A stretch of 64,000 bases of DNA, taken from positions 384,096 to 448,095 of the forward strand of contig CAVOSR010000001.1 of the NCBI GenBank assembly GCA_963698925.1. The letters run 5' to 3'. The notes under the pieces were generated by a model. It was not told where the DNA came from. It saw nothing but the letters and a program-made list of their open reading frames with translations, and did no database searches. Of this stretch, positions 1-64,000 are shown piece by piece; within the stretch, counting starts at the first letter, position 1, and each line of letters opens with the position of its first letter. The position numbers and the translations under genes are program-made. Origin of the DNA: an uncultured Actinomycetes bacterium. GTDB taxonomy: Bacteria > Actinomycetota > Thermoleophilia > Gaiellales > Gaiellaceae.

Positions 1-562
1 GGCGGTCGCGCTGATCATGCTGCCGCTCGCGCTCTTCGCGGTCAGCGGGCGATTCGGGCGAGCCCTGCGCGCCGTCCGCGACAGCGAGATCGCCTCGACG
101 GCCAACGGCGTCTCGACGGCCGGGATCAAGACCGCCGCCTTCGGCATCTCCGCCTTCTACTGCGGCGTCGCGGGCGGGCTGTACGCGGTCGGGATCACCT
201 ACGTCAATCCCGACACCTTCCCGATCGAGCTCTCGATCCTGCTCCTGGTCGGGATCGTGGTCGGGGGCGCAGGATCGACCTGGGGAATGATCTTCGGTGC
301 GTTCTTCGTCGAGTTCATCCGGATCAGCTGGGGCCCGGCGCTGCTCGACCAGTTCGACCGGTTCTACAACATCGACACGCACGCAGCCGGCTCGGGCCTG
401 GTCATCTACGGCCTGATCCTGCTCGCGGTGCTTTTCGTCGCCCCGGCAGGGATGGCGGGACTCGTGCGGCGCGTGTTTACCGGCCGCGCCGCGGTCGCCG
501 CCTGGGCGAAGCCTGGGAGCACGACCCCGTCGGATCCGGCAACGGGCGCAGAAGGCCCCTAA
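1..562 (+). CDS. Branched-chain amino acid ABC transporter permease (LivM-like), C-terminal part; 5' end lies outside the window
   Basis: The frame of ORF 17..562 is open back to the window edge. The translation is a hydrophobic multi-TM protein (GIKTAAFGISAFYCGVAGGLYA, SILLLVGIVVGGAGSTWG) typical of LivM/LivH permeases. A Liv-type binding protein gene follows. Confidence 0.7.
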   Translation, partial: AVALIMLPLALFAVSGRFGRALRAVRDSEIASTANGVSTAGIKTAAFGISAFYCGVAGGLYAVGITYVNPDTFPIELSILLLVGIVVGGAGSTWGMIFGAFFVEFIRISWGPALLDQFDRFYNIDTHAAGSGLVIYGLILLAVLFVAPAGMAGLVRRVFTGRAAVAAWAKPGSTTPSDPATGAEGP

Positions 563-648
563 ATGTGTCCTTCTCTTTCCCCGCCGGGACTTCTATAGTC
601 CGGCCGTAGACCACCCCCCAGGTCACTCCGACAGAGGAGAGAGATCGA

Positions 649-1893
649 ATGAGAAAGACGTTCCTGCTGATCGCCGCGGCGCTCAGCGTCTCGGCCGTCA
701 TCGTGGTGACGGCCGGCGCGACGTCTTCGGCGACGCCGGGCGTTACGGCGAAGTCGATCCTGCTGGAGGGAACGTTCCCCCTCAGCGGGCCGGCGTCGGG
801 GTATGCCCCCATTCCCGGTGGAATGGCCGCGTACTTCTCGTACGTGAACGCGCACGGCGGCGTGAACGGCCGCAAGATCACCTTCAAGTACGAGGACGAC
901 GGCTACAACCCGGCGAACACCGTGCAGATCACGCACAAGTTCGTCGAGCAGGATCACGCGTTCGCGCTCGTCGGCGGACTCGGCACCGAGCCCCAGACTG
1001 CGGTGCGCCAGTACCTGAACGACAACAAGGTGCCGCAGCTGTTCGTCTCCACGGGCGCAACCACGTTCGATCGTGACTACGCGCAGTACCCGTGGACGCT
1101 CGGCTGGCAGCCCGACTACGAGGCCGAGGGGGCGATCTACGGCAAGTACATCGCGAAGAACCTCCCCGGTGCGAAGCTCGGAATCCTCTACCAGGACGAC
1201 GACTACGGCAACGACTACCTGCGTGGTCTCAAGTCCGGCCTGACGGCGATCCACCAGACGCAGATCGTCGATGCGGAGGGCTATGCGCTCAGCGGCACGC
1301 CGCCTGCGGCACAGGTGGCGAAGCTAAGGGCCGCCGGAGCCGACACGTTCATCATCTTCGCGACGCCGACTCCGACCATTCAGGCCTACGTCATCTCGAC
1401 GAAGCTCGGCTGGCACCCGGCACACGTGATCACGAACTCCGTCAGCGCCACCGACGCGTTCCTGACCGTCGCGACGAAGTCCGGTTCGGACAACACGAAC
1501 GGGACGTTGACCGTGAACTACCTGCTCGACCCGGCGAACCCGCTCTACGCGAAGGCGCCGGGGATGAAGCTCTACCGCCAGATCATGGCGAAGTACAACC
1601 CGAAGGCGAATGCGAACGACGGCCTCAACCTCTACGGCGTCGCCAAGGCGTGGACGACCGTGCAGGTGCTGAAGAACGCCGGGAAGAACCTGACCCGTGC
1701 AGGCCTGATGAAGGCGGCTCGGAACATGAACTTCTCGACCGCCAAGAAGAACGCGAACCCGTTCGCCCTTCCTGGCGTGCGGGTGTTCACCAAGGGCGGG
1801 TACCAGTACCCGATCGCGCAGGTGCAGCTCGTGCAGTACCAGAACAACACGTTCAAGCCCGTCAGCAAGCTGATCAACGGCCGCGGCGCCTGA
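649..1893 (+). CDS. ABC transporter substrate-binding protein (LivJ/LivK-like, type I periplasmic binding fold)
   Basis: Intact 414-aa ORF with an N-terminal signal or anchor (MRKTFLLIAAALSVSAVIVVTAGA). It has Leu/Ile/Val-binding-like blocks (EDDGYNPANTV, LVGGLGT, LYQDDDYG) and a GGAGAG RBS upstream. Confidence 0.85.
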   Translation: MRKTFLLIAAALSVSAVIVVTAGATSSATPGVTAKSILLEGTFPLSGPASGYAPIPGGMAAYFSYVNAHGGVNGRKITFKYEDDGYNPANTVQITHKFVEQDHAFALVGGLGTEPQTAVRQYLNDNKVPQLFVSTGATTFDRDYAQYPWTLGWQPDYEAEGAIYGKYIAKNLPGAKLGILYQDDDYGNDYLRGLKSGLTAIHQTQIVDAEGYALSGTPPAAQVAKLRAAGADTFIIFATPTPTIQAYVISTKLGWHPAHVITNSVSATDAFLTVATKSGSDNTNGTLTVNYLLDPANPLYAKAPGMKLYRQIMAKYNPKANANDGLNLYGVAKAWTTVQVLKNAGKNLTRAGLMKAARNMNFSTAKKNANPFALPGVRVFTKGGYQYPIAQVQLVQYQNNTFKPVSKLINGRGA

Positions 1894-1918
1894 GACCAGC
1901 ACTGAGTTCGTGCTCTAC

Positions 1919-1947
1919 GAGAGGGCCGGCATCGCCGGCCCTCTCTC
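1919..1947 (+). terminator. GC-rich hairpin between the binding-protein gene and the thiolase gene
   Basis: Inverted repeat GAGAGGGCCGGC-ATC-GCCGGCCCTCTC lies just after the stop at 1893. There is no T-tract, as is usual in high-GC genomes. Confidence 0.45.
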
Positions 1948-3111
1948 GTGCAAGATGAGCGCATGCCTGAAGCCGTGATCGTCTCCGCTGCGCGCACGCC
2001 GATCGGCCGTGCCGCCAAGGGCTCGCTCGTCGACGCCCGTCCCGACGACCTTGCAGGGTTCGCGATCAAGACGGCCCTCGACAAGGTCCCCGACCTGCCG
2101 CCCGAAGAGGTCGCCGACGTGATCATCGGCTGCGGCTTCCCGCAGGAGAAGCAAGGCATGAACCTGGGCCGCCGCGCGGCGCTGCTCTCCGGGCTGCCGC
2201 ACACGGTTCCCGGCACGACCGTCAACCGCTTCTGCGCGTCGAGCCTGCAGACGATCCGCATGGCCTTCCACGCCGTACGCGCAGGCGAGGGCGAGGCATT
2301 CGTCGCCGGCGGCGTCGAGTCGATCTCGCAGGTCAACGGCTATCCGAAGAGCGACGACGAGCTGCACATGGCGCTCTTCGGCGACGACGCGCCGATCGCC
2401 AACGTCTACATCCCGATGGGGCTCACTGCGGAGAACGTCGCCGAGCAGTGGGACGTCTCGCGCGAGGACATGGACCGCTTCGCGCAGCAGTCGCAGGAGC
2501 GCGCCGTCGCGGCGCAGGACTCCGGGTTCTTCGCCCGGGAGCTGACGCCGTACGAGGGCGTCGACACCGACGACGGCCCGCGCCGCTCGTCGACGCTCGA
2601 GAAGCTGCAGTCGCTCGACCCCGCGTTCAAGCCGGGCGGCAAGGTGACGGCCGGCAACTCGTGCCCGCTCAACGACGGCGCAGCGGCCGTGGTCGTGATG
2701 TCGGCCGATCGCGCACGCGAGCTCGGGATCGCGCCGCGCGCGCGGATCATCGCGTCGAGCGTGTCGGGCGTCGAGCCCGAGATCATGGGCGTCGGCCCGA
2801 TCGAGGCCGTGCGCAAGGTGCTCGCGCAGGCAGGGATGACGATCGACGACGTCGACGTGATGGAGCTCAACGAAGCGTTTGCCGCGCAGGTGATCCCGGT
2901 CTGCCGCGAGGTCGGCGTGGATCCGTTCAGCGACAAGCTGAACCCGCACGGCGGCGCGATCGCCCTCGGCCATCCCTACGGCATGACCGGCGCCCGGATC
3001 ATGAACACGCTGCTCAACGACCTCGAGACGATGGACCGCACGATCGGGCTCGAGACGATGTGCGTCGGTGGCGGCCAGGGCATGGCCATGCTCGTCGAGC
3101 GTCTGAACTGA
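1948..3111 (+). CDS. Acetyl-CoA C-acetyltransferase / thiolase
   Basis: Intact 387-aa ORF. It carries thiolase signatures (VNRFCASSLQ with the active-site Cys, NEAFAAQ, GGAIALGHPYGMTGAR, CVGGGQGMA). Confidence 0.9.
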   Translation: MQDERMPEAVIVSAARTPIGRAAKGSLVDARPDDLAGFAIKTALDKVPDLPPEEVADVIIGCGFPQEKQGMNLGRRAALLSGLPHTVPGTTVNRFCASSLQTIRMAFHAVRAGEGEAFVAGGVESISQVNGYPKSDDELHMALFGDDAPIANVYIPMGLTAENVAEQWDVSREDMDRFAQQSQERAVAAQDSGFFARELTPYEGVDTDDGPRRSSTLEKLQSLDPAFKPGGKVTAGNSCPLNDGAAAVVVMSADRARELGIAPRARIIASSVSGVEPEIMGVGPIEAVRKVLAQAGMTIDDVDVMELNEAFAAQVIPVCREVGVDPFSDKLNPHGGAIALGHPYGMTGARIMNTLLNDLETMDRTIGLETMCVGGGQGMAMLVERLN

Positions 3112-3947
3112 GCTTCCTCGCCCTCGCGCTCGCCCTGGGGTCGTCCGTCATGTGGGGCGCGGCCGACTTCGCCGGCGGCTCGCTGACGCGGCGGCTGCCG
3201 GCGTTCGCCGTCACGCTCGTCTCGCAGGCCGCGGGCTTCGTGCTGCTGGTCGTCGCGATCGGCGTGCGCGGCGACGTCAACGAACGTTCGCTGTGGATCG
3301 GGGCGCTCGCCGGGCTCGGAGGCGGCATCGGCCTCGCGGCGTTCTACCGCGCGCTCTCGCTGGGGACGATGAGCGTCGTCTCGCCGCTCGTCGCCTGCGG
3401 CGCGATCGTGCCGTTCGCGCTCGCGGTCGCCACCGGCGAGCGGCCGGCCGTGGTCGCGCTGCTCGGAGCGGTCGCAGCGCTCGGCGGCGCGGTGCTCGCA
3501 TCGGTCGAGGAGCGGCGCGCATCCTCGCCCGAGCGGGCGCGTGCGATCGTGCTCGCGGTCGTCGCCGCGGCGGCGCTCGGCCTCTTCGTCTACTTCCTGG
3601 GCGTCGGCAGCCGGGACGGCGACGTGCTCTCGACGCTCGTCGGCGCGCGGATCGGCTCGCTCTCGGTGCTGGTGGTGCTCGCGCTCGCGCTGCGGGCGCC
3701 GCTGCTCGTCCCGCGCTCGGCGGTGCTCGCGGTCGCCGCGGTCGGGATCGCCGACGTGACGGCGAACGCGCTCTTCGCGCTGTCGAGCACGCAGGGCTTG
3801 CTCTCGCTCACCTCCGTGCTCGGCTCGCTCTACCCGGTGGTGACGGTGCTGCTCGCCCACGTGCTGCTGCACGAGCGGCTGACCGGCACGCAGAAGCTCG
3901 GCGTCGCGGTCGCGCTCGGCGGTGTCGTGGCGATCAGTCTCGGTTGA
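3108..3947 (+). CDS. EamA/DMT family transporter
   Basis: The in-frame part of ORF 2448..3947 after the thiolase stop reads as about 10 TM helices (LSFLALALALGSSVMWGAADF ...). The only canonical start is ATG 3150, which would cut TM1. The start is therefore uncertain (CTG 3108 or ATG 3150). Confidence 0.7.
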   Translation: MSFLALALALGSSVMWGAADFAGGSLTRRLPAFAVTLVSQAAGFVLLVVAIGVRGDVNERSLWIGALAGLGGGIGLAAFYRALSLGTMSVVSPLVACGAIVPFALAVATGERPAVVALLGAVAALGGAVLASVEERRASSPERARAIVLAVVAAAALGLFVYFLGVGSRDGDVLSTLVGARIGSLSVLVVLALALRAPLLVPRSAVLAVAAVGIADVTANALFALSSTQGLLSLTSVLGSLYPVVTVLLAHVLLHERLTGTQKLGVAVALGGVVAISLG

Positions 3948-4587
3948 GCCAGGCCTTCAGCTCGACCCAGAGGTGCTCCATCGTCGTCTCCCGCGCGGGA
4001 TGGAGCGGGTCGTACGGGATGTAGTTGACCGTGCGCACGATCCAGCGCCCGTCGTCGCCGAGGTCGAGCACGTTGATGCACGCGGGAGCCTGCTCGAACG
4101 TGCCGAAGTACGCGCGGCCGCCGGCAAGCGCGTGCGAGATGAGGATGCGGTTGACGCCACCGTGGAACACGGCGAGCGCGGTCTGCCACGGCTGGGCGAC
4201 GAGGCGGTCGAAAGCAGGCAGGACCCGGTCGAGCGCCTCGCCGAGCGATTCGCCGCCGAGGAAGCGCTCGTGCTCCTCGCTGATCGTGAGCGAGCCGACG
4301 AACACCTGCTCGAGCTCCTCGGGCGGCACGGCGTCGAGACGTCCACCGCGCCACTCGGCGAACTCGGCCACGAGCCGCGGCTCGAGCGCCGGCGCGACGA
4401 CCGCTGCCGTCTCGGCCGTCCGGGGGAGCGTGCTCGTGACGACGAGGTCGAGCTCGACGCCGGCGAGCGCACGGTGGGCGGCAGCCGCCTGCTCGTGACC
4501 GCGCGCGGTCAGCTTGACGACCTCCGGGTCGGGCTCGCCGGCGTACGACACCTCGGCGTGCCGCATCAGGTAGAGGCGCCGGCGCAT
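3934..4587 (-). CDS. Histidine phosphatase family protein (phosphoglycerate-mutase-like)
   Basis: The internal Met75 of ORF 3934..4809 gives MRRRLYLMRHAEV (the RHG-type catalytic motif), then LTARGHEQA and TSTLPRTAETA. Product is 217 aa. Confidence 0.8.
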   Translation of the reverse strand: MRRRLYLMRHAEVSYAGEPDPEVVKLTARGHEQAAAAHRALAGVELDLVVTSTLPRTAETAAVVAPALEPRLVAEFAEWRGGRLDAVPPEELEQVFVGSLTISEEHERFLGGESLGEALDRVLPAFDRLVAQPWQTALAVFHGGVNRILISHALAGGRAYFGTFEQAPACINVLDLGDDGRWIVRTVNYIPYDPLHPARETTMEHLWVELKAWLNRD

Positions 4588-5647
4588 GCCGCGTAGCATC
4601 GCAGCGATGTCCGAGCGCGCACCGCTGATCGTGCCCGAGCGCGTGGAGGCGTTTCTCGACGAGCACGGTCTCGGCAGCGGCCCGGTCGTCGCGACACGGA
4701 TCGGCGACGGCGGCGGCTCGAACTTCACGTTCCTGGTCGAGCGCGGCGACGAGCGGTTCGTCCTGCGCAGGCCGCCGCGCCCGCCCCTGCCGCCGTCGGC
4801 GCACGACATGGTGCGCGAGGCGAGGCTCCAGGATGCGATCCGCGTCGCGGGCTTCGACCGGCTCGCGGAGATCGTCGCGGTCTGCGAGGACGAGGCCGTG
4901 CTCGGCGTCCCGTTCTACGTGATGCGGTTTCTCGACGGGCACGTGATCACCGACGAGCTGCCGGCGGGGCTCGAGGACGAGACCGCGCGCCACCGGCTCG
5001 GGCTCGACCTCGTCGACACGCTGGTCGAGATCCACGCCGCCGACGTGACGCGTCCCGAGCTCGCGGCGTTCGCGCGCCCGGGCAGCTACCTGGAGCGCCA
5101 GACGCGCCGGTTCACGCAGCTCTGGGAGATCAACAAGACGCGCGAGCTGCCGGAGGTCGAACAGGTGGGCGACTGGCTGACGACGCACCTGCCGGAGCCG
5201 CTGCCCGAGACGGTCGTGCACGGCGACTATCGCCTCGGGAACATGATGGTCGCGCCGGGCGAGCCGACGCGGATCCTCGCGGTGCTCGACTGGGAGATGG
5301 GCGCGATCGGCGACCCGCGCGCCGACGTCGGCTATCTGCTCGCGACCTACAGCGAGCCCGGCGGGCGGACGAGCGCGCTCGGCTCGACGCCCGTCACGGC
5401 CGAGCCCGGGTTCCCGAGCCGCGCGCAGCTCGTCGAGCGCTACGCGGCGCAGAGCGGCCGCGACGTCGAGCCGCTCGCGTGGTTCGAGGCGCTCGCGCTC
5501 TGGAAGGCAGCCGTCTTCTGCGAGGCGATCTACGGCCGCTTCATCCGCGGCGAGCTGGGAGCCGAAGACACGCGCGCCGCGATCTTCGAGGTGGCGGTGC
5601 CGCTGCTGGCGCAGACCGCGCTCGAGACCATCGACGCTTACCCCTGA
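4586..5647 (+). CDS. Phosphotransferase family protein (APH/ACAD10-11 N-terminal kinase-like)
   Basis: Intact 353-aa ORF with motifs GGGSNFTF, FVLRRPP, HGDYRLGNMM and LDWEM. It lies next to acyl-CoA dehydrogenase genes, as is often seen for this family. Confidence 0.8.
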   Translation: MPRSIAAMSERAPLIVPERVEAFLDEHGLGSGPVVATRIGDGGGSNFTFLVERGDERFVLRRPPRPPLPPSAHDMVREARLQDAIRVAGFDRLAEIVAVCEDEAVLGVPFYVMRFLDGHVITDELPAGLEDETARHRLGLDLVDTLVEIHAADVTRPELAAFARPGSYLERQTRRFTQLWEINKTRELPEVEQVGDWLTTHLPEPLPETVVHGDYRLGNMMVAPGEPTRILAVLDWEMGAIGDPRADVGYLLATYSEPGGRTSALGSTPVTAEPGFPSRAQLVERYAAQSGRDVEPLAWFEALALWKAAVFCEAIYGRFIRGELGAEDTRAAIFEVAVPLLAQTALETIDAYP

Positions 5648-5678
5648 GTCTGACTCGAGTCTGACCTGAGTCTGACCC
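5645..5678. repeat. Three tandem 11-nt units, (T/C)GAGTCTGAC(T/C)
   Basis: Read directly: TGAGTCTGACT CGAGTCTGACC TGAGTCTGACC. It starts at the stop codon of the phosphotransferase gene, between convergent genes, and contains the palindrome GAGTC-T-GACTC. Confidence 0.6.
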
Positions 5679-5744
5679 ACCGAAGTGCCACGACCCTGTC
5701 ACGGAAGCGTGAAGTAGCTGCTCAGCGGCTCCTTTTCGTACCAC

Positions 5745-6743
5745 CTACAACGCGGCTTCGGCGACCGCGCGCAGCGTTGCCTCGTCGCGCGTCGAGACGA
5801 GCAGCGTCGTCGCCCCGCTCTCGCGCCACGCGGCCAGGCGGTCGCGGATCCGGTCGACCGGGCCGATCAGCGCGACCTCGTCGACGAACGCGTCCGGCAC
5901 CTTGCCCGCAGCCTCGCGCTGCTGGCCGCCGAGGAACAGCTCCTGGATCTCGCGCGCCTCCGCTTCGTAGCCGTAGCGCGTGAAGAGGTCGTTGTAGAAG
6001 TTCTTGCCCCGCGCGCCCATGCCGCCGATGTAGAACGAGTAGTACTCCTTCAGCACGTCGCGCCCGGCCTGCACGTCGTCGATCAGCAGCGCCGGCACCG
6101 ACGGCGCGATGTCGAAGCCCTCGCGCGCGCGGTCGAGCGGGAAGACGTCGCGCGCCTTCTCCGGCGACCAGAAGATCGGCAGCCAGCCGTCCGCCAGCTC
6201 GAACGTCTGCTCGACCGCCTTCGGACCGATCGCCGCCAGGTAGATCGGGATGTCGCTCCGCAGCGGCCGCGCCATCAGCTTCAACGGCTTGCCGAGCCCC
6301 GTGCCGCCCTGCACCGGGATGTCGTAGTGCTCGCCGTGATGCTCGAGCCGCTCGCGGCGCAGGATCGCGCGCACGATCTCGACGTACTCGCGCGTCTTGC
6401 CGAGCGGCTTGCCCCACTCCTGCCCGTGCCAGCCCTCGACCACCTGCGGCCCCGACGTGCCGAGCCCCATCAGGAACCTGCCGCCCGAGAGCAGGTCGAG
6501 CGTCGCCGCGGTCATCGCCGCGTTTGCGGGCGAGCGGCCCGGCAGTTGCATGATCGCCGTGCCGAGCTTCAGCGTCGTCGTCTGCGCGCCGAGCCACGCG
6601 AGCGGCGTGATCGCATCGACCCCCCACGCCTCGGCCGCCCACGCCGAGTCGTAGCCGAGACCCTCCGCGAGCCTGGCGAGCTCGAGCAGCTCGAGTGGAT
6701 TCGTGCCCGGCTGCGCGTAGCCCATGTAGAAGCCGAGCCTCAT
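5745..6743 (-). CDS. LLM class F420-dependent oxidoreductase (luciferase-like monooxygenase fold)
   Basis: Met75 of ORF 5745..6965 gives MRLGFYMGYAQPG..LARLAEGLGYDSAWAAEAWG..LGTAIMQLPGRSPA..FLMGLGTSGPQVVEGWHG. Product is 333 aa. Confidence 0.8.
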   Translation of the reverse strand: MRLGFYMGYAQPGTNPLELLELARLAEGLGYDSAWAAEAWGVDAITPLAWLGAQTTTLKLGTAIMQLPGRSPANAAMTAATLDLLSGGRFLMGLGTSGPQVVEGWHGQEWGKPLGKTREYVEIVRAILRRERLEHHGEHYDIPVQGGTGLGKPLKLMARPLRSDIPIYLAAIGPKAVEQTFELADGWLPIFWSPEKARDVFPLDRAREGFDIAPSVPALLIDDVQAGRDVLKEYYSFYIGGMGARGKNFYNDLFTRYGYEAEAREIQELFLGGQQREAAGKVPDAFVDEVALIGPVDRIRDRLAAWRESGATTLLVSTRDEATLRAVAEAAL

Positions 6744-6762
6744 TCCGTGCGATGCTAACGCC

Positions 6763-7967
6763 ATGGCGACGACCGCATGGGCTCCGCCGACCGAGCGGCT
6801 CGAGCAGGTCAAGGCGTTCATGGCCGAGCGCGTCGTCCCGAACGAGCGCGCGATCGAGCGCCAGGACGCCGACGGCGAGGCGCTGCTCGCCGAGTTGCAG
6901 GACGAGGTGCGCGCCGCGGGCCTCTGGGCGCCGCACGTTCCGCCGGAGGCGGGAGGCACCGGCACCGGCTTCCTCGACTACGCGTACCTGAACGAGCACA
7001 TCGGCCGCTCGACGTGGGGGCAGCGCGTCTTCGGCTGCCAGGCACCGGACGCCGGCAACGCCGAGATCCTGCACATGTTCGGCACCGACGAGCAGAAGGA
7101 GCGCTGGCTGCAGCCGCTCGTCGCGGGCCAGATCCGCTCGTTCTTCTCGATGACCGAGCCCGAGGTGCCCGGCTCCGACCCGACGACGCTGCGCACACGC
7201 GCGGTCCGCGACGGCGACGACTGGGTGATCGACGGCCACAAGTGGTTCTCGTCGGGCGCCGACGGCGCGGCGTTCGGGATCGTGATGGCGGTCACCGATC
7301 CGGATGCCGACCCGCACGCACGCGCCACGCAGATCATCGTCCCGGCCGACACGCCGGGCGTCGACGTCGTCCGACCCGATCGTCGTGATGGGCCACGAGG
7401 GCAAGGGCTGGTCGACGCACTGCGAGGTGCGCTACACCGGCGTCCGCGTGCCCGCGTCGAACACGCTCGGCGCCGAAGGAGCCGGCTTCCTGATCGCCCA
7501 GAAGCGCCTCGGCCCGGGCCGCATCCACCACGTGATGCGCTGGCTCGGTCAGATGCAGCGCGCATTCGAGCTGATGTGCACCTACTCGCTCGGCCGCGAG
7601 ACCTCGAGCGGGCCGCTCTCGAGCAAGCAGACCATCCAGAACTGGATCGCCGACTCCTACGCCGAGATCCAGGCGTGCCGCCTCATGACCCTCGACGCCG
7701 CCCACAAGATCGACGGCGGCGACGAGGCGCGCGTCGAGGTCTCCGCGATCAAGTTCTTCGCCGCGAAGGTGCTCGTCGACGTGATCGACCGCGCCGTGCA
7801 GGTGCACGGCGCCCGCGGGCTGACCGACGAGACCCCGCTCGCCGCGCATGCTGATGAAGGCCCGCGGCGGCCGGATCTACGACGGCCCGGACGAGGTGCA
7901 CCGCCAGGTCGTGGCCAAACGCATCCTGAAAGCGTTTGCCAACGGCGACGAGTGGCATTTTGCGTAG
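6763..7967 (+). pseudogene. Acyl-CoA dehydrogenase, reading frame broken twice
   Basis: The homologous translation continues across three frames. ORF 6763.. covers up to ..GVDVVRPD, ORF 7304.. covers PIVVMGHEGKG.. to ..TPLAAH, and a third frame reads MLMKARGGRIYDGPDEVHRQVVAKRIL to the TAG at 7965. Frameshifts are near 7378 and 7845. Confidence 0.8.
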
Positions 7968-8507
7968 ATGCAGTCTCTTCAAGGCCAGCTGCTCGTCTCG
8001 TCGCCGTCGCTGAACGACCCCAACTTCCGCAAGACGGTCGTCCTGATCGCCCACCACGACGAGGAGGGCGCGATGGGGCTCGTGCTCAGCCGACCCTCCG
8101 ACGTCGCCGCCGGCGACGCCGTGCCGGCGCTGCAGGTGCTGCCCGGCGCCGACGAGCCCGTGTACGTCGGTGGGCCGGTGCAGCCCGAGGCGTTCATGGT
8201 GCTCGCCGAGTTCGACGACGTCGATGCCGCGGCCGCGCCGATCTTCGACCGCGTCGGGTTCATGCCCGCCGAGGCCGAGCCCGACGAGCTGCCGATCAGG
8301 CGCTTCCGGCTCTTCTCCGGCTACGCCGGATGGGGTGCCGGCCAGCTCGAGTCTGAGCTCGAGGAGCCGTCCTGGATCGTGGTCGCCGCCGAGCCCGACG
8401 ACGCCTTCGCGACCGACCCCGACGAGCTCTGGCGGACCGTGCTGCATCGCAAGGGCGGGCCGTTCGAGATCATGGTCGACATGCCGTTCGACCCCGGGCT
8501 GAACTAG
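7968..8507 (+). CDS. YqgE/AlgH family protein (UPF0301)
   Basis: Intact 179-aa ORF reading LLVSSPSLNDPNFRKTVVLIAHHDEEGAMGLVLSRP, which is characteristic of the family. Confidence 0.85.
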   Translation: MQSLQGQLLVSSPSLNDPNFRKTVVLIAHHDEEGAMGLVLSRPSDVAAGDAVPALQVLPGADEPVYVGGPVQPEAFMVLAEFDDVDAAAAPIFDRVGFMPAEAEPDELPIRRFRLFSGYAGWGAGQLESELEEPSWIVVAAEPDDAFATDPDELWRTVLHRKGGPFEIMVDMPFDPGLN

Positions 8508-8548
8508 CGGCGAGACTCTCAGACGCGGTTCGGCTGAGCAAACCGTGT

Positions 8549-8690
8549 CGGGGTCAGACCCACCGACACGCCCGAAAGAGACACGGCACCGGGTCAGACC
8601 CGACGACACGCCCCGAACAGACACCGCACCGGGGTCAGACCCAAGGACACGCCCCGAACAGACACCGCACCGGGGTCAGACCCCGCGTCG
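8549..8690. repeat. Tandem array of about 3.5 units with a 40-41-nt period, each carrying the palindrome GGGTCAGACCC
   Basis: GGGTCAGACCC occurs at 8551, 8591, 8632 and 8673. The units are nearly identical throughout (..GACACGCCCCGAACAGACACCGCACC..). The array lies between convergent gene ends. Confidence 0.85.
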
Positions 8691-8699
8691 TCCGGACGC

Positions 8700-9379
8700 T
8701 CAGAGCGGCGGCAGGCCCACCGTCTCGCCGGCGCGGCGCGGCCCCGGCACGTTCGCGAAGCGGAACGGCGCAGGCTCGCGCCCCGGCTGCACGAACCAGC
8801 ACTCGCCCGCTCTCGCTCGCCGGTTGCTGCGAGCCACATCGCCTCGGCGACGTCGTCGGGCTGCAGGAGCGGGAACCCGGCCTCCGCGAAGCGCGCCCGC
8901 TGGTCGTGCTGGTCGAGCATCGGCGTGTCGGCGATCCCGGGGCAGATCGCGTTGATCCGGATCGGAGCGAGCTGCGGCGCCACCGAGCGGACGAAGCCGA
9001 CCACCGCGTGCTTCGTGAGCGAGTAGATCGCGTCGAGAGGCATCCCGACCAGGCCCGCGAGCGAGGCGGTGACGACGATCGACCCGCCTTCCATCACCTG
9101 CGCGAGGCGCCGCACGCCGAAGACGACGCCGTCGACGTTGACCGAGACTGCCCGCCGGTAGTCCTCGTCGCTCAGCTCCGCGATCGCGATCTCGGGCGTG
9201 AGGATCCCCGCGTTCAGGCAGGCGAGGTCGACCGGGCCGACCTGCTCCCACGCCGCCGGATCGGCGACGTCGAAGCCGTCGACGAGATCGAGCGACTGCA
9301 CCTCGAAGCCTTCCCGCTCGAGCCGCGCGCGCATCGCGCGGCCGAGCCCGCCCTCGCCACCGGTGACGAGCGCCTTCAC
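8700..9379 (-). pseudogene. SDR family oxidoreductase, one frameshift near the 3' end
   Basis: The GTG at 9379 (VKALVTGGEGGLG) overlaps the upstream stop as GTGA. The catalytic YSLTKHAV motif is present. The C-terminus (ECWFVQPGREPAPFRF..) continues in the frame of ORF 8700..9251. Frameshift near 8810. Confidence 0.75.
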
Positions 9380-10276
9380 GGCTCGAGCACCACCTTGCCG
9401 ACGTGCTTGCGCGACTCGATCAGCGCATGCGCCGCGTCCGCTTCGTCGAGCGGGAACGTCGACCCGACGGCGGGGTCGATCTCGCCGCGCGCCCAGAGCG
9501 CGAGCAGCTCGGTCGCTGCCTCGTGCACGAGCGCCGGCTGCAGCTTCATCAGCCGCCCGAGGTAGACGCCGACGACGGACGCGTTGCGGCCCACGAGCCA
9601 CTGCACGCTCGGGTCGGTCCACAGGCCACCGGCGAAGCCGATCGCGACGATCGCGCCGAGCGGGTTGAGCAGCGGCAGCGAGCGCGTGAACACGTCGCCG
9701 CCGACGGGATCGATCACCACGTCGACGCGCAGCTCGTCGATCTCGTCGTACCCGACCGCCTCGTCGGCACCGGCCTCGCGCGCGAACGCGCGCTTCTCGT
9801 CGCTCGACGCCGTTGCGATCACCTTCGCGCCGCGCAGCTTCGCGAGCTGGATCGCAGCGCAGCCGACGCCGCCCGAGCCGGCGTGCACGAGCACCGTCGA
9901 CGCGGGCGTCACACGCACCTGCCGTTGCAGCGGGATGTACGCAGTCAGGTACGTCGTCAGGAACGACGCACCGGCCGCGAACGTCGCGTTGTCGGGCAGC
10001 GGGAAGATCCACTGCGGATCGACCTCGACGCGCTCGGCGTAGCCGCCCGCCGCGCGTGGAAGGGCGAGCACACGCTGACCGGCGAGCTCGCCGGCGACCT
10101 CCGAGCCGAGCACGTGCGGCAAGCTCGGGCATCTGCGGGTAGAGACCGCGGCGAATCAGGACGTCCGCGAAGTTGATGCCTGCCGCGCGGACGTCGACGA
10201 CCGTGCCGCTCGCCGGCTCGGCGACGTCCTCGACCGCGAGCGGGCCGCCGACCTCGTGCAGGACGACGGCCCTCAT
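9376..10276 (-). pseudogene. NADPH:quinone oxidoreductase / zinc-type alcohol dehydrogenase family, one frameshift
   Basis: The N-terminus MRAVVLHEVGGPLAVEDV..GINFADVLIRRGLYPQMPE is in the frame of ORF 8594..10327 (Met18 at 10276). The rest (HVLGSEVAGE..VHAGSGGVG..KHVGKVVLEP) is in ORF 9376..10122. Frameshift near 10125. Confidence 0.8.
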
Positions 10277-10277
10277 C

Positions 10278-10998
10278 TCACTTGCCGGTCCAGCGCGCCT
10301 CACGCTTCTCGAGGAACGCGGCGACACCCTCCTGCCCGTCCTCGGACTGGAGGCAGGCGGCGAACGCCTCGACCTCGCGCTCGTCGGAGCGCACGTCGCG
10401 CGTGTCGTGGAAGAGCCGCTTGATCTGGCGGATCGCGTGCGGGCGACTGCTTGGCGAGCGGTGCCGACGTAGCGCTCGATGCCCGCGTCGAGGTCGTCGA
10501 CGACGAACTCGACGAGCCCCCACTGCTCGGCGGTCTCGGGCGTCGATGCGCTCGCCCGACATCGTCAGCCAGCGAGCCCGGCCGGGCGAGATCAGCCGCG
10601 GCGCACGCTGCGTGCCGCCGCCGCCGGGCAGTAGGCCGAGGTTGACCTCGGGGAAGCCGAGCTGCGCGTCGGCCTGCGCGATCCGGAAGTCGCAGGCGAG
10701 CGCGATCTCGAGGCCGCCGCCGAGGCAGTAGCCGTGGATCGCCGCGACGACCGGCACCGGCGCCTGCTCGATCAGGTCGGCGGCAGGCTGGATGCCCGCC
10801 GGGCGCGCCGCTGTCGCCGCCCTGGCCGACGAAGCCGCCGATGTCGGCTCCGGCCGAGAACGCGCGGTCGCCTCTGCCGCGCAGCACGACCACGCGGACG
10901 TCGCCGGCGAGCGACTCGAGCTCCGACCAGAGCGTCTCGATGATCCCGGCGTTGACGGCGTTGACCGGCGGGTTGTCGAGCCAGATCGTCTTGATCAC
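10278..10998 (-). pseudogene. Enoyl-CoA hydratase/isomerase family, three frameshifts
   Basis: The GTG at 10998 overlaps the upstream stop. The reading is [27 protein letters not shown], then [22 protein letters not shown], then [14 protein letters not shown] (out of frame), then [26 protein letters not shown]. Frame changes are near 10800, 10541 and 10442. Confidence 0.8.
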
Positions 10999-12608
10999 GA
11001 CGACGACACCGGCTCGGAGGCGAACATCTCGCGCAGCTCCGTCTTGCGGAACTTGCCGACGCTCGTCTTCGGGATCTCCTGCGATGAACTCGAACCGTTC
11101 GGGCAGCCACCACTTCGCGAAGTTCGGCGCGAGGAACTCGCGCAGCTCGTCGGCGGTCGCCGTCTGCCCCTCGCGCAGCACGACGGCTGCGAGCGGCCGT
11201 TCGTCCCACTTCTCGTCGGGCACCGCGATCACGGCCGCCTCGGCGATCGCCGGATGCGCCATCAGCGCGTTCTCGAGCTCGACCGACGAGATCCATTCGC
11301 CGCCCGACTTGATCACGTCCTTCGAGCGGTCCTTGATCTGGATGAAGCCGCGCGGGTGCATCGAGACGATGTCGCCGGTCTTGAACCAGCCGTCGTCGGT
11401 CCAGCGGTCGGCCTGCTCGGGCGTGTCGTAGTAGCCGCTCGCGACCCACGGGCCGCGGATCTCGAGCTCGCCCATCGACTCGCCGTCCCACGGCAGGATC
11501 TGCCCGTCGTCGTCACGGTGACGCAGCTCGACGAGCGGCAGCGGCATTCCCTGCATCGCGATGTAGTCGAACTGCGTGTCCTCGTCGACGGACGCGAGGT
11601 CACCGGGCAACTGCGCCGTCGATGCGACCGGCGAGGTCTCGGTCATCCCCCACCCGTGCACGACGTTCATGCCGTGTCGCTGCTTGAAACCGGCGATCAT
11701 CGCGCGCGGCGCCGCGGAGCCGCCGACGAGCATCCCCTTCATGCGCGACAGGTCGTACTTGCTCGGGATCCGCGTCGAGCATCGCGAGGATGCCGAGCCA
11801 GATCGTCGGCACTCCGGCCGTCCACGTCACCCCCTCCTCGACGAAGTCCTCGAGCAGGCTCTCCGGGTCGAGGTACGGCCCCGGGTAGACGAGCTTCGCG
11901 CCGATCATCGTCGACGAGGTACGGATAGCCCCACGCGTTCGCGTGGAACATCGGCACGACCGGCAGGATCACGTCCTGCTCCGAGATACCGAGTCCCATC
12001 GGGTTGCCGGCGGCGACGCCGAGCGTGTGCAGGATCGTCGAGCGGTGCGAGTAGAGGACGCCCTTCGGCATCCCGGTCGTGCCGCTCGTGTAACACATCG
12101 CAGCCGCCTCGTTCTCGTCGAGCTCGGGGTCGACGCCACGCGTCGGGGTCGGACGCCCGTGACGAGCTCCTCGTACGAGTCCTCGACCACGAGCACGTGC
12201 TCGATCTGCGTCTTGTCGAGGAACTGCTCGAGCAGCGGCATCAGGCTGCGGTCGACGATCACCGCCTTGTCGCTCGGCGTGGGTCGCGATGTACGCGAGG
12301 TCGTTCGGGTGCAGGCGCAGGTTCAGCGTGTGCAGCACGAAGCCGCCGCACGGGATGCCGAGGTAGGCCTCGTGATGCTGGTAGTGGTTCCAGCAGAGCG
12401 TCGCGACGCGGTCGCCGCGCTGCAGGCCCGAGGTTCTTCAGCGCCGACCGCGAGCGCGCGGGCGCGGCGGGCCGACTCGCGCGTAGGTGTAGCGGTGGAA
12501 GCTCTTGTCGGGCAGGCGCGTGACGATCTCCTTGTCCCCGAAGTACGCCTCGGAGCGCCGCAGGAGGATCGGCAGCGTCAGCTGCGTGTCCATCATCAGA
12601 CCGTTCAT
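10995..12608 (-). pseudogene. AMP-binding acyl-CoA synthetase (medium/long-chain fatty-acid-CoA ligase), about seven frameshifts
   Basis: The start ATG at 12608 overlaps the cupin stop as ATGA. Recognisable blocks are spread over three frames: MNGLMMDTQLTLPILL, LHTLNLRLHPNDLAYI, MCYTSGTTGMPKGV, HANAWGYPY, VHGWGMTETSP, WFKTGDI, IKDRSKDVIKSGGEWISS and IPKTSVGKFRK. Frame changes are near 12475, 12425, 12275, 12150, 11915, 11755 and 11065. Confidence 0.8.
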
Positions 12609-12991
12609 CGCGACAGCCCCTGGCGCTTCGCGAGATCCTCCGGGCTGACGAGCTGCCCGTCGCGCTCGACGTAGCCGTCTTTGCCGCCGACGATGAAGAC
12701 GACGAGATCCTCGTCGGTGCGGTTCGAGACGCGGCGGTGCGTCGTCGACTCGACGTGCACGAGGCCGCCTTCGCCGACGAGGTGCTCCTCGCCGTCGAAG
12801 TCGAAGGTCGCCGTGCCGCGGTGCACGAAGTAGAGCTCGTCCTGCTCGTCGTGGTAGTGGGCCGGGCCGTCGTAATTGGGCGGGAAGACGAGCGCGTTGA
12901 CGCCGAATGCGGTGACGCCGAGCGCCTTGCGGATCTTGCGAAAGCCGTAGCCCTCGCCGAGCTCATCGAGTGACGCGATCGTGTAGCCCAT
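12605..12991 (-). CDS. Cupin domain protein
   Basis: Met42 of ORF 12605..13114 gives a 128-aa product with the cupin motifs PAHYHDEQDELYFVHRG and GGLVHVES. Confidence 0.75.
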   Translation of the reverse strand: MGYTIASLDELGEGYGFRKIRKALGVTAFGVNALVFPPNYDGPAHYHDEQDELYFVHRGTATFDFDGEEHLVGEGGLVHVESTTHRRVSNRTDEDLVVFIVGGKDGYVERDGQLVSPEDLAKRQGLSR

Positions 12992-13001
12992 GCGGCTGAT
13001 C

Positions 13002-13307
13002 CTACGGCTCCGGCCAGCGCCGGACGAGCGCTGCGGTGACGAGCGCAGCCACCGCGAAGACGGCCGCGAGGAGGCTTTGGCCGACCGCGGCGAACGCGGC
13101 GGTCGCGCCGGCAAAGATCACGACCTCGATCGCGAAGCGCCAGGGATCCGGCAGCCGCCGGCTCGACTTCGGGCCGATGAACGCGCCCCAGACGACGGCG
13201 ACCGCGACGGCCAGCAGCACGCCGAGGAGCGGCCAGCCCCACCAGACGAAGGCGGCCAGCGCGGCCAGCTCGCAGGCGAACCGCAGGCCGAGGGCCGCGG
13301 CCTTCAC
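13002..13307 (-). CDS. Small membrane protein, DUF2568/YrdB-like
   Basis: The GTG at 13307 (VKAAALGLRFACELAALAAFVWWGW..) overlaps the upstream stop. The product has 3-4 predicted TM segments and is about 101 aa. Confidence 0.6.
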   Translation of the reverse strand: MKAAALGLRFACELAALAAFVWWGWPLLGVLLAVAVAVVWGAFIGPKSSRRLPDPWRFAIEVVIFAGATAAFAAVGQSLLAAVFAVAALVTAALVRRWPEP

Positions 13308-14119
13308 TGCCGAAGAGGAAGCGCGAGAGCACGCGGTCGCGCGCCCGGTCCGGGAGCCGCTGGACGCGGGCACGCCGCTTGGCGTCCGGCCCGACGAGGT
13401 AGCGCGTCTTCGGCTTGTCGGAGGTGAGGGCGTGCTCGACGGCGTCGGCGACCGTGTCGACGGGAGCGGCCCGTTTCGTCGAGCGCTCTGCCGCCAGGCG
13501 CCGGAACTCGCCCATCCGCTCGCCGTACAGCTCGACGGCCTGCGGGGGGAGCTCGTCGGCCGAACGCTGCGGCTTCGACCAGATCGGCGTCGCGATCGTG
13601 CCGGGCTCGACGATCGCGACGTGCATCCCCCACGGCGCCAGCTCGACCCGCAGCGAGTCCGCCATCGCCTCGAGCGCGAACTTCGACATGGCGTAGGCGC
13701 CGAGGAACGGCAGCGCCGAGCGCCCCGCGATCGACCCCATCAGCACGACCCGCCCGCGCGACTCGCGCAGCGGCGGCAGGAACGCCTGCAGCACGCGGAG
13801 CTGGCCGACGACGTTGACGTCGAGCTGGTGCGTGAGCTCCTCGGGCGGCAGGAACTCGAGCGGGGCCGCGATCGCGATGCCGGCGTTGTCGACGAGCGCG
13901 TCGAGGCGCTCGATCCCGTCCGCCGCACGCGCGATTCCTGCGGCGTCCGTCACATCGAAGACGAGCTCCGTCGTCCCCTCGGGCGCCTCGCCCGGAGTTG
14001 CGCACGGAGGCGTAGACCTGCCAGCCGCGTGCGGCGAGCCTGCGCGCCGTCGCCTCGCCGATCCCGGTCGACGCTCCCGTGACGAGGACGCTCGGCCGGT
14101 TCGCCGCACCCGCGACCAC
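13304..14119 (-). pseudogene. SDR family oxidoreductase, at least one frameshift
   Basis: The N-terminus VLVTGASTGIGEATARRLAARGW is in ORF 13304..14119. The remainder (LVDNAGIA.., YAMSKFALEAM.., IVEPG) is in the frame of ORF 12259..14109. One frameshift is near 13990 and probably another lies close to the 3' end. Confidence 0.75.
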
Positions 14120-14128
14120 GTTCAGCGG

Positions 14129-14983
14129 CTAACCGGCCAGGAGCGATCCGGCGATCTCCGCGCGATGCTCGCGGCCGTACCCGAGCGCGCCCTCGAGCCA
14201 GAGCGCGCGCTTGTAGTAGCGATGCAGCGGGTGCTCCCAGGTGAAGCCGATGCCGCCGTGCGCCTGGATCGACTTCTCGCACGCCAGCACCGCGGCCTCG
14301 GTCGCCTGCGACTTCGCCGCCGCGACCGCGAGGTCCGCCTGCTCGTCGCCCTCGGCGACCGCCCACGCCGCCCAGTAGGCGAGCGAGCGCGAGAGCTCGA
14401 CGGCGACGTAGCCGTCGACGAGCGAATGCGAGATCGCCTGGTAGGTGCCGATCTTCTTGCCGAACTGCTCGCGCTCCGAGACGTACGCGATCGCGAGCTC
14501 GTTCGCCTTGCTGCCGATCCCGACCGCCTCGAGCGCGAGCGCCGCGAGCAGGCGGCGCCGCACGTCGGCCCATTCGCCCTGCGCGCGGCTTGCACCGTTG
14601 CGCGAGAGCCGGCCGAGCCCGAGCGTCTCGTCGACCGTCGCAAGCGTCTCACCCTGCGCGGGCTCGCCCTGCATGTCAGGCGTCAGGACGCGCTGCACCT
14701 GCTCGAGGTGCGGCACGAAGCCGTCGACCTCGATCGACCAGACGTCGTCACCGGGCTGGCCGGCGACCTCGTTCAGGACGTACGGCCCGTCGTAGAGCAC
14801 GCGGCCGAGCTCCTCGAAGAGCACGGCTGCGTCGAGGAACGTGAAGTCCTCACCCTGCAGGATCCCGACCCAGCCGAGCTCGCGGAGCTGGTCCATCGTC
14901 GGCGACGGGTTCGCCTCGAGAAAGGCGCGTGCCTCGCGGCGGAGGTCTTCCTGCTCGGAGCTGAAGCTGAAGTCCACGGTCAC
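14129..14983 (-). CDS. Acyl-CoA dehydrogenase family protein, short subunit-like
   Basis: The GTG at 14983 overlaps the stop of the upstream ACAD as GTGA. The 284-aa product is in frame in ORF 14129..16195 (..ISHSLVDGYVAVE..QAHGGIGFTWEHPLHRYYKRA..). Confidence 0.8.
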   Translation of the reverse strand: MTVDFSFSSEQEDLRREARAFLEANPSPTMDQLRELGWVGILQGEDFTFLDAAVLFEELGRVLYDGPYVLNEVAGQPGDDVWSIEVDGFVPHLEQVQRVLTPDMQGEPAQGETLATVDETLGLGRLSRNGASRAQGEWADVRRRLLAALALEAVGIGSKANELAIAYVSEREQFGKKIGTYQAISHSLVDGYVAVELSRSLAYWAAWAVAEGDEQADLAVAAAKSQATEAAVLACEKSIQAHGGIGFTWEHPLHRYYKRALWLEGALGYGREHRAEIAGSLLAG

Positions 14984-16134
14984 CGACTCCTTGGCATGCC
15001 GAGCACGCGCTCGGCGACGATGTTGCGGAGGATCTCGCTCGTGCCGGCCTCGATCGTGTTGCCGCGCGAGCGGAGCTGCTGGTACTGCCAGTAGCCGTCG
15101 GCGTACCCGCCGCCGTTCGTCAGTTGCGCATGCGACCCGAGGATCTCGAGCGCGAGCTTCGTCAGCCGCTGGTTGTTCTCCGACCAGACGAGCTTCGACG
15201 CCGACCCCTCCGGGCCGGGGATGCCGGTCTTCTGCAGCGTCGTCAGCGACCGGTAGTTCGTGTACTTGAGCGCCTGCAGCTCGACCCACTCGCGCGCGAT
15301 GCGGTCGCGGAGGATCGGGTCGGTGACGTTGCGCTCCTTCGCGAGCGCGATCAGCTTGCGCACCGCGACGTCGAGCGTCGCGGAGAGCGCGAAGCCGAGC
15401 GTGCCGCGCTCGTGCAGCAGCGTCGTCATCGCGACCTGCCAGCCGTCGCCGATGCCGCCGAGGATGTTCTCCTTCGGCACCTGGACGTCGGTGAAGAAGA
15501 TCTCGTTGAACTCCGGGTGGCCGGTGATCTGCACGAGCGGCCGCACCTCGACACCGGGTGCGTGCATGTCGACGATCACGTAGGTCAGGTTCTTGTACTT
15601 CGGCGCGTCGGGGTCGCCCTGGCCGACGAGGATGCAGAAGTCGGCGATGTGCGCGAACGACGACCAGACCTTCTGGCCGTTGACGAGGAAGTGGTCGCCC
15701 TGATCCTCGATCCGGGTGCGCGCGGCGGCGAGGTCGCTGCCGGCGTCGGGCTCCGAGAAGCCCTGGCACCAGATCTCCTCGGCGCTCAGGATCTTCGAGA
15801 GGTAGCGCTGCTTCTGCTCCTCGGTGCCCCACGCGATGATCGTCGGGCCGGCCATGCCGAGCCCGATCACGCCGAGGTGCGACGGCGCCTCGGCCCGCGC
15901 GAGCTCCTCGAGGAAGATCGCCTGGTGGCTGTACGGCGCGCCGGCGCCGCCGTACTCCTTCGGCCAGGTGAGGCCGGCGTAGCCCGCTTCGCCGAGCTGC
16001 TCGCTCCACTCGCGGTCGGCGTCCTCGAAGCGGCGGGCGCCGCGCGCCTTCGAGCTGTCCGGCAGGTTCTGCGCGATGAAGTCGCGCACCTCCTGGCGGA
16101 AGGCAGCCTCGTCCGGAGTGTCGCGCAGGTCCAC
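14980..16134 (-). CDS. Acyl-CoA dehydrogenase
   Basis: Intact 384-aa ORF with motifs GLTWPKEYGG, CQGFSEPDAGSDLA, FLVNGQKVWSS and IEAGTSEILRNIVAERVLG. Confidence 0.9.
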   Translation of the reverse strand: MDLRDTPDEAAFRQEVRDFIAQNLPDSSKARGARRFEDADREWSEQLGEAGYAGLTWPKEYGGAGAPYSHQAIFLEELARAEAPSHLGVIGLGMAGPTIIAWGTEEQKQRYLSKILSAEEIWCQGFSEPDAGSDLAAARTRIEDQGDHFLVNGQKVWSSFAHIADFCILVGQGDPDAPKYKNLTYVIVDMHAPGVEVRPLVQITGHPEFNEIFFTDVQVPKENILGGIGDGWQVAMTTLLHERGTLGFALSATLDVAVRKLIALAKERNVTDPILRDRIAREWVELQALKYTNYRSLTTLQKTGIPGPEGSASKLVWSENNQRLTKLALEILGSHAQLTNGGGYADGYWQYQQLRSRGNTIEAGTSEILRNIVAERVLGMPRSR

Positions 16135-16206
16135 GTGGCGATCCTAACGCCCGACGGACGCCGCGTCGTCGTCGGTCCGGGACTGTCCGGGACATGACGC
16201 TGCGAC

Positions 16207-16232
16207 GTGTCCGGGGACAGTCCCCGGAACAC
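16207..16232 (-). terminator. Palindromic hairpin GTGTCCGGGGAC-A-GTCCCCGGAACAC downstream of the thioesterase gene
   Basis: The perfect core CCGGGGAC-A-GTCCCCGG is at 16211..16227, about 12 nt after the stop at 16244 and before the next operon start at 16134. It has the same core type as the repeats at 28320..28440. Confidence 0.4.
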
Positions 16233-16243
16233 GTCTTGAAGGG

Positions 16244-16675
16244 TCAGCGAGCCTGGGCGGCTTCGCCGCGGATCGTCATGCACGTCGAGGTCGCGTAGGC
16301 GACGAGTGAGCCGCCTTCGTCGCTGATCCGGCAGTCGCAGAGCGTGATCGTCCTCCCTGCCTTGATCACCTCGCCGACCGCCGTCAGCCTCCCCTCCCAG
16401 ACGGGCTTGAGGAAGTTGATCTTCAGCTCGACGGTCGCGAACGAGTCACCGTCGGCGAGGAGGGAGACGCACGCGCATCCCATGGCACCGTCGGCGAGGT
16501 CGCAGAGGATCCCGCCGTGCAGCGTCCCGGGCGGGCTCGTGTGCTGCGGCCCCGCGTCGAGCTCGAAGGTGACGCGCCCCTCCTCCGCCGCGACCATCCG
16601 CATGCCGATCAGGTCACCGACTGCCGCACCGGGAATCTCGCCGGCCACGATCTGCCGCAGCAGCTCCAGCGTCAC
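16244..16675 (-). CDS. PaaI family (hotdog-fold) thioesterase
   Basis: The GTG at 16675 overlaps the upstream stop. The 143-aa product reads ..PGTLHGGILCDLADGAMGCA..VELKINFLKPV.., typical of PaaI/YdiI. Confidence 0.85.
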   Translation of the reverse strand: MTLELLRQIVAGEIPGAAVGDLIGMRMVAAEEGRVTFELDAGPQHTSPPGTLHGGILCDLADGAMGCACVSLLADGDSFATVELKINFLKPVWEGRLTAVGEVIKAGRTITLCDCRISDEGGSLVAYATSTCMTIRGEAAQAR

Positions 16676-17704
16676 GGCAGCAGCACCGTGCGGATCACGT
16701 CGCCGCCCTTCATCGCCTCGAGCGCGTCGCTCCACCCCTCGAGCGGGCCGGTGCGCGTGACCATCCCGGCGAGGTCGAGCTTGCCCTCGAGCGCCCACTG
16801 CGCGAGCCGCGGGAAGTCCTCCTGCGGCAGGTGGTCGCCGCCGTGGGAGACGAGGATCGTCGTCGTCTTGGCGAACAGCCGCGGCAGGTCGAGCTCGACC
16901 GTCTCGCCGCCCGGCGACAGGCCGATCAGGACGAACGTGCCGCCGCGAGCTGAGCAGCGCCGAGGCCCTGCTCGACCGTCGAGCGGCGGCCGACGACGTC
17001 GAAGACGAAGTCGACCGGGCCCAGGCTCGGTGTGGGTCGCGCCGAACCGCATCGCCTGCTCGAGCTTGCGCTCGTCGAGATCGATCGCTCGGATCTCGGA
17101 CGCGCCGGCGATGCGTGCGCCCTGGATCACGGACAGCCCGACCGCGCCGCAGCCGATCACCGCGACGCGCGCGCCCTCCCAGACCTTCGCCGTCTCGAGC
17201 ACCGACATGACGCCGGTCGCGACGGCGCAGCCGATCAGGCACGCCTGCTCCACGGGCAGCTCGCGCGGCACCTTCACCGCGGCGACCTGCGGGACGACCG
17301 TGTGCGTGGCGAACGTCCCGGTGCGCAGCACCGGTGTCAGCACGCTGCCGTCGCGCGCGAAGCAGGCGGCCGACGGCCGCCGGTGGCCGCTTGCACTGCC
17401 GCGGCGCGCCGCGCCGACAGCTGGCGCACGCGCCGCAGGCGGTCTTCCAGCCGAGCACGACGCGGTCGCCGGCAGCGAGTCCGTCGACGCCTTCGCCGAC
17501 GGCCTCGATCGTGCCCGCGCCCTCGTGCCCGAGCAGCACGGGTACGGATGCCCCCAGCCGTCCTCCTCGATCACGTGCAGGTCGCTGTGGCAGACGCCGG
17601 TCGCCTCGATGCGGACGAGCACCTCGCCCGGCCCGGGCGCCGACGACCTGGATCTCCTCGAGCGCGATCGCGCCGCGCGCGGCGAGGACTACGCCCGTGG
17701 TCAG
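16672..17704 (-). pseudogene. Zinc-dependent alcohol dehydrogenase family, about five frameshifts and no clear start codon
   Basis: The pieces TTGVVLAARGAIALEEIQV, EVLVRIEATGVCHSDLH, VLLGHEGAGTIEAVGEGV, GACASCRRG, VAVIGCGAVGLSVIQGA and GGTFVLIGL alternate between two frames. Changes are near 17640, 17545, 17375, 17035 and 16945. Confidence 0.75.
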
Positions 17705-18840
17705 CCACGAGCGGTCGAGCTCGCGCGATCGAGTGCGCGCCCAGCGAGCGCGAGGTTGAGGTCGATCTCGGCCATCAGGTTCTGGATCAGCTCCTCGACC
17801 CCGCGCTGCCCGCCGACGGCGAGCGCGTACGCGTACGGGCGGCCGAGCAGCACCGCGTCGGCGCCGAGCGCGATCGCCTTCAGGACGTCGCGCCGCGCAG
17901 CGGATGCCGCCGTCCATCAGCACGACCGCCTCCGGCAGCGCGTCGCGCACCTCGACGAGCGCGTCGAGCGCCGCGACCGCGCCGTCGACCTGCCGGCCGC
18001 CGTGGTTCGAGACGACCACGCCGTCGACGCCGTGCTGGAGCGCGAGCTGCGCGTCGTCGGCGGTGAGCACGCCCTTGACGAGGATCGGCAGCGTCGTCTG
18101 CTCCCGCAGCCAGTCGAGGTCGTCCCACGTCAGCCCGAGGTTCGGGAAGGTCGCGAGCATCGTCGCGGCGGCGGTCAGCGGGTCCTCGTCCGGCGTCTTG
18201 TCGAGCTCGCGAGAGGAAGACGGGTCGGTGAAGTACTGGCCGCAGCCCTCGCCCTGGATGAACGGCAGGTACGCCTGGCGCAGGTCGCGCGGGCGCCAGC
18301 CGAGCGTCAGCGTGTCGAGCGTGACGACGATCGCGCCGTAGCCGTCGTCCTCGGCGCGCCGGACGAAGCTCGCGCAGATCTCGCGGTCGTTCACCCAGTA
18401 GAGCTGGAACCAGCGCGGCGCGTTCGTCGCCGCGACCTCCTCGATCGAGTGCGTCGCGGCGCTCGAGAGCACCATCGGCACGCCGGACGACGCTGCCGCC
18501 TTCGCCACGCCGACCTCGGCTTCCTCGTGCGCGATCGAGAGCACGCCGATCGGCGCGAGCAGGAACGGCGCCGGCGACCGCAGGCCGAGCACCTCGACGG
18601 AGATGTCGCGCTGCGTCGTTGCCGGCGAGCATCCGCGGACGCAGCCGCCAGTCGCGGAACGCCTCGAGGTTCGCGCGCATCGTCTCCTCGGCGCCCGCGC
18701 CGCCCGCGATGTAACCGAACGCGCCCGGCGTCGAGCTTCTCCTCGGCCGCGCGCTCCCAGTCGGCGAACGCGACCGGCCATTCGGGCGGCTGCTGCGCGA
18801 TGTAGATCGCGTTCTGGATCAGCGAACCGGAGAAGCTCAT
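17701..18840 (-). pseudogene. FMN-dependent alpha-hydroxy acid dehydrogenase / lactate 2-monooxygenase family, at least four frameshifts
   Basis: The ATG at 18840 gives MSFSGSLIQNAIYIAQ.. Later blocks are MRANLEAFRDWRLRPRML, APIGVLSIAHEEAE, WFQLYW, ILVKGV, VVVSNHGGRQVDG and LMDGGIR, in different frames. The exact 3' end is unclear. Confidence 0.75.
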
Positions 18841-18864
18841 CTGCCGCGATCCTAGACTGACGGC

Positions 18865-19470
18865 GTGAACGAGACCGCACGCCTCGAGACCTTCAGCGAC
18901 GGCGTCTTCGCGATCGCGGCGACGCTGCTGATCCTCGAGATCACGCTGAGCGGCGACGGCTCGGTCGCCCATCAGCTGATCGCCGAGTGGCCGTCGTACG
19001 CCGCCTACGCGATCTCGTTCCTGACGCTCGGCATCGTCTGGGTCAACCACCACACCGTCTTCACGCAGATCGGCCGCGTCGACCGGACGTTCCTCTTCAT
19101 CAACGTCGTCTTCCTGATGATCATCGCGTTCAGCCCGTTCCCGACGCGGGTGCTCGCCGAGCACCTGCGCGAGGGCTCGAAGGCCGCGGCCTTCGCCTAC
19201 GGCTTGACGTACACGCTGATGGCGGTCTGCTACGGCGCGCTCTGGTTCTACGCGGCGACGAACCGGCGCCTGATCGCCGACGACGCCGACCAGCGGATCG
19301 TCTCCGGCATCTCGCGCTCGTTCGCGCCCGGCTCGCTCGTCTACGCGCTGGCGACGCTCAGCTCGCTGATCTCGGCCGACCTCGCGGTCTTCCTCTACGC
19401 CGCGATCGCGCTCTTCTACGTCTTCGAGAGCTCGCTCTTCGGGCGGGACTCGTCGCCCGGCCCGCTCTGA
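18865..19470 (+). CDS. TMEM175/DUF1211 family potassium-channel-like membrane protein
   Basis: Intact 201-aa ORF with the signature RLETFSDGVFAIAATLLILEI and a second repeat half. The TAGACT hexamer 6 nt upstream of the GTG suggests a leaderless mRNA. Confidence 0.8.
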   Translation: MNETARLETFSDGVFAIAATLLILEITLSGDGSVAHQLIAEWPSYAAYAISFLTLGIVWVNHHTVFTQIGRVDRTFLFINVVFLMIIAFSPFPTRVLAEHLREGSKAAAFAYGLTYTLMAVCYGALWFYAATNRRLIADDADQRIVSGISRSFAPGSLVYALATLSSLISADLAVFLYAAIALFYVFESSLFGRDSSPGPL

Positions 19471-19490
19471 GACTCCGTAGACCTACGGCA

Positions 19491-19522
19491 AAACCTGTTA
19501 TTTCCGAGTCAAACCTGTTATT
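19491..19522 (+). promoter_or_regulatory. Direct repeat AAACCTGTTATT x2 (20-nt spacing) in an AT-rich patch upstream of a small secreted-protein gene
   Basis: Copies are at 19491..19502 and 19511..19522. An inverted near-copy ATAACAGTG at about 19578 overlaps the RBS and start region. This is locally the most AT-rich stretch I saw. Confidence 0.3.
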
Positions 19523-19586
19523 CACTCTTCACATGCGCCGCTACCGGCGCGTGCACTGCGGAGAAGGAAGGGGAGAGATAACAGTG

Positions 19587-19907
19587 ATGATGAGATCGCG
19601 TGTCGCGGTCGGAGCTTGTGCAGCTGCATTGGCAGCTCTCGGCGCCGGCGCCGCGCTTGCCGGTGAATCCACCGGGAACGGCAGGTACATCAACGGCTCC
19701 GACGCGGCGCCGCTGCACGGCAAGTCGGCGTGTGCGTACTCGGGCCAGAACCCCGAGGGGCTGCTCTCGCCGACCGACCCGAACTACGAGCCCGGCCGGG
19801 CGCAGTCGTGGGGACTGATCCCGCAGGCTGATCGGGCGTTTCTGACGTCGATCGGCCTCAACCCGGGTATCGCCTGCAACCCGACCAAGGCGACCGGCGA
19901 AGAGTAG
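19587..19907 (+). CDS. Small secreted hypothetical protein
   Basis: The in-frame ATG at 19587 is preceded by GAAGGAAGGGGAG. There is a signal peptide MMRSRVAVGACAAALAALGAGAALAG. The product is 106 aa with 3 Cys and no family I recognise. Confidence 0.55.
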   Translation: MMRSRVAVGACAAALAALGAGAALAGESTGNGRYINGSDAAPLHGKSACAYSGQNPEGLLSPTDPNYEPGRAQSWGLIPQADRAFLTSIGLNPGIACNPTKATGEE

Positions 19908-19976
19908 AACGATCACGTCGCGACCACGGCCGATCCCGCCGAGCCTCGGCCGGGATCGGCCGCCGTCCGACGGTAG

Positions 19977-20047
19977 AGGCGCCTAGCGGATTCGAACCGC
20001 TGTAAACGGCTTTGCAGGCCGCTGCCTAACCACTCGGCCAAGGCGCC
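19977..20047 (-). tRNA. tRNA-Cys (GCA)
   Basis: The reverse complement folds as a cloverleaf: acceptor GGCGCCT/AGGCGCC, anticodon loop CUGCAAA and T-arm AGCGG-TTCGAAT-CCGCT. There is no encoded CCA. Confidence 0.9.
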
Positions 20048-20091
20048 GCGCGGGCCGCATCGTACCCGCCCGCTCCGGGTACCTCCTGGCC

Positions 20092-20724
20092 GTGCCCCGG
20101 CCGAACCCGTATCCGACGGCGGCAGCGTTCATGCCGGAGCGGCTCTCGATGACGGCGCTCCGACGGCGGCGGCGGCAGAGTGCCGCGGCTGCCCGCTCTA
20201 CGCGGACGCGACCCAGACGGTCTTCGGCGAGGGCACGCTGACGTCGGAGGTGATGCTCGTCGGCGAGCAGCCCGGCGACCAGGAGGATCTCGCCGGCGCC
20301 CCGTTCGTCGGCCCTGCCGGAAAGCTGCTCGACCGCGCACTCGACGAGGCCGGCATCGACCGCGACGACGACCTACGTCACGAACGCGGTCAAGCACTTC
20401 AAGTGGAAGGCGCGCGGCCCGCGCCGGATCCACGACAAGCCGAGCTGGACCGAGACGACGGCATGCCGGCCTTGGCTCGACGCCGAGCTCGCGCTGGTCA
20501 AGCCGCGGGCGCTCGTCCTGCTCGGCGCGACGGCCGCCCAGAGCCTGCTCGGGCGCGCACTTCAAGGTGACACAGAACCGCGGACGGCCGCTCGACTCGG
20601 AGCTCGCCGAGCTCGTGACGGCGACGATCCACCCGAGCGCCGTCCTGCGCTCGGACGACCGGGAGGCGATGTTCGCCGGCCTCGTCGACGACCTGAGGCT
20701 CGTCGCCGAGCTTTGCGCTCCTGA
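20092..20724 (+). pseudogene. Uracil-DNA glycosylase family 4-like, about three frameshifts
   Basis: The blocks [56 protein letters not shown] and TIHPSAVLR occur in successive frames. One shift lies in the CGG repeat near 20165, with others near 20375 and 20715. The start GTG at 20092 is tentative. Confidence 0.65.
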
Positions 20725-20749
20725 ATACGCCGTATACAGTCGCAGCACC

Positions 20750-22004
20750 GTGTCGCTGCAAGAACGGAGCTCGACCGAGCGGGTCCAGGAAGGCCGCGAG
20801 CGCTACGTCGCGCGTGGCGTCTCGACGCCCCCGCTCGTCGTCGCCCGCGCCGAGGGCGCCCGCGTCTGGGACGCCGAGGGCCGCGAGTACGTCGACTTCG
20901 CCGGCGGGCTCGGCTGCGCCAACCTCGGCCACTCCCTGCCGGCGGTCGCGAGGCGATCCACGCGCAGGTCGACGAGTACCTCCACCAGTGCTTCATGGTC
21001 GGGATGTACGAGCCGTACGTCGAGGTCTGCCGCCGCCTCGCCGAGCTCTCGCCCTGCCGCGGCGAGCGGAACCAGAAGTCCATCCTGCTGAACACCGGCG
21101 CGGAGGCGGTCGAGAACGCCGTCAAGATCGCGCGGGTCGCGACGGGCCGGCCCGGCGGTCGTCGTCTTCGACAACGCCTTCCACGGCCGCACGCTCCTCT
21201 CGATGACGATGACCTCGAAGGTCGTCCCGTACAAGCAGGGCTTCGGCCCGTTCGCGCCCGAGGTCTACCGCACGCCCGCGCCGTACCCGTTCCGCGGCGT
21301 CAGCGAGGACGACGCGATCGCCGCGCTGAAGCACCTCTTCAAGGGCGACGTCGACCCGCAGTCGGTCGCGTGCGCGGTGCTCGAGCCGGTGCAGGGCGAG
21401 GGCGGCTTCATCCCGATGACGCCCGACTTCCCGAAGCGCCTCCAGGAGCTGCTCGACGAGCACGGCATCCTCTACGTCGACGACGAGGTGCAGTCGGGCT
21501 GCGGCCGCACCGGCCCGGTCTGGGCGATCGAGCACTGGGGCGTCGAGCCCGACCTGCTCGTCTCCGGCAAGACGCTCGGCGGCGGCCTGCCGCTCGCGGC
21601 GGTCACCGGCCGCGCCGAGATGATGGACGCCGTTCCCGCCGGCGGGCTCGGCGGCACGTTCGGCGGCAACCCGGTCTCGTGCGCGGCGGCGATCGCGACG
21701 CTCGACGCGCTGCGCCGACGCCCGGCCGCGCGCGGAGGCGATCGGCGAGCGCCTGCGCGCCCGGCTCGAGGCGATGGCGCCGCCCGGCTCCGAGGTGCGC
21801 GGGCTCGGCCCGATGCTCGCGCTCGAGCTGCCGGAGCAGAGCGGCGACGAGACGACGCGCATCACGCGCGAAGCGCGCGAGCAGGGGCTCCTGCTCCTCT
21901 CGTGCGGGATCTACGGGAACGTGATCCGCATCCTCGTGCCGTTCAGCGTCACGGACGAGGAGCTCGAGCGCGGCCTCGACATCCTCGAGAGCTGCCTTGG
22001 CTGA
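20750..22004 (+). pseudogene. gabT: 4-aminobutyrate--2-oxoglutarate transaminase, three frameshifts
   Basis: The class-III aminotransferase blocks are [72 protein letters not shown] and GGTFGGNP. Frame changes are near 20945, 21155 and 21715. Confidence 0.85.
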
Positions 22005-22989
22005 GGTCGCGGTCGAGGGGGCACGCAAGACCTACGGGGACGTGGTCGCGGTCGACAACGTCGACCTGCACGTCGCCGACGGCGAGTTCTTCACGCTGCT
22101 CGGCCCGTCGGGCTCGGGCAAGACGACGACGCTGCGCATGATCGCCGGCTTCGAGCAGCCGGACGCCGGCCGGATCACGCTCGGCGGCGAGGACATCACG
22201 CGACGTCCGCCGTACGAGCGCGACGTGAACACCGTCTTCCAGGACTACGCGCTCTTCCCGCACATGACGGTCGCCGACAACGTCGGCTACGGGCTGAGGG
22301 TGAAGGGCGTCCCACGCGGCACACGGCGCTCGCAGGTCGAGCAGGTGCTGCGGATGGTGCGCCTCGATGGGTACGGCGGCCGCAAGCCGGTGCAGCTCTC
22401 CGGCGGCCAGCGACAGCGCGTCGCGCTCGCGCGCTCGATCGTCAACCAGCCCAAGGTGCTGCTGCTCGACGAGCCGCTCGGCGCGCTCGACCTGAAGCTG
22501 CGCCAGGAGATGCAGGTCTTCCTGAAGGCGCTGCAGCAGGACCTCGGCATGACCTTCCTCTACGTCACGCACGACCAGGAGGAGGCGCTGACGATGAGCG
22601 ACCACGTCGCGGTCTTCAACGAGGGCCGCATCGAGCAGGTCGGCGCGCCCGAGGAGATCTACGAGCGTCCCGCGACCGAGTTCGTCGCCGGCTTCGTCGG
22701 CACGTCGAACATCCTCGAGCGCGACGGGCGGCGCTTCAGCGTCCGGCCGGAGCGGATCCAGCTGAACGGCCACGGCGAGCCTGGAACGATCGTCGACGCG
22801 GTCTTCGTCGGCTCGTTCACGCGCTACCTCGTCGACACGAGCCACGGCGAGCGGCTGACGGTCGTGCGTCAGAGCGACGGCACCACGATCGAGCCCGGCA
22901 CCGCGGTGCGGCTCGGCTGGCGCGACGAGGACGCCTACGAGATTCAAGTCCAACCCCCCGAACAACCACTCGAGCAGGAGGCAAGATGA
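21997..22989 (+). CDS. Polyamine-type ABC transporter ATP-binding protein (PotA-like)
   Basis: Intact 330-aa ORF with Walker A GPSGSGKTT, signature LSGGQRQR and Walker B LLLDEP, plus a C-terminal TOBE-like tail. Confidence 0.9.
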   Translation: MAEVAVEGARKTYGDVVAVDNVDLHVADGEFFTLLGPSGSGKTTTLRMIAGFEQPDAGRITLGGEDITRRPPYERDVNTVFQDYALFPHMTVADNVGYGLRVKGVPRGTRRSQVEQVLRMVRLDGYGGRKPVQLSGGQRQRVALARSIVNQPKVLLLDEPLGALDLKLRQEMQVFLKALQQDLGMTFLYVTHDQEEALTMSDHVAVFNEGRIEQVGAPEEIYERPATEFVAGFVGTSNILERDGRRFSVRPERIQLNGHGEPGTIVDAVFVGSFTRYLVDTSHGERLTVVRQSDGTTIEPGTAVRLGWRDEDAYEIQVQPPEQPLEQEAR

Positions 22990-24101
22990 CGAAGCGCATG
23001 TGGGCGCTGGTCGCGATGCTGGCAGTCGGACTCGCGCTCCCCGCGGCCGGCGTGTCGAAGCAAAGCGGCGGCACGCTCAACATGATCGCCTGGGAGGGCT
23101 ACACACAGCCCCAGTGGGTGAAGCCGTTCCAGAAGCAGAGCGGCTGCACGGTCAAGGCGAAGTACGCCGGTTCCTCGGACGAGATGGTGACGCTGATGCG
23201 CACCGGCGGCGGCGGCCAGTACGACATGGTCTCCGCTTCCGGCGACGCGTCACTGCGGCTGATCTACGGCAAGGACGTCCAGCCGGTCGACGTCTCGAAG
23301 ATCCCCGACTTCAAGAACTTCGGCCCGGCCTTCAAGTCGCCGCCGAACAACACGATCGACGGGAAGCACTACGGCGTCTCGCTGCAGTGGGGGCCGAACA
23401 CCCTCCTCTACAACACGAAGAAGGTGAAGCCGGCTCCGACGTCGTGGGCTGCGCTCTACGACTCGAAGTACAAGGGCAAGGTGACGGTTCCCGACAACCC
23501 GATCCAGATCGCTGACGCGGCGCTGTACCTGATGAAGACGCAGCCGTCGCTCGGCATCAAGGATCCGTACGAGCTGAACAAGACCCAGTTCGCCGCGGCG
23601 ATCTCGCTGTTGAAGAAGCAGAAGCCGCTGGTCAAGAAGTACTGGGCGCTCGCGTCGGAGGAGATCGACCTGTTCAAGAACGGCGACGCCGTGATCGGCG
23701 CGTCGTGGCCGTACCAGACCAACACCCTGATCGGCGCCAAGGCGCCCGTGAAGGACATCGTGCCGAAGGAAGGCGCGACGGGCTGGCTCGACACCTGGAT
23801 GGTCTCGTCGAAGACGAAGAACATGGACTGCGCCATGAAGTGGCTGGCGTGGATCTCCACGCCGAAGGTGCAGGCCCAGCAGGCGATCTACTTCGGGGAG
23901 ACCCCGGTCAACTCGAAGTCGTGCGCGATCATGGACAAGCTGTCCAAGGGCTCGTGCGCGCAGTACCACGCCAACGCTCCGCTCAAGTACTTCAAGCAGA
24001 TCCACTTCTGGAAGACGCCGATCGCCGACTGCGGCAACGGCAAGAAGGACTGCATGGACTACACGAAGTGGCAGCAGGCCTGGACCCAGCTCAAGGGCTA
24101 G
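22986..24101 (+). CDS. Polyamine-type ABC transporter substrate-binding protein (PotD/PotF-like)
   Basis: Intact 371-aa ORF with a signal or anchor (MTKRMWALVAMLAVGLALPAAG). It has a 4-nt overlap with the ATPase gene and PotD-like blocks (NMIAWEGY, YDMVSASGD). Confidence 0.85.
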   Translation: MTKRMWALVAMLAVGLALPAAGVSKQSGGTLNMIAWEGYTQPQWVKPFQKQSGCTVKAKYAGSSDEMVTLMRTGGGGQYDMVSASGDASLRLIYGKDVQPVDVSKIPDFKNFGPAFKSPPNNTIDGKHYGVSLQWGPNTLLYNTKKVKPAPTSWAALYDSKYKGKVTVPDNPIQIADAALYLMKTQPSLGIKDPYELNKTQFAAAISLLKKQKPLVKKYWALASEEIDLFKNGDAVIGASWPYQTNTLIGAKAPVKDIVPKEGATGWLDTWMVSSKTKNMDCAMKWLAWISTPKVQAQQAIYFGETPVNSKSCAIMDKLSKGSCAQYHANAPLKYFKQIHFWKTPIADCGNGKKDCMDYTKWQQAWTQLKG

Positions 24102-24127
24102 GAGCGCCGGCCGGAGCGCGTCGCCGA

Positions 24128-24993
24128 TCAGTCGGCGGCGCGCTCTGGCGCCGGCCGTGGCTGAAGGGGCTGTCGCTCCTCGCACCGCCGGTCGGGGCGT
24201 TCCTGCTCGTCTACATCGCGGCGCTCGTCGCGCTGTTCGTGACGTCCTTCTGGACGGTCGACTCGTTCACGTCGCAAACCGTCCACACCTGGACGCTCGA
24301 CAACTTCCGCACGCTCTGGAACGAGCCGACCTACCGCAACGTCGCGTTGCGCACGATCGGGATCGCCGCCGCCGTCACGCTCACCGACGCGATCATCGCG
24401 TTCCCGTTCGCCTACTTCATGGCCCGGCTCGCATCGCCGCGCATGCGGGCTGTGCTGTTCGTGCTCGTGCTGCTGCCGCTCTGGGCGTCGTACCTCGCGC
24501 GCGTCTACTCGTGGAAGCTGATCCTCAGCTCGAACGGCGTGCTCAACTGGTCGCTGCACAAGCTCGGCCTGCCGGCGCCGAACCTCGCGTACACGAACAC
24601 CGGCGATCTGGATCGTCTTCTCGTACGTCTGGCTGCCGTTCATGATCCTGCCGGTCTACGCCGCGCTCGAGCGCATCCCCCACTCCTACATCGAGGCCTC
24701 GCGCGATCTCGGCGCGAAGGGCTCGCGCACGCTGCGATCGGTGATCCTGCCGCTCGCGCTGCCGGGCATCGTCGCCGGCTCGATCTTCACGTTCTCGCTC
24801 ACGCTCGGCGACTACATCACCCCGCTGCTGATCGGCGGCGCGGGCGGCCAGTTCATCGGCAACGTCGTCGCCGACTCGGCCCTGCGCGGCGGGCAACCTG
24901 CCGTTCGCGGCCGCCTACGCCATCGTGCCCGTCGCGGTGATGGGCGTGTACCTGCTGATCGCGCGCCGCCTCGGCGCGTTCGAGGCCCTCTAG
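24128..24993 (+). pseudogene. ABC transporter permease (PotB-like), two frameshifts, start not resolved
   Basis: The blocks LLAPPVGAFLLVYIAALV.., then MILPVYAALERIPHSYIEASRDLGA (EAA loop), then NLPFAAAYAIVPVAVMGVYLLIARRLGAFEAL end at the TAG at 24991. Frame changes are near 24605 and 24890. There is no canonical in-frame start near 24128. Confidence 0.75.
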
Positions 24994-25792
24994 ATGGAGA
25001 GCCGCGGGACACGGATCGCGCTCGGCGTCTGGGTCGTCGCTCGTGCTCGCGTTCCTCTACGTGCCGATCGTGATCATCTGCCTCTACGCGTTCAACTCGT
25101 CGAACGTGCAGAGCTGGCCGATCGCGGGCTTCTCGACGAAGTGGTTCGGCCCCGCGATCCACAACGCCGACATGCAGCAGGCGCTCTGGCTCTCGCTGAA
25201 GGCGGCGACGCTCGCGACCGCGATCGCGCTCGTGCTCGGCTCGGCCGCGTCGTTCGGCGTGCACCGGTTCCGCTTCTTCGGCCGCGAGGCGGTCTCGTTC
25301 CTGCTCGTGCTGCCGATCGCGCTGCCGGGGATCATCACCGGCATGGCGCTCAACTCGTACTTCACCTACTGGCAGTTCAACTTCGGCCTCTGGACGATCG
25401 TGATCGCGCACGCGACCTTCTGCGTGGTCGTCGTCTACAACAACGTGATCGCACGGCTGCGCCGCGTGCCCGGCTCGCTCACCGAGGCGTCGATGGATCT
25501 CGGCGCCGACGGCTTCCAGACCTTCCGCTACGTCACGTTCCCGTCGATCTCGACGGCGCTGATCTCGGGCGGGCTGCTCGCGTTCGCGCTCTCGTTCGAC
25601 GAGGTGATCGTGACCACGTTCACGGCCGGCGCGAACAACACGCTGCCGATCTGGATCTTCGGCCAGATCCGGCTCGGGCAGGAGCTCCCGCAGGTGAACG
25701 TCGTCGTCTTCCTGGTCGTGCTCGCAACGATCATCCCCGTCGCGCTCGCGCAGCGACTCACCCGCGAGAGCGGGATCCTGCGCACGGAATAG
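24994..25792 (+). pseudogene. ABC transporter permease (PotC-like), one frameshift near the 5' end
   Basis: The ATG at 24994 (MESRGTRIALGVWVV) is followed by a shift near 25040 into ORF 25043..25792 (LAFLYVPIVII.., EAA loop LTEASMDLGADGFQTFRYV). Confidence 0.8.
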
Positions 25793-25803
25793 GAGGCCAG
25801 ACG

Positions 25804-27186
25804 ATGGCAACGGCAACACTCGACGTGCTCAACCCCGCGACGGGCGACTCGATCGCGAACGTGCCGAACATGTCGGCGGACGAGGTCGACGAGGCGGTCG
25901 ACCGCGCGCAGGCGGCGCTGCCCGAGTGGCTCGACGCGACGCCGGGCGAGCGCGCGGAGCTGCTGCTCAAGCTCGCGGACGTGATCTCCGACAACGCCGA
26001 GGAGCTCGCGCAGATCGAGTCGCGGAACGTCGGCAAGCCGCTGATGGTCTCGCGCGACGAGATGCCGTTCTCGGCCGACAACCTGCGCTTCTTCGCGGGA
26101 GCGGCGCGCAACCTCGAGGGCAAGAGCGCCGGCGAGTACATCAAGGGCTACACGTCGATGATCCGGCGCGAGCCGATCGGGATCGTCGCGGGCATCTGCC
26201 CGTGGAACTACCCGCTGATGATGGCGATCTGGAAGCTCGGCCCCGCGCTCGCCGCCGGCAACGTGCAGATCCTCAAGCCGGCCGAGCAGACGCCGCTCTC
26301 GCTGCTGCGCTTCATGGAGCTCGCGAAGGACGTGATCCCCGAGGGCGTGCTGCAGGTCGTGACCGGCGACGGCGTGCCGACCGGGCAGCGGCTCGTCGAG
26401 CATCCGGACATCGGGCTCGTCTCGCTGACCGGCGACGTCGCGACGGGCAAGCTGATCGCGAAGAACGCCGCCGACACGCTGAAGCGCGTGCACCTCGAGC
26501 TGGGCGGCAAGGCGCCGATGGTCGTGTTCGACGACGCCGATCCCGAGGCGGTTGCCGAGGGGATCAAGATCGCCGGCTACTGGAACTCCGGCCAGGACTG
26601 CACCGCCGGCTCGCGGATCATCGCCGGGCCGAAGATCTACGACGCGCTGCTCGAGGCGCTCGTGCCGGCGATCGAGTCGCTGAAGGTGGGCGACCCGGCC
26701 GACGGCGACGACATCGAGATGGGACCGGTCATCTCACGCGACCAGCAGGAGCGCGTGCTCGGCTTCCTCGACCGGGCGAAGGGCGCGACGGTGCTGACCG
26801 GCGGCGCGGCCGAGGGCGAGCGCGGCTGGTTCGTGAAGCCGACGATCGTCACGGATGTGGCGCAGGACGACGAGATCGTGCAGGACGAGGTCTTCGGCCC
26901 GGTCGTGACGGTGCAGAAGTTCGCCGACGACGCACAGGCGATCGAGTGGGCGAACGGCGTCCGCTACGGGCTCGCCGCGTCGGTCTGGACGCGCGACATC
27001 GGACGGGCGCTGAACGCGGCGCGCAGGCTCCAGTTCGGGACGGTGTGGATCAACGACCACCTCGTGCCGATCACGTCGGAGATGCCGCACGGCGGCTACA
27101 AGAGCTCCGGCTACGGCAAGGACATGTCGGCGTACTCGATGGAGGAGTACACGCAGATCAAGCACGTGGTCGCGAAGTTCGACTGA
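25804..27186 (+). CDS. NAD-dependent aldehyde dehydrogenase, gamma-aminobutyraldehyde dehydrogenase-like
   Basis: Intact 460-aa product from the in-frame ATG at 25804. The motifs are ICPWNYPL, LELGGKAP (catalytic Glu), GQDCTAGSR (catalytic Cys) and EVFGPV. It sits next to polyamine transporter and gabT genes. Confidence 0.9.
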   Translation: MATATLDVLNPATGDSIANVPNMSADEVDEAVDRAQAALPEWLDATPGERAELLLKLADVISDNAEELAQIESRNVGKPLMVSRDEMPFSADNLRFFAGAARNLEGKSAGEYIKGYTSMIRREPIGIVAGICPWNYPLMMAIWKLGPALAAGNVQILKPAEQTPLSLLRFMELAKDVIPEGVLQVVTGDGVPTGQRLVEHPDIGLVSLTGDVATGKLIAKNAADTLKRVHLELGGKAPMVVFDDADPEAVAEGIKIAGYWNSGQDCTAGSRIIAGPKIYDALLEALVPAIESLKVGDPADGDDIEMGPVISRDQQERVLGFLDRAKGATVLTGGAAEGERGWFVKPTIVTDVAQDDEIVQDEVFGPVVTVQKFADDAQAIEWANGVRYGLAASVWTRDIGRALNAARRLQFGTVWINDHLVPITSEMPHGGYKSSGYGKDMSAYSMEEYTQIKHVVAKFD

Positions 27187-27370
27187 CCGTGCGAGCTGGT
27201 CGAGCCGGAACGAAGGGAGCGAGATCACGCGGGCACAGCTCGTGTCGAGACCGGTTGCCGTGCCGCGCTGGACGAAGCGGTCGATCAGCACGGAACGCAG
27301 CCGAGACCCGCGATCCCGAACCGCAGATCGAGAGCGACGAACTCACGCACAGGCGCGGCGGCCTGTGGGC

Positions 27371-28274
27371 TCAGAGGGCGCGCAGCTCGGCGAGCTGGCG
27401 CGCCGACGGCTCCCAGTCGCCAGCAGCGGCGTTCGCGCGCACCTGCTCGGGCTTCGTGGCGCCCGCGATCACCGAGGCGACCGGCGAGACCGCAGCAAGA
27501 CCGCCGATCGCGACCTCGAGCAGCGAGACGCCGTGCGCCTCGGCCCAGGCGCGGTAGCGCTCGACACGGTCGAGGTCGGCCTCGTCGATCTCGCTGCCGT
27601 GCAGCCGCGTGCCCTTCGGCGGGCGGGCGGTCGCGCGAGACCTTGCCGGTGAGGAGCCCACTCGCGAGCGGGAAGTACGGGATGAAGCCGAGACCGAGCG
27701 CGCTCGCACGTCGGGAGCAGCTCCGCCTCGGCGTCGCGGGCGAGCCACGAGTACTCGCTCTGCTCCGAGACGTACGGCACCTCGAAGTCCTTGGCGATCA
27801 GCGCCGCCTGCTCGAGCATGTCCGGCTCGTAGTTCGAGGTGCCGACGGCGCGGATCTTGCCCTCGTCGACGAGCTCCTTCGAGCGCGCCGAACGTCTCCT
27901 CGAGCGGGGTCTGCTTGTCCTCCTGGTGGTGCTGGTAGAGGTCGACGTGGTCGGTCTGGAGGCGGCTGAGCGACGCGTCGAGGGCGCTGCGGACGAACCC
28001 GCGCGCACCGTGCTGCTGATCGTCCGTCGAGCATCGCGCCCCACTTCGTCGCGAGCACGACCTGGTCGCGGCGGCCCAGCAGCACCTCGCCGAGGATCGT
28101 CTCGCTGCCGCCCCGGTTGCCGTAGACGTCGGCCGTGTCGAAGAAGGTCACTCCCACCTCGAGCGCGGCGTCCACGACCGCCTTCGTCCCGGCCGCGTCG
28201 ACCCGCCGGCCGAAGTTGTTGCACCCGAGCCCCACGACGGAGACCTCGAGCGGCCCGAGCTGGCGCGTCCGCAT
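27371..28274 (-). pseudogene. Aldo/keto reductase, at least four frameshifts
   Basis: The blocks MRTRQLGPLEVSVVGLGCNNFG..FFDTADVYG, HVDLYQHH, GKIRAVGTSNY and VIAGATKPEQV are spread over three frames. Confidence 0.75.
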
Positions 28275-28319
28275 GCCGCCACGCTACTGGCGCGAGCCCC
28301 GGCTGCGCCGGTTCGAACA

Positions 28320-28440
28320 GGTCCCAGGGACAGTCCCCGGAGCAGGTCCAAGGCAGGCATGTTCCAGGGACAGTCCCTGGAACAAGTCCAGAACAGCCGC
28401 GTCTCGGGGACAGTCCCCGGGACACGGCGGTTCGCGCCCT
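28320..28440. repeat. Three degenerate tandem units with a 40-nt period, each carrying the palindrome GGGACAGTCCC
   Basis: GGGACAGTCCC occurs at 28327, 28367 and 28407. The inter-core segments are related (GGAGCAGGTCCAAGGCAGGC versus GGAACAAGTCCAGAACAGCC). The array lies between two minus-strand genes. Confidence 0.8.
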
Positions 28441-28442
28441 GT

Positions 28443-29412
28443 TCAGGCGCGCCAGGTGGCGTCGAGCACGCGCAGCCAGTTGCCGTGGGTGATCTTCGCC
28501 ACGGCGTCCTCGTCATAGCCGGCGTCCCGCAACGCGTCGACGAGCTTCGGCAGGCCCGCGGCGCCGCCGAGCGCGTCCGGGACGACGGCGCCGTCGAAGT
28601 CCGAGCCGAACGCCACGTGGTCGATCCCCATCCGCTCGGCGTAGTGATCGATGTGCCGGACGATCTCCGTCAGCGGTGTGTCGGGCACCTCGAGACCCGT
28701 CCTCGCGCAGGAACGTGACCGCGAAGTTGACGCCCACGACCCCGCCGGAGTCGCGGATCGCGTCGAGCTGCTCGTCCGTCAGGTTGCGGGACGCCGGACA
28801 GAGCGCGTGGGCGTTCGAGTGCGTCGCGACGAGCGGCGCGTCCGAGAGCCGGGCGACGTCCCAGAACCCCGCCCAGTTGAGGTGCGAGAGGTCGACGAGG
28901 ATCCCGAGCCGGTTGCACGCTGCAACCAGCTCGCGGCCGGCGCTCGTCAGCCCGCCGCCCACATCGGACGACGACGGGAAGCGGAACGGCACACCCTCGG
29001 CGAAGTCGTTCGACCGCGACCACGTCGGCCCGATCGAGCGCAGACCCCGCTCGTACCACGACTCGAGGTTCGAGAGGTCGCGCGCGATCGGCTCGGCCCC
29101 CTCCATGTGGACGATCGCGGTCACCACCCCCTCGCGAAAGTCGCGCGCCGAGGTCGCCCGCCCGACCGGCAGCGCGCACAACGCCGCGAACAGCTCCTCG
29201 GCGATGCGCGCCGCCTCGTCCTGCGGGATCGGGTCGGGCAGCGGGATCGCGTACGGGATCTCCGTCGGGTCGGGGAAGCGCGGCGACGGCACGTAGAGGG
29301 CGAAGAAGCCGCCCGCGAACCCCGCCTTCCGCGCAGCCTCCAGATCCATGTGCATCGTCGGCTCGCCGCGCCACCGGTGCAGCACGAGGTCGTTGTGGCC
29401 GTCGACGATCAC
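28443..29412 (-). pseudogene. Membrane dipeptidase (peptidase M19), one frameshift
   Basis: ORF 28513..29412 reads MIVDGHNDLV..LVDLSHL..VATHSNA. It continues in ORF 28443..28688 (IVRHIDHYAERMGIDHVAFGSDFDG). Frameshift near 28695. Confidence 0.8.
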
Positions 29413-29453
29413 TGCCGCATCCTACGGACGACTGTGGCAGGCTCCCGCGCACG

Positions 29454-29861
29454 ATGACCGAGATGCCGCTCCGCATCATCATCTGCGAGGACGACCAGAA
29501 GCTCGCGGCCCTCGTGGAGCAGATCCTCGACGAGGACGGGCGCTTCATCGTGGTCGGACGGGCCGAGAACGGTGACGACGCCGTACGGCTCGTCGCGGAG
29601 CTCTCGCCCGACGTCGTGCTGATGGACATCGGGATGCCGGTCCGCGACGGGATCGACGCGACGCGCGAGATCCACCAGCGCGACTCCGGCCAGCACGTTG
29701 TCATCTACACCGGCTCGGGCGAGTACCGCGACATCGCGCGCGCCGACGAGGCGGGCGCCGCCGGCTTCCTGCACAAGGATGCACTGACCTCGCCCGATCT
29801 GGCCGACGCCCTGCACGTGCTGCACACGAACTACATCAGCCGCGCCGACACGGACGACTGA
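29454..29861 (+). CDS. Single-domain response regulator (CheY-like receiver)
   Basis: Intact 135-aa ORF with acidic pocket EDD, phospho-acceptor LMDIGMP, and no output domain. Confidence 0.8.
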   Translation: MTEMPLRIIICEDDQKLAALVEQILDEDGRFIVVGRAENGDDAVRLVAELSPDVVLMDIGMPVRDGIDATREIHQRDSGQHVVIYTGSGEYRDIARADEAGAAGFLHKDALTSPDLADALHVLHTNYISRADTDD

Positions 29862-29926
29862 CCCGGACGGATCGGCAGAGGGGCCGACCTCTTCGGCGGC
29901 CGGCCCTCTCGAAACGCGTCCGAGCG

Positions 29927-38980: not shown

Positions 38981-40214
38981 ATGTCCACCGCCTCCGCAAC
39001 CGACCTCGGAGCCAACTCGGAGGTCGGAACGCTGCGGACAGTGATCGTGCATCGGCCCGATCTCGCCCACGAGCGGCTGTCGCCGACGAACTCCCACGAA
39101 TTGCTGTTCGACGACGTGATCTGGGTGCGGAGGGCCCGCCAGGAGCACGACGCGTTCGTCGACCTGATGAGGGAGCGAGGCGTCGAGGTGCTGCTCTTCC
39201 ACGACCTGCTCACGGCGACGCTCGAGCAGCCCGACGCGCGGGAATGGGTGCTCTCGCGGCGGCTGCGTCCGGAGGAGGTGACCGTGATGTTCGCGGCCGA
39301 TCTGACCGAGTGGATGTCCGGAATGCCCGCAGACGAATTGGCGACGCGCCTCACCGGCGGCGTGACGGTGCAGGAGCTTCCCGAGTCCGTCGCGTCGGTG
39401 GTGAAGGGCGCGATGCGGCCGACGGACTTCGTGATCGCCCCGCTCCCGAACCAGCTCTTCACGCGCGACACGAGCGCCTGGATCTACGGCGGCGTCTCGA
39501 TCAACCAGATGTACTGGCCCGCCCGGCAGCACGAGACGCTGAACGTCGAGGCGGTCTACCGCTTTCATCCGCGCTTTCGCGATGCGGGCTTCCAGATCTG
39601 GTACGGCGGCTTCGACCACGACTGGGGCAGCGCGTCGATCGAGGGCGGCGACGTCATGCCGGTCGGAGACCGCGTCGTCCTCGTCGGGCAAGGGTGAGCG
39701 GACGACGGCGCGCGCCGTCAGCATCCTCGCCCAGAACCTCTTCGCCGCGGACGCGGCGCGGCTCGTGATCGGCGCGCAGATGCCCAAGGGGCGCGCCGCC
39801 ATGCACCTCGACACGGTGTTCACGTTCTGCGACCGAAACGTCGTGACGATCTACGAGCCGGTCGTGTCGGAGATCCTCCCCATCCTCTACCGCCCCGACG
39901 GGAACGGCGGTGTGAAGGCTGAGATCTCGAAGCGGTCGTTCCTCGACGAGGTCAAGGACACGTTGGGCATCGAGGACCTGAAGGTCGTCACGACGGCCGG
40001 GAACGAGTTCGAGGCCGAACGGACGCAGTGGGACGACGGCAACAACGTCGTCGCGCTCTCACCAGGCGTCGTCGTCGCATACGAGCGGAACGAGTCAACC
40101 AACGCGAAGCTGTCCAAGGCGGGCATCGAGGTGCTGGCGATCGCCGGCCAGGAGCTCGGCCGCGGTCGCGGCGGCGGGCACTGCATGACCTGCCCCGTCA
40201 CCCGGGACGCATGA
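38981..40214 (+). pseudogene. arcA: Arginine deiminase, one frameshift
   Basis: Met71 of ORF 38771..39697 (GAAAGGAG RBS) gives GANSEVGTLRTVIVHRPD..FTRDTSAWIYGG. It continues in ORF 39582..40214 (MHLDTVFTF.., [13 protein letters not shown] with the catalytic Cys). Frameshift near 39690. Confidence 0.9.
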
Positions 40215-40229
40215 CAAAGGAGTGATGAG

Positions 40230-41239
40230 ATGAGCACCGTTATCGACCTGCACGGCAAGCACCTGCTCAGGCTTGCCGACTTCAGCCCGGAGGAGATCGC
40301 CTATCTGATCGACCTCGCGGCCGAGTTGAAGGCTGCGAAGCGCGAGGGCCGCGAGGAACAGAAGCTCGTCGGCAAGGAGATCGTCTTGATCTTCGAAAAG
40401 GACTCGACGCGGACGCGCTGCGCGTTCGAGGTCGCCGCGTTCGACCAAGGCGCGCACGTCACGTTCCTCGGGCCGTCCGGATCGCACATGGGGCACAAGG
40501 AGACAGTCAAGGACACGGCGCGCGTGCTCGGACGGATGTACGACGCGATCGAGTTCCGTGGCTTCGACCAGACCGCCGCGGAAGAGCTCGCGCAGTGGTC
40601 CGGCGTGCCGGTCTACAACGGGTTGACCGACGAATGGCACCCGACGCAGATCCTCGCCGACTTCCTGACGTTCAAGGAGCACATCCCGAAGCCGCTGAAC
40701 GAGGTCGTCTTCTGCTACCTCGGCGACGCGCGCTTCAACATGGCGGACTCGTACCTGATCGGCGGCGCGAAGCTGGGAATGGACGTCCGGATCGCGAGCC
40801 CGAAGTCGCTCTGGCCCAGCCGACGAGATCGTCGAGCTCGCCCGCTCGATCGCGGCCGAGACCGGCGCGACGATCACGATCACCGATGACGTCGCAGAGG
40901 CCGTTCGCGGCGCCGACGCGCTGCTGACCGACGTCTGGGTCTCGATGGGCGAGGCCGACGAGGTCTGGGCAGCAGCGGATCGAGCTGCTCAAGCCGTACC
41001 AGATCAACGCGAAGGCACTCGAGCTGACGGGCAACCCCGACGTGAAGTTCATGCACTGCCTGCCGGCGTTCCACAACACCGACACGCAGGTCGGCAAGGA
41101 GATCTTCGAGAAGTTCGGGATGGAGGCGCTCGAGGTGACCGAGGACGTGTTCGAGTCGCCGGCTTCGCTCGTCTTCGACGAGGCCGAGAACCGGCTGCAC
41201 ACGATCAAGGCGGTCATGGTCGCCACGCTCGGGAGCTGA
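40230..41239 (+). pseudogene. arcB: Ornithine carbamoyltransferase (catabolic context), two frameshifts
   Basis: The motifs are [21 protein letters not shown] and, in a later frame, FMHCLPAFH. Frame changes are near 40812 and 40970. Confidence 0.9.
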
Positions 41240-41243
41240 CCTG

Positions 41244-42182
41244 ATGCGCGTCGTCGTCGCCCTCGGAGGAAACGCGCTCCTCCAGCGCGGGCAGCCGCTC
41301 ACCGCGGAGAACCAGCGTGCGAATGCGCAGACCGCGTGTCGTGCCCTCGCACCGCTCGCACTCGAGCACGAGCTCGTGGTCTCGCACGGCAACGGCCCGC
41401 AGGTCGGGCTGCTCGCGCTGCAAGGATCGGCCTACACCGCCGTCGAGCCGTACCCGATGGACGTCCTCGGCGCGCAGACCGAGGGGATGATCGGCTACAT
41501 CCTCCAGCAGGAGCTCGGCAACGAGCTGCCGATCGACGTGCGGCTCGCGTCACTGCTGACGCTCGTCGAGGTCGACGGCGCCGATCCGGCGTTCGCGAAC
41601 CCGACGAAGCCGATCGGGCCGATCTACGCCAAGGACGAGGCCGATGCGCTCGCCGCCGAGAAGAGCTGGACGTTCAAGCCGGACGGCGACAGCTTCCGCC
41701 GCGTCGTTCCCTCCCCGATGCCGCAGCGCATCTTCGGGCTCGAGCCGCTCGAGTGGCTGCTCGACAAAGGGTGCGTCGTCATCTGCGCCGGTGGCGGCGG
41801 CATCCCGGTGATGTACGTCGACGAGCCCGTCCCGGCAGGGCGGCGGCTCGTCGGTGTCGAAGCCGTGATCGACAAGGACTTCGCGACCGCGCTGCTCGCC
41901 GTCGATCTCAAAGCCGACGCGGTGATCATCGCGACGGACGTCGACGCCGTCTACTCCGGCTGGGGGACACCCGACCAGCAGGCGATCCGCCGCGCTTCGC
42001 CGAGCCAGCTCGCCGAGCTGGACTTCGCCGAAGGCTCGATGGGACCAAAGGTGCGCGCCGCCTGCATGTTCGCCGAACGCACGGGCGGCATTGCAGCGAT
42101 CGGCTCGATCAACGACACTGCAGCCCTGCTCCGAGGCGAGGCCGGAACGACGGTCGCTCTCGACACGGCCGAGATCAGGTAA
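41244..42182 (+). CDS. arcC: Carbamate kinase
   Basis: Intact 312-aa ORF reading [29 protein letters not shown]. Confidence 0.9.
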
Positions 42183-42192
42183 GGAGGCGACG

Positions 42193-44979
<2,787 letters not shown>

Positions 44980-44982
44980 CCG

Positions 44983-46581
44983 ATGTCTGTCGAGACGACT
45001 GCGGCAACGGTGAAGGACGAGGGCGGGGACACGCGGCTCGCGATCCTCCTCGCGATGGCGATGTTCGTGCTCGTCGTCGACACCTCGCTGATGAATGTCT
45101 CCATCTCGGCCGTCGTGCACGACCTCGACACGACCGCCAGCGGGGTGCAATCGGCGATCGCGCTCGAGGCGCTCGTCTCGGCGGCGTTCATCCTGATCGG
45201 CAGCAAGATCGGCGACCTGATCGGACGCAAGCGCGCCTACGTCCTGGGCCTGCTCGGCTACGCGCTCGGAGCGCTCTCGATGACCCTGTCGCAGAGCCTG
45301 CTCCCGATCGTGATCTTCTGGGCGGTCATCGGCGGCCTCGGGGCGTCGCTCCTCCTCCCCGCGATGCAGTCGCTGATCCACGGCAACTTCCAGGGCGCGA
45401 TGCAGCGCAAGGCCTACGCGCTCGTCGGAGCCGCCGCCGCGATCGCCGCCGCCGTCGGCCCACTCGTCGGCGGTTTCATCACGACGTACCTGTCGTGGCG
45501 CATCGCGTTCCTCGGCGAGGTCGTGATCATCGGGATCGTCCTCAGCGGGATCGGGCTCGTGCACGACGTGCCGTACACGGGAGACCGCCACGTCGACGTC
45601 GTCGGCGCGATCCTGTCCGCCGTCGGCATGGGCGGCGTCGTCGTAGGCATCCTCGTCTGGGAGGACGGAGGCGGACCGGTCGCCCTCCTGATCGGGGTCG
45701 GGATCGTCGCGCTCGGCTCGCTCGCGTGGTGGCTCGTCAAGCGCAAGCGCGAGCACAAGCCGGCGCTGATCGACGCTGACCTCTTCCGGTCGACGTACTT
45801 CCGCCTCGGCATCACCGGCCAGACGCTGCAGCAGATCGCGCTCGGCGGGCTGATGATCGCCTTGCCGATCTTCCTGCAGATGGTGCTCGAGTACACCGCG
45901 ATGGGCGCCGGCCTGACACTTGCGCCGCTGTCGCTGAGCATGTTCGCCGTGGCCCTGCTGGCCGGCAAGAAGGCGGGCAACCGAAGCCCGAGCAAGATCA
46001 TCCGCGCCGGGTTCCTCCTCCTCGCGGCCGGCGTCGCCGTGCTCATCCCGATCGTGCCGCGCGCGGATTCGGGCTGGGCGATGGTGGTGCCGCTGCTGAT
46101 CGCGGGCACGGGTCTCGGGCTGCTCGTGTCGCAGCTCAACAACTACACCCTGTCCCCGATCGAGGAGGAGCGCGTCAGCGAGGCCGCGGGCGTGAACTCG
46201 GCCGGCGGCTCGTTCGGTCTCTCCTTCGGGCTCGCCGCCGCCGGCGCGATCATGCTCGGCTCGCTGTCGCTCGTCTTCACGCACATGGCCGACTCGAGCA
46301 AGGTGCTCTCGTCGAGCGAGCAGGCGCAGGTCTCGGAGGGGCTCCAGGAGAACGCCGAGGTGATGAGCAACACGCACCTCGCGGAGCTCCTGAAGGGGCA
46401 GCCGCGCGACGTGCAGGACGAGATCCTCCGCATCAACACGAAGGCGCGCCCGATCGCGCTGCAGATCGCCCTGCTGGTGCCGCTGCTCGCCGCGCTCGCG
46501 GGCCTGTTCATGGGCTTCCGCATGACGCGCCTCCCCGACCCCGAGCCATCCGGCGCAGCCGAATCGCTGCTCGCCGGCTGA
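44983..46581 (+). CDS. MFS transporter, 14-TM DHA2 (EmrB/QacA-like) drug:H+ antiporter family
   Basis: Intact 532-aa ORF with about 14 hydrophobic segments and the motif LIGSKIGDLIGRKR after TM2. Confidence 0.8.
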   Translation: MSVETTAATVKDEGGDTRLAILLAMAMFVLVVDTSLMNVSISAVVHDLDTTASGVQSAIALEALVSAAFILIGSKIGDLIGRKRAYVLGLLGYALGALSMTLSQSLLPIVIFWAVIGGLGASLLLPAMQSLIHGNFQGAMQRKAYALVGAAAAIAAAVGPLVGGFITTYLSWRIAFLGEVVIIGIVLSGIGLVHDVPYTGDRHVDVVGAILSAVGMGGVVVGILVWEDGGGPVALLIGVGIVALGSLAWWLVKRKREHKPALIDADLFRSTYFRLGITGQTLQQIALGGLMIALPIFLQMVLEYTAMGAGLTLAPLSLSMFAVALLAGKKAGNRSPSKIIRAGFLLLAAGVAVLIPIVPRADSGWAMVVPLLIAGTGLGLLVSQLNNYTLSPIEEERVSEAAGVNSAGGSFGLSFGLAAAGAIMLGSLSLVFTHMADSSKVLSSSEQAQVSEGLQENAEVMSNTHLAELLKGQPRDVQDEILRINTKARPIALQIALLVPLLAALAGLFMGFRMTRLPDPEPSGAAESLLAG

Positions 46582-46586
46582 TGGTC

Positions 46587-46631
46587 GTCACAGTTCGGTA
46601 GCGGTGGCAGCCACCCACACGGAACTGCAAC
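46587..46631. repeat. Single copy of the GGTGGCAGCCACC-containing unit (see 49923..50060)
   Basis: GTCACAGTTCGGTAGCGGTGGCAGCCACCCACACGGAACTGCAACG, with the core palindrome at 46603..46615. It lies between the MFS stop and the yfcC start. Confidence 0.75.
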
Positions 46632-46719
46632 GCGCTCTCCCCGCACCGCGGCATCCCACCCTTGCCGTCGAGGCGTCGCGCGACGAGAATCGCTGCACCC
46701 AAGCCCGAGGAGGCGTTCG

Positions 46720-48222
46720 ATGAGCGAAGGCGAAGGCGCCGTCGCCTCAGCCGACGAGCCGGCAGGCAAGAGCCGCTTCACGCTCCCGTCTGCGTACACC
46801 ATCCTGTTCGCGCTGATCGTGCTCGCCGCGATCGCGACCTGGGTGATCCCGGCCGGCGTCTACAACCTGAACGCCGCGGGCGAGCCGGTTCCGGGGACGT
46901 ACCACGAGGTGGCGTCGCAACCGGCGCACATCCTGCGCGACTCGCTGACGGCGCCGATCAACGGCCTCTACGGGATCGAGGACGCGAAGGGGAACATCAA
47001 CTACTACAACTCGGGAACGCTGTTCGGCGCGATCGACATCGCGCTGTTCATCCTCGTGATCGGCGGCTTCCTCGGCGTGACGATGAAGACGGGGGCGATC
47101 GAGGCGGGCATCGGCAGTCTCGTGCAGCGGATGCAGGGCCAAGGAGCGGCTGATGATCCCGGTGCTGATGAGCGTCTTCGCCCTGGGAGGCACGACGTTC
47201 GGGATGGCCGAGGAGAGTCTCGCCTTCTACGCGCTCGTGATCACGGTGATGATCGCCGCCGGGTACGACGCGCTGACGGGTGCGGCGATCGTGCTGCTCG
47301 GCTGCGGCATCGGCGTGCTCGGCTCGACGGTCAACCCGTTCGCGACCGGGATCGCGTCCGGGATCGCGGGCATCTCGATCAGCGACGGCATCATCGGACG
47401 GCTGGTGATCCTGATCGCCGGCCTGGTCGATCGGCATCTTCTTCGTCCTCCGCTACGCCGACCGTGTGAAGAAGGATCCCTCGAAGTCGGTCGTCTACGA
47501 CCTGAAGGCCGAGAACGAGGCGCGCTTCCGGGCGGCGACCGACGACGGCGAGGTCACGCTCACCGGCAAGCAAAAGATGGTCCTGGCCGTCTTCGCGCTC
47601 GCGTTCGTCGTGATGATCTACGGCGTCGTTCCGTGGGAGGACCTCGGGATCCCGTTCCCGACCTGGTGGTGGTGGTTCCCCGAGATGACCGCCTCCTTCC
47701 TGCTCTTCGCGATCATCATCGGGCTGATCGGCCGGATGGGCGAAGGCGCGCTGACGGCCAGCTTCGTCGACGGCGCGCGGGATCTCCTCGGGGTCGCGCT
47801 GATCATCGGCATCGCCCGCGGCATCACCGTGATCATGAACAACGGCCAGATCACCGACACGGTCCTGCACTGGATCGAGAAGGCGCTCGGCGACACGGGC
47901 GACGTCACGTTCCTGATCTTGATGTTCCTGCTCTTCCTGCCTCTGTCGTTCGTGATCCCCTCGACCTCGGGGCTGGCGACGCTGTCGATGCCGATCATGG
48001 CTCCGCTGGCGGGCTTCATCGGCGTGTCGACCGCGCTCGTCGTGACCGCCTACCAGAGCGCCTCAGGCGTCATGAACCTCGTCGTTCCGACCTCTGCGGT
48101 CGTGATGGGCGGCCTCGCGATCGCCCGCGTCCCGTACGGCACCTACCTTCGCTGGGTCTGGCCGCTGCTCGCGCTGCTCAGCGCCCTGTCGGTGATCGTG
48201 CTCGCGCATCGGAGCAGTCCTG
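46720..48222 (+). pseudogene. YfcC family (DcuC-like) putative basic amino acid/peptide transporter, about three frameshifts
   Basis: The blocks FTLPSAYTILFALIVLAAI.., MIPVLMSVFALGGTTFGMAEES.., and KKDPSKS..FLLFLPLSFVIPSTSGLATLSMPIMAPLA lie in three frames. Changes are near 47145 and 47425, and probably near 48200 (which gives ..VLAIGAVL and a stop at 48220). Confidence 0.75.
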
Positions 48223-48258
48223 TGAGCTCCGTGCGTCGAGCCTGGAAAGGAGGATCAG

Positions 48259-48408
48259 ATGCGGCGCGCCGTTGAATGGCTGCTGATCGTCGCGGCCGCG
48301 CTGCTCGTCGTCGGTCTGATCGCCTACGCGCGCGGCCCGAAGCATCACCGCGGCGACGAGGTCGGCACGCACGGCACGAAGATCGTCGTCGTGCACATCG
48401 TCCCCTGA
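48259..48408 (+). CDS. Small single-TM protein (49 aa), hypothetical
   Basis: The ATG is preceded by GGAAAGGAGG. The product is MRRAVEWLLIVAAALLVVGLIAYARGPKHHRGDEVGTHGTKIVVVHIVP. It is below the size cut-off of the ORF track and lies between yfcC and pepD. Confidence 0.4.
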   Translation: MRRAVEWLLIVAAALLVVGLIAYARGPKHHRGDEVGTHGTKIVVVHIVP

Positions 48409-48424
48409 CGGCGAGGGAGTCTCG

Positions 48425-49904
48425 ATGGCGGCCGAGAGCGCGGTACTGAGCGGAGTCGAGCCCGGCGCGTGCTGGCGGCACTTCGAGGCGCTGACCAGGA
48501 TCGCGCGCCCGTCGCGACACGAGGAGCAGGTGATCGAGCACGTTCGCGGCTGGGCTGCCGAGCACGGCTTCGAGCTTCGCCAGGACGCGGCCCGCAACCT
48601 CGTCGTGCGCGTGCCGGCGACGCGCGGGTCGTGAGTCGGCGCCGATGCTCGTCCTGCAGGGGCATCTGGACATGGTCTGCGAACGTCTGCCGGACAGCCC
48701 CTACGATCCGGCCGAGGGCAGGATCGCGCTTGTTCGCGACGGCGACTGGCTGACCGCCGACGGGACGACGCTCGGCGCGGACAACGGCATCGGCATCGCC
48801 GCGATGATGGCGCTGGCCGAGGACGAATCGCTGCCGCACGGCCCGCTGGAGCTGCTGATGACGGTCAACGAGGAGGTCGGCGGCCCGAACGAAGGCGCGA
48901 GCGCGCTCGACCCGAGCCTTGTCAGCGGGGCGACGCTGATGAACCTCGACAGCGAGGAAGACGGGAAGCTGACCGTGGGCTCTGCGAGCAGCACCGACAC
49001 GTCGATCCGCGTTCAGAAGCCGCGGCAGCCGCGCGACGCGAGCGCGGTGACGCTGTCGGTGGCTGTGAGCGGAGGTCTCGGCGGGCATTCCGGCGTCGAC
49101 ATCGCCCACGGCCACGCGAACGCGATCAAGGTGCTCGGACGAGCGCTACGCGAGGCACTCGCCGTCGCGCCGTTCCGGCTGGTCTCCCTGCAGGGCGGCA
49201 AGAGCTGGAACGCGATTCCGCGGGACGCAACCGCGATCTGTTCGGTGCCTCCCGAGCATGAGATCGACTTCCGTGCTGCGGTCGAGACGTCAGCGGCGGC
49301 GATCGCCGACGCCTACGCCAACACCGATCCAGGCGTCACCGTGACGGTCGCGGGCGCGGCCGACGCGGCGGAGGCCTGGACGGCCGAGGGGACACGCGAC
49401 CTGCTCGATCTTCTCGCAGTCGTCCCGAGCGGGCCGCTCGCGATGAGCCCGGACTTCGACGGGCTCGTCGAGACGAGCACCTCGATCGGGCAGGCGGTCA
49501 CCGACGGGTCGACGCTCACGCTGCACAGCCTCTCGCGCTCGTCCAACGCCTCGGCGCTGCCCGAGGTGATCGCCGCGCTCGATGCCGCCGCTCGCCTCGC
49601 CGGAGGCTCGCTCGAGATCGGGCAGGCCGACCCCGGCTGGCGACCCAACCTCGACTCGCCCGTCCTGGACGTCGCCCGTCGCGTCTACGAGCGGCTCTTC
49701 GGAGAGGCTCCGATCGTCACGGCGGTGCACGCCTGGCTGGAGACGGCCGTGATCGGCGACCGCGTTCCCGGCGGCCTCGACATGATCTCGTTCGGCCCGC
49801 AGATCGAGGCGCCGCACTCACCCGACGAGCGGATCAGCATCCCGACCGTCGAGCGATTCTGGCGGTTGCTCGGCGGCGTCGTCGACGAGTTCTCAGCCGC
49901 CTGA
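48425..49904 (+). pseudogene. pepD: Aminoacyl-histidine (Xaa-His) dipeptidase, M20 family, one frameshift
   Basis: WRHFEALTRIARPSRHEEQV.. is in ORF 48425..48634, then VLQGHLDMV..ADNGIGIA..TVNEEVG..FGPQIEAPHSPDERI is in ORF 48645..49904. Frameshift near 48635. Confidence 0.85.
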
Positions 49905-49922
49905 CGGCAACAGGCTGCGCGC

Positions 49923-50060
49923 AGGCCGCAGCCACCATACGAACGTGCAACCACGCCGTGACGGTCCCGTAGCGGTGGCAGCCACCCAGACGGAAACGCA
50001 ACACGGCCGTGACTGTTCCGTACTGGTGGCAGCCACCCAGACGGAAGCGGCAACGAGCGT
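49923..50060. repeat. Three tandem ~51-nt units (first one degenerate) with core palindrome GGTGGCAGCCACC flanked by TTCCGT/ACGGAA arms
   Basis: Cores are at 49974..49986 and 50025..50037. A degenerate copy (GGCCGCAGCCACCATACGAACGTGCAAC) starts near 49923. The orientation is the same as the copy at 46587..46631. Confidence 0.8.
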
Positions 50061-50111
50061 GTTCCCTGCACAGCGGCAGCGACCCGGCTATCAGCCGTTC
50101 CGTCGTTTCAA

Positions 50112-50143
50112 CGACTGAAAGGCCCTCGCGGGCCTTTCAGTCG
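50112..50143 (+). terminator. Strong hairpin CGACTGAAAGGCCC-TCGC-GGGCCTTTCAGTCG
   Basis: It has a 14-bp stem and lies about 200 nt after the pepD stop. The stem core GAAAGGCCC/GGGCCTTTC is the same as in the hairpin after tRNA-Gly. Confidence 0.55.
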
Positions 50144-50272
50144 GTCAAACACAACCTCGGAAGGAGGTCGGGCGCCAACGTACCTGGTGCGTGACCGGCG
50201 CCAGGTGGCCAAGCTGGGTCAGAACCGTGCTACCCGGCTGACGAGGGCGTTGGAGGTAGCCTCGGCGGCAGC

Positions 50273-51199
50273 GTGCGCGCGGTTGTGGTTCGTAAGCCGG
50301 GGACGGCCGAGTGTCTCGAGTCGGCGGAGCTCCCACGACCGACCGCGAGGGCAGGGTGCGTCGTGGCCCGCGTCGGAGCGGCCGGAGTGAATCCGATCGA
50401 TGCGACCAACCGGGCAGACCCGAGTTGGGCCGGGATCGAGCCACCGTACGTCGTCGGCTATGAGTTCGCGGGCTGGATCGAGGAGGTCGGCTCCGGGGTT
50501 GCGCGGTTCGCCCGCGGGGATGCGGTTTGGGGCGTGTGCCCGGTCCGCGGCACCCGCTGGGGGACGTACGCGGACTACGTCGAGCTCGAGGAGAGTTGGG
50601 TCGGCCCGCGCCCCACGACGCTCGACGTGATCGAGGCGGCTGCGATTCCCCTGCCCGGCTCGACTGCGCTCCAGGTGCTCGATCGTCTCGCGTTGCAGTC
50701 GGGCGAGTCGGTGCTCGTGCACGGCGCGAGCGGGAGTGTGGGGCGCTTGTTCGTGCAGCTCGCTCGGATGCGAGGCATCCGAGTCGCTGCATCCTCGAGC
50801 CGCGAGCGGCATCAGCTTCTGCGTGAGCTTGGGGTCGACAACGTGATCGACCGTGAGCAGGGCGACGTCATCGGTGCTGCGGTGCGCGTTGTCGGCGGCC
50901 CGCTCGACGCGGTGGCGGATTTTGCGGGCCACGGGCTGCTGGGCCCGAGCCTCGTCGGCATCCGGGCGGGTGGGTCGGCGGCGTCGATCGTCGAGCTCAG
51001 AGGCGATTTCGAGGAGGCGATCGACCGCAACATCCGGCTTCACGGCGTCCTCGTCCGCCCGGAGCGGGCAACGCTCGACTGCCTGTGCGAGGCCGTGGAG
51101 CGTGGCGTGCTGCGGCCGGCGGTCGACGCCGTCGTCGGACTCGATGCGATTGTTCGGACGCATCGCGAACTCGACACCGCGGTCGAGCGAGGAAGGTGA
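50273..51199 (+). CDS. Zinc-type alcohol dehydrogenase / quinone oxidoreductase family (MDR) protein
   Basis: Intact 308-aa ORF reading MRAVVV..GVNPID..GYEFAG..VLVHGASGSVG. Confidence 0.8.
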   Translation: MRAVVVRKPGTAECLESAELPRPTARAGCVVARVGAAGVNPIDATNRADPSWAGIEPPYVVGYEFAGWIEEVGSGVARFARGDAVWGVCPVRGTRWGTYADYVELEESWVGPRPTTLDVIEAAAIPLPGSTALQVLDRLALQSGESVLVHGASGSVGRLFVQLARMRGIRVAASSSRERHQLLRELGVDNVIDREQGDVIGAAVRVVGGPLDAVADFAGHGLLGPSLVGIRAGGSAASIVELRGDFEEAIDRNIRLHGVLVRPERATLDCLCEAVERGVLRPAVDAVVGLDAIVRTHRELDTAVERGR

Positions 51200-51368
51200 T
51201 CCTTCGGATGGCGGACGTCGATGAGGTCGCGTGAGTCGATGCTGCCGACCGGGCCAGCGATACCGTCGGCCACCTCGCACGCGCCGCCGACCGCGGGTTC
51301 GGGACGCGACGCAACGTGCTCGGCACGATCAGCGCGGAGCCGACGCTTCCACGACGCCGGCCCGCGAT

Positions 51369-51409
51369 GCCGGTGAGGGTGGGACGAACGGCGCCTCACC
51401 CTCACCGGC
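51369..51409 (-). terminator. Hairpin GCCGGTGAGGGTG-N15-CACCCTCACCGGC, 8 nt downstream of the spike-like gene
   Basis: A 13-bp perfect stem read directly. It lies between convergent genes. Confidence 0.5.
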
Positions 51410-51416
51410 CAACCCG

Positions 51417-52337
51417 TCAAGGCCCTGCGCAGACTGTCGCGGAGCCCGTGACGATCACGCCGGCCGCGTTGACCGAGTCTCCGCTTCGTGCGACCGGCCG
51501 GCAGGCAGAGCCGCCGTTGAGCCCCACCAGGCTGCCCCGGAGGTCGACGGCGCCGCCCGCGCTGACGGAGAGCGGGCCGGTGATGTCGTCGTTGCGAGCG
51601 CCGCCGATCGCAGTCGTCTCATTGCGGTCGACCGTCTGCGTACGGTCGTGCTTGACGTGGACGATCTCGTCGTTGTCAACCACGGTTGCACGGTCGTGGC
51701 CGACGAAGTGAGTCTCGTTGCGGAACACTTCCACGTCCGCGTCTCGCTGGACGTTCAGCAGATAGTCGTTCGCCGCGAACCTCAGCCGTCCCCGCTGGAG
51801 ATGTTGATGCCGCCCGCTGCAGGCAGACTGACCGAGGAGTCCGGGCCGGTGATCTGGACACCGTTGTCGCTCACCGATAGCGCGAACCTGCCGTCAGGGC
51901 TGGTCGAACGTCCCACTGAAGTCCTTCCCAGCCTGACCGTTCGTCCCGTTCTGCCCGCCGCACACGTACGCCGTCGAGCCGTTCGCGTCGGTTACCGCGG
52001 CGCCGCCGGCGGGACAGTGCGAATCGCCCACCGCGAGCTGCGCGACCGTGGGGCTCGTGCCGTTCGTACCCGCCGTACCCTGCGACCCGGCGTCGCCTTT
52101 CTGACCCTGCTGGTTCCACTCGATCTGTGTCTCGAATTTCGTGCAGTGGCCAAGCAGCGAGCTCGTCGCGAGCGAGGGGTCGATCAGCCGGATCGTCCCG
52201 ACGTCGTTCAGCCTGCACGCCGTGTAGACCCCGCCGCCACTCGGAATCGTCGCGTAGGCGATCCCACCGGCAAGGGCAAACAGCACCACGATGGTCACCG
52301 ACACGATCGCTGCGCGCCGTGATGCCAATAGGTTCAT
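51417..52337 (-). pseudogene. Membrane-anchored collagen-like protein ending in a VgrG/gp5-type octad-repeat beta-helix and a PAAR-like tip; a ~110-nt internal segment is out of frame
   Basis: The ATG at 52337 (GGGAGG RBS) gives MNLLASRRAAIVSVTIVVLFALAGGIAYA (TM) and Gly-X-Y runs GQKGDAGSQGTAGTNG and GQNGTNGQAGKD. ORF 51894..52355 and ORF 51417..51734 share the same frame. The stretch between them reads sensibly only in another frame (PDGRFALSVSDNGVQITGPDSSVSLPAAGGINISSGDG). There are then eight-residue repeats DVEVFRNE/THFVGHDR/ATVVDNDE/IVHVKHDR/TQTVDRNE/TTAIGGAR.., and the end is ACRPVARSGDSVNAAGVIVTGSATVCAGP. Confidence 0.6.
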
Positions 52338-52555
52338 CACTGCCTCCCAGAGCATGACCCCTCAGGTAGACCCCGCCGGTCGAGCGTTTCACGACACCGG
52401 CGACGACACAAACCAGCCGGCCTGTCGACGAGGCGCGCGGTCATCCTGCGCCTCGACGATCCTGAGTTCAGGCAACCATTCGACCGCTTCCCGGCACCGA
52501 GCCGTGTTGCCATGGCGTTGCCACACCTGACACCTGTATTCGCTCGAGAGAACGG

Positions 52556-52580
52556 GAAAGGCCCGCTGAGCGGGCCTTTC
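52556..52580 (-). terminator. Hairpin GAAAGGCCCG-CTGAG-CGGGCCTTTC immediately 3' of tRNA-Gly
   Basis: A 10-bp stem lying 5 nt beyond the tRNA 3' end on the minus strand. Confidence 0.55.
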
Positions 52581-52584
52581 GTGA

Positions 52585-52658
52585 AGCGGATGATGAGACT
52601 CGAACTCACGACCTTCTCCATGGCAAGGAGACGCTCTAGCCAACTGAGCTACATCCGC
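52585..52658 (-). tRNA. tRNA-Gly (GCC)
   Basis: The reverse complement is GCGGATGTAGCTCAGTTGGCTAGAGCGTCTCCTTGCCATGGAGAAGGTCGTGAGTTCGAGTCTCATCATCCGCT. The acceptor is GCGGATG/CATCCGC, the anticodon stem is TCTCC/GGAGA and the loop is TTGCCAT. There is no encoded CCA. Confidence 0.9.
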
Positions 52659-52683
52659 GCGGCGCGGATTATAGCGGCCCTCG

Positions 52684-53058
52684 TCAGGCGATCCCGAGGC
52701 GTGCGGCCACCGCTCCGGCGAGCGCCTGCAGGCCCGAGAGCGGGCGCACCATCACCGTGAACTGCTCGACGAGGCCGTCGTCGTCGTCCTGGAGGATGTC
52801 GACGCCCTGCAGGTCGCGGTTGCCGACGTTCGCCTCGAAGAAGAGGATCGTCGTCTGCCCATCGCGCCACTCCTGCGTGTAGCGGAAGTTCTCGAACGTC
52901 TCGCCGACGATGTGCAGCAGACCGGCGACGGTGTCTCGTCCCTCGTAGACCTGGTGCACGGCCGGGCTGCGGAAGACGACGTCGGGCGAGAGCGTCGCGA
53001 GCGCCGCCTCGTGGTCGCCGGCTTCCGCGGCAACGCCGAACGGATGCTGAACCGTCAC
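52684..53058 (-). CDS. SnoaL-like / NTF2 superfamily protein
   Basis: Intact 124-aa ORF with pattern ..[32 protein letters not shown].. typical of SnoaL_2-type small proteins. Confidence 0.6.
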
Positions 53059-53462
53059 TCTGCCGCCGCGTCCAGCGCGTCGTTGACAAGCTTGTCGGCG
53101 AGCTCGTTGTCCGCGCGCTTCACATGGCGATACTCGACGTTGCCGAGCTCGCGCGCAAGGCGTCCCGCCTCCACCGACAGCTCCCGCAGCGCCTCGTTCT
53201 TGACGCGATACTCGCCGCGCATCTGCTTCACCATCAGCTCGGAGTCGGAGACGACCTCGACGGCGGGTAGTTGCAGCTCGACCGCCTTGCGCAGGCCCGC
53301 GATCAGCCCGCTGTACTCGGCGACGTTGTTCGTCGCGATCCCGATCGGCTCACCCTCGGAGGCGAGCACGGTTCCGTCCTCGTCCTCGAGCACGAAGCCG
53401 TACGCGGCCGGGCCGGGATTGCCACGCGCGCCGCCGTCGGTGAAGAGGCGCGCGCCTATGAC
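53055..53462 (-). CDS. Ribonuclease H (RNase HI-like)
   Basis: The frame of ORF 53055..53534 reads [53 protein letters not shown] (DEDD residues). The only listed start (53534) overlaps the upstream gene by 78 nt. The real start is probably near 53460 but no canonical codon is seen there. Confidence 0.75.
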
Positions 53463-54896
53463 GCAGACGGGTCCGCGTTGTCGATCTGCGCGCGCTGCAG
53501 CTTGCCGCTGTAGTCGACGTAGACCGACTTCCACTCGGTGAAGACGTCGAGCGCAGCCTGGCCCGCCTCGCGGTGGCCGTTGCCCGTCTGCTTCATGCCG
53601 CCGAACGGCAGGTGCACCTCGGCGCCGGTCGTGCCGGCGTTGATGTAGGTGATCCCGGTCTGAAGGTCGCGCATCGCCTTGAACGCCTTGTTGACGTCGC
53701 GGTGAAGATCGACGACGAGAGGCCGTACTTGACGCTGTTCGCGGCGCGCACGGCGTCCTCGAACGAGTCGACGGGGATCAGCGCGGTCGTCGGGCCGAAG
53801 ATCTCCTCCTGCGCGATCCGCATCTGCGGATCGACGTCGGCGAAGACGGTCGGGCGGTAGTAGAAGCCGTGTCCCTCGACGCGCTCGCCGCCGGTCAGCA
53901 GCTTGGCGCCCTCCCCCTGGCCGATCTCGGTGTAGGAGTGGATCTTCTCGACGGCGGTCTCGTTGATCACGGGGCCGATCTCGCGTGTCGTCCTCCCACG
54001 GCGAGCCGATGCGCATCTGCTCGGCGCGCGCGACGAGCTTCTGCTGCAGCGCCTCGTAGACGCCGCGCTGCACGATCACGCGCGACGCGGCCGTGCAGCG
54101 CTGGCCCGCGGTGCCGAACGCCGACCAGATGATCCCGTCGACCGCGAGGTCGACGTCGGCGTCGTCCATCACGATGATCGCGTTCTTGCCGCCGAGCTCG
54201 AGATGGACGTGCTTCAGCTCGTCGGCGGCGTTCTTCGTCACGAGCACGCCGGTCTCGCGCGAGCCCGTGAACGTGATCACGGGCACGTCGGGATGCTTGA
54301 CGAGCGCGTCGCCCGCCTCCTCGCCGAAGCCGTGCACGATCTGCACGACGCCCTCGGGCAGGCCGGCCTCCTGCAGCAGCTCGACGAAGCGCTGCGCGAG
54401 CTTCGGCGTGTCCTCCGCCGGCTTCAGCACGACGGTGTTGCCGCAGACGAGCGCCGGGCAGAGCTTCCACGCGGGAATCGCGATCGGGAAGTTCCACGGC
54501 GTGATCGCGCCGACGACGCCGACCGGCATGCGCACGCTCATCATGAACTTGTCGCGGAGCTCCGACGGCGTCGTCTGGCCGAAGAGCCGCCGGCCCTCGC
54601 CGCCCATGTAGTAGCTCATGTCGATCGCTTCCTGGACGTCGCCGCCGGCCTCGGCCTTGACCTTGCCCATCTCGCGCGTCATCAGGTCGGACAGCTCGGC
54701 CTTGTGCTGCTCGAGCACCTGGGCGAAGCGGAAGAGGATGTTGCCGCGCTCGGGCGCCGGCACGAGGCGCCAGCTCTCCCACGTCGTCACGGGCGGTGTC
54801 GACCGCGCGGGCGACGTCGTCGGCGCCGGAGCGCGGGAAGGACTCGATCACCTCGCCGGTCGAGGGATTCAACGATTCGAACGTCGCGGTCGCCAT
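53456..54896 (-). pseudogene. NAD(P)-dependent aldehyde dehydrogenase, three frameshifts
   Basis: The blocks are MATATFESLNPSTGEVI.., ITPWNFPIAIP, LELGGKNA, GQRCTAASR, EEIFGPT and [11 protein letters not shown]. Frame changes are near 54790, 53985 and 53705. Confidence 0.85.
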
Positions 54897-54961
54897 GCGG
54901 CGATCCTAGCCGTGGCCGGGCGGCGACCAGCAGGCTGTCGACGCCCTGCAGCGCGGACGCG

Positions 54962-55189
54962 TTACTTGCCGGCAGGATCGGTGTCCGGGAAGGTGCCCGG
55001 CCGCGCGGCGCGACGGCGGTCGCGGACGACGCGCTGCTCCTTGAACGATCCGTCGTCCTGGCCCGCGCGGCGGTCCGGGCCCTCGCGGCGGTCGAGGATC
55101 ACCGTCACGTTCGGGTTGTCCTTGTAGTACTCGACCATCTTGTCGAAGAGCTCGGCTTCCAGCTCGCGCGGGATGACGCAATAGATCAC
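54962..55189 (-). CDS. Hypothetical small protein (75 aa)
   Basis: Intact ORF with an ordered N-terminal half (MIYCVIPRELEAELFDKMVEYYKDNPNVTVILDRR) and a basic tail. I recognise no family. Confidence 0.45.
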   Translation of the reverse strand: MIYCVIPRELEAELFDKMVEYYKDNPNVTVILDRREGPDRRAGQDDGSFKEQRVVRDRRRAARPGTFPDTDPAGK

Positions 55190-55240
55190 GGTCGCAGTGT
55201 ACGAGGCTCGTCGGCGGACGCCAGCCCCGGAGGTCCAGGA

Positions 55241-55862
55241 TTACAGCCGGGCGATGTCCGGGACGATCCGCCCCGCGTCGTCCATCTGGGCGTTCCAGTC
55301 GGTCGCCGAGCCCTCGAGCTCCGACGGATCGTGGCCGCGTCCCTCGAGCCGGACCGGATTGTCCGAGTCCGGCGAGATGCGGTACTGGTACCACGAGATG
55401 TCCCACGCCACGGTCACGACCACCTCGGCGTTCACGCCCGACAGCACGACGATCGAGATGCGCGGCAGAGCCGAGCGACTTGCCGATGCCGCCGATCGTG
55501 CGCCGGTACTGCGACGCGTTGAAGACGTCGGCGGCTTCGACCATCGCCTGCTCCTGGTCCGAGAGTCGACGCAGGATCGGCTCGCTCGCGATCGTCTCCT
55601 CGACCGTCTTCGGACGGGTGCCGAGCAGGCTCGCGAGCAGCCCTCCCCCGCGCCGCCGGCGCTCGGTCGGGACGGTCGGCGAGGTGGGCGCGCCCTCGCG
55701 CAGCCACCCGTATTCGACAGCCGTCTCGGCGCAGAGCGGACAGACGTCGACGTAGTCTCCGCCGCCGTTCGGCGAGAAGCGAGTCGTCCGCTCCCCCATC
55801 AGCAGCGTGCGCTCGCAGACCGCGCACGAACGATCGACAGTGCTGCGTGTGACGCGTGTCAT
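55241..55862 (-). pseudogene. Hypothetical protein with an N-terminal CxxC..CxxC zinc-ribbon-like motif, one frameshift
   Basis: Met221 of ORF 54906..56522 gives MTRVTRSTVDRSCAVCERTLL..YVDVCPLCAE... The C-terminal part is in ORF 55241..55447 (VVVTVAWDISWYQYRISP..). Frameshift near 55455, the last one I detect in the window. Confidence 0.5.
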
Positions 55863-56044
55863 GACCACGCGAGGGTATCGAGAACGGAGGAGGCCCAGGA
55901 TGCGCCCGTGATCATCCCCACGGTGCCCGGGACGGCGTTCCCGCTGATTTCTGCCCGTGCGACGCGCACGAGCAGCTCTGCTCGACATCCGTGGGCAGCC
56001 CGGCGAGGAGCTTCTCTCGTGAACCAGGTTCGCGAGGCTCGTCC

Positions 56045-56665
56045 CTAGAAGTCGATCCGCATCACGACGCGCCGCAGCGTCGGATGGCTGACTTCTGTGA
56101 AGCCGGCGTCGGCGAAGGCGCTGCGGCTGCCGACGTTCAGCTCGGCCGGCATGATCTCCTGCCCCGGCGTCGTGATCATCGGGTAGCCCTCGAGCGCGCG
56201 TGCGCCGCGCTCCCGCGCAAAATCGACCGCGGCGCGCGCAAGCGCACGGCTGATCCCGCGGCGGCGAAAGCCCGTTCGCGTGACGAAGCAGGTGACGGCC
56301 CAGACGCTGTGGTCGCTCTTGTCCTCGGTCCGTCCCTCCCACGGGACGCGCGTCTTCAAGAGAAGTCGCGGATAGGCGTCGCGCGGCTCGACGGCGCACC
56401 AGCCGACAGGCTCGCCGTCGAGGTAGGCGACGAGGCCGGTCGTTGCCTTCGACCTCGGATGCCCGCAGTCGGTCTGCGCGCGGAAGCGGAAGGCGAGCTC
56501 GTCGGCGCCGACCGACGCCCACGACTCGCCGCGCTGCATCTTGTAGCGCTGGCAGTAGCAGCGCGACGGATCGCCGCGCGTGCCGAACACGGCCTGGAGG
56601 TCCTCCCAGCTCGCCTCGTTGGCGGGGACGATCGTGACCCCGGCCGTCGTCGCCGTGTCGGCCAT
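56045..56665 (-). CDS. GNAT family N-acetyltransferase
   Basis: Intact 206-aa ORF with the acetyl-CoA binding block TCFVTRTGFRRRGISRALARAAVDFARERGA. Confidence 0.8.
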   Translation of the reverse strand: MADTATTAGVTIVPANEASWEDLQAVFGTRGDPSRCYCQRYKMQRGESWASVGADELAFRFRAQTDCGHPRSKATTGLVAYLDGEPVGWCAVEPRDAYPRLLLKTRVPWEGRTEDKSDHSVWAVTCFVTRTGFRRRGISRALARAAVDFARERGARALEGYPMITTPGQEIMPAELNVGSRSAFADAGFTEVSHPTLRRVVMRIDF

Positions 56666-56705
56666 GTGCGCAGCCTAGTGGGACGACGCCGATTACCCTG
56701 CCACG

Positions 56706-57173
56706 GTGCGCAGGATCCTCGTCACCGGGATGTCGGGGGCAGGCAAGACGACCGCGCTCGCGGAGCTCGAGCGGCTCGGCTTCGTAACCGTCGAGACGGA
56801 CGAGGATCCGTGGAGCTTCTGGTCGGACGAGGCCGGCGGCTACGTGTGGAACGAGGAGCTGGTCCGTGAGCTACTCGCTCGCGAGCACGAGACGACGCTG
56901 TACGTCTCGGGAGCCGTGTCGAACCAAGGCCGGTTCTACCCGCACTTCGACGCCGTCGTGCTCCTGAGCGCGCCGGCCGACGTCCTCCTGAGCCGGATCG
57001 AAGGCCGCAGGACGAACGACTTCGGCAAGACGAGCGAGGAGCGCGACCGGATCATGAGCGACATCGCAGAAGTGGAGCCGCTCCTGCGGGCTACGTGCAC
57101 GCACGAGATCGACACGACCGAGCCGGTTGCCACTGTCCTGGCGGAACTGGTCGCGATCGGCCGCCGGCCGTGA
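56706..57173 (+). CDS. P-loop NTPase, small nucleoside/nucleotide-kinase-like (AAA_18/shikimate-kinase-like)
   Basis: Intact 155-aa ORF with Walker A VTGMSGAGKTT. Confidence 0.65.
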   Translation: MRRILVTGMSGAGKTTALAELERLGFVTVETDEDPWSFWSDEAGGYVWNEELVRELLAREHETTLYVSGAVSNQGRFYPHFDAVVLLSAPADVLLSRIEGRRTNDFGKTSEERDRIMSDIAEVEPLLRATCTHEIDTTEPVATVLAELVAIGRRP

Positions 57174-57179
57174 CCTAGC

Positions 57180-57797
57180 ATGCCGTCCATGCGCGAGCTG
57201 CAACAGGGTCTGTGGTGGTGGGAGGCCGTGCACCCCGAGTGGACGGCGGACGACGACGCCGCGGATAGCGACTGGGGACCCGGCGTCTCGTCGTACGCGG
57301 TCGATGACGGAGCGCGGCTCGTGCTCGTCGATCCGACCACCCCACCTGCGCCGATCCTCGACCTCGCCGGCGAGCGGGAGGCGATCATCGTCCTGACAAA
57401 CCCGTGGCACGAGCGCGACGCTCGCAGCCTGGCGGAGACCCTCGGCGCGGCAGTGTTCGCACCGCCGCCCGACGACAGCGGCCGGGGTGTCCGGATGAAG
57501 GCGCAGCTGTTCGGTGCCGGCGACCGGCTGCCGTTCGGCGTCGAGGTGTTCCCCGGCCGGGAGCCGCCGTACGACGTCCTGCTCTTCTTCGAGAGCCACC
57601 GCGCGGTCGCGATCGGCGACACGCTGATCGACCGCGGCCACGGCATCGAGATCGTCGAGAGCTGGCTCGCCGAAGGCGACACGCGAGAGCAGATCGTCGA
57701 GGGGCTTCGTCCGCTGCTCGACCGTCCGATCGAGCATGTGCTGCCGACCCACGGCCCACCGACCGACCGGGCGGCGCTGGAGCGCGCGCTCTCCTGA
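57180..57797 (+). CDS. MBL-fold-like protein with a degenerate metal motif (paralog of 60412..61080)
   Basis: Intact 205-aa ORF. It shares collinear blocks with its paralog (LWWWEAVHPEW, VSSYAVDDG, LTNPWHERDA, GDRLPFG, GDTLID, EHVLPTHGPPTDRAALERAL). WHERD sits where HxHxDH would be expected. Confidence 0.5.
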   Translation: MPSMRELQQGLWWWEAVHPEWTADDDAADSDWGPGVSSYAVDDGARLVLVDPTTPPAPILDLAGEREAIIVLTNPWHERDARSLAETLGAAVFAPPPDDSGRGVRMKAQLFGAGDRLPFGVEVFPGREPPYDVLLFFESHRAVAIGDTLIDRGHGIEIVESWLAEGDTREQIVEGLRPLLDRPIEHVLPTHGPPTDRAALERALS

Positions 57798-57877
57798 CGG
57801 CTGCGGTCGGCGCCCGGCCCCTGGTGCAGCGCGGGGCGACAACGTAGCGTTGCGCGGGTGAGGACGAGCAGCAGCGT

Positions 57878-59563
57878 GTGCGCGCAATGGTGACTCCGGA
57901 TGACATCGGCCGGATCACCGTGTTCGCGGGTCTCGAGCCGTCCGATCGCGAACGACTCTGTCGCGTCGCGGGCGACGTCACGCTGAGCCCCGGCGAGTAC
58001 GCGGCGCACGACGGCGATGAGCGGGCGCTCTTCGGCCTGCTCGACGGCCGGATCGAGGCCGTCAAGGTCGTCGACGGGATCGAGCGCGTCGTGGGCGAGC
58101 GCCGGCCGGGAGACATCTTCGGCGAGGTGCCGATCACGCTCGGCACGCTGTTCCCCGTCGGCTTTCGGGCCGCAGAGGCCTCGCGCGTCATCCGGATCGA
58201 GCCGCACGACTACCACGCGTTCGTCGCAGTGACGCCGGACATCGCGACCCAGGTGGGTCAGCTGGCAAGCCACCGGATCGGCGGAGCGGGTGGTCTGCAG
58301 GGCATCGCGGCAGCGCCCACTCGACCTCGCGCGATCGTGCTCGGGCACCGCTGGGATGCGTCCTGCGCCGAGCTCAGGCACTTCCTCGACCGCAACCAGG
58401 TCACGTTCAAATGGCTGCAGCCCGACGTGCCGGACGAGGCCGAGCAGTGGTGGGGCGCGTTGCCCTCCGACGGGGACTACCCGTCCATCCGCGTCGTCGA
58501 CGGCAAGACGGTCGTCCGCCCGCAGCTGCGGCGGGTGGCGGAGCTGTTGGGCATCCCGACCGAGCCGGACGCCGCGCACTACGACACGGTGATCGTCGGC
58601 GCAGGGCCGGCCGGGCTCGCGGCGGCCGTGTACGGAGCGTCGGAGGGGCTCGAGACGATCGTCGTGGAGCGCGAGGCACCGGGTGGCCAGGCCGGCACCT
58701 CGTCTCGCATCGAGAACTATCTGGGCTTCCCGTCGGGCGTCTCCGGCGACGAGCTCGCGAGCCGCGCACTGCAGCAGGCGCGCAGGCTCGGCGCCGAGAT
58801 CGTGGTCACGCGCTCGATCGCACGGATCGACGCCGCGACGCGGCACGTCCATCTCGACGGCGGGGACGTGCTGCGGGCGCGAACGATCATCCTCGCCTGT
58901 GGGGTGGCGTGGCGCCGCTTGTCGATCGACGGGTTCGACAGGCTCGCCGGGAAGGGGATCTTCTACGGCGCGGCGCGCAGCGAGGCAGCGAACACCCACG
59001 GCCTGGACGTGCACATCATCGGTGCGGGCAACTCGGCCGGCCAGGCGGCGCTGTTCTTCTCGTCGCATGCGCGGAGCGTGACCATCGTCTGCCGGGGCGA
59101 GACGCTCGCGAAGAGCATGTCGCGCTACCTCGTCGACCAGCTCGCGAGCCGGCCGAACATCCGTGTGCTGTTCCGGGCCGAGGTTGCGGCTGCGCACGGA
59201 GACACCTCACTCGAAGCGCTCGACGTCGTCGACAACGCGAGCGGCGAGACCGCTCGAGTGGAGTCGGGCGGGCTCTTCATCTTCATCGGTGCGGACGCGG
59301 AGACCGCCTGGCTGCCGTCGGAGATCGCACTCGATGTGAAGGGGTACGTGCTGACGGGCGGCGACGTCCGGGCCGCAGGGCTGTGGGAGCTCGATCGTGA
59401 CCCGTACCTGCTCGAGACGAGCGTTCCCGGCATCTTCGCCTGCGGCGACGTCCGGTTCAGCCCCGTGAAACGCGTCGCGGCCGCTGTCGGCGAGGGCAGC
59501 ATGGCGATCGCGTTCGTGCACCAGTACCTGCGCGACGCCGAACCGCTCGCCGAGCCCGCGTAG
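57878..59563 (+). CDS. Cyclic-nucleotide-binding domain fused to a thioredoxin-reductase-like FAD/NAD(P) oxidoreductase
   Basis: Intact 561-aa ORF. The N-terminal cNMP-binding-like beta-barrel has GDIFGEVPI, followed by a middle linker domain. It then has [35 protein letters not shown] and GIFACGDV. Confidence 0.8.
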
Positions 59564-59578
59564 CTGCCCGTCGCGGGA

Positions 59579-59803
59579 TCAGGAAACGGCGTCTTCGAGC
59601 AACGCGCGAGCGGCCTCCGCGTCTGCAGCGGCCACGAGGATCTCGCGCGGGCCTGCCGCCGTGAACTCCTCCAGCGACGACTCGATGCTCGAGGTGTCGC
59701 GATACGCGCACTTGATGCCGGACGAGCGAAGCAGCCCGCAGACGACCTGGGCCTCCGGCTCCCCCGACACCACCTTCACGACGACGACATCGCTTGGCTC
59801 CAT
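59579..59803 (-). CDS. DUF2007-like small protein (putative signal-transducing protein)
   Basis: Intact 74-aa ORF with pattern ..EPEAQVVCGLLRSSGIKC..ILVAAADAEAARALLE. Confidence 0.5.
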   Translation of the reverse strand: MEPSDVVVVKVVSGEPEAQVVCGLLRSSGIKCAYRDTSSIESSLEEFTAAGPREILVAAADAEAARALLEDAVS

Positions 59804-59872
59804 GCCAGGAGGCTACTTCACTGCCGCGGGCGCGGCCGCTAGTGTCTCGCGCTCCGTTACCGAGGAGGACCG

Positions 59873-60415
59873 ATGCCGGTCGAAGAAGCAAGCTCGGAAG
59901 AGACGCCCTACGGCCGCTACGTGACGTCGGACGGTTGGTTCGTTCTCAACCTGACTGACGCGCTCGCGGTGCGAAACGAGGAGAAGGGCGGCGCGCTGTA
60001 TCCGATCGAGCCGCGGGAGGCGCGGTTCCGCGACTTCGGCGTCAATGTGCGGGTCCTGTCGCCCGGCCAGCCGAATGCGCTCTACCACGCGGAGACCGGG
60101 CAGGAGGGCTTTCTCGTGCTCTCGGGCGAGTGCACGCTGGTCGTCGAGGAGGAGGAGCGGACGCTGAGACAATGGGACTACTTCCACTGCCCATCGGAGA
60201 CCCACCACATCATCGTCGGCGCCGACGGGCCGTGCGTCGTCCTCATGATCGGCGCGCGGCCGGAGGTGGAGACCTTGCACTACCCCGTGAGCGAGGTCGC
60301 CGCGAAGTACGGCGCCTCGGTCGCGAAGGAGACCCACGACGGCGACGAGGCGTACGCAGACTGGCCGGGCGACTATCGGCCGGTGCGGCTTCCGTGGCCG
60401 CTCGATTCCGGCTAG
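59873..60415 (+). CDS. Cupin domain protein
   Basis: Intact 180-aa ORF reading ..YHAETGQEGFLVLSGECTLVVEEEE..QWDYFHCPSETHHIIVG. Confidence 0.7.
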   Translation: MPVEEASSEETPYGRYVTSDGWFVLNLTDALAVRNEEKGGALYPIEPREARFRDFGVNVRVLSPGQPNALYHAETGQEGFLVLSGECTLVVEEEERTLRQWDYFHCPSETHHIIVGADGPCVVLMIGARPEVETLHYPVSEVAAKYGASVAKETHDGDEAYADWPGDYRPVRLPWPLDSG

Positions 60416-61080
60416 GAGGACGCCAACGCGCGCTCGAGAGCGGCCTTGTCGGTCGGACCGCCGTGTGTCGCGAGCACGTGCTCGACCGGGAGCGCGAGGA
60501 GCGGGCGCAGCCCCTCCGCGATCTGCTCACGCGTGACCCCGGGTCGCAGCCACCGCTCGTTGATCTCGAGGCCCCGGCCGAAGTCGACGAGCGTGTCGCC
60601 GGAGATCACCGCGCGCTGACTCTCGAACCAGAGCACGGTGTCGTTCGCCTTGTGTCCGGCGAAGACGTCGGCGCCGAACGGCAGCCTGTCCCCGGCTGCG
60701 TAAAGGCGGGCCTCGCCCTTCTGCTCACGGAGGAGCCAGACGACGTCGGGGCTGCCGTCGCCGGCCTGCTCGGCGGTCAGGCCGTACGTGTCCATCAGGT
60801 ACTGCGCGCTGTCGGGCAGCGGTGTGTAGACCGGTGCCGCGAGCCGCTCGACCAGGCTCTCCGCGTCGCGCTCGTGCCACGGCGCGGTCAGCACGATCAC
60901 CGGCTCGCGCCGGCCCGCGAGGTCGACGAGCTCACTCGGCACGGCCAGCGGATCGACGAGCAGCAACTGGTCGCCGTGGTCGATCGCGTACGACGACACG
61001 TGCTCGCTCCACGGCTCGGTCGACCGCCACTCCGGGTGTGGCGCCTCCCAGTGCCACAGGCCCGGGCGCAACTCACGCAC
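60412..61080 (-). CDS. MBL-fold-like protein with a degenerate metal motif (paralog of 57180..57797)
   Basis: Intact 222-aa ORF reading LWHWEAPHPEW, VSSYAIDHG, LTAPWHERDA, GDRLPFG, GDTLVD, EHVLATHGGPTDKAALERAL. Confidence 0.5.
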   Translation of the reverse strand: MRELRPGLWHWEAPHPEWRSTEPWSEHVSSYAIDHGDQLLLVDPLAVPSELVDLAGRREPVIVLTAPWHERDAESLVERLAAPVYTPLPDSAQYLMDTYGLTAEQAGDGSPDVVWLLREQKGEARLYAAGDRLPFGADVFAGHKANDTVLWFESQRAVISGDTLVDFGRGLEINERWLRPGVTREQIAEGLRPLLALPVEHVLATHGGPTDKAALERALASS

Positions 61081-61139
61081 GGCCCGATCCTACTTCGCCG
61101 CCTACAATCGACGGCTGGGCAACCGAGGAGGAACCCGGA

Positions 61140-64000: not shown

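Follow-up and report, generated by a model that had tools for sequence, protein, structure and literature searches.

A lone actinobacterial gene fuses a gp5/VgrG-type beta-helix and a single PAAR-type unit to a collagen-like, putatively secreted N-terminal half

To our knowledge, the gp5/VgrG beta-helix and its PAAR cap have hardly been met outside contractile injection machines, where they form the membrane-attacking end. In the window (the whole 64-kb stretch of DNA analysed here), relatives of both modules are joined in the product of one gene that stands alone among housekeeping genes. We lean, from sequence comparisons, towards an extracellular homotrimeric fibre with a self-capped beta-helix head rather than an injection spike. 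The gene (51417..52337, minus strand) runs, according to its ORFs and translations, from an ATG at 52337 to a TGA stop (51419-51417) and encodes about 306 aa once two 1-nt indels are repaired. A Shine-Dalgarno motif, GGGAGG (52343..52348, minus), can be read directly 5 nt 5' of the ATG, and a GC-rich, terminator-like hairpin (inverted repeat I20; 51369..51409, minus; RNA fold of -43.8 kcal/mol, z = -2.45) lies 8 nt past the stop codon. A consensus scan found neither a T-tract terminator nor a sigma-70 promoter.

As assembled, the gene is made up of three ORF pieces in frames A, B and A. Aligned at the DNA level with an intact homologue gene (L087), it has its first frame break at an extra G (GTTCgACC; 51905, minus) and its second at one base lost in or beside a GGGG run (51790..51793, minus), close to the positions near 51897 and 51784 given by a sequence-only reading of this DNA. 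The stretch between them (aa 145-181, TSPDGRFALSVSDNGVQITGPDSSVSLPAAGGINISS; 51794..51904, minus) is recovered by frame-2 translation and by the switch of GC3 phase. The GC3 frame plot shows that the coding frame truly goes from A to B and back, with periodicity preserved in all three pieces, and in a tblastn search of the window the repaired protein covers 52337-51420. Two homologues are intact, P0001 (312 aa, 85% identical) and P0002 (69% identical), and both read FTSPDGRF at the first break. Readthrough or selenocysteine insertion at the TGA at 51896-51894, the sole stop in frame A, was also considered and discarded: frame A of 51794-51904 gives Arg-rich nonsense, while agreement with the homologues and the GC3 signal are both found in frame B.

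A recently inactivated pseudogene, with both frameshifts real and the locus decaying, would account for the two breaks and the in-frame TGA in the sequence as given; in addition, the first break lies outside any homopolymer, and an exact-pattern search of metagenome contigs across this indel returned no same-species match. Such decay is nevertheless unlikely. The two indels compensate each other, so just 37 codons are touched, and the gene has no further stops or deletions. Moreover, conservation relative to P0001 is higher in the shifted stretch than elsewhere in the protein, with 34 of 36 compared residues (aa 146-181) identical to P0001 against 85% over the whole length. Since intact homologues exist, the breaks look like sequencing noise. 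They probably do not mean gene death, because seven unrelated housekeeping genes of the window are broken alike (those for ALDH, peptidase M19, arginine deiminase and DcuC each lie in pieces in different frames, and the Aminotran_3, OTCase and M4 ORFs match just part of their Pfam profiles), a pattern more in keeping with assembly noise than with selective decay. We regard them as probable sequencing or assembly errors in an intact gene, and frame breaks in a window so rich in 1-nt indels should not be taken as marks of pseudogenes.

The beta-helix head (aa 140-278; 51504..51920, minus) consists of a small beta-sheet lead-in (FSGTFTSPDG...), nine octads and a last strand, GSLVGLN. All nine octads described in the sequence-only reading, which had assigned them to a gp5/VgrG-type helix, are present (DVEVFRNE...DLRGSLVG, aa 201-272; 51522-51737, minus), and their periodicity exceeds that of shuffled sequences (p = 0.02 at lag 8 and p = 0.01 at lag 16). 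The assignment is borne out by Pfam PF22178 (Gp5_trimer_C), which matches aa 194-263 at 49.8 bits (cut-off 30.9), by a match of the head to PHROG 430 (baseplate hub) and by PDB profile matches to gp5 and VgrG (1.8e-8 to 7e-6). The AF2 model has a pLDDT >90 over aa 150-260, and its top Foldseek matches are all central spikes (T4 gp5, the KP1 spike, eCIS and VgrG spikes), with the R2 pyocin spike among the weak ones; E-values are weak throughout (7e-3 or worse) because the query is a single chain of an intertwined helix. On gp5 itself, the predicted chain superposes with a TM of 0.41 over ~170 columns. The solved relatives of this type of helix among the PDB profile matches are trimeric in every case.

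The protein therefore shares with gp5/VgrG spikes (PF22178/PF06715) the octad-repeat family, the profile matches to gp5 and VgrG1 and the end of the helix, which closes with a GS.V.LN strand as VgrG C-termini do; the VgrGs P0209 and P0123 terminate in the same kind of strand, ...GSK[IV][SL]LN, and paralogues without the PAAR unit stop exactly there. However, those spikes are 575-800 aa long, and the window protein lacks their gp27-like hub, OB-fold and lysozyme domain. Searches of Pfam, PHROG and NCBIfam gave no match to an OB-fold or gp27-like hub at E up to 10. Its N-terminal 190 aa consist instead of a predicted Sec signal peptide, Cys domains with their Cys pairs and Gly-X-Y runs, a collagen-type half foreign to the spikes, and its gene lies outside any tail, T6SS or eCIS cluster.

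Directly past the helix, after a linker of 4 residues, comes a single PAAR-type unit (C-R-P-V-A-R-S-G-D...I-V-T-G-S-A-T-V-C-A-G-P, aa 279-306, with Cys279 and Cys303; 51420..51503, minus), and the protein ends in GGSACRPVARSGDSVNAAGVIVTGSATVCAGP. This 28-aa unit corresponds by homology to a single repeat of PAAR cap proteins, which have three. In the PDB, a profile of the 45 C-terminal aa matches none but PAAR proteins (4jiw_D, 4.8e-9; 4jiv_D, 3.6e-7; SalCis10, 7e-4; Tse5, 4.5e-3) and aligns to each of their repeats. Together with the Pfam match and the octad periodicity of the head, this speaks against a chance resemblance. PF05488 is matched by 13 of 29 members of the family but not by the window protein alone, which carries a P-V-A-R variant of the consensus C-x-P-A-A-R-V-G-D...I-x-T-G-S-P-T-V-C-I-G. 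An artificial threefold tandem of the unit scores 31.9-58.5 bits (cut-off 27), a consistency check and not evidence. The PAAR-like tip proposed from the sequence thus holds as far as homology goes, but what each chain carries is one repeat and not a PAAR domain.

PAAR binds at the end of the spike helix, and its metal site, three His and one Cys, links the hairpin tips (PMC12407873). The window unit follows directly on that end and shows the P-[AV]-A-R-x-G-D...I-x-x-G-S-x-x-V-x-[IA]-G pattern of PAAR proteins (VCA0105, 4JIV; c1882, 4JIW; T4 gp5.4; SalCis10; PF05488). Unlike theirs, its link to the helix is covalent, and while a PAAR monomer holds three units, the window protein has one per chain, so that a cap built from it would be a true homotrimer. 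It also lacks the His3Cys site: none of 57 members has a His or Cys in the short hairpin segment, and the only Cys residues are the invariant pair on either side of the unit. With its gapless alignment to the short third PAAR repeat and a hairpin free of His and Cys, the unit would form a blunt, metal-free cap. In P2 gpV, phi92 gp138 and the R-pyocin, spike and tip are one polypeptide and the tip is formed by three identical chains (PMC12407873). The window protein likewise joins spike and tip in one polypeptide; however, the apexes of that group are not PAAR-like in sequence and hold an HxH motif around an Fe ion, and their N-terminal OB-fold docks on the tube of contractile tails, features that are all absent here.

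The hydrophobic N-terminus and Cys-containing module of the earlier description are both present, but the former is probably not the membrane anchor that it had been taken for. Residues 1-29 (52251..52337, minus) read as a Sec signal peptide, with R7-R8, a hydrophobic stretch at 9-25 and an AYA/T cleavage motif in which the small residues A27 and A29 do not vary among 57 homologues. In the AF2 model, a helix (4-23) is followed by a low-confidence linker (24-29). The invariant AxA site makes cleavage (AYA/TIP) more likely than an uncleaved signal anchor. Tat export was set aside in favour of Sec, as the RR is not invariant (it is absent in P0047, P0070 and P0072) and the hydrophobic core is long. 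The next domain (TIPxGGGVYTAC...HCT..ETQIxWNQ, aa 30-77, with the invariant pair Cys41/Cys65; 52107..52250, minus) matches no Pfam family and is common to many paralogues with other C-terminal heads. No cell-wall anchor was found in the protein, be it an LPXTG or an exosporium-anchoring motif, and such a product would fit a surface fibre as well as a released protein.

Two Gly-X-Y runs enclose a Cys knob. The first comprises six triplets (aa 78-95; 52053..52106, minus) and the second four (aa 128-139; 51921..51956, minus); between them lies SPTVAQL..GDSHCPAGGAA.TDA..STAYVC (aa 96-127; 51957..52052, minus) with another invariant pair, Cys108/Cys126. With runs this short, the Pfam Collagen match of the window protein remains below threshold (13.4 bits against 27.2). 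At the equivalent position, however, 7 of 10 paralogues tested pass the cut-off (28.9-65.2 bits), so the two runs noted earlier lie at sites that in paralogues hold genuine collagen domains. The Cys knob has an equivalent in the paralogue L040 that matches Pfam DUF7151. In all, six Cys are invariant in the 57 homologues and form three module-wise pairs (Cys41/65, Cys108/126 and Cys279/303), which come and go with their modules across the paralogues.

The family comprises at least 264 proteins, with 114 relatives among species-representative genomes. Every one of the 79 loci kept is a MAG, mainly of Gaiellaceae and Solirubrobacteraceae. Genomes carry several paralogues each; a search for further copies in the window found none. 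The paralogues keep the leader and collagen module but bear unrelated heads, which would make the beta-helix one interchangeable fibre head. Bacterial collagen-like surface proteins such as Bacillus BclA and Streptococcus Scl1/Scl2 are secreted and have Gly-X-Y repeats beside a globular trimerising domain, a layout that the window protein would share. Its family, like theirs, comprises many paralogues with variable collagen length and heads. There is, however, no sequence relation to the C1q-like domain of BclA or the V domains of Scl, and the window protein differs in having no LPXTG/exosporium motif, only 6 + 4 triplets and a gp5-type head. The sequence-only reading had not recognised this architecture from phage or T6SS/eCIS spikes, and the literature searched, which yielded background on PAAR and gpV only, does not describe the family.

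We propose that the gene is intact, monocistronic and chromosomal, and that Sec would export its product, the signal peptide being cut after AYA. Outside the membrane, a homotrimeric fibre would form that reads, from N to C terminus, as a Cys-pair domain, a collagen-like segment, a Cys-pair knob, a second collagen-like segment and a distal head, the last being a triple-stranded beta-helix of the gp5/VgrG type. Three single PAAR-type units, one per chain, would close the flat end of the helix as a true three-fold counterpart of the monomeric, pseudo-three-fold PAAR cap, and each of the three Cys-containing modules would hold its own invariant pair, presumably as a disulfide; we infer both the cap and the disulfide pattern from the register of the sequence. 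The likeliest role of helix and cap together would be that of a very stable head that trimerises and caps the end of an extracellular fibre, be it a surface or an adhesive one. This head would be one of several that can replace each other in a secreted, collagen-like paralogue family of Thermoleophilia-type actinobacteria. A PAAR cap with one repeat per chain and export by Sec would both be new variants.

Both spike modules recur fused in a conserved, Cys-rich, collagen-like family of lone genes with predicted Sec export. If the trimer forms, the cap would be the first of PAAR type to consist of three identical chains, which bears on the evolution of the pseudo-three-fold PAAR domain, and a spike head would have found new use as part of an extracellular fibre. 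Gaiellales and Solirubrobacterales abound in soil and are known from hardly anything but MAGs, and such a fibre would give a first handle on their cell-surface biology.

The homology to membrane-attacking spike parts of phages and T6SS is real, and it invites other readings. A trimeric needle on a collagen-like stalk could puncture or probe envelopes without a contractile machine, held by an uncleaved N-terminal anchor; the hydrophobic helix there is ~20 residues long, and with no C-terminal wall anchor the N-terminus is the sole candidate tether. We consider this quite unlikely, as the invariant AxA past the hydrophobic core suggests cleavage, no force-generating partner lies near the gene in any of 25 loci, the cap unit would be blunt and metal-free, and the paralogues exchange the head for unrelated domains. 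The same features, together with the missing hub and OB domain and the lack of contractile genes in the window or the homologue loci, speak against the cell-puncturing role suggested earlier. It would be similarly speculative, and we give it little credence, to see in the protein a free-standing, Sec-exported VgrG-like needle with a three-fold PAAR tip that acts on the envelopes of other cells, or as a piercing adhesin, without a contractile machine. The single unit would then represent either the ancestor of the PAAR domain before its triplication or a product of its fission, and disulfides between Cys303 and Cys279 of the next chain might take the place of the peptide link in monomeric PAAR. 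T6SS organisms often have orphan VgrG and PAAR genes, and an orphan, vgrG-like spike could load onto an eCIS or phage-tail-like particle whose genes lie elsewhere in the genome, of which only 64 kb are in view; actinobacterial eCIS exist (Streptomyces 9gtr and SalCis10 are among the matches). This is extremely improbable for a protein of ~306 aa, against 580-800 aa, with no docking domain of the gp27-like or OB-fold kind (E up to 10) and with an N-terminal half that is a collagen-type module common to non-spike paralogues. Its Sec signal peptide and six invariant Cys suit extracytoplasmic folding, while the contractile particles known to us assemble in the cytoplasm.

Collagen-like repeats and triple-stranded beta-helices are also typical of phage fibres, for example the hyaluronidases of streptococcal prophages, and the gene could encode a phage-derived tail-fibre or receptor-binding-type protein, either as a prophage remnant or as a moron at a tRNA integration site, with a role in phage adsorption or superinfection exclusion and not in the surface biology of the host cell. 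Two viral contigs do carry the N-terminal domain or the Cys knob (the latter, in L085, with 67% identity). A tRNA-Gly(gcc) (52585-52658, minus; ARAGORN, Rfam 69 bits), followed by its own hairpin, lies 247 nt upstream of the start codon, in agreement with the 250 nt estimated earlier, and about 4 of ~20 independent contexts adjoin a tRNA or tmRNA, where ~3% would be expected (binomial p ~0.003). We hold a phage origin to be very unlikely all the same. No integrase or other phage gene was found among the ~40 largest ORFs of the window or beside the homologues, nor does the 3' end of the tRNA-Gly recur as an att-like direct repeat; a tblastn search of 50,697 GenBank phage records gave no match, and virion proteins seldom have a Sec signal peptide. 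In one homologue locus (L001), a mobile island separates the gene from the tRNA, which makes the gene its flank and not its cargo. The excess of A/T-ending codons from which horizontal acquisition had been argued does not stand out either: the GC3 of the gene, 0.845, is at the low end of the host range but no outlier (0.82-0.98 in 13 other genes, two neighbours being lower). The codon argument for horizontal transfer is weak, and the tRNA/tmRNA adjacency is only suggestive.

The surroundings of the gene agree with its description as a lone gene. Pfam detected no phage or injection genes among the ~40 largest coding-like ORFs of the window, consistent with what had been read by eye, and no contractile or phage genes lie within 10 kb in the homologue loci L001-L005. 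Across the 25 homologue loci, no neighbour gene is conserved beyond close relatives. In three of the loci (L019, L021 and L026), a recurrent downstream ORF resembles, by eye, an inositol-phosphate synthase, a housekeeping function.

The spike-like gene, on the minus strand, reads best from an ATG at 52337, preceded by GGGAGG at 52348-52343, to a stop at 51419-51417. The sequence as it stands breaks the gene into three ORFs (52355/52337-51894, 51916-51782 and 51734-51417), of which the first and last are in one frame and the second is in another. In a GC3 frame plot, the codon-position signal changes from frame A to frame B near 51900 and returns to A near 51780, and since the signal itself switches frame, the middle piece is coding sequence out of register and not a spacer. 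Frame A between the outer pieces has a single stop and translates to arginine-rich nonsense; the middle stretch translates in frame B to SPDGRFALSVSDNGVQITGPDSSVSLPAAGGINISS. A search among 5.8 billion proteins found the intact full-length relatives P0001 (312 aa, 85% identity, covering 100% of the query) and P0002 (297 aa, 69% identity), contrary to a gene dead in all relatives. DNA alignment with L087, the locus carrying the P0002 gene, bore out both frame breaks of the sequence-only reading and moved them from about 51897 and 51784 to 51905, where there is an extra G (GTTCGACC in the window versus GTTC-ACG), and to 51793-51790, where one base is missing in or beside a GGGG run. The two indels compensate, leaving just 37 codons out of frame; once corrected, this stretch agrees with P0001 at 34 of 36 compared residues, a conservation above the whole-protein level.

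Indels occur in the window at roughly one per few kilobases. Pfam positions 42-307 and 311-409 of the aldehyde dehydrogenase (53456-54896) lie in different frames, peptidase M19 (28446-29421) is split 6-243/243-318, arginine deiminase (38687-40211) is split 1-202/202-377, and DcuC (46720-48275) matches at 1-112 and, after a gap, 221-456, while a class-III aminotransferase (Aminotran_3, 21624-22001), OTCase (40928-41236) and an M4 peptidase (32460-33539) are found as truncated pieces only. Because housekeeping genes across the 64-kb window carry the same kind of split and truncation, the two breaks in the spike-like gene are probably assembly or sequencing noise, and it seems improbable that the gene is a recent pseudogene in which both breaks are real. 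The provenance of many homologue loci, from long-read MAG projects, is consistent with noise; a search for a same-species sequence to compare with the breaks found none. Frame breaks in this window should not be taken as pseudogenes.

Residues 1-29 contain RR, a hydrophobic core and an AYA/T cleavage motif (T being the next residue), and AF2 predicted a helix at aa 4-23 with a disordered linker after it. Small residues at -3 and -1 are the rule for cleaved Sec signal peptides, and A27 and A29, invariant in 57 homologues, fit that rule, so a cleavable Sec signal peptide is more likely than the TM anchor proposed from the sequence alone. Next come a strongly conserved N-domain (aa 30-77, invariant pair Cys41/Cys65) that matches no Pfam family, a Gly-X-Y run of six triplets (aa 78-95), a Cys knob (aa 96-127, invariant pair Cys108/Cys126) whose counterpart in the paralogue at L040 matches Pfam DUF7151, and a second run of four triplets (aa 128-139); both short Gly-X-Y runs had been recognized before. 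In the paralogue comparison, Cys pairs are gained and lost together with their modules, an argument that each module forms one disulfide. On an IMG/VR viral contig (L085, 7278-8991), a membrane-anchored collagen-like protein ends in a Cys knob (SPTV.QL..GDSHCP.GGAAITDA...YVC) 67% identical to that of the window protein, and the ORF directly downstream resembles, by eye, a GH25-type lysin; another such contig (L086) encodes at 7950-8471 a 173-aa protein with an AYATIP N-domain.

The head (aa 140-278) is a beta-helix of the gp5/VgrG type, as the sequence-only reading had it. After a small beta-sheet lead-in, the nine octads listed there occupy aa 201-272, with V,V,V,V,V,I,I,A,G at position 4 and alternating E/R at position 8, and similarity at lags 8 and 16 exceeds that of shuffles (p = 0.02 and 0.01). 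Pfam Gp5_trimer_C matches aa 194-263 at 49.8 bits (gathering score, 30.9), PHROG 430 ("baseplate hub subunit and tail lysozyme") matches at 3e-6, and the family profile matched PDB helices of several VgrGs, of T4 gp5 and of a Klebsiella phage spike at 1.8e-8 to 7e-6. The AF2 model, built on a 57-sequence alignment, has a pLDDT of 80.5 overall and >90 for aa 150-260. Its top Foldseek matches in the PDB are central spikes throughout (KP1, T4 gp5, Anabaena, Algoriphagus, Streptomyces and PVC eCIS, VgrG1 and R2 pyocin), T4 gp5 with a probability of 1.0 and a TM of 0.41 over ~170 columns, and a BFVD structure search agrees. The E-values, just 7e-3 to 0.2, are weak, as expected because a single chain of an intertwined trimer was modelled.

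Cys279 and Cys303, an invariant pair, flank the C-terminal unit (aa 279-306, CRPVARSGDSVNAAGVIVTGSATVCAGP). When the 45 C-terminal residues of 29 members were made into a profile and searched against the whole PDB, only PAAR proteins matched: c1882 (4jiw_D, 4.8e-9), VCA0105 (4jiv_D, 3.6e-7), SalCis10 (7e-4), the Tse5 N-terminus (4.5e-3) and Tre23 (0.32), with the single unit aligning to each of their repeats in turn. Taken singly, 13 of the 29 members matched PF05488; the motif is a literal PAAR in many members and PVAR in the window protein. An artificial threefold tandem of the unit, useful as a consistency check only, scored 31.9 bits when built from the window protein and 51-58 bits when built from other members (cut-off, 27). 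Judged by this homology, the C-terminus is one PAAR repeat and not a PAAR domain, so that the PAAR-like tip described earlier stands, as a single repeat.

Searched against 1.84 billion cluster representatives, the C-terminal 105 aa matched 145 proteins at E <= 1e-3. Those running through the PAAR unit to the C-terminus are without exception members or fragments of 230-365 aa; the matches of 690-800 aa are VgrGs, aligned over the helix only. The VgrGs end in ...KGSKISLN and ...KGSKVLNN, and this flat end of the beta-helix is the seat of PAAR (PMC12407873). The family has the same last strand (...RGSLVGLN), then four residues and the PAAR unit, and paralogues lacking the unit terminate at ...GSVVNIN. 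From this match to VgrG ends we infer that each chain contributes one unit and that the three together close the helix end of their own trimer, which would make them a true three-fold counterpart of monomeric PAAR. Monomeric PAAR has its successive units joined by a peptide link, V-x-I-x-G closing one and x-P-A-A-R opening the next. More speculatively, from the sequence register, Cys303 (V-C-I-G) would adjoin Cys279 (C-x-P-A-A-R) of the next chain, and an inter-chain disulfide between them could stand in for the peptide link. The hairpin of the unit is short and contains no His or Cys among the family sequences aligned; therefore the cap would be blunt, without the His3Cys metal site that PAAR carries (PMC12407873).

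The first protein search gave 264 matches at E <= 1e-3, most of them intact, 250-370 aa long and with PF22178 and PF06715; the named members are Gaiellaceae MAG proteins. Relatives lie at 114 loci (one genome per GTDB species), and the kept loci are all from MAGs (79/79) of Gaiellaceae, Solirubrobacteraceae/Solirubrobacterales, some Ilumatobacteraceae, one Nocardioidaceae and many that bear just the label "uncultured Actinomycetes". Members differ in helix length by whole repeats. Many loci match aa 1-93 only, and their ORFs join unrelated C-terminal heads to a shared front part of signal peptide, AYATIPD Cys domain and collagen region, the last very variable in length. Paralogues have up to ~30 Gly-X-Y triplets, and 7 of 10 tested pass the Pfam Collagen cut-off (28.9-65.2 bits). 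There are several paralogues per genome (in SMAG_U14744, loci L008, L041, L050 and L051) and none elsewhere in the 64-kb window. This large paralogous superfamily of Gaiellaceae, Solirubrobacterales and related MAGs (L036, L038, L040, L050-L052, L060, L064, L082 and others, each matching at about 10001 of its locus) has unannotated C-terminal heads, and some of its beta-helix members lack the PAAR unit. A literature search found no paper on the family.

The gene is flanked by a zinc-type dehydrogenase (50273-51199, plus strand) and tRNA-Gly (52585-52658, minus strand), with a SnoaL-like protein, RNase H, ALDH, GNAT, M20 peptidase and DcuC further out; a Shine-Dalgarno site of its own precedes it, and just 3' of its stop lies a strong hairpin (51369-51409). 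By Pfam, the ~40 largest coding-like ORFs of the window are metabolism and transport only, with no phage or injection genes, and for these the description as a lone gene holds. Where Pfam was precomputed for homologue loci, the neighbours are dnaG, paaABCD, peptidases and similar, and none within 10 kb belongs to a tail, T6SS or eCIS. An all-against-all comparison of flanking ORFs at 25 loci found no conserved neighbour beyond close relatives.

The case for horizontal acquisition, raised from the adjacent tRNA-Gly and a supposed bias to A/T-ending codons, is thin. The adjacency is real and recurs: a tRNA or tmRNA lies within 1 kb in the window (Gly), the L002/L008/L009 group of homologue loci (Asn), L013 (tmRNA) and L023 (Asp), ~4 of ~20 independent contexts versus ~3% expected (p ~0.003, a rough estimate). 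On the other side, no att repeat or integrase was found near the gene, and its GC3 of 0.845 falls inside the 0.82-0.98 of 13 other genes, at the low end, which does not support the codon bias. At homologue locus L001, a mobile island of ~9 kb (11071-20053; IS110 and DDE transposases, HTH_17, AAA_25) sits between the gene and tRNA-Asn/dnaG and is absent from the syntenic L002 (10828-10893); hence, the tRNA-Asn site is an active integration spot of which the spike-like gene is the flank, not the cargo.

Taking together the observed gene structure, module homologies, family conservation and lone-gene context, we propose that the product would be exported by Sec and cleaved after AYA, form one disulfide in each module, trimerise through the beta-helix as in every solved relative, keep its short Gly-X-Y stretches as triple helix between trimeric modules and have its helix end capped by three PAAR units. 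In an extracellular fibre of surface, adhesive or structural function, helix and cap would be the stable head that holds the trimer together and caps its end; we lean modestly towards this package as a whole, more confidently for the architecture than for the role. The head is read as a fibre module because a variety of other heads occur on the leader and collagen module and neither a hub domain nor a machine is present, and the product is presumably not a propelled spike. Its layout is analogous to the well-established one of BclA or Scl proteins. The helix is homologous to that of gp5/VgrG and would work alike, but the protein differs from a central spike in having a signal peptide and neither hub or OB domain nor contractile locus, and from a PAAR domain, to one repeat of which it is homologous, in its single repeat and the predicted lack of a metal site. 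P2 gpV-type spikes are likewise homotrimeric spike-tip fusions, although their apex is of the HxH-Fe kind and they have a domain for docking on the tube (PMC12407873). To specialists, the interest would lie in a homotrimeric single-repeat PAAR cap and in a Sec-exported, machine-free use of a spike head.

Elsewhere in the window, a family of 49-nt intergenic repeats (71-84% identity to the reference copy) contains the palindrome GGTGGCAGCCACC and could represent a REP-like or terminator element; one copy follows an MFS gene (46586-46634), and two in tandem follow the M20 peptidase gene (49957-50005 and 50008-50056). A near-perfect inverted repeat upstream of the dehydrogenase gene (50105-50150; 21 nt, 4-nt loop, 90% complementary) resembles a terminator hairpin. 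A cluster for the arginine deiminase pathway (37174-42179) comprises an amino-acid permease (37174-38571, minus strand), the arginine deiminase, the OTCase ending at ~41236 and a carbamate-kinase-type amino-acid kinase (41139-42179). ARAGORN called a tRNA-Asn (39999-40078), which falls within the arginine deiminase coding sequence, and a 94-nt tRNA-Ser (27461-27554); at both, the Rfam tRNA model is below its gathering score, and they are likely false positives or indel-damaged genes. Near the window end, an ORF at 63038-63565 (minus strand) has an OLD-like TOPRIM domain (PF20469, 34 bits) and could belong to a defence nuclease of OLD or Gabija type.
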